IMG/VR virus record: IMGVR_UViG_3300037869_000010
Coordinates: 1-43,829 of that record
Origin: a virus
Lineage: Duplodnaviria; Caudoviricetes
Direction: 5' to 3' (one strand)
DNA length: 43,829 nt
Under the pieces are notes generated by a model. That model made no database searches. It saw only the letters and a program-made list of their open reading frames with translations, and was not told the DNA's origin. This document shows, piece after piece, positions 1 through 43,829 of the stretch. Position 1 is the first letter of the stretch, and each line of letters begins with the position of its first letter. The translations under genes and the position numbers were made by a program.

Positions 1-55
1 CTCGGTCGTCTCGACCGTCTGGAATGCCGGGCGCGGCACTGCGTGCGCGCCGGCT

Positions 56-78
56 GACAGGCGAGACGCCTGTCCTAC
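56..78. repeat. REP family A right arm (GACAGGCGAGACGCCTGTCCTAC); left arm probably at the window end
   Basis: Matches arms at 34783-34805, 40333-40355 and 43244-43266; the preceding spacer resembles 43214-43236. Confidence 0.9.
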
Positions 79-82
79 GTTT

Positions 83-289
83 TCAGACTTCGGCCGTCGT
101 CGGTGGCACCAGGCCGAGATCAGGCAAGTCGGGCAAGGGCAGCGGCTGCAAGGGCGCGAGCACAGCTTGTTTAAGCCGGATCAAGTGCTCGGCCTGGTGG
201 AAGGGAATGTCCACCACGTCGCCGGCGTGCACGATGACGTGTTTGGTGACCTGGATGCCGGTCTCGGGTGCGATGATTTTGATTTTCAT
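83..289 (-). CDS. small hypothetical protein in the neck/tail region
   Basis: 68-aa ATG ORF co-oriented with neighbours, bounded by two REP elements. Confidence 0.65.
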   Translation of the reverse strand: MKIKIIAPETGIQVTKHVIVHAGDVVDIPFHQAEHLIRLKQAVLAPLQPLPLPDLPDLGLVPPTTAEV

Positions 290-295
290 GGTTGG

Positions 296-410
296 GGTTC
301 GGAGTCCCGGCTTTAGCCGGTGGCGCTGTCACATTGTCGATCGTGGGTTGATATTTTCAAAGTCATCGTGTTGGCGAACGCCCCGCCGCCTGAAGGCGGG
401 ACTCCGAACC
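296..410. repeat. REP-like inverted pair, family C
   Basis: Imperfect 25-nt inverted arms GGTTCGGAGTCCCGGCTTTAGCCGG and CCGCCTGAAGGCGGGACTCCGAACC, each internally palindromic; intergenic. Confidence 0.8.
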
Positions 411-515
411 TCAGTCTTCTTCCTCTCGTTCCTGCGGAGGAGGGGAGAGCAGCACAAAGGTGATGAACGCTAACACGCACACGAACACGACCCCGACTAT
501 GATGAGCAGTATCAT
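411..515 (-). CDS. 34-aa single-TM protein absent from the ORF track (MILLIIVGVVFVCVLAFITFVLLSPPPQEREEED)
   Basis: ATG overlaps the upstream stop (ATGA at 515-512); hydrophobic helix followed by an acidic tail. Confidence 0.6.
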   Translation of the reverse strand: MILLIIVGVVFVCVLAFITFVLLSPPPQEREEED

Positions 516-1303
516 CGGCTGAACTCCTGGGCTCGTTTGTTCTGGTAGTTTTCCACCTGGCGCATCATTGCCCGCGCGCGGAAGGCCAGGGCGCGCTCGA
601 TGATCCGCGCGGATGGGTCAGCGGCCAACGCGCCCGCGTAGCTGACCGAGTTTTGGATCGTAATGCTGGGGTTGGTCGGGTTGTCGGTGTCGTCCTGGGC
701 TGAACCGGGTGTCGAGTGGCGCGTGATCCAGCGGGGCAGAGTCACACCGAACTTTTGCGCGGCGGTTTGCCACCCAGCTTTGGCGGCGCCGACGTGGCTG
801 AGTTTGAAAGTCAAAAGCTGTCCGATGGAGTCTTCGACAAATACACCGACGGCCGCATTCTTGCGCACGCGCCCGAGGCGGTTGCGGAATTTGCTGTGGG
901 CTTGGACTGACGCCCGTTCGGCCATCCATTCCGAGCGCTTGAGCTCGGTGCGCATGTAACGCTTGAAGGCCTCGTAATTACCTTGCTCGATCATCCATCC
1001 CAGCGCGGCCTTGACCTCGGGCTTGCGCGGGTTCTTTACGACGTCCAGGTTTTTGATCGAGTAGAACAAACCCTGGATCTGCGTGCGGACCGCGTGCTCG
1101 CCGATCTTCAGTTGCGTCGGCCAGGATTCGCTGGCGGGACTGCCAAACACAGCTTTCGAGAAGGGCGGGGTGAGTTTGCAGCAGTCGCTGGTGAGGAGCT
1201 TGGCCTGCTGTTTGAGCACGAGCTTCACGTCGCGCTTGCTGTTCTGCATGAACAGGCCGAAGGCGTGGTCGAAGGACGTGGTGTCGAGCGAGGAGGTGTT
1301 CAC
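512..1303 (-). CDS. putative neck/tail-completion morphogenesis protein
   Basis: 263-aa basic protein following the head-closure-like gene; assignment by synteny. Confidence 0.45.
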   Translation of the reverse strand: MNTSSLDTTSFDHAFGLFMQNSKRDVKLVLKQQAKLLTSDCCKLTPPFSKAVFGSPASESWPTQLKIGEHAVRTQIQGLFYSIKNLDVVKNPRKPEVKAALGWMIEQGNYEAFKRYMRTELKRSEWMAERASVQAHSKFRNRLGRVRKNAAVGVFVEDSIGQLLTFKLSHVGAAKAGWQTAAQKFGVTLPRWITRHSTPGSAQDDTDNPTNPSITIQNSVSYAGALAADPSARIIERALAFRARAMMRQVENYQNKRAQEFSR

Positions 1304-1308
1304 AATAT

Positions 1309-1380
1309 GAAACGGTGAAACGGTGAAACGGCGTGTCGGTGATCCGGTCTCCGTTTCGCCGACTCTCCGATTCGCCGGTT
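1309..1380. repeat. octamer tandem/inverted repeat element, family G
   Basis: GAAACGGT x3 facing CCGTTTCGCCGA..CCGATTCGCCGGTT; related units at 24218, 24490, 24557 and 41979. Confidence 0.75.
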
Positions 1381-1778
1381 CATCTCGACGGGTCTTTCAA
1401 ATCCAGCCGGATCACCGTTTGCGTCGCATCGATGCGGGCGCTGACGATCGTGTAGACCTTGTCCTGATACGTGAGGCGCTTGCCGGCGATGGGGACGGGC
1501 TTGTCGGTTTCATCGAGGGTCATTACCTGGTTGTCCACCACATCGAGCAGATCGTCAACGGCGAAGAAATATTCCCGCAACGTCAGGATCGAGAAACCGA
1601 CATCCACACCGAACCCGCCCATCTCAAGCGTGGTCGCGCGCTGATACGTGCTGGGGATCATCCGGACGGTCTTGCCTTTCCACAGGAAGAACGGCGCGGC
1701 GCCGCGGTTGCGCGAGCAGTCAGCGAGATCGCCAGTGAGCTCGTTGAAGGCGCTGGTGAGGTCGGTGGCGAGGGACAT
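1380..1778 (-). CDS. putative head-closure / head-tail joining protein
   Basis: 132 aa, beta-rich C-terminus (PIAGKRLTYQDKVYTIVS) of gpFII-like character; synteny. Confidence 0.5.
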   Translation of the reverse strand: MSLATDLTSAFNELTGDLADCSRNRGAAPFFLWKGKTVRMIPSTYQRATTLEMGGFGVDVGFSILTLREYFFAVDDLLDVVDNQVMTLDETDKPVPIAGKRLTYQDKVYTIVSARIDATQTVIRLDLKDPSR

Positions 1779-1781
1779 GGT

Positions 1782-1846
1782 CGTCGGAGCGTGAGGAGCG
1801 TCGGAGCGTCGGAGCGTGACGCTCTTACGCTTGGACGCTCTGACGT
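1782..1846. repeat. octamer hairpin element, family E
   Basis: Tandem CGTCGGAG units followed by inverted ACGCTC units; intergenic. Confidence 0.8.
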
Positions 1847-1849
1847 TCT

Positions 1850-2200
1850 TTACTTCGCGCCGGGCGGTGTGCCGTTCTGGTCCACGCGGCCTTGCGGGTA
1901 GCGTGCTTGGATGCGCCGGGCCAGGTTCGCGGCCAGGTCAAGGATCTGGTCGTCGACGATGCCTTGGCTGCTGAGATGCCCGTTGGCTACGTAAGCTTTG
2001 ACCAGGTCAAAGAAGATCCCGAAGAAACCGGGCGCTTCCACGCCAGTCGGCGTGCCGTTGGGAACCCAGGGCGTGCCGCCGGGTGTGGACGGTTGGCCGG
2101 CGCCGGGGACGGCGGGCGGCGTGCCGGGGGTGTTGCCGGGGGTGAATACGGCGGTGTTTTTTGCTGGGGCGGGCGTGGTGGTGTTTTTTGGGTCGCTCAT
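1850..2200 (-). CDS. Pro/Gly/Thr-rich hypothetical protein
   Basis: Start moved to ATG 2200 (MSDPKNT) because the longer call begins inside a repeat; TTGACT motif upstream. Confidence 0.6.
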   Translation of the reverse strand: MSDPKNTTTPAPAKNTAVFTPGNTPGTPPAVPGAGQPSTPGGTPWVPNGTPTGVEAPGFFGIFFDLVKAYVANGHLSSQGIVDDQILDLAANLARRIQARYPQGRVDQNGTPPGAK

Positions 2201-2252
2201 TTTGGGAAGGTTGTTTGGGTTTGTGGGTTTCACTGGAGGGGGCCGAGTCAAT

Positions 2253-2331
2253 GGAGCGCGGCGTTCACGCCGCTTCAACTCACACACGCCCAGCGGCTGC
2301 GGACATTGAAGCGGCGTGAACGCCGCGCTCC
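2253..2331. repeat. 79-bp REPIN-like element, family B
   Basis: 25-nt arms GGAGCGCGGCGTTCACGCCGCTTCA / TGAAGCGGCGTGAACGCCGCGCTCC with a 29-nt spacer; four copies of equal length. Confidence 0.92.
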
Positions 2332-2338
2332 GTGCCGC

Positions 2339-4111
2339 TCACAGTGCTCGTCTGCGCAGGGCGGGGCGGCCACCGTCTAAAACCACGGCCGCCGGGGGCG
2401 GCGCGTTAGTGCTGCTCGTGCGCTCGAGGATGAAGGCGCCGAAATCTGGGAAGCTGATGGGACATAATGGGACCGTGTCCCCATACGGGATCGCGCGCGA
2501 ATGGCTGGCGGCGCGCATGTCCAGGGTGAGCGTCTGGCTCGCGCTGACCACCTGGCTGGGCGCGTCGCCGTAAAAGTCTTGCAGGTTGTGGATCGTGACG
2601 ACGTCGCCAGGAGCCCAGCCGAACGGGACGACGTTCAGCACCACGTTGGCGCCGAGGCTCCAGTTGTAAATGATCGCCTGGCCGCGGTTGGTGTCGTACG
2701 CGTTGTTTTGCAGGGTGACGAAGTTGGCCGTCGGGAGCGCGTGGCTCACGGTCGAGTTCGCATCGTAACCGGTCTTGGCTGTCCACTGCGGCTTGGTCAT
2801 GTACGGCAGGCCTTCGAGCACCCAATCGTTGGTCGCGATGTTCGGGGCGATGCCAGGGTTGATGACGTATGTGTTGCGATCGAATGTCCACGGGAGGATC
2901 GCTTGGTTGGTGACCAGGCTCACGACGTGGTAGCCGTTGGTCATCGAGTTGATCATCACGTTGTTCGTGTACACCAAACTTTTCCACGAGCTCACCTGCA
3001 GGAACGATTTGTAAAAGTAATTGCCGGTGGCGATCAGGTCCGCGTACGCGATCTGGTCGGGCTGGTAGTAGAACGAGACGTCGGCCATGTAACCGAAATT
3101 GTTGATGAACTGCGCGTCGCTGACGCGGTCGGCCACGATGCCGTTGCGCGCCGCGATCAACGTGCCCCCATGCTGGCCAATGCCTCCCAGCCAGCAGTTC
3201 TCGAGGACGCGGAAGTGCGCGACGTTGGCGCTGCCGCTGCCGTACGCTTGCAAGCCCAGGTCGTAGGCCCCGCCCGAGAAGTTGCGTTTGACGATCTTGA
3301 ACAGGCCGCCCGGGCCCGCGGGCCCTTGCAAATAAAAGTTGTGCCCGTGATTGCTCGGGTAACCGTTGCGCGTGCCGGTCCAGCCATTGTTGAAAAGGAC
3401 GTTGCCGTAATATTCGTGCCCGTAGCTAACGCTGGAAAAGCTTTCGATCCCGCTGCTGCAATTGTGCACGACGCAGTTGATGATCTTGATCCCGACGCCT
3501 TGGGCATATATGCCGGAGGAGCGGGTGACATCGAGGGGGAAGCTTGAGTCGGCGCTCGAGGTGCGACTTTGGACCGAGCTCGAGTAAACCTCGATGTCCC
3601 TGAAAATTATATACGCGCCGGCGATAGTGCTCGGGATCTGGGTGCCGATGTAAACGGTCGGGCGCGCGCAAGCGTGATACCAGGGCGCATCGCCGCCATC
3701 GATGCGAGCATGTTCGCCAGGGTACGAGCGCACGGTGATCGGCGCGGCCGCGGTGCCCGACAGGATGATCTGAAAGATCCAACCTTCGTTGGCGCCCACG
3801 ACTGTTCCCTGGGGGGAATGAACATAGACACCTCCACGCAAATTGAGCGTGTCCCCTGCTACAATCGAAGCTGTTTTATTAAATGCCGTTTGGAGATCCC
3901 AAGGGGAGCCGATCAAGCCGGTGCCGTAAGGTGAACCGGTGGGGGAGGCGAACCAGGCGGCGCCGGAGGCGCTAAAACCAAAACCATCCAACAGGAGGAA
4001 GCAGAGACAGCAGAGAAGAGGCAGAGGATAATTGAATCCGGATCCGGAGGATTGAATTTTCTTCTCTGCTCTCTCTGCTTCCTCCTGTTGAATTCTGGGT
4101 CTGGTCTTCAC
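2339..4111 (-). CDS. right-handed beta-helix (pectin-lyase-like) protein with predicted signal peptide
   Basis: N-terminal FASPTG..GTG..SPWDLQTA..GDTLNLRGGVY motif; Asn-ladder repeats; hydrophobic leader ending SASGA; GTGA overlap with upstream gene. Confidence 0.7.
   Translation of the reverse strand: MKTRPRIQQEEAERAEKKIQSSGSGFNYPLPLLCCLCFLLLDGFGFSASGAAWFASPTGSPYGTGLIGSPWDLQTAFNKTASIVAGDTLNLRGGVYVHSPQGTVVGANEGWIFQIILSGTAAAPITVRSYPGEHARIDGGDAPWYHACARPTVYIGTQIPSTIAGAYIIFRDIEVYSSSVQSRTSSADSSFPLDVTRSSGIYAQGVGIKIINCVVHNCSSGIESFSSVSYGHEYYGNVLFNNGWTGTRNGYPSNHGHNFYLQGPAGPGGLFKIVKRNFSGGAYDLGLQAYGSGSANVAHFRVLENCWLGGIGQHGGTLIAARNGIVADRVSDAQFINNFGYMADVSFYYQPDQIAYADLIATGNYFYKSFLQVSSWKSLVYTNNVMINSMTNGYHVVSLVTNQAILPWTFDRNTYVINPGIAPNIATNDWVLEGLPYMTKPQWTAKTGYDANSTVSHALPTANFVTLQNNAYDTNRGQAIIYNWSLGANVVLNVVPFGWAPGDVVTIHNLQDFYGDAPSQVVSASQTLTLDMRAASHSRAIPYGDTVPLCPISFPDFGAFILERTSSTNAPPPAAVVLDGGRPALRRRAL
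3986..4093. repeat. AACAGGAG hairpin element, family D, inside the signal-peptide region
   Basis: AACAGGAGGAAGCAGAGACAGCAGAG ... CTCTGCTCTCTCTGCTTCCTCCTGTT. Confidence 0.9.
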
Positions 4112-4677
4112 CTGCTCACCCAGACTTCGCCGTGAACCTCGGCGAATACCACGGCTGAGCGCACTTCGTTAGTCGGCAGCACGCCGATCACTTGCAGGCC
4201 CGCGGGCCAGGTGATCGGGAACCCCGTCAGGTTGCGGAGCTGTAAAACAAACACTGACCCGGCCGGGATTGCGCCCAGGGTGAATGCGGTGGGGATGGTG
4301 ATCTCCCGGTACAGATCGCGCCCGGCGCCAGGCCAGGCGATGACATTGTTCGTCATGTCCACCACGAGGCGAGTGGACACGACGACGTTCGTGATGATGG
4401 TCACGTATGTGTTCGTAACCGTCACGAAATTGTTGGTCACGTAGGTGACGACGTTGGTGACGTACACGTTGGTCACGAAAAGGTTCGTCTGCGGCGGCGC
4501 GGGGAAACTGACCGAGAGAGTTACGGGCAGTGTGACGGGCAAAGGCGTCTGCGCGCGGGCAGGAAGACCAAAACAATTGAACAGGAGGTAGCAGAGAGAG
4601 CAGAGAAGAAGAAAATTCCCCTTCGGTCTCTGCTGTCTCTGTTTGCTCCTGTTGGATCTGGATTGGTTCTTCTTCAT
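4108..4677 (-). CDS. predicted secreted protein with VTN repeats
   Basis: ATG 4677 overlaps the upstream TGA; leader MKK..LLLCSLCYLLF..ARA; VTN-rich segment. Confidence 0.7.
   Translation of the reverse strand: MKKNQSRSNRSKQRQQRPKGNFLLLCSLCYLLFNCFGLPARAQTPLPVTLPVTLSVSFPAPPQTNLFVTNVYVTNVVTYVTNNFVTVTNTYVTIITNVVVSTRLVVDMTNNVIAWPGAGRDLYREITIPTAFTLGAIPAGSVFVLQLRNLTGFPITWPAGLQVIGVLPTNEVRSAVVFAEVHGEVWVSR
4576..4657. repeat. family D element inside the signal-peptide region
   Basis: AACAGGAGGTAGCAGAGAGAGCAGAG ... CTCTGCTGTCTCTGTTTGCTCCTGTT. Confidence 0.9.
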
Positions 4678-7600
4678 TGTACAAGTCCTACCTTCTTCAA
4701 CACGCCACCGATCATCACCTCGGCGTAGTTGGTTGTTACCAGCGCGACGGTCGCGCCGGTGATGACGGTGCCAAGGGCCCACGGCGCTGCGCCGCTGCCA
4801 GGACTGCCCGTCGTAATTGTCGGATGGATCGCGGCGCCGACGCCGGACATCCGCCAGCGGGAACTGGTGCCGTCGTAAAAGAGGGTCGCGCCGGAGCCGG
4901 GGAATAAACCGATGTCAGCGGCGAATGCGAATCGATTCGTTGCATCGCTCGAAACGCTCTGTGAATTCAATGTGATGTTGAAACTCCCGCTGTTGAACAG
5001 GAGGAGCTCGTCGCCCGCGATCCCGGCTAGTAACCCGGTGATGTTGCGCGCGGCATCCGAGTTGACTCGCACGACCGACGCGGCCGCCAGGCCCGTGGGG
5101 TTGTAATCGTTTTTGTCCGAGGTGATCTGCGTGGGACTGATCACACCGGTCTGCCGGCGCCGATCGGTGAACGTCGCCACGCCGCTGTTCGTTGGCGTGG
5201 TCAGGACGGGCCCGGTGGCGAAGACGGCCAGGCCGGTGCCTGTTTCGTCGGTGAGGGTCGCGGCCAGGACGCTCGAGGCGAAGCTCGAGCTGACGTTTTT
5301 CGATGCGTCGACGGCGAGGACACGTGAGAGCGTTTGAGCGTAGAGCGTCAGAGCGTTGGTGATCGCCAGGCTGATGGATGTCGGGGTGCCGACGAAAGAC
5401 GGGTCGGTAAGCGCCGGGCCGATCGAGAACACGACGCCGCCAGTGCCCACTTCGTCAATGAGCGTGTCGGCCAGGCGCAGGCTCGTGAAGCTGGTGTCAA
5501 CAATGCCGCCCGAGGACACGCCCAGGAACCGCGCGCCGGTGACGCCGGCCAGGGTAAGCCTGTTGGTGATCACCACGCTGTTGGCCGTCAGGATGCCGGA
5601 CAGGTCCGCGTTGGTCGTGCCGTTGGCCCGCAAGTTGGCGTTGTTGGCTGCCAGGGTGGTGCCGTCGAAGGTCATGTTCGAACCGATGGTGACCGGCGCC
5701 AGTTTCTTGGCCGAGTCCGTCCGGACCAGGCTCGAGGCAGTGACATCGAGCACGGTGAGGCCGTTGGTGAGGATGGCTGAGTTGGCCGCGGCCAGGCCGG
5801 TGAGGGTCGCGTTGGTGCCGGCGCCTACCCAGCGCGAAGCGTTCAGTTTCACCCAGGCGCCGTTGTAGAAATAGAGCTGGTCGCCCACGGTGTCGTAACC
5901 GAGCGGCACGGTGCCGGCGAGCTCGACGGCCGGCACACCTGTCGGCACTCCGCCGAAGGTGGGCACGTAAAGGAACTTGTTGGTACGCGTGGTGGTGCTC
6001 GAGCCGTCGCCGATGACGGTGGATAGGTTCTTGGTGAGCTGGAGGCCGGCGACGTCCTCGATGCGCAAGCGCACGGCGTAACCCATAGCCGTGCCGAGGC
6101 TGAAATTGGTATTAGCGGCGTCAAACCTGTCCGTGTAGCCAAGGATGAACGGGACGCTGCCGCCGCCTTCGGCCAACGACAAAAGCGCGAAGCCGGTGAT
6201 GTTCGTGCGGCTGATCGAGAGCATCCCCGAGTTGTACGTGATCGAGTTGGTGTACGCGGTGAAGGTGCTGGTGAACTTGCCGGTGGCCAGGTTGAAGAAG
6301 GGGATCGCCCCCGAGAGACTCCCGCTCAAATCGGACCCCATGCCCCCGTGGCCCGCGCTGACAGGATCGCCCAGGCCTGTGCTCGAGGCGATGGTGACGG
6401 TGGTGGCGTTCGAACTGAGCGTGACGCCGGCGCCCGCTTCGAGCGAACGGAAGCGCAGGTCCAGGCCGCTCTTGGTGTTAGCCAGGCCTTGGATGGTCGC
6501 CGAGGCGGTGCCGAGGTTGGAGGCGGTGTTGGCTTCGCCGCTGGCGCCGGACGTAGAGGCGATGACCACGGTGGTGGCGTTAGATGTTAACGTCACGCCC
6601 GAACCGGCTTCCAACGACCGGAAACGCAGGTCCAGGGCGCTCTTGGTAGCCGCCAGGCCTTGGATGGTAGCCGAGGCGGTCCCGAGGTTTGACGCGGTGT
6701 TGGTTTCCCCGCCGCTCGTGAAAGCCTCGCTGCCCACGATGCGGTCCAAGGGAATGTTGGTGATCGTGAGGTTGCCAAAGATATCGAGCGCAAGCGGGGT
6801 GCTGGCGGAGACCGCGACTGTCCCGGAGGCGTTGGGCAGTGCCCAGATGCGATCGGCCGTGGGGTTCTGCGGGATGAGCATACCCTCGAAGGCGTCCGCG
6901 ATGGTCCCTTCGAACAGGATGCCCGCGAAAGCGAATTCGACTTCGTTCGCGGCCAGGGTGTTAGAAATAAGTGTGTCCGCGTAGCTGAAGGCCAGGGTGA
7001 CATCGGCGCTCAGGTCGCCGCCGCCCGTCAGGCCGCGCCCGGCGATGATCTGGCGCCCGGTGCCGACGTAGGCTGCCGAGGCGGGTGATTGGGTGGCGGG
7101 GACGGCGGTGATGACCACCGTTGCCGCGTTCGAGCTCAGGGTGATGCCCGTGCCGGCGGCCAGGCTCCGGAACTGCAGGTCGTGGACGCTTTTGGCGGAG
7201 AAAAGGCCCTGGACCAGGGTGCCGTTGGTGCCGAGGTTCGACGCGGTGTTGGTCTCGCCGCCGCTCTGGAAATTGACGCTGCCCACGCCGGCGACCTGGT
7301 GCCAGGCGCTGGCGGCGTCCCGGCGTAACACGAGGATCTGACCGGTGAGCAGGTGCAGGTCGGCCCCGCCGTTCAGGAGGAGGCCAGCGCTATTGATGAG
7401 CGTGACATTTGTATTTGCCGCGAAGAAAGTTCTGTCCATGCCGGGCAGCCCGTCGGAGAAATCTGTGATGCTCGTGGGGACGGAATAATTCAACAGGTAG
7501 CTCGGCGCATCCCGCACACTCGGTGTGGCGCCGGTGGTGATGGTCTTGACGACCGCGCCGCCGGCGTCCGCTAAGGGCACGGTGTTATCGTGGATGAGGT

Positions 7601-8903
7601 TCAGGATCCCCACGCGGTTGGACGCGCCGGTGTTGTTGATGCCGGTGGCAAAGCCGCGGATGAAATTGCGGTCCACCGTCGTGTCCGAGCCGGTGAGGAG
7701 GATTCCCGTGCCTGCGGCGCCGACGTTAACCAGCGTATTATCGAGGATCGAGTTCTTTGCGCCGGTGGAAGCCAGGCCGGCGACAGGTGAATTGGTCACC
7801 ACGTTATGAGCGATGGCCGAGAGTGCTGAGGACTCAAGGACAATGCCACCGGCCTGAGCGATAGCACTGGACTGTTGGATCGTCACGTTGGCGATGTGGT
7901 TGTCAAAAACTTTTGCGCTGATGTTGTTGCTCAGGTAAATCCCCGAGCCGGCAGCGTTGGTGATGGTGTTGCCGGCGAAAATGTTGCGCTGCGCGCTCAG
8001 GCCCATGGTCCCCACGCTTTGAATTCCATAACCCCCAAGGTTAAGAACTCCGATCGTGTTGCCTTGCGCGATCCAGTTGTTGAGCACGCGGCCGTCCTGC
8101 ATATCGAGCGTCGCGATGCCGTAATGGGTTTTGTTGCCCACGAGCACGCAATCCTCGATCACGACCGCGCGGGTGATGTCCGCGGTGCCGCCGATCAGAA
8201 TCTCAGCGGAGGCCTCGAAGGTGGCGAGGGCGTTGCCGTTCCCGTAGAACCGGCAGGCTTGCACGTGCACACCGAATGAACTCTGAGAACGCACGGGCGC
8301 GATCCAGCCGCTCTGCGGGATGCGCGTGGCGTCGGTAAATTCACATTCACGCACCAGGACGTTGGTGCAGAAAAGCGCGGCCACAGCCTGAGAATATTTC
8401 CCGCTGAATTTGAGGCCGATGATTTGGATGTTGGTTTTGCCATAAGCGCTCAAGCCGACGTCCACGTTGGTCAACACGAGCTCGCTCGACATGCCGTCGC
8501 CAATCAAGCGCGTGTTGTCGGGCAGGTCGATCGTCGCGTCGATCCAGTAACGGCCCTTAGGGACGATGACCGCGGCTCCCTTGCTGGAATCGATCGCGAG
8601 CTGGAACGCGGTGGTCGAGAAGTCCACGGGCGAGTTGGTCGCGCCGTAAAAGGTGATCGTGTTGGTCAGCTCGGTGATCGACTGGAACAGGGTGGTGAAG
8701 TTGGTCTCGGCCTTTTTGAGGGCGGCGGCGGGGGTGTCGATGGCCGTATTGATGTGGAGCTGAATCGGCGCGGCGGCGGACAGGAGAAGGGGATTGAACA
8801 GGAGGAAGCAGAGAGAGCAGAGAATTAAATTTATCCAATTCTCTTTCCCCCTCTGCGCTCTCTGCTTGCTCCTGTTGGATCCGGATTCTTGTTCGTCTTT
8901 CAT
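4674..8903 (-). CDS. large fibre/adhesin-like protein with signal peptide, N-terminal beta-helix domain and internal repeats
   Basis: AFQLAID..VIVPKGRY pectate-lyase-3-like start; three SGE.NTASNLGT..LRFRSL.AG repeats (about 6380-7270); start moved to ATG 8903, just after a terminator. Confidence 0.7.
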   Translation of the reverse strand: MKDEQESGSNRSKQRAQRGKENWINLILCSLCFLLFNPLLLSAAAPIQLHINTAIDTPAAALKKAETNFTTLFQSITELTNTITFYGATNSPVDFSTTAFQLAIDSSKGAAVIVPKGRYWIDATIDLPDNTRLIGDGMSSELVLTNVDVGLSAYGKTNIQIIGLKFSGKYSQAVAALFCTNVLVRECEFTDATRIPQSGWIAPVRSQSSFGVHVQACRFYGNGNALATFEASAEILIGGTADITRAVVIEDCVLVGNKTHYGIATLDMQDGRVLNNWIAQGNTIGVLNLGGYGIQSVGTMGLSAQRNIFAGNTITNAAGSGIYLSNNISAKVFDNHIANVTIQQSSAIAQAGGIVLESSALSAIAHNVVTNSPVAGLASTGAKNSILDNTLVNVGAAGTGILLTGSDTTVDRNFIRGFATGINNTGASNRVGILNLIHDNTVPLADAGGAVVKTITTGATPSVRDAPSYLLNYSVPTSITDFSDGLPGMDRTFFAANTNVTLINSAGLLLNGGADLHLLTGQILVLRRDAASAWHQVAGVGSVNFQSGGETNTASNLGTNGTLVQGLFSAKSVHDLQFRSLAAGTGITLSSNAATVVITAVPATQSPASAAYVGTGRQIIAGRGLTGGGDLSADVTLAFSYADTLISNTLAANEVEFAFAGILFEGTIADAFEGMLIPQNPTADRIWALPNASGTVAVSASTPLALDIFGNLTITNIPLDRIVGSEAFTSGGETNTASNLGTASATIQGLAATKSALDLRFRSLEAGSGVTLTSNATTVVIASTSGASGEANTASNLGTASATIQGLANTKSGLDLRFRSLEAGAGVTLSSNATTVTIASSTGLGDPVSAGHGGMGSDLSGSLSGAIPFFNLATGKFTSTFTAYTNSITYNSGMLSISRTNITGFALLSLAEGGGSVPFILGYTDRFDAANTNFSLGTAMGYAVRLRIEDVAGLQLTKNLSTVIGDGSSTTTRTNKFLYVPTFGGVPTGVPAVELAGTVPLGYDTVGDQLYFYNGAWVKLNASRWVGAGTNATLTGLAAANSAILTNGLTVLDVTASSLVRTDSAKKLAPVTIGSNMTFDGTTLAANNANLRANGTTNADLSGILTANSVVITNRLTLAGVTGARFLGVSSGGIVDTSFTSLRLADTLIDEVGTGGVVFSIGPALTDPSFVGTPTSISLAITNALTLYAQTLSRVLAVDASKNVSSSFASSVLAATLTDETGTGLAVFATGPVLTTPTNSGVATFTDRRRQTGVISPTQITSDKNDYNPTGLAAASVVRVNSDAARNITGLLAGIAGDELLLFNSGSFNITLNSQSVSSDATNRFAFAADIGLFPGSGATLFYDGTSSRWRMSGVGAAIHPTITTGSPGSGAAPWALGTVITGATVALVTTNYAEVMIGGVLKKVGLVQ
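8793..8880. repeat. family D element inside the signal-peptide region
   Basis: AACAGGAGGAAGCAGAGAGAGCAGAG ... CTCTGCGCTCTCTGCTTGCTCCTGTT. Confidence 0.9.
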
Positions 8904-8907
8904 ACTC

Positions 8908-8950
8908 AAAAAAAAGGGCCGGCCGGTAAAAACCACCGGGCCGGCCTTTT
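8908..8950 (-). terminator. intrinsic terminator after the capsid/decoration genes
   Basis: Minus strand GGCCGGCCCGGT-loop-ACCGGCCGGCC followed by a T8 run. Confidence 0.75.
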
Positions 8951-8990
8951 GGTCTGCGTCGGGCTAAAGTCCGGCGCTGATTGGGAATTG

Positions 8991-9389
8991 TTAAACCACC
9001 AGTGACACCGTGTTGGTCGCTGCGGTGTTGTCGCCGCCAGCGGTGAGGACCGCGCGGTTGACCCGGATGTAGCGACGGGTGGTCGCTGGCAGCCGCAGGT
9101 TGACGTTGCCCGCTGCCACGCCGACGCCGCCCGCGCCCGTGAGGGTGTAGGAGGGGCCGCCGTTGATGGCGGCGTACGAGCTGTCGTCCGCCGAATCCTT
9201 GACGGTGAAAATGATGGTCTTTGCGTCCGCCAAGTTCGGGAGCGCCGGCCAGGCGATGTTCAGCGCTATGGTCTCGGGTTTGTAGCCCGCTGACTGCAGG
9301 TCAATGGTGGTCGTGTCGTCGTTCGCGGCCGCGGCCGGGAAGACTTTCGTGACGATGAGTTTTGCGTCTTTAAGTGCTCTGTCGATCAT
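8991..9389 (-). CDS. putative capsid decoration/cement protein
   Basis: 132 aa directly after the capsid gene; MID..L start and TRRYIRV motif resemble Bbp16-like cement proteins. Confidence 0.55.
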   Translation of the reverse strand: MIDRALKDAKLIVTKVFPAAAANDDTTTIDLQSAGYKPETIALNIAWPALPNLADAKTIIFTVKDSADDSSYAAINGGPSYTLTGAGGVGVAAGNVNLRLPATTRRYIRVNRAVLTAGGDNTAATNTVSLVV

Positions 9390-9395
9390 ATTGTT

Positions 9396-9464
9396 ATTTC
9401 CGATTTGCGATTTCCGATTTCCGATTTGCCTTCAATCGGCAATCGGCAATTGGCATTCGGCAAT
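9396..9464. repeat. heptamer hairpin element, family I
   Basis: Tandem GATTTCC then tandem AATCGGC; second copy at 15101-15183. Confidence 0.85.
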
Positions 9465-9469
9465 TCTTG

Positions 9470-10414
9470 TTATTCGTTATTCGGGATGCTGTCCGTCAGG
9501 ATAATCGGCACGCCGTTGCACTCCGTGGGCACGGGCGCGTATTGGAGGATCCCGCTGTCCGTCTTGGCCGTGCTGACGGTCGAACGGGTGTTGCGCAGCT
9601 GGAGCTCGCACGCGGTGTTCATGAACCAGCGCAGACCGCTCGAGCGACGCATGAAGATCGGCAACTTGCTGATCGCCGCGGCGCCCAGGGCGTCAGAGAA
9701 CGGTTTGGCAGTCGTGCACAACTTGACGCGCACGATGGAGCGGGTGTGACCGAAAGCCAGGCCGAGCCAACCGGACAGGTTGTTCGTCCAGGCGTGATAC
9801 GCTTTGCCGTTGGCGTCGGTGACTTGCTGGCGAACCCATTCGCCCATCTGCAAACCGGCGTTGCGGCCGAATTTCCAGTGCAATCCCTGCGGATCGTTCC
9901 AGACCAGCCATGCCGACGTCGCGGCGCCGGATGAACCGGTGGCGCTGACTTCGCAGTTGGTGGTGTCGTACAAACTTTGCAGTCCAACGAACCCTTTGGC
10001 ATCGGCTGTGACGCCGCGGTAAAAGGAATCGCCGACGTGGATCAGTTTCTGGCGCACAACGCCGATCGATTCGTCGGCAAGAATGTCGCCGGCGGAATTG
10101 CCTTCGGCCTGGCCGGAGCTGACAACCATTTCGTCGGTGCGGAGCTGCGCATCCAGGAAGAAGCATTGGCCGATCCCCTGTTCGTAAATGCTCGAGACGA
10201 TGTCCGAGCCTTCGTTGGCGTTACGGAAAACGGGCGCGCTGGGGAGGGCGATGCGCTTTTTGATTTTGTAGGTGGTGCCGTTTACCGGCAGCCCGCTGAG
10301 CGATTCGAGTTCGGGGGCGACGGTGTTGACTTCTTCGATCAGACCCACAGCGGCGCCGTCCGGGCCGACGTCGCGTTTGGTCATGTCGAGGAGAGTTAGA
10401 AATTTATCTGCCAT
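9470..10414 (-). CDS. major capsid protein
   Basis: 314 aa after protease and scaffold; FRNANEG, KGFVGL and C-terminal GVPIILTDSI motifs. Confidence 0.78.
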   Translation of the reverse strand: MADKFLTLLDMTKRDVGPDGAAVGLIEEVNTVAPELESLSGLPVNGTTYKIKKRIALPSAPVFRNANEGSDIVSSIYEQGIGQCFFLDAQLRTDEMVVSSGQAEGNSAGDILADESIGVVRQKLIHVGDSFYRGVTADAKGFVGLQSLYDTTNCEVSATGSSGAATSAWLVWNDPQGLHWKFGRNAGLQMGEWVRQQVTDANGKAYHAWTNNLSGWLGLAFGHTRSIVRVKLCTTAKPFSDALGAAAISKLPIFMRRSSGLRWFMNTACELQLRNTRSTVSTAKTDSGILQYAPVPTECNGVPIILTDSIPNNE

Positions 10415-10446
10415 AGGTTTTTTGGGGGGTGGTTGGGATCGTTAAA

Positions 10447-10893
10447 TCAGAGCGCGGCGAGTTGGGTTTCGATGGCAGCGCTGAGTTTCTCGCGGCCTTT
10501 AAGTTTGCTGGCGGCCTGGGCTGCGTCCGTGGGGGCTGCGTCGGGCTTGATGGCCAACGGAGGAACTCCCTGGGTGGCGGTGATCGCCGCGGCACGTACC
10601 GAGACGGTGGAGTCCACTTTGGCGGCGCTGGCAGCGGTGGCGGACGCGAGGGCGGCGGCGTCCGATGCCTGGGTCGCAATAGTGGCCTTGAGTGTGGAGA
10701 TCTCGACGCCTTGGGAGGCAACGAGCGCTTTGGCTGTGGCCAGGTCCGCGCGCGCGAGGGCGTACGCCTGGCGATCGGTCTCGAGGGCGACGGTGAGGTC
10801 GCTCACTTGTTTCTGGCTGGAAGCCAGAGCCTGGTCGATCGTGGCGCTGATTTTGCCCACGTTCGCGGTGAGGTCTTTAATGTCTTGGATCAT
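10447..10893 (-). CDS. putative scaffolding protein
   Basis: Ala-rich coiled coil immediately upstream of the capsid gene. Confidence 0.55.
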   Translation of the reverse strand: MIQDIKDLTANVGKISATIDQALASSQKQVSDLTVALETDRQAYALARADLATAKALVASQGVEISTLKATIATQASDAAALASATAASAAKVDSTVSVRAAAITATQGVPPLAIKPDAAPTDAAQAASKLKGREKLSAAIETQLAAL

Positions 10894-10953
10894 AGATTTG
10901 GTTGTGCGCCGGAGCGCTGCTGTCTAATGGAGGGCGGCGGAGTCAATGGGGGA

Positions 10954-11051
10954 AGAGGTCAGCGATCAGAGGTCAGAGGTCAGTCAGAGGGAGAAGAGGT
11001 CAGACGAAGAAGAGTCCGTCCTGACCTCTGACCTCTGACTTCTGACCTCTG
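10954..11051. repeat. heptamer hairpin element, family H
   Basis: Tandem CAGAGGT units and inverted ACCTCTG units; intergenic, next to a TTGACT motif. Confidence 0.85.
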
Positions 11052-11053
11052 TT

Positions 11054-11467
11054 TTACGCCTCGGGCGTGGGCGTGGGCGCGGCTTGGTCTTCGACCTTGG
11101 CGTCGCTGACTTCTAACTCGGCGGTCAGTGCGTCGGCGGCTTCGGTCAATTCCGGGGTGGCGTTGGGCTGGTTGCCCGCGGCTTCGAGGAGGTCCTTGAT
11201 GAGCTGGGCCTGCTTGTCTTGTTCGGATTCGATCTTGCCTAGCTTGGCGAGCGCGTCGCGCAGTTGCTGGGCTATTTCGGCTTGGGTTTTTGCCATGAGT
11301 TTTTCCAATCTTTGAAGGTCTTGTTTGGTTGCGAGATCGGCGTGGCCCTTCAACCACGCGAGCTCGAGGAGGGATGACAGATGACAGATGACAGATGACA
11401 GATGACAGACGAGGTCCCCTGACCTCTGACCTCTGACCTCTGGCCTCTGGCTTCTGTCCTCGTTCAT
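11054..11467 (-). CDS. coiled-coil hypothetical protein with a repeat-encoded N-terminus
   Basis: ATGA overlap with the protease stop; first ~32 codons come from heptamer repeats. Confidence 0.65.
   Translation of the reverse strand: MNEDRSQRPEVRGQRSGDLVCHLSSVICHLSSLLELAWLKGHADLATKQDLQRLEKLMAKTQAEIAQQLRDALAKLGKIESEQDKQAQLIKDLLEAAGNQPNATPELTEAADALTAELEVSDAKVEDQAAPTPTPEA
11373..11457. repeat. family H element (GATGACA x5, then CTGACCT units) within a CDS
   Basis: Directly visible tandem heptamers. Confidence 0.85.
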
Positions 11468-12273
11468 TTCAACAGTTGCGCGATCAGCTCGGCTTTGCTC
11501 GACACAATGCCGTCGATCAAGTTGCGTTCGAGGGCTTCCTTGGCCATGAAGGTCTGGCCTTGCATCGTGGCGTCGGTCACTACGCCGCGGTGCGCTTGCA
11601 CGTGGGCGGTGAACATGCCGTGGATGTCGTTGACGCGCTGCTGCAGGTGCGCGCGCTGGGCCTCGGTCATCTTGGTACCTGGAAATCCCGCGCCTTTGAG
11701 CGTGCCCGCGGTGATCAGGTCCACTTTCAAACCGCGCTTGGCCATGGCTTCGGTGGAATCAATGACCGGGAGGTAAACGCCAATCGAACCGATGTTGGCG
11801 GTCTCGGTGGCGAAAATGGCGTCGGCGCTGGCGCCGATCCAATACGCGCCGCTGGCCATCGAGCCGTCCGTGAATGCGTAAACGGGTTTCTTGATGCGGC
11901 CGATCTGGGCGCTTAATTCCGGAGTGCCCGTGACCATGCCGCCGGGGGAATCGATGTGGAGGAGGATGCGAGTGACGTTCGGATCAGCGGTGGCCACGTT
12001 CAGCTCGCGCGAGATGTCGTTGACGTCCACTGCGCCCGAGCCCTTTTCCATGCCGCTCAGTTTTTTGCCGATCACACCGCCGATCGGGATGTGGGCCATG
12101 CCATCGATGATGACCATGGATTCCATCTCGACGGCGTTGCCGCACGGGTCGGTCCCTTCGCGCTGAGTGTCAGCCAGGTGGGATTCGAGCAGGTGAACGA
12201 TCGCTGCGTGGCCAGCCTCAGTGATGAGCCAGGGCTGGAAATAAACTTGTTCGATGACGTGTTGGTAACGCAC
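11464..12273 (-). CDS. S49 family capsid maturation protease
   Basis: IDSPGG, MASGAYWIG, IGSIGV and GLIDGI-like motifs. Confidence 0.9.
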   Translation of the reverse strand: MRYQHVIEQVYFQPWLITEAGHAAIVHLLESHLADTQREGTDPCGNAVEMESMVIIDGMAHIPIGGVIGKKLSGMEKGSGAVDVNDISRELNVATADPNVTRILLHIDSPGGMVTGTPELSAQIGRIKKPVYAFTDGSMASGAYWIGASADAIFATETANIGSIGVYLPVIDSTEAMAKRGLKVDLITAGTLKGAGFPGTKMTEAQRAHLQQRVNDIHGMFTAHVQAHRGVVTDATMQGQTFMAKEALERNLIDGIVSSKAELIAQLLK

Positions 12274-12297
12274 TCACCTGAAGGGGGCGAAGTCAAC

Positions 12298-12413
12298 GTA
12301 GGACAGGCGTCTCGCCTGTCTGGTCCAAAGGCGCGTCAGAGCGCCGTTGGACAAATGGGGGTTCAGGTGGGAGTGGCTTGCCGCGGCTGTACCGCGGCTG
12401 ACAGGCGAGACGC
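12298..12413. repeat. REP family A element with truncated right arm
   Basis: GTAGGACAGGCGTCTCGCCTGTC at 12298-12320; GACAGGCGAGACGC at 12400-12413. Confidence 0.9.
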
Positions 12414-12415
12414 GT

Positions 12416-12955
12416 TTAAGCCACGGACCTGGTCTCGACTTCGGTCAGCTTGGGTTCTACGAAGAAGCTCTCTTCCTGGATGACGGCGACGCCGACGGCG
12501 GTCACATCTTCGGTAGTGAGGACTTTCTGGCGGTACGCAGCGAGGATTGCTTCCTTGTCGATCTCTTCCTTGGTGCGCACGTAGCCCAGGCCCCAGGTAT
12601 TTAACTTGAGAGCCGCCAGGACCATTTTCCAGGTCCATTTCTTGAGCTTCGCCAGCTTGGGTGTGCCCGTCCGGAAACCCACGGTGCCGTGCATGAACTC
12701 AATCGACTTGCGTTTGCCCTTGAATTCTTCGGGGTTCGCCTCGGCCCAGGCCTGCGCCACGGTGGTCTTTTCTTCGACGAGCTTTTTGAGCTCGCCTAGG
12801 TGGACGTCGTACTTCTCGCGAATGGCCTGCAGTTGGCGATCCATCTCCGCGCTGAGCTTGCGCTGCTCGATGGTCAGCGCGGCGATCTCGCCGACGAGTT
12901 CTTCCATCGCCGCGCGGCTCTGGATTATTGGGGAGGTGATTTTAATGCGGGACAT
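12416..12955 (-). CDS. gam: Mu Gam-like host-nuclease inhibitor
   Basis: Coiled coil then KSIEF.HGTVGFRTGTP, YVRTKEEIDKEAIL and QEESFFVEP; start moved to ATG 12955. Confidence 0.85.
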   Translation of the reverse strand: MSRIKITSPIIQSRAAMEELVGEIAALTIEQRKLSAEMDRQLQAIREKYDVHLGELKKLVEEKTTVAQAWAEANPEEFKGKRKSIEFMHGTVGFRTGTPKLAKLKKWTWKMVLAALKLNTWGLGYVRTKEEIDKEAILAAYRQKVLTTEDVTAVGVAVIQEESFFVEPKLTEVETRSVA

Positions 12956-13061
12956 GGGGAAACTTTTGTTTTCTATTTTCTGTCCCACGGTGCCAGCAAG
13001 ATCATGAGCAAGATCAGGAGGCAGAGGACTTCGATAGCTGCGCGTGACATGGCAAGTAATT

Positions 13062-13140
13062 GGAGCGCGGCGTTCACGCTGCTTCAGTGTCCGCAAGCCC
13101 TGGGCGTTTGTAAGATGAAGCGGCGTGAACGCCGCGCTCC
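13062..13140. repeat. 79-bp family B element, spacer in reverse orientation
   Basis: Same arms; spacer is the reverse complement of the copy-1 type. Confidence 0.92.
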
Positions 13141-13487
13141 GCAATCCGGCCCATCCGCCGTTTCCTGGCGGGGACAGGGGGCGCCGGAGGGCGGTTTTCT
13201 TTCAGGTGCTTTTGCCGCAGGCGCGTGTTTTTGCGACAGGCCCGGCGCTTGCGCATCTTCCTTTGCACCTCCCGCGAAGCGGCCAGCATGAGCCGGAGCT
13301 GGCTCTTGCACGTCGCCAGTTCGTTGCGCGCCATGCTTAACGAAATCCTGAGCTGATCGATCTCTGATTTAACAGAACCAGGTCCAGAGCCAGATCCAAC
13401 AGGAGGAAGCGGAGATAGCGGAGAAGAGGGAGAATTTTGATTTGTCTTCTCTGCTCTCTCTGCTTCCTCCTGTTCAATCTTCTTCAT
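13074..13487 (-). CDS. basic coiled-coil hypothetical protein with both termini repeat-derived
   Basis: ATG 13487 overlaps the end of the portal gene; N-terminus is family D and C-terminus runs into family B. Confidence 0.5.
   Translation of the reverse strand: MKKIEQEEAERAEKTNQNSPSSPLSPLPPVGSGSGPGSVKSEIDQLRISLSMARNELATCKSQLRLMLAASREVQRKMRKRRACRKNTRLRQKHLKENRPPAPPVPARKRRMGRIAERGVHAASSYKRPGLADTEAA
13394..13478. repeat. family D element
   Basis: AACAGGAGGAAGCGGAGATAGCGGAG ... CTCTGCTCTCTCTGCTTCCTCCTGTT; its edge overlaps the portal TGA. Confidence 0.9.
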
Positions 13488-15096
13488 TGCTGCCGCCCAT
13501 CCCAGGCGCTTGCGGCGCTTGCGGCGGCGCCTCGGCCAGTACTGTCGCCCCACCTAACTGATCCTGTTCCAGGCGCGCGAGGACGACGTCGATGGGCACG
13601 CTGTGCTTGTCCGCCTGGCGCCGGGCGCGCGTCAATAGATCGTCCACTTCCTTTTCCCGCATGTCGCGCACGTCCTTGAGGCTCTCGCCCCGTTCGGCGG
13701 TGGCTTTGGTCCGCGTCTTGATGCCGGTCCGGATTTCCTGGGCGTCCACGTCCGAATTATACTTGGCGTCGGCCGTCAACTTGGCCGGGCCCTGGAATTC
13801 CCACGCGTACCAATCGATGTCGAAGGGGAGCAGGCCGAGGGACGTCGGAGCGTCAGAGCGTCCAAGCGTGGAAGCGTTACGCTCCGAGGCTCCGACGCTC
13901 CGACGCTCTTCTGGCCGCTGCATCACGCAGGAGAGCGCATAGGAATTATATCGCCGGCAGGTCGGCTCGAGGATCAGGTCCTGATCGCTGCCGATCGAGC
14001 GGTTGATCTTGTCCACGCACACGCGCATCGAGGCGCCGCCGATCTTCGTGGGGTCCACGCTGAAATCGACCGACCAATCCAGGCCCGCGAAGTTGCCCCG
14101 GATCACGTCGGCCACGAAAGCGCTCTGGTTTGCCGTCGGGCGGTCCGCGATGTGCGCCTTGAGGCCCGAACCGCTCTTGCTCTTGAAATAGCGGATCATT
14201 CCCTTGTCGAATTTCTCGTATTGCAACCCGGTGGGTGTGCCGGGCTGGGCCACGCCGCCGGAGGCGTCCACCAGGTAGTCTGATCCGGGGACCGGTTCGC
14301 CCTCTTCGTTGTCTTCGCTTAAAATGATGCCGGCGTTGGCCACCTGGGACACGAGCTCGGCTTCTTGCCAGGCAAAGGCGTCTTGCCAGCGGTTCATGCC
14401 GGCGCCCAGGGTCGAGAAGCCGCGCAGTTGCCCGGCAAACGTCGGGATGAAGGTCAGGAACATGTCGCGCGCGCTGATGTCGGTGTACGTATCGAAGTCG
14501 AAGGGGTCACCAGTGATGATCCGGTAGGCGAGCGGGGCGCCGTAATCGTTGACGATCACGCCGTCGATGATCGCGGCGCCGTCATAGGCGCCGCCCGTGA
14601 CGGTTAATTCATAGGGCCGGCTGGCGATTCGATGGGCGGGAATGGTTTGCAGTTGGGGGTAGCCGTCTTCCCGCCGGGTGAGGAGGGTGCCGCAGTCTCC
14701 ATCACGATGCACCGCGATGATGAGGTTTCGGCGGTAGGTCCGTGCATTGTAGGGCCAGCCGGCCACATCACAAATTTTTCCATGCTCGTAAAGCCAGTCC
14801 TCCGCCAGTTCGCCCCACGCATGGTTCTTCCCCGTGTATTGAGCCAGGTAATGGCTCGAGGCGTACTCGGCTTTCTCATTCAAAGCACCCTTTACGATCG
14901 GGATGTTTGCGTAAATCCAGCGCCCGAGCGTCATCAAGGTTCTCCGGCCGAAATGGGAGATGTTTTTGTGGACGTCGCTGTCCAGCGCGGGGATCTGTTC
15001 GCGATCGGTGGTCTGCGTGGCCGCGCGGATGAGCTTGTTGTTCGAGTAGCCGCGGCTCGAGCGTTTCTCGATGAATTTGTAGGGGGCGGGGGTCAT
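13474..15096 (-). CDS. portal protein, lambda family
   Basis: RDGDC, DGVIVNDYGAPLAYRI, GQLRGFS and EIRTGIKT..AERG motifs; follows terL and the gpW-like gene. Confidence 0.85.
   Translation of the reverse strand: MTPAPYKFIEKRSSRGYSNNKLIRAATQTTDREQIPALDSDVHKNISHFGRRTLMTLGRWIYANIPIVKGALNEKAEYASSHYLAQYTGKNHAWGELAEDWLYEHGKICDVAGWPYNARTYRRNLIIAVHRDGDCGTLLTRREDGYPQLQTIPAHRIASRPYELTVTGGAYDGAAIIDGVIVNDYGAPLAYRIITGDPFDFDTYTDISARDMFLTFIPTFAGQLRGFSTLGAGMNRWQDAFAWQEAELVSQVANAGIILSEDNEEGEPVPGSDYLVDASGGVAQPGTPTGLQYEKFDKGMIRYFKSKSGSGLKAHIADRPTANQSAFVADVIRGNFAGLDWSVDFSVDPTKIGGASMRVCVDKINRSIGSDQDLILEPTCRRYNSYALSCVMQRPEERRSVGASERNASTLGRSDAPTSLGLLPFDIDWYAWEFQGPAKLTADAKYNSDVDAQEIRTGIKTRTKATAERGESLKDVRDMREKEVDDLLTRARRQADKHSVPIDVVLARLEQDQLGGATVLAEAPPQAPQAPGMGGSNEED
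13843..13908. repeat. family E element in frame within the portal gene
   Basis: Encodes ERRSVGASERNASTLGRSDAPT between SCVMQ and LGLLP. Confidence 0.85.
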
Positions 15097-15100
15097 TGGC

Positions 15101-15183
<83 letters not shown>

Positions 15184-15191
15184 GTGCTCAT

Positions 15192-15443
15192 TCAGTAGAT
15201 CACCTTCGTGCGCGTCACGCGCCGGATGTTCGCGAGCGGGTAATTCGTCGGGTCCAGCAGGTAAAGGGCGTAGAGCAGCCGTTGCATGCGCGTGGCGATG
15301 TCGTCCTGGACTTGCTTGCCCGTCGAGAGGTCGCCCGTGGTGACTGAGGTGGTGATTTTCCCGGCCGCGGCGTCGGCCTGAGCGCTGGCCAACTGTTCCT
15401 CGAGCCAGACTTGGGATTTACCTATGAAATAGTTGAGCGGCAT
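15192..15443 (-). CDS. gpW-like head-tail joining protein
   Basis: 83 aa between terL and portal with helix-hairpin-helix character. Confidence 0.6.
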   Translation of the reverse strand: MPLNYFIGKSQVWLEEQLASAQADAAAGKITTSVTTGDLSTGKQVQDDIATRMQRLLYALYLLDPTNYPLANIRRVTRTKVIY

Positions 15444-15466
15444 CTGTTAAGAGCGCTCAAGTCAAC

Positions 15467-15520
15467 GTAGGACAGGCGTCTCGCCTGTCTTGTCAACGGC
15501 GCGTCAGAGCGCCGTTGACA
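15467..15520. repeat. REP family A left arm plus inner hairpin
   Basis: Exact arm followed by TGTCAACGGCGCGTCAGAGCGCCGTTGACA; similar inner hairpins occur in the 12298, 33354, 34696 and 40234 copies. Confidence 0.9.
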
Positions 15521-15551
15521 AGCCCCGGCTTTGGCGTAAACCGGTCAAGTT

Positions 15552-15836
15552 ATGAAACTACAAATCGGAGTTACGGCGACTGGGCTGGACCTGGCCGCCG
15601 CTCTTGACGGAGATCAAGGGACATTCGTCTGCCAGCAGGGCGGGCAAACGTATCTGGTGGGCGCCAAGGAAGGCCATTCCATCAGCTACGGCCCCACCCC
15701 TATCGGCGTGCGCGTTGTCGAGGCCAACACCTCGAACAGCCTGTCACCAGAACCGTGGAAGATCACCAAGATCGCGGACAACGACATCACCGCGCAGTTC
15801 CGCCAGCAAACGCAGCGGCGGAATCTCGAAACGTAA
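15552..15836 (+). CDS. hypothetical protein antisense to the head operon (moron-like)
   Basis: 94-aa ATG ORF filling the gap between terL and the gpW-like gene. Confidence 0.55.
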   Translation: MKLQIGVTATGLDLAAALDGDQGTFVCQQGGQTYLVGAKEGHSISYGPTPIGVRVVEANTSNSLSPEPWKITKIADNDITAQFRQQTQRRNLET

Positions 15837-15845
15837 AAAGCTCAA

Positions 15846-15870
15846 GAGGTCAGAGATCAGTCTGACCTCT
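15846..15870. repeat. short family H hairpin
   Basis: AGAGGTCAGAGATCAGTCTGACCTCT between convergent genes. Confidence 0.6.
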
Positions 15871-15906
15871 TGCTCTCCAGCCTACGCCCGCGCGCAATGC
15901 AACGGC

Positions 15907-17817
15907 TCACGCTTCGACGCTTACTTCCTCCGTCGCCACGGCCGCCGTGTCCCCAATTATCCGCAGCATGAACGCCCGGGTGAGTGACATGCAACGACAG
16001 TCCCAAATGTGGTTATCCCGAAACTTTTTCCAGAACCATTTGCGCGTGGTGGGATTGAACTCTTTGCGCTCGCTGAACATTTGCCGCGCATAGGTCTGGT
16101 TCCACGGGCCCTTGAGCACGTACGCGCGCGCGCCGGCGTGCAGTGCGGCCGTCATCGAGTCGCGCCGGTCCGCGGCGACGCTCTTGATCCAGCCGTGGTA
16201 CCACACCACGATCGAACAGTAACGTCCGCGGACGTCCAGAACGCTCTTGTCGTCGTGCGCCAGGCCTTGGCAAGGGTCGCCCTTGGGCAAGGGCCAGACG
16301 TAGGGCATTAAGACGGCCTTGCCCTTCTGCGGGCCGTGCCGCGCTTTGTAATAATATCCGTCGCCGGCCTCGCCCTTGGCCGCGCGCCAGCATTGCCAGC
16401 GTTTCCCGCCAGGAACGGTTTCCCAGGTGCCGTTGCGGGTGCATTGAACGAATACGTCGTGCGGACGGAAGCGGCAATCGACGGTGACCAGGCCGTCCGG
16501 GACTTTGTGCTCCAGTTGCTTCGCGCGGACGTCCTCCCAGGTGACGAGCATCCCCGCCCAGAGGACAATGTCGTCGCCGGCGGCCGTCCAGGCCTCGACG
16601 ACTACCCAAAACCCGTACGTCTGCACGTCCACGGCCATCAGCAGGATCGTGAAGGTCTTGCCGTCGTGCACGACCGCGCCGTCCTGCGAGCTGGTGAGCT
16701 CGATGGTGGGGAACGTCTCGACGTCGTCGTGCAGCACCGGGTCATACGGGATGGCCATGCGCTTGAGCCAGAATTCGCGCAGGGGAATGCGATTGCCGAG
16801 CTTGGCTTGTTCCTTGGCGCGCAGGTACTCTTCGATCAATAAACCGAAGGAAATTTGATCCGAAGCGTGCGAAGGCCATTGAAAGGAGCGTTTGTCGCGC
16901 GGTGCGTTTGGGTTCGTCGGGACGTACCGAGCGTAATCGTTCATGTCGCGGCGGTTCTTGGGCGTGTCGAGGATCAGGAAGCTGCAGTTGACGCACTTGT
17001 AGGCGGCGCTGGCTTTCACGGCGTCGTAATTCCACACGCCGTCGGGCCGGGTCGTCGCGTCGGTGGTCCAGGTCATCCCGGCGTACGTGCCGTCTTCGCG
17101 GCGCACACTCCAACCGAATGGCTGGTAGAAATGGCACGCGGGACAGGGGAATTGCCAGGTCTCCTTACTGCCGGCTTCGTAGGCTTGATCGAGATCGTCA
17201 CCTTTCTCGCCGGCCTGGCTGATGTTGATAATCTTCGAGCGCCAATGGAAGTAAGTGGTCCGGGCTTTCGCGTGCAGATACATCCCTTGTTCCCACGACC
17301 AGAGTTCCTCGTTGATGACGAATGGAACGGAGTGGGTTTGGAGATTGCTCGGATGCGCGCCCTGGATCGCCAGCCACATGCTCGGGAAGTGAATTTCTTT
17401 TTTGCTCTTCTTGTGGGCGTGGATCTTGTCGAGCTGCGCGATGATCGGTGGACAGTTGTTAAGCAGCGGGACGGCGCGCCGCTTGGCGTAGTCCTCAGCC
17501 CATTCTTCGGTGGGGAAGTTCCAGAGTAAGTTGCCGGGGTTGTTGCAAATGATGTCGCACACGGTGAGGTCGCCGATGAGTGACTTGCCCGTTTGCACGC
17601 CGGCCAACACGGTGATCTCGCGCACGAGCGGATCGCGAATCGCATCGAGCGGTCCCATGAGGTAACGGGATTTCTCGACGTGGAAATATCCCGAGATGGC
17701 GTAACAGGAGGGGAGATTGACGTGAGTGGCAGCCCATTCGTAAATGGGCCGGCGGTCGAAGGGGCGCCAGGCCAGCCGCCACGCTTCGAGGATCTGCTCT
17801 TCGGGGAGAGGAGGCAC
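15907..17817 (-). CDS. terL: terminase large subunit, lambda gpA family
   Basis: Walker A AGVQTGKS, Walker B VINEE, CPAC..Q and YKC..C zinc motifs, nuclease AVDVQ and NHIWDC. Confidence 0.9.
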   Translation of the reverse strand: MPPLPEEQILEAWRLAWRPFDRRPIYEWAATHVNLPSCYAISGYFHVEKSRYLMGPLDAIRDPLVREITVLAGVQTGKSLIGDLTVCDIICNNPGNLLWNFPTEEWAEDYAKRRAVPLLNNCPPIIAQLDKIHAHKKSKKEIHFPSMWLAIQGAHPSNLQTHSVPFVINEELWSWEQGMYLHAKARTTYFHWRSKIINISQAGEKGDDLDQAYEAGSKETWQFPCPACHFYQPFGWSVRREDGTYAGMTWTTDATTRPDGVWNYDAVKASAAYKCVNCSFLILDTPKNRRDMNDYARYVPTNPNAPRDKRSFQWPSHASDQISFGLLIEEYLRAKEQAKLGNRIPLREFWLKRMAIPYDPVLHDDVETFPTIELTSSQDGAVVHDGKTFTILLMAVDVQTYGFWVVVEAWTAAGDDIVLWAGMLVTWEDVRAKQLEHKVPDGLVTVDCRFRPHDVFVQCTRNGTWETVPGGKRWQCWRAAKGEAGDGYYYKARHGPQKGKAVLMPYVWPLPKGDPCQGLAHDDKSVLDVRGRYCSIVVWYHGWIKSVAADRRDSMTAALHAGARAYVLKGPWNQTYARQMFSERKEFNPTTRKWFWKKFRDNHIWDCRCMSLTRAFMLRIIGDTAAVATEEVSVEA

Positions 17818-17939
17818 AAGCAGCGGCTACGCTGCAAGGATGAAAAACCCCTAGAGACCAATCGAAGGGAAAGACCTTACAGCGTCAGCCGCTACTTGAA
17901 GGGGGTTGAGTCAATGAGGGAATGTCTTCATCCAGTCGA

Positions 17940-18185
17940 TCACTCCGTCTTGTTCGTTTGGCTCACGCTGGCAAACTGCGGCACGAGCGCGCCCTTGACG
18001 ATCGAGATGGCGATGAACAGCCCGACACAATCCCAAAACGGAATGCGCTGATAGAGCTCCGGCAGCCAGTAAAAGTATTTCGCCCCGATGCCGCACGCCG
18101 TCCAGCAGATCCAAAACGGAACCGACAACGACACGTTGGCCACCAACGACAGCAGCCATCCAATGACCGGAAGTTTGTTAATCAT
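17940..18185 (-). CDS. small two-TM membrane protein
   Basis: 81 aa, hydrophobic; ATGA overlap with terS. Confidence 0.6.
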   Translation of the reverse strand: MINKLPVIGWLLSLVANVSLSVPFWICWTACGIGAKYFYWLPELYQRIPFWDCVGLFIAISIVKGALVPQFASVSQTNKTE

Positions 18186-18754
18186 ACCTTTGCAATTTTG
18201 TTGGCCGCTTCATAAAACCGAGTGCACAGCCGATCGTTAGCCTTGCGAGTTTCGATCCGAATCGCTTCCGCCGAAAGCCCCGCGATCACCGGCGGCAACT
18301 CATCTTCATAAATCGCCCGCAGTTGGGATTTGAGCTGCTCGCCAATCCCCGCGATCGCCGCCAGCACCGGCGCCAGCGCGATCACCCCGCCCGAGTCCAC
18401 GGCGTTTGCGTGCTCGATCCTTTTGCACTGGCCCAACAGGCGCCGGCATTCCAGCGCGTCTCGGTCCACCCCGCCGCCGGCCGCCTCATTGTTCTTGGCC
18501 TCCAGCCACGGTTGCAACTCCGCCGGATAAACCCGGCTCCCATGAAACCCCGGCGCCCCATCGCGCTTCAACTTCTGCAGAACTCTCTTGGGGATCCCCA
18601 GCGCCGCCGCCGCCTGCCCAATCGAATCGTAAACCTGCGGCTCCGCTGGCTGTGCTGGCTCCGGTGTGCTGGTCGTGTCCGACTTCGTTGTACTGGTGGT
18701 CTCCGACTTCGCTGTGCTCGTCTGGCCCTTCGCGCGTTTTTTCGTTTTTTGCAT
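18182..18754 (-). CDS. terS: terminase small subunit (Nu1-like)
   Basis: Winged-HTH-like AAAALGIPKRVLQKLKRDGAP then coiled coil; upstream of terL. Confidence 0.7.
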   Translation of the reverse strand: MQKTKKRAKGQTSTAKSETTSTTKSDTTSTPEPAQPAEPQVYDSIGQAAAALGIPKRVLQKLKRDGAPGFHGSRVYPAELQPWLEAKNNEAAGGGVDRDALECRRLLGQCKRIEHANAVDSGGVIALAPVLAAIAGIGEQLKSQLRAIYEDELPPVIAGLSAEAIRIETRKANDRLCTRFYEAANKIAKV

Positions 18755-18842
18755 TTCGCGCGAAATTTGAGGGGAGAAAGCTTTCTCTAACTCTGGTTGA
18801 TGTGGCGAAGAGATTCCTTACGGGGGGGGTGGGGTGGGGGCC

Positions 18843-19262
18843 TTATTCACGCGAGGGCTTGCGCATGTGAGCGACGGCGATGGGAGAGCGGAAGCGCACG
18901 TCGGTGTAATCGAACTCGCGGCGGAAGGACGCGACCGATGCGTTGAACGATTGCTTGTCGAAACCGTAGTGCCTGGCCATCGATGCTTGTGATGCACACT
19001 GGAAATGATGTGGGTCGATGAGCCAGAGCACCACCACTGTGCGAAGGAAGCGGGCGCGAAGGATGCGCTTGTTGTCATCGGCGGTGCTGATACCGATGAC
19101 CCAGACCATGATGCGAGTCAGGCCGGCCACCATTGCCAGGCTCTCACGTGTCGCCTCGTCCTCATCCTTGAGACTGATCTGTGCAGCGGGCTTGAACTTG
19201 GTGGAGACACGGGGAAGCGGAATGAGTGAACCAATTCTTGCAGTGAGGTTGGATAGAGGCAT
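18843..19262 (-). CDS. HTH-containing protein, candidate late regulator
   Basis: SQASMARHYGFDKQSFN HTH-like segment; start set at ATG 19262, 17 nt below TTGACT. Confidence 0.5.
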   Translation of the reverse strand: MPLSNLTARIGSLIPLPRVSTKFKPAAQISLKDEDEATRESLAMVAGLTRIMVWVIGISTADDNKRILRARFLRTVVVLWLIDPHHFQCASQASMARHYGFDKQSFNASVASFRREFDYTDVRFRSPIAVAHMRKPSRE

Positions 19263-19374
19263 CCACACGTACGGTGTGGAGTCAATGGAAGCAGGCAGAC
19301 TCTTGAGAGCTCTATCCATCGTAATGCTCACACTGTAAGGGGTTGGACATGGCTATGTCTATGGGGTGTAAACC

Positions 19375-20328
19375 CTACTCGGGACACAAGGCTCGAAGAT
19401 ATTCACGGTTCAGCCATCCGACGCGATTTTTGACATCTTTGCGTTCTGAGCACTCGCGAGCAATTGACCAAACGACATGCGCCGCTTCGTAGATGCGACG
19501 CTTCCAACCCGCTTCAAACTCCTGGCTGATTGCCCCTCCGCTGGATTTCTGTAGTGCCTGCCAAATCTCTTCGGCTGTTCTCGAATCGAGCTCCCCGACG
19601 TCAAGTTGCTGCTGCGGTTGCCAGTATTGGTTCCGCATTCCGGAACCAGCTCGCTGTACATGCATGTCATGTTTTTTCTTTCCCCTACGGGGAACATGCA
19701 TGTCATGACCCCCCTTTCCCCCCTTGTCCAAAGGTGGGTGTCCATCGCGCCACATTTTGTCAGCGGCAACAACATCGCCAGACTGACAAAGCCTCAGGTA
19801 TTCAGCCTGATCCCAAGGTTTCGACGTTTCGTTCGGGTTGGTTCCCGGTTCGGGAACCTGATCCAGATTCTGGATCCAACTCTCTGACGAGACCTCGGCC
19901 AGAGCCTCGAGGAGATTCGGCTCAGGCGGCAACAGGTCTCTCTGCACCTGGGCGGTCAACGCATCCACGTTGCCGTGGAACTTCATCCACGCAGCCCGGG
20001 AATAAAGCCAGCCGACATCCCAGGCACTGCTATCGGGCAGCAGGACAAACTCAGTCCCGCCATCGGCCAATGACACGATCTGGATCAACCGCATTTTGGC
20101 CAACTGCCGCAGATTGGTCGACAGGTGCCCTCTGTGCATCCCAGCGACCTCTTCCATCTCTTCCAGCCGGCTCACCCGCATCCGCAAGCGGCGTTTCATG
20201 ACCGTCGCCCAAAAAATGATTTGCATCAGCCGGCGTTGGTGCGAGGTCAGATCCGCGCGGTCGAATTCCATGCGTACCCGCGCGGCCATCCTCACCCAGT
20301 AGATGCTTTCTAAAGGTTCATCATTCAC
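19375..20328 (-). CDS. putative replication initiator-like protein
   Basis: N-terminal wHTH-like region (EVAGMHRGHLSTNLRQLAKMRLI), low-complexity linker with DNA repeats, C-terminal KNRVGWL. Confidence 0.5.
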   Translation of the reverse strand: MNDEPLESIYWVRMAARVRMEFDRADLTSHQRRLMQIIFWATVMKRRLRMRVSRLEEMEEVAGMHRGHLSTNLRQLAKMRLIQIVSLADGGTEFVLLPDSSAWDVGWLYSRAAWMKFHGNVDALTAQVQRDLLPPEPNLLEALAEVSSESWIQNLDQVPEPGTNPNETSKPWDQAEYLRLCQSGDVVAADKMWRDGHPPLDKGGKGGHDMHVPRRGKKKHDMHVQRAGSGMRNQYWQPQQQLDVGELDSRTAEEIWQALQKSSGGAISQEFEAGWKRRIYEAAHVVWSIARECSERKDVKNRVGWLNREYLRALCPE

Positions 20329-20600
20329 GTTGCGGACGCCTTTGCCGTTCTTCCCGCAACGACAGCACGAGCCTCAGGTCCGTAATGTTCTGTAGTCCCG
20401 CCATAGTCCACGTTTTGTCGTCTCAGGCGCAATTGGCGTCCGGAGACCGGATCCCGCCGCGTCCAAAACCTTGCTTTTTGTGGCATATCGCGATAAGCGC
20501 ATTAGGCCACGTGTGAGAAATGTGACTTACGATCAGGAGGTTTCGACTACCGTTGAGTTGCATCTCGCTCGGCAGTCAACCAGTTGTGACCCGTGTGTTT

Positions 20601-21908
20601 TCATCCGCTTGTTTCAGGGACCGCTAATAGTCCCGCTTTTGGTTCGAGTTTCAGTTCCACGATCTTTTGTCCTTCCCCCACGAAATCCAGTTCGCGGGTC
20701 GCGCCCGGTTTCCATCTGTGCCAGGCCGGCGCTGCGTTGGCTGGCCAGTATCTGATTTTCTGAAGGCCATCCCAATTGGGCGGACGGCCTCCGTACACTT
20801 GCTCGAGTAACGCCAGGCTGGTTATGCCAAGCTTGGCGGCGATCTGCGCTTCGGTGTCGCCGTCGCCTCGACAGCGGGTGACGAAGTAACTGCGCAAACC
20901 GTGGCTGGTGCGCTTGGGCAGGCCGAGAGCTGCGCAAGCGCGGCGGAGGGCAAAGTTGAGCGCGCCTTTGACCAGGGGAGCCACTACCAACGGTTGACGG
21001 GTGAGCGCCCGACCGGGGAACCACCACGGGTTGCCCGCGTGATTTGCGGTGTGCCACGCGCGCCAACACTCGATAAAATCCGCCAGCTCGGAATTGATGA
21101 GCACGTGAGGATTGATCCCGCGTTTGCTGCGCGCCAGAAATAAATGGTTCCCTTGGATGAACCCGGGCTCATCGGTATTGCGGGCATCGGTGCGCAGCCG
21201 GAGCGCCTCGCAGGTCCGGCAGCCGGTGAACGCTTCGAAGAGCATCTGAAACCCGATTGGTTGGCTTGGCCTTTCGGCGAAGAAATACTGAGCGAGCAAA
21301 TTGAGCTCGTTGCCATCGGCCGGCGCGAACTCCCGGCAATGCGCTATGCGCACCGCGGTGCTTGAGGGCCCGGGATTATTGGCGCGCAGGCGGGGGCGCT
21401 TGCGTCCGATGTAGTTGAAATCCACGATCCCGCAATCCACGGCGAAGTTGATGACGTTGGACAGCGTGCACCAATCCATTTCCGTGGTGCGCAAGCCGGT
21501 GCCTTTGGAGACCTGTTTGACCCGCCAGTTGCGGTACTCGTATAGGCTTTGGCGTTTGATGTCTTCGATTAACCACTTGCCGTAGAACTTGAGGATGAAC
21601 TCCAGGCGCTGCGCCTCACGCTCGACAAACTCCTCATTGCGCGCGTCGCCACGTGAGTTGGGGCAATTGGCCTCGAGGTAAAGCTTGGCGACGCTGGCGA
21701 ACTCTTTGCCGCGCGCGAAGGGACTGCGGCATTCGCCGGAGAGAGAGTGGCGATGGGCGCCGAGCAGATCGGCCGCTTCCTGTCTGGCAAACTTCAAGAC
21801 CGTGGCGGCCAGCTTGTACCAGGTCCGTTTCCCGGCGATTGCGAAGCGGATAAAATAACAACCCCGTTCGTCCTGGTAGAGTCGGTCTCCTATGGCGGTG
21901 GCTTTCAC
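20601..21908 (-). CDS. int: phage tyrosine integrase
   Basis: TGCRTCEAL (R), RSKRG (K), HGLRSYF (HxxR), LG..SLALLEQVY (Y); N-terminal arm-binding-like segment. Confidence 0.85.
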   Translation of the reverse strand: MKATAIGDRLYQDERGCYFIRFAIAGKRTWYKLAATVLKFARQEAADLLGAHRHSLSGECRSPFARGKEFASVAKLYLEANCPNSRGDARNEEFVEREAQRLEFILKFYGKWLIEDIKRQSLYEYRNWRVKQVSKGTGLRTTEMDWCTLSNVINFAVDCGIVDFNYIGRKRPRLRANNPGPSSTAVRIAHCREFAPADGNELNLLAQYFFAERPSQPIGFQMLFEAFTGCRTCEALRLRTDARNTDEPGFIQGNHLFLARSKRGINPHVLINSELADFIECWRAWHTANHAGNPWWFPGRALTRQPLVVAPLVKGALNFALRRACAALGLPKRTSHGLRSYFVTRCRGDGDTEAQIAAKLGITSLALLEQVYGGRPPNWDGLQKIRYWPANAAPAWHRWKPGATRELDFVGEGQKIVELKLEPKAGLLAVPETSG

Positions 21909-22150
21909 GCGAGGTGCTTTTTGAATTCTGCGGGCACGGTCTGGGCGATGCGTCTGAGTTCCTCGGTCAGGCGCCGGCGTTGCTGGGTCAGTTTGGTAAC
22001 GGTCAGCTCAAGCGCGTGGAGTTTAATGAGCACCGTGGCTCGCTCGTTCCAAATCACGTAAAACTCATCCAGCTCGGGACAGGCACGCACCGCGGCCTGG
22101 AATTCCTCCCATTCCGCGCGCGCTTCTTCCTGCGTCATCAGTGCGCTCAT
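21905..22150 (-). CDS. small coiled-coil hypothetical protein
   Basis: ATG 22150 overlaps the upstream stop; its own stop overlaps the int start. Confidence 0.6.
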   Translation of the reverse strand: MSALMTQEEARAEWEEFQAAVRACPELDEFYVIWNERATVLIKLHALELTVTKLTQQRRRLTEELRRIAQTVPAEFKKHLA

Positions 22151-22806
22151 TTTATCGCCACGGCGTTGGTTGCTTTGACGGGCGCCGGGTTCTTCACCAA
22201 CGCTTTGGTTTCCTCGCTGAATTCGACGCCGTAGTCGTACGCCGGAATGGTTTGATCTCCGAACTGGAAAGGCATCACGCGCATGACGAGCAGGTTCTGG
22301 GGCGAGATGCGTTCCCCCACGGTTAAAAGCTCGCCACCGGGGAAATTGCGCACGAAACACCGCCCGGCTGGCAGGACGTCCGTTCGCGTCATGACCGAGG
22401 TTCTATAAGCCTGGTCGATTTCCAGTTCATAGCGGCTGGGCCGGTAAACCCTCCTGGACAACGAACTTTCACCAACCAGTTCACGGACCACCTGCTCGGG
22501 CATGGTGAACACAACACCATCAGGTAAAACCTGGCCCACAGACATCGGCGCTTGGGGAATCAACCGCGCCCACCGGGCTGAGTGGACGATGTTGTAAAGC
22601 TGTCCCTCGACGATGCGCAGTTGCCATGCCGGTGCCGGCGGTGCCTTGATAAGATACTTAGGCGGCTCGACGGGCGGCGAGCGGGGCGGCACCGGGAAAC
22701 CGTAACGGCCGCCCACTTCACCCAGGCGCGTGCCATAGATGCGGCCCGAGGCCGAGAAAGCCGACTGGCACAGAGTGCAGAGACTGAGGATGAGGAGAAG
22801 TTTCAT
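22147..22806 (-). CDS. secreted hypothetical protein in the lysogeny operon
   Basis: Signal peptide MKLLLILSLCTLCQSAFSA. Confidence 0.65.
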   Translation of the reverse strand: MKLLLILSLCTLCQSAFSASGRIYGTRLGEVGGRYGFPVPPRSPPVEPPKYLIKAPPAPAWQLRIVEGQLYNIVHSARWARLIPQAPMSVGQVLPDGVVFTMPEQVVRELVGESSLSRRVYRPSRYELEIDQAYRTSVMTRTDVLPAGRCFVRNFPGGELLTVGERISPQNLLVMRVMPFQFGDQTIPAYDYGVEFSEETKALVKNPAPVKATNAVAIK

Positions 22807-23063
22807 GAGCTGTTTTTAATTCGTTTGGTCAAGTTGACAGCCCTGTGATTTATCGGAGGTAAGGCGAAGGGGATTAGCTTTTGCCGCGAGATCGTCCACT
22901 TGTGTGCCAGTGTCCGATATTGCGCCAACGGACTTTTGCACGGGACAGTCCGCCCGCGCCAACGGCCAATGCACGCCGAAGATTTTTGGACACGGAAAAT
23001 AGTGGGCACTCCGGTTGCTGGCCATTGGGCCATGACTGTCAAGGTTGGAAAGCTCGTGTTCAT
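22803..23063 (-). CDS. hypothetical protein
   Basis: Fills the gap after the repressor; ATGA overlap with the next gene. Confidence 0.35.
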   Translation of the reverse strand: MNTSFPTLTVMAQWPATGVPTIFRVQKSSACIGRWRGRTVPCKSPLAQYRTLAHKWTISRQKLIPFALPPINHRAVNLTKRIKNSS

Positions 23064-23074
23064 CTCGCCGAAGG

Positions 23075-23392
23075 TTATGAAGCTTTTGAAGACCCGACAG
23101 ACGCGCCTGGGTCGTAACGGCCGGGACTCGCCTTGCGCTTAGTTGGTTTGACAGGCGCCACCGCCGGTAAATTTTCTTTCCGCTCGCTCGGCGGAAAAGC
23201 GTCCCCAATTGATTCCTTCTCCGCTGCTTCCAAGTCCCGCAAGGCCAGGTAACGCAGATAGCCACTGATCGTCTGCTGGCGCGAGTGTGCCCGTGCTCTG
23301 ATCTGCGCTAATAATTCGACATCGATGCTGATGGCGATTTGGGTTTGCCCTGGGCTGCGGTTTCTTTTTCTTTTTCTCGGGTCATTGGGCAC
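23075..23392 (-). CDS. ribbon-helix-helix regulator (repressor position)
   Basis: TQIAISIDVELLAQIRARA..TISGYLRYLA RHH pattern. Confidence 0.7.
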   Translation of the reverse strand: MPNDPRKRKRNRSPGQTQIAISIDVELLAQIRARAHSRQQTISGYLRYLALRDLEAAEKESIGDAFPPSERKENLPAVAPVKPTKRKASPGRYDPGASVGSSKAS

Positions 23393-23398
23393 GCGCCT

Positions 23399-23427
23399 AC
23401 AAGACCACGCCTCCCAATAGCTGTCAA
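23399..23427 (-). promoter_or_regulatory. sigma70-like leftward promoter
   Basis: TTGACA-17-TCTTGT with TGn extension, 6 nt before the GTG start; the -10 box is weak. Confidence 0.4.
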
Positions 23428-23458
23428 CATGAAATCGTATATTTGATATGATTGCACA

Positions 23459-23486
23459 TTGACAATCATAGGTGGCGTGATACGCT
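23459..23486 (+). promoter_or_regulatory. sigma70-like rightward (early) promoter
   Basis: TTGACA-16-TACGCT with TGn extension; ATG 7 nt downstream (leaderless). Confidence 0.65.
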
Positions 23487-23493
23487 CTTATTC

Positions 23494-23670
23494 ATGCCAA
23501 GCACCAAAAAACAAGCGAGGAAATTCAAATCCGTCTCCATCAATCTTGAAGAAGGCGAGGTTCCGAGGGTTCTGGACCGCGTTCGCAAGCAAGACATCAC
23601 TGTGAGCCAATACTTTCGGCGGCTCGTCAAAGAAGACCTCAAACGTTCCGAACAGGAAGTCGCCGCCTGA
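23494..23670 (+). CDS. ribbon-helix-helix regulator (Cro position)
   Basis: KSVSINLEE..VLDRVRKQDITVSQYFRRLV RHH pattern; start at ATG 23494. Confidence 0.7.
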   Translation: MPSTKKQARKFKSVSINLEEGEVPRVLDRVRKQDITVSQYFRRLVKEDLKRSEQEVAA

Positions 23671-23701
23671 CCATTCACCGGCTTTTCGCCGGGTTATTCA
23701 C

Positions 23702-24013
23702 ATGCCACCAACCAGCATATTCACCTGTCCTGCGCAGGGCGAAGGACGGAGGGCGACTGGAGGACAGGAGGCGACCGTATTCTACGTCTCTGCCCTCCGT
23801 CCTCCGCGCCAGGGCCTCTGTTCTGCGTGCGGCAATTTGATTTTGCATCACGGTGACGCGACGCGGTGCCTGGCGTGCGTCGAGATCGCCCGCCGCAGGC
23901 CCGTGGCTTACCCAAGACAGATCCAACAGGAGGCAGCAGAGGTAGCAGAGGGGAAAGGTGAATTTGATTTCTCTGCTCTCTCTGCTGCCTCCTGTTCAAT
24001 CATCCGGTCATGA
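23702..24013 (+). CDS. Cys-rich hypothetical protein with a family D C-terminus
   Basis: CSAC and CLAC pairs; ATGA overlap with the next gene. Confidence 0.5.
   Translation: MPPTSIFTCPAQGEGRRATGGQEATVFYVSALRPPRQGLCSACGNLILHHGDATRCLACVEIARRRPVAYPRQIQQEAAEVAEGKGEFDFSALSAASCSIIRS
23921..24000. repeat. family D element
   Basis: AACAGGAGGCAGCAGAGGTAGCAGAG ... CTCTGCTCTCTCTGCTGCCTCCTGTT. Confidence 0.9.
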
Positions 24014-24219
24014 CCGACGTCAAAAAATCGATCCGGCGCCGGACGCTCGGCGAATTCATGCATTACAAGAAACGGATCGTCGTCATCATTGGTCCGGGGG
24101 ACGTCATCGGGATGCACCTCGAGCGCTCGCGGACGATTTACCGGGCGCCCATCAGCAAGCTCTACACGGCCATGGCCCAGTGGCACGCGGACGGCGTGAG
24201 CTGGGCGAAAGAGCAATGA
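24010..24219 (+). CDS. hypothetical protein
   Basis: 69 aa, translationally coupled at both ends. Confidence 0.65.
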   Translation: MTDVKKSIRRRTLGEFMHYKKRIVVIIGPGDVIGMHLERSRTIYRAPISKLYTAMAQWHADGVSWAKEQ

Positions 24220-24243
24220 ACCGGCGAATCGGCGAGGCGAGAC

Positions 24244-24322
24244 GGAGCGCGGCGTTCACGCCGCTTCAACTCGCGAATGCTAATGGCGGTCGGACGCTGA
24301 AGCGGCGTGAACGCCGCGCTCC
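24244..24322. repeat. 79-bp family B element, preceded by family G units at 24218-24238
   Basis: Exact arms. Confidence 0.92.
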
Positions 24323-24334
24323 GCTGCACATGCC

Positions 24335-24520
24335 ATGAGCGATCCCGAATTAGTGCGGCTCCAAATGGAGCTGTTGAATCAGATTCTCAATCACATCGAG
24401 CAATTGTACTGGCTGATGATCGTCCAACTGACCTTGAGTTTTGTGATCGGCTACGTGGTCATCCCGCGGCGGTGCAAAGGCGAGATGGAGAACTGGCGAA
24501 TCGGCGAATCGGCGAAGTAA
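24335..24520 (+). CDS. small membrane protein
   Basis: One TM segment; C-terminus encoded by family G units. Confidence 0.55.
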   Translation: MSDPELVRLQMELLNQILNHIEQLYWLMIVQLTLSFVIGYVVIPRRCKGEMENWRIGESAK

Positions 24521-25759
24521 ATGCAAACCCACCTTTTCCCCGTCCCTGGCAAAGACGAACCGGCGAACCGGCGAACCGGCGAATCGGCAAGGTCCGGGAT
24601 CTGGCCGCAACCGGCGCGCATTGGCGAAAGCAATTTTGTGCACAAATCGCTTTCGAATTGGAATTTCAACATCGCTGTTGGGTGCACTCATGGCTGTCGG
24701 TTTTGCTACGTCCCCTCGCTCCTGAGAGGCAGGATGAGCGAAACGATGGCCGATTATGGCGTCGCGGATCCGGACGCCGATTGGGGCAAATACGTTTTGT
24801 TGAGACGGTGGGACCGCGACATTTTCCTGCACTCGCTCGGCAAAGCCGAGTTGACGGACCCGACGACACTCGAGAGCGGGGGAAACCGAGCGGTGATCTA
24901 TTGTAGCACGACCGATCCTTACCAGACGTTCAGAGGTCAGAAGCCAGAGGTCAGAGGTCAGAGGTCGGAGGACGGAGAACAGAAGGAGAATAAGTTGCAC
25001 CACGAAGCGCGGGGGATGGTGCGTGAGTCGCTAGAGCTGATCCGCGATTACTCGACGCTCAACGTGCGCATCCTCACGCGCAGCCCGATGGCAGTCCTGG
25101 ACTTCGACCTGTTCAAATCGTTCGGGCCGCGGCTGATGTTCGGGATGAGCTTGCCGACGCTCAACGATCGGCTCGCGCAGATTTACGAGCCGCACGCGCC
25201 CAGCCCGAGCGCGCGGCTTCGTTGTCTCGAGCGCGCAGCGCAATACGGGCTGAACACGTTCGTGGCAGTGGCGCCGATGTATCCGGAGATCGGGCGGATG
25301 GATTTGGAGCGGACGCTGTCGGCCATCACCGGAATTCAACAGGAGAAAGCAGAGAGAGCAGAGGGAAGACAAGCTCCAAGCTCCAAACCTTCTTCTCCGC
25401 TATCTCCGCTTCCTCCTGTTGGATCTTCTGGTCCTTTGACCATCTTCGCCGAGCCGATCAACATCCGGGCGGAGAACGTGGCGCGCATCGCGACGCACGC
25501 GGACCGCCTCGGGCTCAAAATGCGCGTCGAAGTCTTCGAGTCGCGGCGCGCGTGGGAAGAATACGCAATCGGTCAGTTGCAGTTAATCGAGCAGGTCGCC
25601 GGCGAATTGGGCCTCGCCGAGCGGCTCCATCTTTGGCCGGACCACACTTTGGGCAGCCGCCACACGAGCGAGCGGCAGCCGGACCCGGCGGCGTACATGC
25701 GCTGGATCACCGGGTGGTGGGTGCGGAAGAGCGAGTGGCCCAGCACGTTCCAGTCATGA
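24521..25759 (+). CDS. radical SAM protein, spore-photoproduct-lyase-like family
   Basis: GCTHGCRFCY, STTDPYQ, RILTRS and EP.APSP..RL motifs; three repeat-derived segments. Confidence 0.85.
   Translation: MQTHLFPVPGKDEPANRRTGESARSGIWPQPARIGESNFVHKSLSNWNFNIAVGCTHGCRFCYVPSLLRGRMSETMADYGVADPDADWGKYVLLRRWDRDIFLHSLGKAELTDPTTLESGGNRAVIYCSTTDPYQTFRGQKPEVRGQRSEDGEQKENKLHHEARGMVRESLELIRDYSTLNVRILTRSPMAVLDFDLFKSFGPRLMFGMSLPTLNDRLAQIYEPHAPSPSARLRCLERAAQYGLNTFVAVAPMYPEIGRMDLERTLSAITGIQQEKAERAEGRQAPSSKPSSPLSPLPPVGSSGPLTIFAEPINIRAENVARIATHADRLGLKMRVEVFESRRAWEEYAIGQLQLIEQVAGELGLAERLHLWPDHTLGSRHTSERQPDPAAYMRWITGWWVRKSEWPSTFQS
24930..24969. repeat. family H tandem heptamers in frame in the radical SAM gene
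   Basis: CAGAGGT units encoding RGQKPEVRGQRSE. Confidence 0.85.
25334..25424. repeat. family D element, with nested AAGCTCC units, in frame in the radical SAM gene
   Basis: Encodes IQQEKAERAEGRQAPSSKPSSPLSPLPPVG. Confidence 0.9.
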
Positions 25760-26037
25760 GCGACACCGACCCCATGGCCATCGTCGCGTTGCTGCGCGAG
25801 GAAATGCGCAAGGGCCTCGAAGAGATCCTCAACGAGGTTGCCCGCCAGCACAGTCCCTGGATGAACGCGAACAGCGCGGCGCGCTACGCCGACTGTGACC
25901 CGAGCACCATCCACAAAGCCGCGGCCAAGGGGATCATCACGCGCTACGACCAGTTCACCGGCCCGCGCTTCAGGCGGGACGAGATCGACGCGGCGCTGCA
26001 GGGGAAGAAGCTGAAAAGCAAGAAACCCCAGAAATGA
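25756..26037 (+). CDS. excisionase-like HTH protein
   Basis: WMNANSAARYADCDPSTIHK..RFRRDEIDA pattern; ATGA overlap at 25756. Confidence 0.7.
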   Translation: MSDTDPMAIVALLREEMRKGLEEILNEVARQHSPWMNANSAARYADCDPSTIHKAAAKGIITRYDQFTGPRFRRDEIDAALQGKKLKSKKPQK

Positions 26038-26288
26038 CCAACGACGAAATCAGTAGAGACGTCACGGACGCCATGCGGTTCCTGCGCACATGCGGGAGCG
26101 ACTGCGGCCCCCGCCAGGCGGACGCCATCCAACGATTGCTGTCCAGGATGCGCAAGCAGGACGACGCCATCCACCGCCTCAAAGCGACCCTCGACGAAGT
26201 CGTGCAAGACATCCCGCCGATCGAACCTCGCTGTGTGGACCCGCGCATTGCTCACCACCCAGAGATGCTCAAACACCCGAAGCGATGA
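26034..26288 (+). CDS. hypothetical protein
   Basis: 84 aa, ATGA-coupled. Confidence 0.6.
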   Translation: MTNDEISRDVTDAMRFLRTCGSDCGPRQADAIQRLLSRMRKQDDAIHRLKATLDEVVQDIPPIEPRCVDPRIAHHPEMLKHPKR

Positions 26289-26291
26289 AAA

Positions 26292-26386
26292 GAGCGTTGG
26301 CGCGTTGGAGCGTTGGAGCGTCAGAGCGTGCTGGCGCTTTTTCGAGGCCACGCTTCCGACGCTCCCACGCTCGGACGCTCCTGACG
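26292..26386. repeat. family E element
   Basis: GGAGCGTT/C units around core AGCGTGCTGGCGCTTTTTCGAGGCCACGCT. Confidence 0.85.
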
Positions 26387-26394
26387 CCCCCCCC

Positions 26395-27999
26395 ATGACC
26401 ATCAACCCCAAGCTTTACGGTGCCCGCGGCGACGGGCGGACCAATGACACGCCGGCGTTCCTGCGCGCGCTCGAGGCGCTGCGGGCCGCGGGCGGGGGCA
26501 CGTTGCGAATGCCGGCCGGCAAATATCTCCTGGAAAAAAGCGATGACGGTTACGCCCGCGAAGAGTACGAAGTCACCACCAACTCCGCGTTAGTCGTCGA
26601 TTTCGGCAACCTGGTTCTCCAGGGCGATGGCATGGGCCTGACCGTGCTCGAGGCTGCCAGCCCGACCACCACGCTGCTATTGGTCTCCGGACCGGACCTG
26701 CGCAACATTTGCCTGCGCGACCTGACTTTCGAGCAGCCCGACGCCGCGGCGGACTACGCGAACACTCAGACCGCGCGGACGCTCAGGGCGTCGGAGCGTC
26801 CGAGCGTCCGAGCGTCCGAGCGTGCTGGCGCTTTTTCGGAGCCACGCTCCGACGCTCCGACGCTCCGACGCTCTGACGCTGCCCCGGACGCCCTCAACTA
26901 CATCGACCAGGGCTGGACCCTCGGCACGATGATCTACCTCGAGGGCCGCGCCGGGCAGGCCATCAGCAACATCTCCATCACCAGGTGCGAACTGCGCAAC
27001 CCTGTCCGTCACGCCATCTGCCTGGCCTGGGCGAAGAACGTGCGCATCACCGACAACCTGTTCGCCTATTATGACGGATTTATTCCGCCCCAATATTCCG
27101 GGCACGCGAGCGGCGCCGGCCGGTGCGGCATCTTTGGCGGGGCGCCCTCCGTGCACGACGTCTTGATCAGCGGCAACAATTTCAACGGGAACGTCAGCGG
27201 CAAATGTCCCGTCGGCTCGAGCGCGACCGGATACGCGTACTGCGCCGCTGATGGTTTCGTGTGGCTGAGCCGCGGCGGCGGCGTGAACGTGGAAAACAAC
27301 ACCATCCGCAATTACGGTCTCGAAGCGATCCAACTCTCGGCCGCGCCCGCGCGCGTGCAGAACAACCAGTTTTACACCGAGACCGACACCCCGGGCGCCG
27401 TCGCGTGCTACGCCTATCCCTGTTCCCCGCGCGAGGACGACATCGAGCGCCCGCTCTTCACCTTCAGCGGCAACCAGGTTTACGGCGGGGGCGGCGGCTT
27501 ATGGACAAAAGGTCCGGCGCTGGTTTACACGAGCGAACTGCCCACGCCGCGCTGCCGGCTGATGGCCACGGGCAACATCTTCGAGAAGGTGGACGTCGTC
27601 TTCGCCGCGCTGAGCGCGGACGCATTCGTATGCTCGAACAACGTCGCGAGCGATTGCCGGCAATTCGTGTGTTACAACATCGGCCCGCTCGATGAGATGC
27701 ATCCGCGGCTGGATTTCCGGTGCCGCTACCTGAGCTTCATCGGCAACATCATCAACCGGTGCACAGACGTGCCGTTGCTTTTCAACGGGACCTTGGCGGA
27801 CGCCGGCGTGCTCGTGTTGATCGGCAACACCGTTGCGCGGGGCAATTACCACCTGGTGCTTGGCTATCCCAAGGAAGGGGAGACCTATACCGTAGTGGCC
27901 AAGGACAACGTCTGGGTCGCGCCCGACGGCAAGTTGGAAGCGGCGCCGGCGATCGCTTACACGCCGCTGCCGGCGTCCATCAAGTTCAGCCATGAGTGA
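26395..27999 (+). CDS. pectate-lyase-3-like beta-helix protein
   Basis: INPKLYGARGDGRTNDTPAF..GGGTLRMPAGKY signature; start at ATG 26395. Confidence 0.8.
   Translation: MTINPKLYGARGDGRTNDTPAFLRALEALRAAGGGTLRMPAGKYLLEKSDDGYAREEYEVTTNSALVVDFGNLVLQGDGMGLTVLEAASPTTTLLLVSGPDLRNICLRDLTFEQPDAAADYANTQTARTLRASERPSVRASERAGAFSEPRSDAPTLRRSDAAPDALNYIDQGWTLGTMIYLEGRAGQAISNISITRCELRNPVRHAICLAWAKNVRITDNLFAYYDGFIPPQYSGHASGAGRCGIFGGAPSVHDVLISGNNFNGNVSGKCPVGSSATGYAYCAADGFVWLSRGGGVNVENNTIRNYGLEAIQLSAAPARVQNNQFYTETDTPGAVACYAYPCSPREDDIERPLFTFSGNQVYGGGGGLWTKGPALVYTSELPTPRCRLMATGNIFEKVDVVFAALSADAFVCSNNVASDCRQFVCYNIGPLDEMHPRLDFRCRYLSFIGNIINRCTDVPLLFNGTLADAGVLVLIGNTVARGNYHLVLGYPKEGETYTVVAKDNVWVAPDGKLEAAPAIAYTPLPASIKFSHE
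26787..26880. repeat. family E element in frame within the beta-helix gene
   Basis: Same core as the 26292 and 40707 copies; encodes ASERPSVRASERAGAFSEPRSDAPTLRRSDA. Confidence 0.88.
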
Positions 28000-28279
28000 C
28001 ACGGCGAATCTCCATCCGCTGCCGCCGAGCAAATGCCCAACGTGCGGCTATGAGATGGATACGGTGCAGTGCTTCTATGACAAAGCGGCCCGCCCGGCGC
28101 CGGGCGACATCACTCTGTGCATGAAGTGTGGCGATCCACTCACCTTCACTGAGCAACTGACTCTACGAGCTGCGGACCTCAAAGACATGCTCGTACTAAA
28201 CGCCGACGCGGAGGCGAGCTGGCAGTTTAGGCGGACACAAAGCGCCATCCGCCGTTTACGGCCGCTTGAGAAGGAATGA
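27992..28279 (+). CDS. zinc-ribbon hypothetical protein
   Basis: CPTC and CMKC pairs. Confidence 0.6.
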   Translation: MSDTANLHPLPPSKCPTCGYEMDTVQCFYDKAARPAPGDITLCMKCGDPLTFTEQLTLRAADLKDMLVLNADAEASWQFRRTQSAIRRLRPLEKE

Positions 28280-28518
28280 AACCGGGAATGGTTAAGCGGG
28301 ACCGGAACGGTTTGACCAGGTGTCGCGTGTGCGGATGCACGGAGATGGACGCCTGCAACCCTCCATGCGGCTGGCAACCAGGTCAGGAGGACCTCTGCAC
28401 GAACTGCCATGAGACCGCAGCGTCAATTCATGAATGGCTGTGGTCGGCCCGGAGAGCAAATAGGGCGGCTCTTTGGCGCGAGGTTAAGCGCTATCAGACG
28501 CCTCGGGCACGGTCATGA
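28276..28518 (+). CDS. Cys-rich hypothetical protein
   Basis: CRVCGCT..AC..C.W..DLCTNC. Confidence 0.65.
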   Translation: MKPGMVKRDRNGLTRCRVCGCTEMDACNPPCGWQPGQEDLCTNCHETAASIHEWLWSARRANRAALWREVKRYQTPRARS

Positions 28519-28904
28519 GCACAGCGTTGGTCATGGACGAGACGGTGCGAAAACAGATTCGCGAACTGTGTGAACTGGCCGCGACGCAGCCCGTGGAAAT
28601 ACGCGAACTCCTAACAAACATCCAAACCCGCGAGGGGAAGAAACGTCACATGGAGCAAATGAGCCGGCAGACAATCGCAATTCCGCTGGGCTTCCTGGTC
28701 ACTTTCTCGATTGAACTCGGCCAGCCCTGTGGGACGTGCCGGCAGCGTGCCAAACGAGCACGCGCTGTGGATAGTCGCCCAGGAGTTCGGCTTCTGGGGC
28801 AGCCTCAAACAATGTTCGGTGTGGCCGGAACTACTGATTGGCCACGGCTACGCCATGAATGTGGTGCAACCTCTGGAACAAGTGCTAGTGGCCGAACGAT
28901 CTGA
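28515..28904 (+). CDS. hypothetical protein, possibly frameshifted near 28745
   Basis: Protein-like sequence appears to continue in the other frame (PNEHALWIVAQEFGF..MNVVQPL); stop lies inside an attC. Confidence 0.45.
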   Translation: MSTALVMDETVRKQIRELCELAATQPVEIRELLTNIQTREGKKRHMEQMSRQTIAIPLGFLVTFSIELGQPCGTCRQRAKRARAVDSRPGVRLLGQPQTMFGVAGTTDWPRLRHECGATSGTSASGRTI

Positions 28905-28985
28905 GATGAGAGAACCCGGCCACAACAACAGCCCCGACGACACTGAAAGTGTAAAGGCCGGGTTCTCTCCATCGAATGGTTCGGG
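28891..28985 (-). mobile_element. attC: integron attC site (distal)
   Basis: Minus strand CCCGAAC cattc GATGGAGA GAACCCGGC ... GCCGGGTTC TCTCATC tcagatc GTTCGGC. Confidence 0.85.
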
Positions 28986-29229
28986 GACTCGCACTCCCTA
29001 CGTGGGCTTCAGCAACCAAACGCTGGACCGGCTGCCGGCCGTGAAACCGGGAGACGAAATCACTTGTGGAGTCTGTGGGAAACGACATGCGCTGGAAGCG
29101 GCGGCGGATGGCAGCACGCTCCTCCTGTTCTACAAATGCGGGGAAACGCTCTACCTGGGGGCAGTAAGGGGCCGCTCAGTCGTGGGGCAAAAGGCGTTCA
29201 TCGGCAAAAGTACGACGGAGGACGGATGA
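28906..29229 (+). CDS. cassette gene, small CxxC protein
   Basis: ATG lies in the attC L' box; ITCGVCG motif. Confidence 0.6.
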   Translation: MREPGHNNSPDDTESVKAGFSPSNGSGTRTPYVGFSNQTLDRLPAVKPGDEITCGVCGKRHALEAAADGSTLLLFYKCGETLYLGAVRGRSVVGQKAFIGKSTTEDG

Positions 29230-29474
29230 GCAGCTACACGGACATCCTCAACAAGCGCGCCCGCACTTGGCCTTACGGCACGGAGAAGCAGGTCAAGGTG
29301 ATTCACGCCGATGAGAAGAAGCGATTCATAATTTGCGCTGACGGTGACAAGGAAGCTTACGTGCTCCTTTACACCGACACCGCCGATGCGAAGGAAAATG
29401 ACCGAGGCGTCATCACATTCACCCAAGGTGGCCCGCTGGGCGGCTACTGGAAGTTCACGCGCTCAGTGCTCTAA
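29226..29474 (+). CDS. cassette gene, hypothetical
   Basis: ATGA overlap at 29226; TAA lies within the R box CTCTAAC. Confidence 0.6.
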   Translation: MSSYTDILNKRARTWPYGTEKQVKVIHADEKKRFIICADGDKEAYVLLYTDTADAKENDRGVITFTQGGPLGGYWKFTRSVL

Positions 29475-29560
29475 CGCCAAAGCTCAATGACCCGGCCCAC
29501 CACGACTAGCAATTGCAACGAAACCGGACCGCCGGGTTCAGTTGCAGCGCATGGTTCGGG
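29469..29560 (-). mobile_element. attC: integron attC site
   Basis: Minus strand CCCGAAC catgc GCTGCAAC TGAACCCGGC ... GCCGGGTC ATTGAGC tttggc GTTAGAG. Confidence 0.9.
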
Positions 29561-29762
29561 CTTCGGGGTCGGTGACGCTGTGCTCGCGAAGGGCTGGTAT
29601 CGCAAAGACCGTCCGACGGATACCGAGTGTTTCGATTCGTGGCAATGGGGCTACGAATCGGCGATTGTCACCGCAGTCACGGAAACGGGCTATCAAGTTG
29701 TCACGGGCCACGGACACAACGCCTGGGTGTCGCGGGACGCTGCGAGAAGGCCGAACGCCTGA
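29487..29762 (+). CDS. cassette gene, hypothetical
   Basis: Starts inside its own attC and ends at a TGA in the next attC. Confidence 0.6.
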   Translation: MTRPTTTSNCNETGPPGSVAAHGSGFGVGDAVLAKGWYRKDRPTDTECFDSWQWGYESAIVTAVTETGYQVVTGHGHNAWVSRDAARRPNA

Positions 29763-29839
29763 GATGACAGACGGCACACCAGAAGCGGTCGAACCAGGAC
29801 AGGATGAACCTAGCCGTTCTGTCCAACGAATGGTTATGC
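29750..29839 (-). mobile_element. attC: integron attC site
   Basis: Minus strand GCATAAC cattc GTTGGACA GAACGGC ... GCCGTC TGTCATC tcaggc GTTCGGC. Confidence 0.88.
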
Positions 29840-30126
29840 CGCCCATCAGTGAAGAGTGGAAACAGCGGTTTGCCGCTAAAAGCAGCGACCATCAAGCCAC
29901 GCCATGCCCGAGCTGTGGAAGCCGCACAAGCTTTGTGATCGACACAAGAATACGACTGCGCGCCGGATACGTTCGGCGGCGGCGATTGTGCGAGTGCGGC
30001 CATCGCTACACGACCCGAGAATCTGTCGTGGAAGATAAATGCGCTAATCCTCCGAGTGCGCAGGAGTGCACAAGGGCGCTTCACGTAGTGCGCGAACTTA
30101 TCAACAAGCATCTCGGGGAGGCATAA
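29764..30126 (+). CDS. cassette gene, NrdR-like zinc ribbon without ATP cone
   Basis: CPSCG..VIDTR..VRRRRLCECGHRYTTRE. Confidence 0.7.
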   Translation: MTDGTPEAVEPGQDEPSRSVQRMVMPPISEEWKQRFAAKSSDHQATPCPSCGSRTSFVIDTRIRLRAGYVRRRRLCECGHRYTTRESVVEDKCANPPSAQECTRALHVVRELINKHLGEA

Positions 30127-30214
30127 CGACTGAGATGAAAGACCCGGCTCAAATCACACCTTCGACGACACCGAAAGTGTCCCAGCCGGGTTCTCTTCCA
30201 TCGAATGGTTATGC
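30121..30214 (-). mobile_element. attC: integron attC site
   Basis: Minus strand GCATAAC cattc GATGGAAG AGAACCCGGC ... GCCGGGTC TTTCATC tcagtc GTTATGC. Confidence 0.88.
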
Positions 30215-31112
30215 GTCCGGTCGAACTCATTTGGATTTATTTTCCGGCATCGGGGGCTTTGCTCTGGCCGCTCAGTGGACAGGCTGGCAAACGATAGCCT
30301 TCAGCGAAATAGAACCGTATGCGTGCAAAATCCTCAAGCGCCACTGGCCAGAAGTCCCCAACCTCGGCGACATCCGAAACGTGCGAGGCGTTCGCGCCGA
30401 CCTCATCACAGGGGGATTTCCTTGCCAGCCTTACAGCACTGCCGGCAAACGACGAGGCGCAAAAGATGACCGCGCGCTCTGGCCGGAAATGTGCCGAGTT
30501 ATTGAAGAGACAAGACCCGCTTGGGTGCTTGGTGAGAACGTGCCTGGAATCATCAATATGGAACTCGACCAAGTGCTTGCTGACTTGGAGCGCCTCGGCT
30601 ACGCCTGCTGGCCGCTTATTATTCCGGCTTGTGCCGTGGACGCCGGCCACCGAAGGGAACGAGTCTGGATTGTGGCCCACTCCGAACGTGTGCGGCGGCG
30701 GGAATCCACCCGAGATACTGACACCGCACAAGAATCACTTCATCCGCCCGAGCGGCAAGAAAGCGCATCTGGGACTCGACCAAGCCGTGAAACTTTGGCC
30801 GACACCGAGCGCGTGCGCAGCGCGACAGGGGCAGAACAATCCAGACGGGAAACGGGGACAAACTCTAATCGGCGCAGCGCGGGGTCAACTGTGGGCGACA
30901 CCGACGAGCCACGAACGGACTCACACGCAGCGACAGGTTCACCACGGCGAACAACTGGCGAACCAAGTCGGTGGGAGCCTGAACCCGAACTGGGTCGAGT
31001 GGCTAATGGGATACCCAATCGGTCACACCGCTTGCGAGGACTCGGAAACGCCATCGTCCCCCAAGTTGCAGCGGTGATCTTAGACGCGATGGCGAGGACG
31101 CATAACGCTTGA
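30135..31112 (+). CDS. dcm: cassette gene, C5 DNA cytosine methyltransferase (main chain)
   Basis: Motifs I DLFSGIGG, IV GFPCQ, VI ENV, VIII HRRERVW and X LGNAIVP; ATG lies in attC. Confidence 0.9.
   Translation: MKDPAQITPSTTPKVSQPGSLPSNGYASGRTHLDLFSGIGGFALAAQWTGWQTIAFSEIEPYACKILKRHWPEVPNLGDIRNVRGVRADLITGGFPCQPYSTAGKRRGAKDDRALWPEMCRVIEETRPAWVLGENVPGIINMELDQVLADLERLGYACWPLIIPACAVDAGHRRERVWIVAHSERVRRRESTRDTDTAQESLHPPERQESASGTRPSRETLADTERVRSATGAEQSRRETGTNSNRRSAGSTVGDTDEPRTDSHAATGSPRRTTGEPSRWEPEPELGRVANGIPNRSHRLRGLGNAIVPQVAAVILDAMARTHNA
30319..31077 (+). CDS. nested alternative-frame ORF, probable second methyltransferase chain
   Basis: 252 codons open inside dcm; LW(P/A)TP repeats and a motif-IX-like LNPNWVEWLMGYP; true start uncertain. 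Confidence 0.6.
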   Translation: MRAKSSSATGQKSPTSATSETCEAFAPTSSQGDFLASLTALPANDEAQKMTARSGRKCAELLKRQDPLGCLVRTCLESSIWNSTKCLLTWSASATPAGRLLFRLVPWTPATEGNESGLWPTPNVCGGGNPPEILTPHKNHFIRPSGKKAHLGLDQAVKLWPTPSACAARQGQNNPDGKRGQTLIGAARGQLWATPTSHERTHTQRQVHHGEQLANQVGGSLNPNWVEWLMGYPIGHTACEDSETPSSPKLQR

Positions 31113-31231
31113 GGTGACGGACCGGCTCGAAAGGCAAATATGACTGACGAAGAATTTGAAGCACACACCGCCAAGATTCGCGCTCACCAGGAGATACGGG
31201 AAGCCGGTTCGCGTCCAGCGAATGGTTCGGC
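31100..31231 (-). mobile_element. attC: integron attC site (proximal cassette)
   Basis: Minus strand GCCGAAC cattc GCTGGACG CGAACCGGC ... GCCGGTC CGTCACC tcaagc GTTATGC. Confidence 0.85.
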
Positions 31232-31382
31232 ATCGTTCACTCAAAACGCGATGCTGGTCCTTCTGCCAATCGCAGTTCTAATGGCGTTTGCTCTCCCGCA
31301 TAAGGCGGCGGCGGTTTTCCAGGCTGCCATTTGCGCGTTCTCGCTGGGGGTGAAAGTCGCCCTGCGGTGGGGCCGAGACTAA
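31140..31382 (+). CDS. cassette gene, small two-TM membrane protein
   Basis: Starts in the attC loop; hydrophobic C-terminal half. Confidence 0.55.
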   Translation: MTDEEFEAHTAKIRAHQEIREAGSRPANGSASFTQNAMLVLLPIAVLMAFALPHKAAAVFQAAICAFSLGVKVALRWGRD

Positions 31383-31384
31383 AT

Positions 31385-31421
31385 GCTGAACGCTGATTCT
31401 GCGACGAGCGGTTCGTATAAC
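31385..31421 (-). mobile_element. attI: candidate attI site
   Basis: Minus-strand GTTCAGC (31391-31385) nearly complements the R'' of the first cassette; no attC stem; second box GTTATAC at 31421-31415; adjoins the intI start. Confidence 0.6.
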
Positions 31422-31432
31422 TCAAAACCCAA

Positions 31433-32383
31433 ATGACGCGCACGGAAGCTATCGACAAGGCTCGGGATGTGATGCGGCGCCAACACAAGGCGATTTCGAC
31501 CGAGGAAATCTATCTGCACTGGCTGCGCCGCTACATGGCTGCCATCGGCCAGATGCCCAATGAGCTGGCCAGCGAGAAGAAGCTCGAACGCTTTTTGACC
31601 GAGCTCGCCCGCGCGCACGACGTGTCTGCCTCAACGCAAAATCAGGCGTTCAATGCCATTCTCTTTTTCTACAAGGATGTGCTCGGGCTTCCCCTCAAGA
31701 ACGTGGACGCCTTGCGGGCGTCGCGGCCGGAGCACTTGCGCCATGCGCCCACGCCAACCGAGACGCGCCAGTTGCTCGAGGCCGTTCGGGATGTGGCAGG
31801 TTATCCCACCAATCTCATCACCCGGCTGCTTTACGGTTGCGGGCTGCGGGTGAGTGAGCCGCTCAACTTGCGCATCAAAGACGTGCAAGTCCGCGAGACG
31901 AAACTTTTCATCCGGGGCGCCAAAGGGCGCAAAGATCGGGTGGTGGCGTTGCCTTGTTCGTTGGCGGAGGAAATCCGGGCGCAGATCGCTTTTGCGCGCA
32001 CGGTCTGGCAGCGGGACGCACAAGCCAGAATGCCGTTAGAATTGCCCCATCAATTGGCCGCCAAATATCCGGAGTATCGATTCGCCTGGCCGTGGGCCTG
32101 GGTGTTCCCGTCACGTTGGCCGTGCAAACATCCGCGCACCGGCCAGCTCGTGCGCTATCGGATGCACGAGGTCAATGTTCAGAGGGCCGTCAAGGAAGCC
32201 CGCCGGCGGATTGGCATCATGGTCCTGCCGCACGAACTGCGGCACGCTTACGCCACGCACACGCTGGATCGCGGGGTGAATGTCAAGGCCCTCCAACAGG
32301 CCATGGGGCATGCGGACGTCAACACGACGATGGGGTATTGCCACGCGGAAGCGTGCAGTGTGAAGAGCCCGCTGGATTCGTAG
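31433..32383 (+). CDS. intI: integron integrase
   Basis: FLTELA..VSASTQNQAFNAILFFY, LLYGCGLR, GAKGRKDR, HELRHAYATH and MGH..V.TTMGY, plus the IntI-specific insertion LPHQLAAKYP..W.WVFPS..HPRTG. Confidence 0.92.
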   Translation: MTRTEAIDKARDVMRRQHKAISTEEIYLHWLRRYMAAIGQMPNELASEKKLERFLTELARAHDVSASTQNQAFNAILFFYKDVLGLPLKNVDALRASRPEHLRHAPTPTETRQLLEAVRDVAGYPTNLITRLLYGCGLRVSEPLNLRIKDVQVRETKLFIRGAKGRKDRVVALPCSLAEEIRAQIAFARTVWQRDAQARMPLELPHQLAAKYPEYRFAWPWAWVFPSRWPCKHPRTGQLVRYRMHEVNVQRAVKEARRRIGIMVLPHELRHAYATHTLDRGVNVKALQQAMGHADVNTTMGYCHAEACSVKSPLDS

Positions 32384-32388
32384 GAGAA

Positions 32389-32441
32389 GGTAGGGCGGCG
32401 CGCGAAGAAACGATCAGGGCTCGACGGAGTCTCGCCCTACC
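32389..32441. repeat. REP-like remnant between convergent genes
   Basis: GGTAGGGCG ... GGGCTCGACGGAGTCTCGCCCTACC; GTAG-type ends with an internal palindrome in the right arm. Confidence 0.65.
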
Positions 32442-32442
32442 A

Positions 32443-32808
32443 TCATTTCTGGACGGGCCGGTTGGAATAGGCTTCGAGCGCCGCGGCGATCGCTTCGCGG
32501 ATCGCTTCGGTCTGGTTGTTCGAGTACCCCTTCAGATTGAAACGGCGCAGGCCGTTGGTGCCGAGGCCCGCCGTGTATTCCACGTCCTTGATCGCTTTGC
32601 GCGTGAATAGACTCGACGTGGCGAATGAAACCTTTTCCCCGCCCGGCTCCGTGCGCGTGTAGGACACCGAGGAGCAGCCCAAGAGCAGGAACAAGAGCAG
32701 GATTGAACAGGAGGCAGCAGAGCCAGCAGAGAAGAGGAAGAGGAGAATTGAATTTCTTTCTCTGCGCTCTCTGCTTCCTCCTGTTGGATCTAGTTCTGGG
32801 TGTTTCAT
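32443..32808 (-). CDS. predicted lipoprotein (spanin candidate)
   Basis: LLLFLLLGC lipobox; last gene of the late operon; leader includes a family D element. Confidence 0.55.
   Translation of the reverse strand: MKHPELDPTGGSRERRERNSILLFLFSAGSAASCSILLLFLLLGCSSVSYTRTEPGGEKVSFATSSLFTRKAIKDVEYTAGLGTNGLRRFNLKGYSNNQTEAIREAIAAALEAYSNRPVQK
32702..32789. repeat. family D element in the lipoprotein leader
   Basis: AACAGGAGGCAGCAGAGCCAGCAGAG ... CTCTGCGCTCTCTGCTTCCTCCTGTT. Confidence 0.9.
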
Positions 32809-33329
32809 AAATTCGGTGTGACCGGTGGTGTGCTCGGTGGGCCCGGTTCGAGCATGACATTAGCCGGCGCCATCGGGTTAATGAGCGTTTGAGCGTGGAG
32901 ATCGATTAACGCGCGTTGCTTGGCCACGGCGATTGTCGAGTCCACCTCAGCCTGGCGCGAGGCCTGTTCGGCATACGCGATCGCCGAGGCGACTGCGATC
33001 CGCTTGTTCTCCGTCGTGGGCACGATCCGCGCCAGGGTATCAGTGGCGATCATGAACTGGCGTTTGAGCTCGAGCACACTCGAATTGACCAGCGCATGAA
33101 TGATGTTTTGCTGGGTCTTGAGCGCCACCTGGTCAGATTGAATCTCGTGCAAGGTCTGGTTGCGGTTCTCGCGGTCCTGTTCGACGCGCTCATCATGCGC
33201 CTCGAGCTTTTGTTTGACCGCGGCGGCCGTTTTGCGTTGCCCGAGCCGGTTGCTTACGCCGAGCACCACGCCGACGATGATGACGACGAGCGCGTTGGTG
33301 ACTTGGTCAGTGAGGAGGGTTGCGAACAT
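32805..33329 (-). CDS. membrane-anchored coiled-coil protein (lysis-module candidate)
   Basis: N-terminal TM segment; start moved to ATG 33329, 17 nt below TTGACT. Confidence 0.55.
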   Translation of the reverse strand: MFATLLTDQVTNALVVIIVGVVLGVSNRLGQRKTAAAVKQKLEAHDERVEQDRENRNQTLHEIQSDQVALKTQQNIIHALVNSSVLELKRQFMIATDTLARIVPTTENKRIAVASAIAYAEQASRQAEVDSTIAVAKQRALIDLHAQTLINPMAPANVMLEPGPPSTPPVTPNL

Positions 33330-33353
33330 CCTAACCTTGGCGGCGGAGTCAAC

Positions 33354-33473
33354 GTAGGACAGGCGTCTCGCCTGTCTTGCCGCCCGCGCGAAGCCGCGCA
33401 GGTTTGGGTTTGCCGGGTTGTCCACGGCGCTCTGACGCGCCGTGGACCAGACAGGCGAGACGCCTTGTCCTAC
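33354..33473. repeat. REP family A element
   Basis: Both arms; the right arm has a 1-nt insertion and supplies the TAG of the upstream gene. Confidence 0.92.
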
Positions 33474-34690
33474 AGCGGAATCACGAACCCGTTCACGTTC
33501 GTCGCTGCGTTCGGACCGTAAACTTGCTGGATGAGATAGTCGTCGGGCTTGGTCGTGTTCCAGAAATCGGGGATGCTCACCGCGGGGCAGACCGTATCGA
33601 ACTGCACGCGACTGCCGAGGATCGGTGCGCCCCCGCTCGGCGCCGAGGGGCCATCGTAAATATCAGGGCCAAAACCCGCCGTGCCAGAACCGCCGGCCAA
33701 AAGCGGCCGGCGCGACATGCGGACGGAAACGGACGGCCGGATGCGATGCCGCACCTGGCTGCAGCTCAATCGTTCCTCGACGAGGTAAACCAGGTCCGGC
33801 GCGTGATAGCTGGGAAGCAACGACGCCATCCTCGCGTTATCGTCCCCGGCCGTGTCATAGGCCCAAAGCACCAGGCGATTGGCGGTAGTGGCGCCCGGGT
33901 AGTACATGGCGCCCTCGACGCCGAGCACATCCAGGAACGTGCGATTGCCCTCCGCGTTGAGCGGTCCTTTGTCCACCTGCAAAATGTTGTAACCGGTCAG
34001 CGGGGGCGGGTCCGCGTTGAAACCTTGCTTGGCCAGGCCGGCCACCTGGGCGCCCACCTCGCCGTAATGCGTCCCGGTATCGCCGATGTACCAGTCCAGG
34101 TCCCATGTATCCTCGAGGGTGTAATGCCCGGCCGCGATGTCGATCGCTTGTTGGGCTTCCACCGCGGTGCGCAAGGTCGCCAGGTGATCGACCATCAGAT
34201 GTTGCCAGGCCCGGATGCTCTTCGAGCTGCCCAGCGGTTCGACCAACACATTGCTCAACGTGAACGTCTGCACCGCGGTGATCGGCACACCATAGCGGTT
34301 GGTCAGATGCTGCGTCATCAATGTGGCGGTCTTGGTCGTGGCCCCCAGGTCGATCGGCAACACCGCCAGGTTCGCCCGGAAAGTGGCTTCATCCGGGATG
34401 AACGTGAGCGTGACGACGTCCGCGGCCGCTCCCGGGATGATCGTGCGCGTGAAATCCAGCGAGCTCGAGTGCGGGAAATTGGAAATGCTGATCTGGACGC
34501 GCAAGGTATTGTAAAGCGTGTCATCGAGCGTGTCCGGCGCCAGGAAGCTGGCGAACCCGTGCATCCCCACCGTGCTGATGAACCGGATCTCCTGGTAGGC
34601 CAACGGCCGGCTCACGCGCACGACCCGGAAACGTAGCGGGGACGCCTTGAGGAACTGGAGGGGCCCGGCGTCGGGGAATTGGCCTAGCAT
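33470..34690 (-). CDS. hypothetical protein, possibly virion-associated
   Basis: 406-aa ORF in the late operon; no motif recognised. Confidence 0.6.
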   Translation of the reverse strand: MLGQFPDAGPLQFLKASPLRFRVVRVSRPLAYQEIRFISTVGMHGFASFLAPDTLDDTLYNTLRVQISISNFPHSSSLDFTRTIIPGAAADVVTLTFIPDEATFRANLAVLPIDLGATTKTATLMTQHLTNRYGVPITAVQTFTLSNVLVEPLGSSKSIRAWQHLMVDHLATLRTAVEAQQAIDIAAGHYTLEDTWDLDWYIGDTGTHYGEVGAQVAGLAKQGFNADPPPLTGYNILQVDKGPLNAEGNRTFLDVLGVEGAMYYPGATTANRLVLWAYDTAGDDNARMASLLPSYHAPDLVYLVEERLSCSQVRHRIRPSVSVRMSRRPLLAGGSGTAGFGPDIYDGPSAPSGGAPILGSRVQFDTVCPAVSIPDFWNTTKPDDYLIQQVYGPNAATNVNGFVIPL

Positions 34691-34695
34691 GTAAC

Positions 34696-34805
34696 GTAGG
34701 ACAGGCGTCTCGCCTGTCTGGTCAACGGCGCGTCAGAGCGCCGTTGACAACCCAAACCTGCGCGGCTTCGCGCGTGCGGCAAGACAGGCGAGACGCCTGT
34801 CCTAC
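34696..34805. repeat. REP family A element
   Basis: Exact arms; spacer is reversed relative to the 33354 and 40234 copies. Confidence 0.92.
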
Positions 34806-34823
34806 GTTCTGGCGCTCGGTGGC

Positions 34824-35201
34824 TCATTCGGTGATGACCGTCCCCAGCAGCTCGGCCACGAGCACCGAGTGTATGTCATTCTTCGCCAGCTCGAGGCCTT
34901 CGAGCGTCACGGTGTGGAGCGGCACGTCGTTGGTTTGGGCGAGCAGGGCGGCGTAGAGCCGGCGGAACTCGGCCAGGCGTTCGCCGGTCAATTCCGCTTC
35001 GCCTGGCGGCAGGAGTTCCTTGACCAGCTTGACCCGCAGCTCTTCCACCTCCTCGAGCACCTTGCCCAGGAGTTTGATGTTCCGGATGAGATTGTAACGG
35101 ACCTGGATGTCCGCGAAATGGAACGCGGGCTTGTCCAGCGGCTCGAGCCGGCACAGGACGGAGTGCAGGGTTTGGATTTTTGTGTTGGTGAGGAGGTTCA
35201 T
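34824..35201 (-). CDS. putative tail-fibre-associated/chaperone protein
   Basis: 125-aa helical protein directly after the fibre gene. Confidence 0.5.
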   Translation of the reverse strand: MNLLTNTKIQTLHSVLCRLEPLDKPAFHFADIQVRYNLIRNIKLLGKVLEEVEELRVKLVKELLPPGEAELTGERLAEFRRLYAALLAQTNDVPLHTVTLEGLELAKNDIHSVLVAELLGTVITE

Positions 35202-35206
35202 TTGAG

Positions 35207-38200
35207 CTAGGCGAGTAAACCGTAACTTTGCAGATCATCAATCACGCCATTGAGGACGTTTTGGGTCACCACCATGTTAGCTTTCAGTGCGAGAACCTCC
35301 GCGTGGATTGCTGAGGCCATCGCTGCTGTGCTATAACCATTGGCGCCAGCTCCGTAAGTGGCTGGGTCGGTCATGGTGGTTTGGGTGATGGTGTGACTGG
35401 CCGTCGCGTAGGTCTGCGTGAAGGCACCTGCGCGGGCAACGGGGCCAATTCCAAAGAATCCGATCTGTCGCACCCCTGATATTGATGCCACCTGGACACC
35501 GATTTGGTTGTTGGCAGCAATTGATGTCGTGTAGTTAGCGCCGGCAGCGAGACTGCAATCCAGCGTCGTCGAACCGGTTGCCCCGGCCAGCACGTCGTTG
35601 GTATTGAGGGAGAGATGGCCAGAGGCGAATGAAAGATTCGCCGACGATGCGATCGCACTTCCGTCGGAGTAGAGGATTCGCCCGCTGGTGATGCTGGTGG
35701 TGATTTTGGTGATGTCCAACGTGGGAATATCCAACGCCACTAGCGCGCGAAACGTCGGCGCCGCGGCCGAGCCGCTGGCCGGTCCGCCAAAGATCAGGTT
35801 TTGCGCCTGCGTGATGGCGGTAAACGTCAGCGCCGGCGTCGTTGTCGCCGTCGCCTCCGCCGTGGTGAACAGTGGCGAAAAATCGCCCGCGCTGAAACTG
35901 GTCACCGTGCCCTTGGCTGCCAGGTCGGCCACCAGGTTGGTGACATCACTCTGGGCGATCAGGGTCGAGACCAGATTCTTGCTCGCATCCGTCTTGACGA
36001 ACTGCGACGCCGTGAGGCCCGCGATGTTCACCACGCCGGCGATCAGCGTCAGCGCGGCGGCGCCGCTGTTCTGGAACGTGATATCGCCCCCGCGCATGAT
36101 GATCGGTTTCCAGACGCCCCCGGACCGATTGTACGAAGTGATGTAACTGGTCGGGCTGTTGTACTCGAGCTCGAGCGAGCCCGAACCGTCCGGCGCCGCC
36201 AGCGCGCCTTTGATCTGGATGCCAGCGCTGAAATCCGCCACGGCGCTCAATGTTTGCTTGAGCGACCACGTGTTGGCCGTGCCGAATAAATCGAAGCTGA
36301 CGAGGTTCTTGCTCGCGTCTGTCTTGACGAAGAGCGAGGCGGTGAGGCCGGCCATGTTGACAGTGCCCGTGAAACTCGGGCTGGCCAACGGCGCTTTGAG
36401 CGCCAGGACCGTGTCGAGATCGTAGCTCACCAGGTTCTTGCTCGCGTCGGTTTTGACCACTTGCGACGCGGTGAGCCCCGGCACATTCAGCACGCCGGCG
36501 ATCAACGTCAGCGCGGTGGCGCCGCTGTTCTGCAACGTGATGTTGCCCCCGCGGATGATGATCGGTTTCCAGAGAGACCCCGTGCGATCGTAGCTCGTGA
36601 AATAACTGGTCGCCCCGTTGTATTCGATCTCGACGGACCCAGCGCCAGCCGGCGACGCGATCGCGCCCAACACCTGGATCCCCCCGCTGATGTCCGCCCG
36701 GCCGCTCATTGCCAGGAAACCGCCCGCCGGCGGCGTGAGGCTGCCGATGTTCAACCCGCCACTGATGCCGAGGCCAGCCGTGTTGATTTGCACGATAGCC
36801 GTCGGCGTGTAGGTGTTGCCGCTCGTCAGCCCGGTATTGGCGTAAAGCGTGGTGGTCGCCCCGTCCGTCTTGATGAGCGTTGCGGCCGTCGAGCGCGCCG
36901 TCCAATCCGCCACGTAATTCGCGCCGGTGCAGAGGAACGAACGATTGATCGTGTCAGTGATCACGTAGAAACCGCCCAGCGTGCTGTCGCTCGAGAAATG
37001 GAGCTGGGCCGTGGCGATGCCCAGCGCGTTGCCGCGCAGGTCGCACAGGAATGCCGGGTCGCTGGCGCCCAGGCCGAATCGATGGTTGGCCGTGTCGAAT
37101 CGGAAAAGGTTGGGATACTCACCCAGGCAAAAGGACGGGGTATAACCGCGATGCCACTGGCTACCCTGGCGCTCGCGCGGGTATTGCATCTGGTTCATCG
37201 CCTGGAGAAAAGCCGAGGCGATGTGGGCCATGCCCGTGTCGTTCGGATGGATGCCATCGGCCGAGATGTCCGTGGTGACGTCGTAGAACGCGCTCGAATC
37301 CACCGCCACCACGTTCAGGCCATCGGCCGCCAGACGCTTGCACACCGCCAGGATCCGCCGGTTGATCCCATACACGGCCGTATCCGACCCTTGATCGTAA
37401 GGCGCGCCCGAGGCGTAACCGGTGGAATTGAGTCGGCAGCAGTTGCCGCAGAAAACATTGGGCCCCGTGCGCAAGCTGATCCCGCCATTGGCCCCGCACC
37501 AATCGATCTGCACCTCGGCCGAGCTCGTCAGCGTGACGACCACCAGGTGATCGATGTCGGGCAGATTCGCGATCCGGACCAGGAACGGGGAATAGACCTT
37601 GCCCCAGGCGGTCGTATCTCCGCCCGAGCAGAGGTAAGGGCCGAACACCGTGCCGTCCACGCTCACCGTGAACGCGCCGCCGGCCGTCGTCAGCCGGGTG
37701 GCCCCCACGTAAACCACCGAGCCGCGCGCGGTGAAACTGAGCGTGTCCCCGGTCGTCGACGATTTCTTGCCGGTAGTGATCGCATAGCGGGTAGTCGCGG
37801 ACCAGGTCCCGACAGCCGAGCCCGCGCTGCCGAGCGTGCGCCGGTTGCTCGGGATTGCCAGCCAGGCCAGCGCGGCCATCAAGGCATCCTCGTAATTCTG
37901 GAGCAGGGCAGCGTTCGTGCCGCGCGTGCGCATGTCATTGACCCCGCTGAGCAGCGTGTAGGTTTGGTCGTACCAACTGGCCGTCGCGTAAATGAGATCG
38001 ATCTGGCCAGTGTCCGCGAGCTGGGAGCCGCTCACGCCGACGTTGGTCAGCGTGTAATTCTTGCCCGCGCAAATGAGGTTCGTATAACGCAGAGCGGTCG
38101 TGGAAGCGGCATTGCCCGCGGTGATCGAATCGCCGAAAGCGCACATGGCCACCGCGCCGGCCTGGCTGAGATCGCCCAGGGCCGCGGTGGCTCCCACCGT

Positions 38201-39277
38201 CATATTCCCGCCAATCAGCGAGAGAGCGGTGGCGCCGCTGTTCTGAAACGTGAGGTCGGACCCGCGGATGACGAGCGGTTTCCAGACGGCGCCCGCGCGG
38301 TTGTACGAGGTGATGTAACTGGTGGGATTGTTGTACTCGATTTCCAACGATCCCGAACCATCGGGCGCGGCGAGGGCGCCTTTGATTTGGACTGCGGCGT
38401 TGAAATCGGCCGTTGCGCCGAAGGTTTGTTTCGAAGGCCAATAATTTGCCGCGGCCAGGTCCGCTTTATTCGAGAGATGCGAGACCAGGTTCGAGACGTC
38501 CGATTCGACCAGGGCATCCCAGGCCGGCGCGGCGCTCAGCGTGCCTGTGCCCGTCTGGCGCAGATACTTTTTGATGGCCGTGGCATTGCCCGCGAGCGTG
38601 GCCATGCCGCCAATCGCATCGCCGAAGAGCAAATCGCCCAGCGCGTGCGTGGTGATGGACGCATCCGAGTCATCCTCGAGCGCCCAAGCGTGCGAGGCTT
38701 GGTTGGTGTCTTCCCAGGTGATCGACTCCGGATCGATGCCATCGCCGGCGGGCCCGTCGTCCGTGGCGTCCGTGCCGCCTTTGACCTTTGAGACCGCCAG
38801 GATGATCTCCCCGACATACCACGGCCGCACGACGATGTGTTCCTCGGTAATGGCGCCCTGGGTGGCCGTGCGCCGCGCGCCCATCAGATCGCCGACGTCG
38901 TAATCGAACGTGATGCCGTCGATGGTTTGGCCGTCCCAATCCGTTACGCGCAGCTCCCATGCTTTTGCGACCTTGATGTAATCGGCGGGAGTGGCTTCGC
39001 CGATCGGCGGGTGTTGGCCGTCCTCGTCGTACTTGAGGCAGAGGAACCAATCCCACTCGACCTCCATGACGATCATCCGCTGCTCGGTGATCCCGCCGCT
39101 GCCGCCGCCGGCCGGGAAGTCAATGAGCTGCGTCGTGCCGTGCGGCGTGACCTTGAGCCGGTAGCCCACGCCCGACACGATCTGGTTCTGCTGCCCGAAC
39201 ATCTGCAGCTCGCGCAGGTAAGACATGAGCGCGGGATCGCGCCCGGTGAGGGAAGGGAGACGGGGAGGGCGAAGCAT
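35207..39277 (-). CDS. tail tip/fibre protein with an SGNH hydrolase domain and internal repeats
   Basis: FGDSIT, GVSG, GVND and DGIHPN blocks; three ~68-aa repeats; GLTAS..VKTDASKNLVS x3. Confidence 0.75.
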   Translation of the reverse strand: MLRPPRLPSLTGRDPALMSYLRELQMFGQQNQIVSGVGYRLKVTPHGTTQLIDFPAGGGSGGITEQRMIVMEVEWDWFLCLKYDEDGQHPPIGEATPADYIKVAKAWELRVTDWDGQTIDGITFDYDVGDLMGARRTATQGAITEEHIVVRPWYVGEIILAVSKVKGGTDATDDGPAGDGIDPESITWEDTNQASHAWALEDDSDASITTHALGDLLFGDAIGGMATLAGNATAIKKYLRQTGTGTLSAAPAWDALVESDVSNLVSHLSNKADLAAANYWPSKQTFGATADFNAAVQIKGALAAPDGSGSLEIEYNNPTSYITSYNRAGAVWKPLVIRGSDLTFQNSGATALSLIGGNMTVGATAALGDLSQAGAVAMCAFGDSITAGNAASTTALRYTNLICAGKNYTLTNVGVSGSQLADTGQIDLIYATASWYDQTYTLLSGVNDMRTRGTNAALLQNYEDALMAALAWLAIPSNRRTLGSAGSAVGTWSATTRYAITTGKKSSTTGDTLSFTARGSVVYVGATRLTTAGGAFTVSVDGTVFGPYLCSGGDTTAWGKVYSPFLVRIANLPDIDHLVVVTLTSSAEVQIDWCGANGGISLRTGPNVFCGNCCRLNSTGYASGAPYDQGSDTAVYGINRRILAVCKRLAADGLNVVAVDSSAFYDVTTDISADGIHPNDTGMAHIASAFLQAMNQMQYPRERQGSQWHRGYTPSFCLGEYPNLFRFDTANHRFGLGASDPAFLCDLRGNALGIATAQLHFSSDSTLGGFYVITDTINRSFLCTGANYVADWTARSTAATLIKTDGATTTLYANTGLTSGNTYTPTAIVQINTAGLGISGGLNIGSLTPPAGGFLAMSGRADISGGIQVLGAIASPAGAGSVEIEYNGATSYFTSYDRTGSLWKPIIIRGGNITLQNSGATALTLIAGVLNVPGLTASQVVKTDASKNLVSYDLDTVLALKAPLASPSFTGTVNMAGLTASLFVKTDASKNLVSFDLFGTANTWSLKQTLSAVADFSAGIQIKGALAAPDGSGSLELEYNSPTSYITSYNRSGGVWKPIIMRGGDITFQNSGAAALTLIAGVVNIAGLTASQFVKTDASKNLVSTLIAQSDVTNLVADLAAKGTVTSFSAGDFSPLFTTAEATATTTPALTFTAITQAQNLIFGGPASGSAAAPTFRALVALDIPTLDITKITTSITSGRILYSDGSAIASSANLSFASGHLSLNTNDVLAGATGSTTLDCSLAAGANYTTSIAANNQIGVQVASISGVRQIGFFGIGPVARAGAFTQTYATASHTITQTTMTDPATYGAGANGYSTAAMASAIHAEVLALKANMVVTQNVLNGVIDDLQSYGLLA

Positions 39278-39280
39278 AAA

Positions 39281-39375
39281 TTAAGCTCCAAATCCCAAGC
39301 ACCCAAATCCCAAACTGATCAGCTTGGAGCTTGGAGCTTGGAGCTTGGAGCTTTCTTGGGGAGCTTGGAGCTTAA
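39281..39375. repeat. heptamer hairpin element, family J
   Basis: TTAAGCTCCAA ... tandem TTGGAGC ... TTGGAGCTTAA. Confidence 0.85.
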
Positions 39376-39378
39376 TCA

Positions 39379-40209
39379 TCATGCAATGAACGTGAACAGG
39401 CCCACCGGATCATTCGGATACTCGCCGTATTGCCAGTCCTGTTGGATCGCGAAATAGCCGCGGCCAGTGCGGCGGATGCTCGGGGCGCCTTTGAGCCAGC
39501 CCCAGGTGAAACCCGCGCGCGCGACCGGAGCTGCCGGAAAAGCGAAGAGCACATCCGAAGGCACGCCCTCGGCCAAATAAAGCGCGGCCGTGCTCAGCAC
39601 CGCGCCGACGAAAGTCACGGACAGCTGTTGGTCGTAACGTGACGAAACGGTTTCGGACAGGCGCAAACAAGGCAGGTAACGCGGCACGCCGCGCATTCCG
39701 GAAATGCCGAGCAAGGCCAATTGGTTGGCCAGGTCCGCGACAGCTTGCGAGGAACAATTGCCGCCGCCATCCACGAACCAGTCGAACTCGAACGTCAATA
39801 GCCGCGGGTCAGCAATCACCGCGCGAATCACCGCCAGGACTGTCGAAGGCAACGTGCCTTCGTCCGAATCGGTATTGTCATCGAACTCCTCATCTTTGAG
39901 CGTCCAGGCGACCGGCGTTTCGAGGAGGTCCAGCTCGACCATGGTGGGGATTACCTCCCAGGTAATTTCCAGCTCCGGATCATTGAGAGTGAGCTCAGCG
40001 CGGACGAGCGGAGTGTTTTCATCGGGGCTGATTTGGATCTCGTCATAGTCGAGTTTCCAGCCCGCGACGCGGGCGAGCATATCGTCCTCGATGCCGGTGA
40101 CGATGTCCACGGTGCGCCCGCCCACCCCGCGCTGCCACGATCGATGCGATTTGATTTGGCGCGGGAGATCGGAGCCGGCGACGTAGAAGTTGAGAGGAAT
40201 TGGCGGCAT
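39379..40209 (-). CDS. putative distal tail/hub protein
   Basis: 276 aa between tape measure and fibre; synteny only. Confidence 0.45.
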   Translation of the reverse strand: MPPIPLNFYVAGSDLPRQIKSHRSWQRGVGGRTVDIVTGIEDDMLARVAGWKLDYDEIQISPDENTPLVRAELTLNDPELEITWEVIPTMVELDLLETPVAWTLKDEEFDDNTDSDEGTLPSTVLAVIRAVIADPRLLTFEFDWFVDGGGNCSSQAVADLANQLALLGISGMRGVPRYLPCLRLSETVSSRYDQQLSVTFVGAVLSTAALYLAEGVPSDVLFAFPAAPVARAGFTWGWLKGAPSIRRTGRGYFAIQQDWQYGEYPNDPVGLFTFIA

Positions 40210-40233
40210 CTAACCGAAGGGGGCCAAGTAAAC

Positions 40234-40355
40234 GTAGGACAGGCGTCTCGCCTGTCTCTGCGCGCACGAAGTGCCGCGCAGGTTTGGGTTTTGACGGGGG
40301 TTGTCAACGGCGCTCTGACGCGCCGTTGACCAGACAGGCGAGACGCCTGTCCTAC
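40234..40355. repeat. REP family A element
   Basis: Exact arms; supplies the TAG of the receiver-domain gene. Confidence 0.92.
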
Positions 40356-40816
40356 GTTGCTTCGAGCTTGGCCGCGATCGCCGCGAGCAGGTCGTCCCAA
40401 TCAAAAGGCTTTTCGAAAAAGCCGGCGTGCAATTCGGCGGCGCGCTGGCGCAGGCCCGGTTGTTTGCTGGCGGTGATGAAGATGATCGGGATAACCAGGT
40501 TCAAAGCTTCCAATTGCTGGGCGACCTCCAAACCGCTACCTCGCGCCATGAAGATGTCCATCAGGATTAGATCAGGCGGGTGATTACTCAGCGCCGCCAG
40601 ATAGCTGCTCACGCCATCCATGGCGACTTGCACCTGGTAGCCAGCGGCTGCCAGGCGGATCTCGAGCGCCGCGCGGATCCGCGGGTCGTCTTCGGCGAGG
40701 AGAATTCGTCGGAGCGTCGGAGCGTGGGGAGCGTCGGAGCGTGGCTCCGGCAAAGCGCCAGCACGCTCTGACGCTTTGACGCTCTGACGCTCTGACGCTT
40801 CAGTCGCTTCAGTCAC
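40352..40816 (-). CDS. stand-alone response-regulator receiver (CheY-like) protein
   Basis: ILLAEDD, PDLILMDIFM, IIFITA and EKPF motifs; N-terminal ~35 aa repeat-derived. Confidence 0.85.
   Translation of the reverse strand: MTEATEASERQSVKASERAGALPEPRSDAPHAPTLRRILLAEDDPRIRAALEIRLAAAGYQVQVAMDGVSSYLAALSNHPPDLILMDIFMARGSGLEVAQQLEALNLVIPIIFITASKQPGLRQRAAELHAGFFEKPFDWDDLLAAIAAKLEAT
40707..40799. repeat. family E element in frame at a gene N-terminus
   Basis: Core AGCGTGGCTCCGGCAAAGCGCCAGCACGCT is the reverse complement of the 26787-type core. Confidence 0.88.
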
Positions 40817-41937
40817 GGCACGCTCGAATCCCCGCCGCCTACGGATTTATTGGGCCGTGTGTTCTGCTCGATCTTCTGCTGGATCTGGACTGAGCGGCCG
40901 AGCATGTGTTCCATCGGGTTTTGACCGCCGCGCGTGAACGCGAAATTGCCCAGGGCCACGAGGTTCGTGGCGGCGTCGTGGTGGACGGCGCGACCGGCGG
41001 AAGTGGGCTTGAGGGATTTGGCGTTCTCGGCGATCTCGCGCTCGGTTTCTTCGCGGTCGGCCTGGTCCTTTTGTTTGCCCTTGAGTTTTGCCTCGAGCCG
41101 TTTGATCTCGGCTTCACCTTCCGGATCGCCCCCGGCAAGCTTGCCCAGGCCGCTGACGGCCGCGGCGCCGGCTTTCAAGCCGAGCATGCCGGGCAGAACG
41201 TTCGAGAGCTGGATCACCTTGCCCAACGGTTCGGAGAGCTTCTCGAGCAGGGTGACCAACGGGCCGGCCGCATCGAGGTAACTCGCCGTCGCGATCTTCT
41301 TAATCCGTTTGAAGCTGCGCTCGATCTTCTCGAGCCGTTCCAGCAGCTCGGTATCCAGCAGTCCGCCCGCGGCGCGGATCTGTTCTTCGGTCTCGCTCAG
41401 CCCTTTGGAGAGTGTGCCCCGCAAATTCATCGCTACTTTGCCCCCGAGCAAATCGCGCAGAGAAGTCAGCTCGCGCGAGGTCCGGGACATTTTGGTCATC
41501 TCGGTGGACATCTCGCGCAGGATGGCGACCGGGGAATTCTTGAGGGCGTCCCCCGAGATACCGAAGAAACTGAACGCCTTGGCCTCCTTAGTGTCCGGCC
41601 CTTCGAGCAAAGCTTTCTTGCGGGCTTCCGCCAGGTGCGAGAGGCCCGAGGCGAGTTTCTCGACGGAGCTGCCATTTTTCTGCAGCATGATGTCCCAGGC
41701 CTGCGCGGTCTGGGGGAGCACATCGAGTTCCTCGGCGGCGATGCGGATTTCCTTGCCCATCTCGACCATGCCCTGCACGGCCGAAATAATGGCCCCCGCA
41801 GTGAAGGCGCTGGTGATCTTGGATTTGAGATCGTTCAGGCCCACCCCGAATTGGGTGTTGATGTCTTTGGCCTGTTTGACCTTGCGCTGATAATCCGCCG
41901 TATCGAGGGAAAGTTTGGCTTTGAGTTCGGCAGGCAT
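40813..41937 (-). CDS. short tape measure protein
   Basis: AELKAKLSLDT..Y start, helical, AFSFFGIS motif; follows tube and chaperone genes. Confidence 0.65.
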   Translation of the reverse strand: MPAELKAKLSLDTADYQRKVKQAKDINTQFGVGLNDLKSKITSAFTAGAIISAVQGMVEMGKEIRIAAEELDVLPQTAQAWDIMLQKNGSSVEKLASGLSHLAEARKKALLEGPDTKEAKAFSFFGISGDALKNSPVAILREMSTEMTKMSRTSRELTSLRDLLGGKVAMNLRGTLSKGLSETEEQIRAAGGLLDTELLERLEKIERSFKRIKKIATASYLDAAGPLVTLLEKLSEPLGKVIQLSNVLPGMLGLKAGAAAVSGLGKLAGGDPEGEAEIKRLEAKLKGKQKDQADREETEREIAENAKSLKPTSAGRAVHHDAATNLVALGNFAFTRGGQNPMEHMLGRSVQIQQKIEQNTRPNKSVGGGDSSVP

Positions 41938-41946
41938 ATTTTAAGA

Positions 41947-42011
41947 AGAGGTCAGAGGTCGGAGGTCAGAGGTCAGTGCGCCGGCTCGCCGTTTCGCCGG
42001 CTCGCCGTTTC
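41947..42011. repeat. family H heptamers (41947-41976) next to family G octamers (41979-42011)
   Basis: Tandem CAGAGGT and CGCCG units; the G units encode the chaperone C-terminus. Confidence 0.75.
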
Positions 42012-42605
42012 CTCTTCAGCGGCCGCCACCTTGGCGTAGTGCTCGCGCGCGATGCGGTCCATCTCGGCGTCTTCGTCGCTCTTGACGCGCAGGACCTGTT
42101 CCTGTTCGCGGATCGCGATGTAATCGCAGTAGGTCTTGCCGAGGGGCTGGTTCCAGATCTCGACGTCGGTCAGGTTGGTGAGCTTGTGCAGGTTGAGATA
42201 AACGATCTGCCAGAAGGGTGAGCCGATCGCTTGGGATTCTCCGCCCGACTGCGTGAAGTAAGCTGGCATCGTGTCCGCCGCGCGGATGTAACGCATGAAC
42301 TCGGTCACCTCTTCGTTCAGATCGAGCTTGGCCGCTTTGGCGCCCCATTCCTCAAGGGTCTTCTGAGTGGCCTCGCTTGGGGTGGCCATGTCGCCGAGGA
42401 ACTCGACGCCCGCAGCGAACGTGTCCGCGCAAAGGATGACCGCCAGGATCAGATCGCCCAGCTCGACGACTTTGGCCTCACGGCTGACAAAGGGAGATTC
42501 AACCCGGCGCAACACGACCAGGTGGCCGAGCGAGAAAGGACGCAAACGCACGCCCAGGCACCACGCAGGGTCGGGGATGAGGGCGGTGAGGAAGTTGGAT
42601 TCCAT
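41973..42605 (-). CDS. putative tail assembly chaperone
   Basis: LGVRLRPFSLGH start; lies between tube and tape measure genes. Confidence 0.5.
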   Translation of the reverse strand: MESNFLTALIPDPAWCLGVRLRPFSLGHLVVLRRVESPFVSREAKVVELGDLILAVILCADTFAAGVEFLGDMATPSEATQKTLEEWGAKAAKLDLNEEVTEFMRYIRAADTMPAYFTQSGGESQAIGSPFWQIVYLNLHKLTNLTDVEIWNQPLGKTYCDYIAIREQEQVLRVKSDEDAEMDRIAREHYAKVAAAEEETASRRNGEPAH

Positions 42606-42618
42606 TTATTCGACGGGC

Positions 42619-42697
42619 GGAGCGCGGCGTTCACGCCGCTTCAACTCACGAATTCCTGGAGCTTACGGGCACTGAAGCGGCGTGAACGCCGCGCTCC
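42619..42697. repeat. 79-bp family B element
   Basis: Exact arms. Confidence 0.92.
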
Positions 42698-42698
42698 G

Positions 42699-43133
42699 TT
42701 ACGCGTTGACCACTCTGGACAGGTCGTTCGCCACGCGATATTCGATCGGCAAATTCACGCGCACGGGATTGCTGTTGTTGTCCAGGTCGAACGTCGCGCC
42801 GCCGAGGTAAACCCATGTCGAGCCATTGAGCCAGGGCAACGGGAAACCGGCCAAAGTCACGCGCGAGGCCAGGGGCGGGGCCACGGCCTGGGCCACCGCG
42901 TTGGCCACGGAATTGGACCCGCTTGTGTCCGCCGGGATTAAATGGATGGTGGCCTTATACCCTTCGTTGCAACAGACGACTGTGCAGTCGTTGCCGTTAG
43001 CATCTTTGACGAGAGCCTTCTCCGCTTCGTGCGTGGCGGAGATCGATTGAGTGAGGGAAAGGTAAGTGGCAATGCCAGAGAAAACGATGTTGCCAGTGAC
43101 GCCGGTGACGACTGCTGTGCCTGATACGAGCAT
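42699..43133 (-). CDS. putative major tail tube protein
   Basis: 144 aa, beta-rich, own TTGACT motif; synteny. Confidence 0.55.
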   Translation of the reverse strand: MLVSGTAVVTGVTGNIVFSGIATYLSLTQSISATHEAEKALVKDANGNDCTVVCCNEGYKATIHLIPADTSGSNSVANAVAQAVAPPLASRVTLAGFPLPWLNGSTWVYLGGATFDLDNNSNPVRVNLPIEYRVANDLSRVVNA

Positions 43134-43156
43134 ATACTCGTAGCAGCCGAGTCAAT

Positions 43157-43266
43157 GTAGGACAGGCGTCTCGCCTGTCTTCCGGGTGAGGGGACCGAAG
43201 GTGGGAGCGGCCTGGGCGCGGCACTCCGTGCGCGCCCCCGGAAGACAGGCGAGACGCCTGTCCTAC
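43157..43266. repeat. REP family A element
   Basis: Exact arms; supplies the TAG of the upstream gene. Confidence 0.92.
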
Positions 43267-43802
43267 GTTTCCGGCGGACTCTCGACGCCCGTGCCCCCCA
43301 GCGGGAATTGCGGGATGATGCGCGCGGCGCAGCAATACACCTCGAGCACAAGCGTGTCGCGGTAATTGCGGCCTTCCACCGAGTGGTCCAGGTCGATGGT
43401 CAGAAAATCAAAGACGTAAAAATCAGCCACTACGCGGTTGAGCCAATCCTTGCAGATCGGGCTGGTCAAAATGTCGAACACGGTGGCGGCGTTCCGGGCG
43501 TGCACTTCCTCGGGCGGCTGGCTGACCACGTCGGTGGCCACGCTGCCGTCGTCCACCGATTCGTCCGCGCTGCCCACGACGCTGATGGCGACGTTGATCT
43601 TGTAGTTGCCCGAGCGGATCGGTTCTTCCGGACCGCCCCGGGCGCTGATCTCCACGCGGTTGGCCACTTTCTCGTCCGAGTCGTGTCCCGTGAAACAGTG
43701 GGGCTTGGGAACGGCCACCTGGTTGTTCACGATGAAGTCGTAGAATGCGCGCTCGGCTTTGGAGCAGAGGCTGCTGAAGGGGGGGGAGGGGAGGAGGGGC
43801 AT
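43263..43802 (-). CDS. putative tail terminator protein
   Basis: 179-aa acidic protein preceding the tube gene; synteny. Confidence 0.45.
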   Translation of the reverse strand: MPLLPSPPFSSLCSKAERAFYDFIVNNQVAVPKPHCFTGHDSDEKVANRVEISARGGPEEPIRSGNYKINVAISVVGSADESVDDGSVATDVVSQPPEEVHARNAATVFDILTSPICKDWLNRVVADFYVFDFLTIDLDHSVEGRNYRDTLVLEVYCCAARIIPQFPLGGTGVESPPET

Positions 43803-43813
43803 GGGTTTTTATT

Positions 43814-43829
43814 GTAGGACAGGCGTCTC
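43814..43829. repeat. REP family A left arm, cut by the window end
   Basis: GTAGGACAGGCGTCTC. Confidence 0.85.

Follow-up and report, generated by a model that had tools for sequence, protein, structure and literature searches.

Introduction

Integrons are known as bacterial stockpiles of resistance genes. Regular integrons, such as those of class 1 (intI1/attI1) and that of Vibrio cholerae (VchIntIA), encode an integrase with the IntI insertion and have attI just upstream of intI. Their attC sites consist of R''/L''/L'/R' boxes with an unpaired L'' base, the attC top strand leads away from intI, and the cassette borders indicate circle insertion. According to recent preprints, integrons also stockpile anti-phage defence genes. 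In inverted-integrase integrons, described for Treponema and others (PMC4889954, PMC13323075), intI is co-directional with the cassette genes; it lies on the attC strand, and the genes are canonical.

Complete integrons are also known from phages. Qi 2023 (PMC9892861) reported three of them in temperate phages, with attC sites that recombine with attI1 and with DNA methyltransferase cassettes; all three are host or class 1 integrons, whose IntI are 75–95% like chromosomal ones. The preliminary description of the locus considered here knew of no well-characterised example, and these published cases correct it. The phage integron described here differs from them in that its cassette genes are reversed relative to their attC sites. 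Two phages of that study, M16-3 and TJE1, were rescanned as polarity controls and are canonical with respect to the GenBank CDS strands, unlike the array described below. Genes antisense to attC are not described in the main text and the first supplement part of PMC9892861; its figures and Dryad annotation could hold such cases. We found no published account of the reversed layout.

Results

Phage Genome and Probable Host

The window, i.e., the whole stretch of 43,829 nucleotides that was analysed, is a metagenomic virus record. It starts and finishes in a repeat element, and its ends show no terminal repeat. The minus strand encodes the head module (capsid, S49 protease, portal, and large terminase; 9470–17817) and the phage integrase, which is the first tyrosine recombinase (20601–21908; phrog_1, E 4e-21). 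An ORF at 25756–26037 on the plus strand is weakly excisionase-like (phrog_66, E 2e-4). With these terminase, portal, capsid, integrase, and excisionase-like genes, the genome likely belongs to a temperate tailed phage.

A divergent pair of small ORFs at 23075–23670 (23075–23392, minus strand; 23494–23670, plus strand) is, judging from the translations, likely a regulatory switch heading the rightward gene run; a Pfam search of the pair yielded no match. The promoter scan found a single consensus site, at 23424–23452, which is at chance level (1 site in 9.8 kb versus 2.2 expected), as was the terminator scan, and no consensus promoter on the minus strand.

A Verrucomicrobiota bacterium is the likely host; its chromosomal integrons likely employ IntI, attI, and attC of the type seen here, with canonically oriented genes. 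A terminase search at E 1e-100 across 401 genomes from the order suggested for the host gave no match; four terminase relatives (80–84%) are on short sequences that do not reach the integron.

Integron Integrase and Its Relatives

The final gene of the rightward run (31433–32383, plus strand) encodes a 316 aa integron integrase. Its closest solved structure is VchIntIA (2A3V, E 4e-47), with an alignment that spans residues 10–313 and covers the IntI insertion. The TIGR02249 score is 286.9 bits against a cut-off of 265, and the XerC and XerD scores (99.6 and 99.4 bits) are far under their cut-offs. The second tyrosine recombinase with an IntI-specific insertion, noted in the preliminary description, is thus confirmed, and the protein does not fall outside IntI. 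Residues R139, K164, H267, R270, H293, and Y302, which we take to be the catalytic set, are invariant in all 11 aligned relatives.

In Rctr41k, a GenBank virus with an IntI-like gene (40%), an attC scan gave no match. No relatives in viral contigs were found for the 406 aa gene adjoining intI and for two of the cassette genes.

The initial reading of a phage-only IntI clade was ruled out. In the IntI trees, which are quick trees, cellular-context members are nested among the phage members at no fewer than six places; phage monophyly is rejected (AU p 4.5e-5), as is the monophyly of each group. The Verrucomicrobiota-type chromosomal integrons L179, L194, L207, and L269 share the IntI clade (57–70% identity), the attI motif, and the attC boxes with the window; unlike it, they have cellular flanks and canonical genes. 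In L194, L207, and L269, the attC boxes are near-uniform.

The closeness of cellular IntIs raises the possibility that the array is mobile but that a host chromosomal IntI does most of the work in trans, so that the phage could do without its own intI or seldom expresses it. In L179, which has a cellular context, the IntI is 70% identical to that of the window, and the attI motif and the attC family are shared; the intI of one relative (L011) is frameshifted, and bacterial IntI1 is reported to recombine phage attC sites (PMC9892861). Nevertheless, we regard this explanation as unlikely: the window intI is of full length and keeps the invariant catalytic positions, it belongs to a cluster of ten members at 90% identity (eight of them 316–339 aa long), the intI–attI linkage is kept in most viral relatives, and a close IntI is present in just 10 of the 301 genomes of the candidate host order.

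attC Sites

Five attC sites, all with the minus strand as the top strand, belong to cassette 5 (28891–28985, 95 bp; Infernal score of 33 bits), cassette 4 (29469–29560, 92 bp; 42.2 bits), cassette 3 (29750–29839, 90 bp; 45.3 bits), cassette 2 (30121–30214, 94 bp; 35.4 bits), and cassette 1 (31100–31231, 132 bp; 24 bits). The site of cassette 4 is 79% identical to an attC of the relative L208 that has other cargo. The nearest attC is 202 bp away from intI, so the array is not a CALIN (attC cluster lacking integrase).

The three detectors used were all built in this analysis. The box-plus-stem scanner, applied to the whole window, gave these five sites as its sole matches at a score of at least 6 (their scores are 24–33); order-3 Markov copies of loci totalling 1.95 Mb gave no match at a score of 12 or above. 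The same five sites were recovered by a model trained solely on 95 sites of 69 bacterial loci. The Infernal model, built from 27 sites outside the viral collection, also found all five, with the plus strand as the bottom strand (24–45 bits, E 2e-8 to 2e-3), and revealed no further attC in the 43.8-kb contig up to E 1. The preliminary reading of five attC-type hairpins on the minus strand is thereby upheld by each detector, and none of the hairpins failed the attC model. Their parts measure 5, 8, 7, and 6–7 nt, in agreement with that description. As in regular integrons, the sites have R and L boxes, an unpaired spacer, and an extrahelical L'' base, and their top strand leads away from intI.

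A strict hairpin scan of the window caught one of the five sites and mainly unrelated palindromes; the trained models were used instead. Minimum-energy DNA folding gave a full bottom-strand hairpin in only two of the five sites, and the folding energies revealed no clear bottom-strand advantage, four of the five folded windows being offset by one base. L-box pairing exceeds that of shuffled sequences; this is partly built into the detector and was not counted as evidence. Rfam and tRNA scans of the window gave no matches.

In circular form, the five cassettes have R boxes that agree at 6, 7, 7, 6, and 5 of 7 positions. The R-box complementarity pointed out earlier therefore holds for four cassettes as claimed (6–7 of 7), and the fifth is weaker (5 of 7).

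attI and the Region Before intI

The attI site (31385–31403, minus strand) consists of an R box (31385–31391), a 5-bp spacer, and an L box; the predicted crossover is between 31390 and 31391. The distance from attI to intI is 48 bp, and most viral clade members have the attI motif at a distance of 36–75 bp upstream of intI. The segment 31392–31432 (plus strand) contains a −35-like hexamer in the attI spacer, a 17-bp interval, and a −10-like hexamer, with a degenerate palindrome. It may possibly be the intI promoter; visual inspection revealed the arrangement in the window, L174, L179, and L208, and the promoter scan did not recover it.

Cassettes and Their Genes

Cassette 1 (31106–31390) carries an 80 aa gene (31140–31382, plus strand) that starts in the attC loop; the C-terminal half of its product is hydrophobic, and the protein has an exact entry in a public collection. 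Cassette 2 (30127–31105) encodes a C5-cytosine DNA methyltransferase (30135–31112, plus strand; PF00145, 7e-43; TIGR00675 above cut-off; phrog_363), overlapped in a second frame by an ORF at 30319–31077 (phrog_1008). We assigned its start codon in the attC L' box; the corresponding cassette of the relative L018 is 77–81% identical. The gene of cassette 3 (29756–30126), for which we assigned a start inside attC, encodes a 120 aa NrdR-like zinc ribbon (29764–30126, plus strand; PF22811, E 1.2e-9), and its stop codon ends at the crossover. Cassette 4 (29475–29755) contains a 91 aa gene of no family (29487–29762, plus strand), which starts in its own attC and has its stop codon supplied by the next cassette; no relative of the protein was found beyond an exact public-collection entry. 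Cassette 5 (28897–29474) holds two overlapping plus-strand ORFs (28906–29474): a 107 aa ORF with a cysteine motif (28906–29229), with a start assigned here, and an 82 aa ORF (29226–29474) with one relative at 65%. The assigned start codons of three window genes differ from those in the public record. The methyltransferase and the zinc ribbon agree with the phage-type cargo (Dcm, zinc ribbons) named in the preliminary description.

Reversed Orientation of Cassette Genes

Every cassette gene of the window is antisense to its attC and points at intI; the genes start inside one attC and mostly end in the next. The attC bottom strand carries all window genes that have a family match or a public record. 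In regular integrons, by contrast, genes follow the attC top strand and are driven from Pc, an arrangement that is not found in the window. Since a Pc promoter at attI could not read such reversed genes, the layout departs from that of the textbook. The preliminary description took it for the textbook one; its parts are present, and the gene direction was overlooked. Nor is this the inverted-integrase arrangement, as intI is on the plus strand and the attC top strand is minus: in the window, intI is opposite to attC and the genes are flipped.

The reversal extends to the viral relatives. By locus, 40 of 42 viral arrays are mostly reversed, whereas 16 of 20 bacterial ones are mostly canonical. 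A codon score classified 125 of 147 viral cassettes as reversed, 2 as canonical, and 20 as unclear, versus 2, 34, and 10 of the 46 bacterial cassettes; the viral set contains near-identical pairs, so these counts are not independent events. The classifier was correct for 411 of 514 held-out fragments, and left two of four window cassettes unclear. The longest ORF is on the bottom strand in 119 of 147 viral cassettes and in 1 of 46 bacterial ones. PHROG matches of the longest ORFs of 128 viral cassettes were on the bottom strand in 33 cases and on the top strand in one; in the cellular-context relatives, Pfam matches were on the top strand in 4 of 22 and on the bottom strand in 0 of 22. Some cellular cassettes of L195, L197, and L207 are reversed according to the codon classifier and canonical according to the longest ORF. 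Because closely related cellular-context IntIs keep canonical cassettes, the orientation follows the replicon and not the enzyme.

Top-strand recombination is reported to invert cassettes at low frequency (PMC5027507), and ordinary cassettes could have been inserted backwards in this way. However, such an event would flip the gene and attC together, and here only the gene is reversed; the attC polarity is canonical with respect to attI and intI. The R boxes give the same picture. In the clade of the window (n = 86), the four variable R'' bases matched the R' of the preceding site in 71 cases, that of the own site in 9, and that of the opposite neighbour in 7; the corresponding bacterial numbers (n = 30) are 25, 3, and 2. 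This offset signature, canonical in direction (71 vs. 7 of 86), would fit the insertion of circular cassettes as in regular integrons, and backward insertion is extremely unlikely. Taken by itself, the window shows the offset only weakly: 31 of 35 bases match, compared with 28 for own sites.

attC Sites as Coding Sequence

Among 116 reversed cassettes, the last ORF crosses the crossover in 74, 72 of them in the same phase; it stops within the R box in 24 and before the site in 18. Since the crossover triplet is in one codon phase, a swap would leave the neighbours translatable. An ATG within the attC bottom strand followed by a frame open for 120 nt beyond is present in 90 of 135 phage sites and in 10 of 84 bacterial ones. 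For only 33 of the 116 cassettes did the best start according to the codon classifier fall within the upstream attC. Such overlap in a fixed codon phase distinguishes the window from regular integrons, as does the position of the platform in the phage early region. In the synthetic protein-coding attC sites of Nivina et al. (2020; PMC7439510), a folded site and coding are likewise combined in one sequence; those were designed, whereas the phage ones occur naturally, with the overlap present in many phages.

Array Variation Among Relatives

The relative L208 (IntI 97% identical) has the same backbone and a different array. The first cassette of the window corresponds to the far end of the L208 array (96.6% DNA identity), and the identity stops exactly at the predicted attI crossover. 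In L174 (IntI 87%), a full attC-bounded cassette gene is 61% identical to a 95 aa cysteine-rich gene of the window (27992–28279, plus strand), which lies outside the array without an attC and is likely a former cassette. Nearby, at the start of an ORF at 28276–28518, a weak motif (28284–28297, minus strand) is a possible remnant of an attC half-site; this motif occurs nine times in the window: five times in the attC sites, once here, and three times elsewhere.

Cassette content and order vary among L208, L174, and L018, i.e., the relatives are not invariant. Close relatives with different cassettes and breakpoints at the crossover support the earlier suggestion that the phage captures and shuffles accessory genes, as far as can be judged from sequence comparison. 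They also bear on the passive carriage of a piece of a host chromosomal integron acquired once, as in Vibrio and Shewanella prophages. This route is published (PMC9892861), and the interleaving of cellular and phage members in the IntI tree is in line with it; but host-type arrays are canonical while the window genes are all reversed and phage-like, and arrays differ among phages with IntI at 87–97% and the same flanks. We therefore consider passive carriage very unlikely.

That a host integron was joined to a phage during assembly, conceivable for a metagenomic record with a repeat element at both ends, has a nearly negligible probability. The independent assemblies L208 and L174 join the same excisionase-like or 84 aa phage gene to an array and a near-identical intI, L175 links intI to the same downstream stretch, and the layout recurs in viral contigs of other architectures.

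Discussion

We propose that the locus is a phage integron with reversed genes, in which the phage's own IntI would insert circles at attI and the genes would be read from the rightward early promoter; from the sequence data, we estimate the probability of this reading at about 75%. Circular cassettes would enter by the normal folded-strand route. In this way, the phage likely exchanges accessory genes, such as that of the DNA methylase, in its early region. Transcription from the early promoter would proceed towards intI, and incoming cassettes would be placed beside intI, where the run is most distant from the promoter. Older cassettes would be shifted towards the early genes, where some may be stripped of attC and persist as permanent phage genes. 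On its bottom strand, attC would also be coding: genes would begin there, with their start codon and N-terminal residues, and the gene ahead would often find its stop codon there.

The 33 bottom-strand PHROG matches include 10 DNA methyltransferases, 2 Mom-like and 2 PAPS-reductase-like proteins, 3 HNH/homing nucleases, and 1 Lar-like protein. DNA-modifying enzymes abound in the cargo, which would fit protection from host restriction; as 95 of 128 cassette genes have no PHROG family, a counter-defence role rests on a minority.

A broader idea can be put forward tentatively, and it is rather doubtful: a mirror-image phage integron world, in which the phage form is the ancestral one of this IntI clade and seeded Verrucomicrobiota chromosomal integrons several times, and in which cassettes displaced to the far end are deprived of attC and turn into ordinary early genes. 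If so, phages and hosts would have the IntI/attI/attC chemistry in common and separate cassette pools, kept apart by gene direction because a crossing cassette would land silent, and the integron would be a source of small unexplained genes in phage early regions.

If the proposed reading is true, the expression logic of the integron is altered: the cassette acquired last lies at the greatest distance from the likely promoter. Each proposed step can be tested in the close relatives, whose arrays differ. The locus would offer natural protein-coding attC sites and a testable path for the acquisition and lasting retention of small accessory genes by phages. With an integrase of its own and a cargo rich in methylases, such a phage element would place the integron on the other side of the phage–host conflict.

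Integron integrase, attI and attC sites

Capsid, protease, portal and terminase genes mark the 43,829-base record as a phage genome. Its first tyrosine integrase lies at positions 20601–21908, and an excisionase is indicated by a weak match only. The second recombinase, IntI (31433–32383, plus strand), scores 286.9 bits against TIGR02249 (cut-off 265) and about 99 bits against XerC and XerD. Its alignment with VchIntIA (2A3V, E 4e-47) spans the IntI insertion, and all 11 aligned sequences have the same residues at the six positions presumed to be catalytic. The identification of this recombinase as IntI in the preliminary description was thus correct, as was that of five hairpins as attC sites.

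The attC sites, with the minus strand as top strand, are located at 28891–28985, 29469–29560, 29750–29839, 30121–30214 and 31100–31231, and are the sole matches of the attC scanner in the window. The scanner model, whose training set included these sites, gave no match with a score of at least 12 in a Markov null of 1.95 Mb. The same five sites were returned by a model that had only bacterial loci in its training set, and an Infernal model built from 27 scanner-picked sites outside the viral collection found all five, on a single strand, with no other match up to E 1. Minimum-energy folding, which is less clear than the other tests, gave a full hairpin on the bottom strand in two of the five sites. 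The attI-like site (31385–31403) contains a motif that recurs in viral members of the same IntI clade, in most of them 36–75 bp before intI. Upstream of intI there is also a palindrome with a 5-base gap, present at loci L090, L093, L179, L186, L223 and L224 and, in degenerate form, in the window (31392–31420); cellular members show it most clearly, and it may bind a repressor or IntI.

Near-perfect palindromes of 80–108 bp are scattered over the window (3986–4093, 8793–8880, 13394–13478, 23921–24000, 25334–25424, 32702–32789). They have AAC/GTT ends and no attC score, and some copies lie inside ORFs. There are two further short repeat families, in one of which the contig starts and ends. These elements resemble host REP-type elements. 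Other genes include a Mu Gam-like end-protection gene (12416–13144) between the portal and head protease genes, a PA0069-like radical SAM gene in the early run (24521–25759, below cut-off) and, among the late genes, a gene for a response-regulator receiver (40352–40816). A 588-aa beta-helix, pectate-lyase-like protein is encoded in the rightward run (26233–27999), a gene absent from this place in the related loci L208 and L174.

Reversed orientation of the cassette genes

The attC top strand has the polarity known from regular integrons, pointing away from intI, and all cassette genes are on the plus strand. The Dcm and zinc-ribbon matches are on this strand, and the public record holds three of the cassette proteins exactly, as plus-strand ORFs. 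As placed here, the genes have their starts inside an attC, and all but that of cassette 1 terminate in the following one; for three genes, the start codons placed here differ from those in the public record. The layout of recombinase and attC sites first described for this element holds, but the gene direction had been missed: all cassette genes are antisense to attC. Directly before the last attC, two overlapping ORFs (28515–28905) look like a single gene split by a deletion or a frameshift, with the second frame continuing through attC into cassette 5. Within the long attC, a nine-codon ORF (31114–31143) starts one base past the Dcm stop and ends in a stop codon that overlaps the cassette 1 gene start; such an ORF could convey ribosomes across the hairpin.

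The reversed layout is general beyond the window. Viral contigs, scanned twice, yielded 77 loci (12 repeats dropped, near-identical pairs still included), 50 of which have attC upstream of intI in the same polarity, 40 of them with at least two such sites. The genome scan was run on 9 of 64 parts, and 80 loci were retained. By a codon score whose classifier was correct for 411 of 514 held-out fragments, 125 of the 147 viral cassettes came out as reversed, 2 as canonical and 20 as unclear; the 46 bacterial cassettes comprise 34 canonical, 2 reversed and 10 unclear. The longest ORF is on the attC bottom strand in 119/147 viral cassettes versus 1/46 bacterial ones. PHROG matches among 128 viral cassettes fall on the bottom strand in 33 cases, including 10 DNA methyltransferases and 2 Mom-like proteins, and on the top strand in one. 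As polarity controls, phages M16-3 and TJE1 were canonical when checked against GenBank genes. Phage neighbourhoods differ among nine annotated viral loci (RecT, exonuclease, helicases, a Mu-type transposition gene, terminase).

Second attC arrays away from intI, downstream or in opposite polarity, occur in some viral contigs (L009:579–1674, L024, L077, L008), and their genes are mostly reversed as well. Only one viral locus (L056:4587–6529) was called canonical; the sole top-strand PHROG match belongs to its top-strand ORF, and the array may be a captured host array.

In 74 of 116 reversed cassettes, the last ORF reads across the crossover, the crossover triplet being a codon in 72; in the remaining cassettes it terminates inside the R box (24) or ahead of the site (18). 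An ATG in the attC bottom strand followed by a frame open for 120 nt was found in 90/135 phage sites versus 10/84 bacterial ones. The codon classifier placed the best start inside attC in only 33/116, so that the starts inside attC are tentative.

Evidence of cassette turnover among related loci

In the window's clade, the variable R'' bases of a cassette agree with R' of the preceding site in 71 of 86 cases, with the cassette's own R' in 9 and with that of the opposite neighbour in 7; the bacterial arrays gave 25, 3 and 2 of 30. Circles inserted at the usual crossover leave such an offset pattern.

Relatives with differing arrays, which the preliminary description proposed to look for, were found. 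L208, whose IntI is 97% identical to that of the window over 153 residues, shares an excisionase-like gene and an 84-aa gene with it. The window's first cassette lies at the far end of the L208 array, with 96.6% identity and a partial deletion of its attC. Four other attC sites separate it from attI, and the identity ends at the crossover. L174 (IntI 87% identical) has six detected attC sites and different cargo; in one of its cassettes the gene is 61% identical to window ORF 27992–28279, which lies outside the array without attC. A cassette with 77% identity to the Dcm cassette is present in L018 (IntI 60% identical). Cross-locus matches among 136 cassette interiors number only three. The cassettes have thus turned over, with a breakpoint at the crossover.

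IntI phylogeny and proposed mechanism

In a quick tree of 153 rows, the window IntI belongs to a 43-row clade (SH-aLRT 99) made up of 34 rows from viruses and 9 from Verrucomicrobiota. Cellular genes surround several of the Verrucomicrobiota IntIs, further IntIs from metagenomes, and those found in 10 of the 301 genomes from the nearest order. The cellular arrays L179, L194, L207, L269 and L197 have the attI motif or attC boxes in common with the clade and canonical genes, a call with which the codon classifier disagrees for a few loci; Pfam matches in cellular arrays are 4/22 on the top strand and 0/22 on the bottom. In a hand-picked set of 46 IntI rows, there are six or more switches of context. 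Monophyly of the phage rows is rejected (AU p 4.5e-5), as is that of the cellular rows (p 1.3e-4), the groups having been defined after earlier trees were seen. With three bacterial IntIs as outgroup, most of the deepest branches are viral, as would be expected of seeding from phage to host, but the sampling of viral sequences was much denser.

In well-studied integrons, the substrates of IntI are attI and the folded bottom strand of attC. The parts, polarity and reversed genes of the window integron are directly observed. We propose that the phage's own IntI performs cassette recombination and that the plus-strand run from the divergent ORF pair near 23400 to intI would read the cassette genes; a promoter scan for this run gave nothing above chance. 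New cassettes would enter at the promoter-far end, older ones may become fixed by losing attC, and the methylase cargo would counter restriction. We give these steps jointly a probability of about three in four. The main rival, a host IntI acting in trans, seems rather improbable. Top-strand insertion was also considered as a source of reversed genes; it inverts the whole cassette (as described in the available text of PMC5027507), which is not the pattern seen.

Comparison with known systems

According to the main text of Qi et al. 2023 (PMC9892861), 10,705 phage genomes contain three complete integrons and 17 CALINs (attC clusters without integron integrase), and methyltransferase cassettes occur in phages; reversed genes are not described in that text, figures and the Dryad file aside. 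The available parts of PMC4889954 and PMC13323075 present regular and inverted-integrase layouts only, whereas the window genes are reversed relative to attC. Protein-coding attC sites in the accessible text of PMC7439510 are designed, and the corresponding portions of PMC8352920, PMC8876359, PMC13366799 and PMC13492144 contain nothing further on the reversed layout. The reversed phage layout was not found in the literature searched, whose coverage excludes most subscription journals. IntI matches occur in 9 of 50,697 GenBank phage records, none above 40%. The GenBank virus Rctr41k (KX853513, locus L275) has an IntI-like gene annotated as xerD (4680–5678) in line with small early genes, and no attC was detected there.

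Judged by its sequence, the window element would work like an integron, with the testable recombination features of one, and differs from a regular integron in the direction of its genes relative to Pc, the cassette promoter at the attI side. What the window locus adds is near-strain evidence of cassette turnover and a cassette gene found without its attC.

What the first reader, a model, noticed from the sequence alone, without database searches (positions are those of the whole stretch)
28891..31391. All cassette genes are antisense to their attC, and the attC sites encode start and stop codons
Seen: attC polarity is minus-strand, yet all cassette ORFs are plus-strand and continue the early operon. 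Four L' boxes (TCTCATC, TGTCATC, TTTCATC, CGTCACC) with their adjacent tca spacer read TGAgATG or TGAgGTG on the plus strand. Starts fall at 28906, 29764, 30135 and 31114, 14-15 nt from the R-box start; the fifth site has ATG at 29487. The TGA terminates the previous gene in three cases (28904, 29762, 31112), and the R-box TAA does so in two. Each attC is therefore translated as an N-terminal leader; at 31114 a 9-aa ORF relays to ATG 31140. Established: cassette genes usually run toward their attC and are driven by Pc. Inference: these attC sites also act as stop/restart couplers, so any cassette order stays translationally coupled under the phage early promoter.
Basis: partly seen in the sequence, partly recalled or inferred. 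Interest (0 to 1): 0.88.

Follow-up and report, generated by a model that had tools for sequence, protein, structure and literature searches.

The report
Active phage integron with backwards cassettes
A temperate phage carries an apparently active gene-shuffling integron whose cassette genes lie on the opposite strand to textbook ones, so each recombination hairpin sits in front of its gene and holds stop and start codons that likely pass ribosomes from one gene to the next in most cassette orders.

Summary
Confirmed. Five attC sites (top strand minus), an attI and an intact IntI lie in a temperate phage; all cassette genes are on the plus (bottom) strand. Polarity has independent support: source-run contigs join 30124 to 31389 at AAC, best read as a copy of cassette 29756-30126 inserted at attI, and another study holds cassette 29475-29755 between different neighbours. 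Antisense genes are the rule in related viral arrays (107 of 122 cassettes) but not in bacterial ones (3 of 66). The general rule is a reading frame, not the L' motif: 63 of 65 genes that cross the cut site do so with AAC as a codon, and 131 of 138 viral attC sites stop that frame. Stop-start coupling holds in 60 of 138 sites (bacterial: 2 of 80), mostly in the hairpin interior. Corrections: the spacer TGA is an ordinary attC feature, TGA 28904 ends a frameshifted tail, start 29764 is uncertain, and 'any order' is overclaimed. Translation is untested. Eight literature searches found no description; the scan noted this design before on other DNA. New variant of integron.

The parts
28515..28904 (+). 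Phage gene upstream of the array, no attC of its own found; carries a frameshifting deletion near 28745, so TGA 28904 ends an out-of-frame tail
   Evidence: N-half matches P0014 in this frame; C-half of the same family is in the 28711 frame; no site left of 28891
28891..28985 (-). attC site 1 (distal), 7-nt spacer; ATG 28906 in L'; AAC-frame TGA overlaps that ATG
28906..29229 (+). Cassette gene, Zn-ribbon-like family; about 28 codons of attC-encoded leader before the conserved core
   Evidence: homologues begin at the residue just after the attC; only GTG 28951 (inside attC) and a GTG inside the conserved motif are alternatives
29226..29474 (+). Second gene of the same cassette (28897-29474); own GGAGG and ATGA overlap; ends on the R-box TAA
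29469..29560 (-). attC site 2; ATG 29487 overlapped by the AAC-frame TGA
29487..29762 (+). Cassette gene (cassette 29475-29755); stop supplied by the next cassette; same cassette seen with other neighbours in run X2
   Evidence: record 10: 29470-29763, 1 difference, loose ends on both sides
29750..29839 (-). attC site 3; TGA-G-ATG coupler; further in-frame ATGs at 29830 and 29836
29764..30126 (+). NrdR-like Zn-ribbon gene (cassette 29756-30126); the cassette found joined to attI in a minor form
   Evidence: PF22811; joint 30124 to 31389; depth arithmetic
30121..30214 (-). attC site 4; ATG 30135 in L'
30135..31112 (+). C5 DNA methyltransferase (cassette 30127-31105), with a second open frame 30319-31077; stop supplied by the next cassette
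   Evidence: PF00145 from residue 33; homologous cassette in L018 with the same limits
31100..31231 (-). attC site 5; GTG 31114 opens a 9-codon ORF whose TGA overlaps ATG 31140 in the loop
31140..31382 (+). Gene of the first cassette (31106-31390), small hydrophobic protein without family
31385..31420 (-). attI; cut site in AAC 31389-31391
   Evidence: contigs of X1, X2, X3 begin at 31389; motif conserved upstream of related intI genes
31383..31436 (+). 17-codon ORF across attI in the AAC frame; its TGA overlaps the intI ATG
   Evidence: translation inferred
31433..32383 (+). Integron integrase IntI, catalytic R139, K164, H267, R270, H293, Y302 intact; same strand as the cassette genes
   Evidence: TIGR02249 286.9 bits, cut-off 265; alignment

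Best explanation
This is a complete phage-borne integron with standard attC/attI geometry in which every cassette carries its attC hairpin in front of a gene coded on the bottom strand, and the stop and start codons inside those hairpins likely keep the genes translationally coupled within a presumed early operon after shuffling. Shown: IntI, five attC sites, attI, gene strand, recombination junctions at the left AAC, and across related phages one shared reading frame at the cut site. A gene either ends on the TAA of its own R box or crosses the cut with AAC as a codon; the incoming cassette's attC (or attI) then gives the stop, often overlapping or next to that cassette's own ATG. Inferred: transcription from the phage's rightward promoter through the array into intI rather than from a Pc; ribosome re-initiation at these junctions; translation of part of each attC as an unconserved leader; selection for the shared frame because neighbours change.
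For: Strand survey with one detector and one codon classifier: viral 107 antisense, 6 sense, 9 unclear of 122; bacterial 3, 56, 7 of 66. The polarity rule reproduces the assayed TJE1 sites. Junctions at AAC in X1, cassette with new neighbours in X2, contigs starting at attI in three runs. DNA homology between phages ends at the next site's AAC in 4 pairs. Frame: 63 AAC-frame, 0 and 2 in the other frames, 26 R-box TAA, 8 earlier stops of 99 confident calls among 128 sites; 24 of 27 loci use only that frame. AAC-frame stop inside attC 131 of 138 (other frames 76, 80; bacterial 55 of 80); next to an open start 60 of 138 (other frames 11, 23; bacterial 2 of 80). In-attC ATG in the gene's frame 60 of 95 against 35 of 190 in other frames. 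The homologous methyltransferase cassette in L018 uses a different, loop ATG, again in frame and overlapped by the AAC-frame stop.
Against: No RNA or protein data. 78 of 138 related sites fail the coupling test; 35 of 95 have no in-frame ATG in the attC. Sites are from related phages and are not independent. Gene frames come from my own codon score, which called the window's methyltransferase cassette wrongly and one other unclear. The X1 joint has only 26 letters on its short side, X1 may be the window's source, and the second junction is inferred from bin depths. Three of five window sites do not fold as attC at minimum energy. ATG 30135 has a strong Shine-Dalgarno-like match upstream (-10.4 kcal/mol, long spacing), so it may not need coupling. 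Non-cassette genes of the same block overlap just as tightly.
Confidence: 0.75

Rival explanations
1. By-product: antisense cassettes are real and mobile, but the stop-start overlaps only reflect ordinary tight packing of a phage operon, tuned case by case after insertion; no order-independent interface is selected.
For: Six ATGA overlaps among the non-cassette genes of the block and one inside a cassette; spacer TGA is ordinary; the coupler's place varies (46 interior, 14 spacer/L' of 60); the paired deletion and 7-nt spacer at site 1 look like local tuning (inference).
Against: Local tuning does not predict one frame at the cut (63 against 0 and 2), while the frame leaving the attC, which never changes partner, is mixed (43, 31, 21); the X2 re-pairing is coupled; bacterial sense genes that read into their own attC use 6, 3, 2 (small n).
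Confidence: 0.15
2. Genes start at the 3' edge of the attC or from their own ribosome sites; most of the attC is untranslated and the upstream ATGs are incidental.
For: ATGs at 29830 and 29836, the second kept in homologue P0002; TTG 30231 inside methyltransferase motif I; SD-like matches at 30135 and 29226; family members of 28906 lack a leader.
Against: No start codon between attC and conserved core for three genes; in-frame ATG enrichment 60 of 95 against 35 of 190; P0002 is itself called with an attC-derived leader.
Confidence: 0.07
3. Polarity is the reverse, or the array is a dead relic, so the genes are sense or no shuffling occurs.
For: Symmetric R boxes; poor folding of sites 2, 3, 5; extra base reads C on the bottom strand at these sites rather than the G of aadA7.
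Against: Junctions and homology ends at the left AAC, none seen at the right GTT; intact catalytic residues; rule validated on TJE1 and on 56 sense bacterial cassettes.
Confidence: 0.03

Closest known systems
Canonical integrons (class 1; sedentary chromosomal integrons; Nivina 2016 PMC5027507, Cury 2016 PMC4889954)
   Same: IntI family, attI next to the 5' end of intI, attC boxes and spacers, cut in the bottom-strand AAC, attC array divergent from intI, copy-and-paste insertion at attI (10.1101/2020.08.07.237602).
   Different: Genes are on the bottom strand, co-oriented with intI; attC precedes its gene and holds its start; new cassettes land at the far end from the presumed promoter; no Pc-like site found.
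[quoted passage not shown] 2023, PMC9892861)
   Same: attC arrays in phages, methyltransferase cargo.
   Different: Their complete integrons are captured host or class 1 pieces; TJE1 cassettes are sense by my check (3 of 3). P12002L_attC1 has its bottom strand on the coding strand, which the text read calls only 'divergent directions'; it failed their assay.
ORF-11/ORF-17 in attI1 and attC effects on translation (review PMC8876359)
   Same: Short ORFs over an att site couple translation of the next gene; the ORF-11 stop comes from the inserted cassette's core site.
   Different: Known only for the first, sense cassette; attC is described as a block to ribosomes, not as the source of stop and start at every junction.
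Inverted-integrase integrons (Treponema and others; PMC4889954)
   Same: intI and cassette genes on one strand.
   Different: There intI is flipped against attC and genes stay sense; here intI-attC geometry is standard and the genes are flipped.

Membership tests
Integron | IntI-family tyrosine recombinase with intact catalytic residues | tested here: met
   TIGR02249 above cut-off; RKHRHY invariant in 11 aligned proteins
Integron | attC sites with R and L boxes, unequal spacers, extrahelical base | tested here: met
   stable fold for 2 of 5 only
Integron | attI beside intI receiving cassettes at AAC/GTT | tested here: met
   joint to 31389 and contig starts at 31389 in three runs
Integron | Cassettes mobile as units between cut sites | tested here: met
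   X2 record 10; homology ends at AAC
Integron | IntI-dependent recombination of the folded bottom strand | not testable with these tools
   needs a recombination assay
Canonical cassette array | Gene on the top strand, followed by its attC | tested here: not met
   all six genes on the bottom strand
Canonical cassette array | Pc promoter in intI/attI facing the array | tested here: inconclusive
   no minus-strand sigma-70 match in 22500-33000, but the scan is crude
Inverted-integrase integron | [quoted passage not shown] | tested here: not met
   intI plus, attC top strand minus
CALIN | No neighbouring integrase | tested here: not met
   intI 201 nt from site 5

The most novel reading that the evidence does not exclude
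Phages run their own cassette pool with reversed coding polarity and a standard translational plug: any cassette docks after any other without breaking the operon, while host cassettes (often anti-phage defence genes) captured at the phage attI are antisense and silent, and phage cassettes captured by host integrons are silent from Pc. Transcription would also leave the recombinogenic strand as the displaced non-template strand, linking shuffling to lytic induction.
Probability: 0.4. Interest if true: 0.9.

Novelty: new variant of a known kind. Interest (0 to 1): 0.78.

Why it matters
Integron cassettes are held to be sense, promoter-distance-controlled units. Here the same recombination chemistry serves a mirror-image layout in phages, seen at several places on the IntI tree, with a recombination site doubling as coding sequence. 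It shows phages using integrons for their own accessory genes (such as methyltransferases), bears on the open question of how cassettes are made and kept in one orientation, explains odd unconserved N- and C-terminal tails of many phage proteins, and gives a testable order-independent operon design.

Tried and rejected
Rfam: no meaningful match in 27000-33000. No RNA holder listed, so expression is untested. R''/own-core complementarity cannot give polarity, since the same R boxes flank a gene in either reading. L' CAT/CAC as the phage signature: 22 of 139 viral against 5 of 80 bacterial, with the TCA spacer 0 of either; rejected as the general device. AAC-frame stop at attI: within 4 codons in 13 of 29, but frame +2 gave 14 of 29 and several motif picks were wrong; not used. 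Searches for the window's own cassette genes in viral and metagenome contigs returned only unrelated proteins (L170-L172). Word-index search for the 28515 protein found nothing. Rctr41k has an IntI-like gene co-oriented with its neighbours but no attC by my detector. No Pfam repressor match above cut-off at the divergent region 23078-23667. The tree is the quick version only and has no root test, so single against repeated origin is open. PH101 was not checked. The Qi et al. figures and Dryad annotation file could not be seen and may show gene-attC orientation.
Full report
Context. The window is the whole contig and is a temperate phage: terminase, portal, head protease, major head protein, tail genes and a separate phage integrase on the minus strand. 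A plus-strand block from about 23494 to 32383 is tightly packed, with seven ATGA overlaps among 16 gene pairs listed. That it is an early operon is inferred from this layout; the one sigma-70 match (23424-23452) is at chance level. The nearest integrases in bacterial genome bins are from Verrucomicrobiota, the likely host group.

Observation. Every coordinate, L' box, start and stop of the finding is in the sequence. The gene at 31433-32383 is an IntI above the TIGR02249 cut-off with all six catalytic residues. The plus strand has the geometry of the bottom strand: site 5 has the same 6-nt spacer as the attC-aadA7 bottom strand listed in the supplement of PMC9892861. Only sites 1 and 4 fold as attC at minimum energy.

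Polarity and activity. My rule (5-nt spacer, extra 4th base of L'') gives the published polarity for the TJE1 sites. In run X1, which may be the window's source, a 56-letter contig of depth 3 joins 30124 to 31389, with four letters (AACG) fitting both sides. Contigs break at 29753, 30128, 31389 and 31393. Bin depths leave unexplained cover of about depth 3 over 29755-29782 and 31364-31387, which points to a second, unlisted junction from the first cassette into site 3. Depths (9.64 left, 12.7 on cassette 29756-30126, 9.6 on the first cassette, 6.72 on its junction with attI) fit a copy of that cassette inserted at attI in a minor form, the copy-and-paste product described in 10.1101/2020.08.07.237602. 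Caveats: 26 letters on the short side; a deletion plus a circle, or a sister phage, would give the same numbers; all readings need cuts at the left AAC. In run X2, another study, one contig matches 29470-29763 with one difference and has other neighbours on both sides; its new downstream attC again gives TGA in the AAC frame with ATG three bases on. Contigs of X2 and X3 begin at 31389. DNA homology between phages ends within one base of the next site's AAC in four pairs, among them the window's methyltransferase cassette and L018. A cassette is therefore attC body first, then gene.

Survey. I used 71 of the 79 viral loci (eight near-duplicates dropped) and all 80 bacterial loci (that scan covered 9 of 64 parts); sites scoring under 24 and gaps over 1600 nt were left out. 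With one detector and one codon classifier, viral cassettes were 107 antisense, 6 sense, 9 unclear of 122 (36 of 41 loci antisense by majority, 2 sense); bacterial ones 3, 56, 7 of 66 (26 of 28 loci sense, 1 antisense). The classifier erred on one of the window's five cassettes and was unsure on one. A quick tree of 68 integrases puts the window in a group of 24 viral rows (22 antisense, 2 ties); 14 more antisense rows lie elsewhere, so the design is not confined to one close group.

The interface. Of 128 viral sites, 99 had a confident upstream frame: 26 genes end on the R-box TAA, 8 earlier, and 65 cross the cut, 63 of them with AAC as a codon; 24 of 27 loci, window included, use only that frame. 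By sequence alone, the AAC frame stops inside the attC in 131 of 138 viral sites (other frames 76 and 80; bacterial 55 of 80), and that stop lies within -4 to +9 nt of a start that stays open beyond the site in 60 of 138 (other frames 11 and 23; bacterial 2 of 80), 34 by ATGA overlap. An ATG inside the attC is in the downstream gene's frame in 60 of 95 cases against 35 of 190 for the other frames; 46 are in the stem-loop interior and 14 in the spacer or L'; 39 are next to the AAC-frame stop. The frame that leaves the attC, whose partner never changes, is mixed (43, 31, 21). In the window all five sites and attI stop the AAC frame at TGA-N-RTG or an ATGA overlap, and a 17-codon ORF over attI ends on the intI ATG. 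Sites come from related phages, so the p-values printed in these calls overstate the case.

Leaders. PF00145 begins at residue 33 of the 30135 ORF; the only starts before it are ATG 30135 and GTG 30177 in the attC and a TTG inside motif I. Homologues of the 28906 gene start at the residue just past the attC, where the window has no start codon. L018's methyltransferase cassette uses a loop ATG instead, in frame and overlapped by the AAC-frame stop. The 29764 gene could start at 29830 or 29836.

The exact TGA-N-RTG motif is rare: 0 of 139 related sites, three contigs in IMG/VR, in two of which a long AAC-frame ORF ends on it and in the third the R box has TAA. The spacer TGA is ordinary attC sequence put to use. 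The gene ending at 28904 has a frameshifting deletion near 28745; its ancestral frame would fuse to ATG 28906 over the 7-nt spacer, so the deletion and the extra spacer base may offset each other (inference, one case). 'Any order' is too strong: in the X1 minor form the cassette next to attI ends on TAA and has no relay ORF to intI.

Literature. Eight searches found no description of antisense cassette arrays or of this frame rule; the library lacks most subscription journals. Seen: PMC9892861 parts 1-4 of 7 and supplement part 1 of 2, no figures or Dryad file; passages of PMC8876359, PMC5027507, PMC4889954, 10.1101/2020.08.07.237602, 10.64898/2026.09.14.751636 and PMC13323075; listing and abstract start only for the two 2024 preprints on defence genes in integrons. 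That the cut lies between A and C of AAC, and the two-frame methyltransferase precedent M.EcoHK31I, are recalled. The scan's own notes hold 26 findings with these words on other genomes; I had the frame result before that look-up and count those notes as no support. What this window adds is a complete platform and natural junctions that fix the polarity.

Verdict. An integron by every feature testable here, but not a canonical array: a new variant. Layout and frame rule are shown; coupling, promoter and purpose are inferred. Interest 0.78.

Noticed in passing
window 30319-31077 (+): A second 252-codon frame inside the methyltransferase gene matches PHROG methyltransferase families; looks like a two-polypeptide, overlapping-frame enzyme (M.EcoHK31I-like, recalled). 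The region is also conserved in L018.
   Followed up: partly
window 27992-28279: A contig of run X4 skips this gene exactly between its overlaps (27991 to 28276), with no attC nearby: a precise gene module in a relative.
   Followed up: no
window 28725-28765: Frameshifting deletion in gene 28515, same in the X1 contig; about 8-9 codons of the family are missing at that point.
   Followed up: partly
window 31411-31421 and L013, L014, L017, L025, L031, L034, L035 upstream of intI: A conserved GTTCGTAT-like motif about 20 nt from the attI cut; possibly an accessory IntI binding site (inferred).
   Followed up: no
window 3986-4093, 4576-4657, 8793-8880, 23925-24000, 25334-25424, 32702-32789: A family of purine/pyrimidine-skewed palindromes (AACAGGAG...CTCCTGTT), one inside the radical SAM gene frame; REP-like, not attC by my score.
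   Followed up: no
window 33351-33465 and 34693-34808: Long inverted repeats flank the 406-codon minus-strand ORF 33470-34690 (60 nt at 98%, 51 nt at 96%): a possible REPIN-like or invertible unit.
   Followed up: no
window 26291-26407 and 26767-26879: 8-nt tandem repeats in inverted arms, inserted in the beta-helix gene 26400-27999.
   Followed up: no
window 23078-23670: Divergent small genes (23386 minus, 23494 plus) that resemble ribbon-helix-helix regulators; only sub-threshold Pfam hits.
   Followed up: partly
L024, L019, L035, L089 downstream of intI; L072 distal: Antisense attC sites also occur away from or downstream of intI in several viral contigs.
   Followed up: no
L175 (P12002L) near 30047: The published P12002L_attC1 has its bottom strand on the coding strand, between two methyltransferase genes: a cultured phage with the antisense layout.
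   Followed up: partly
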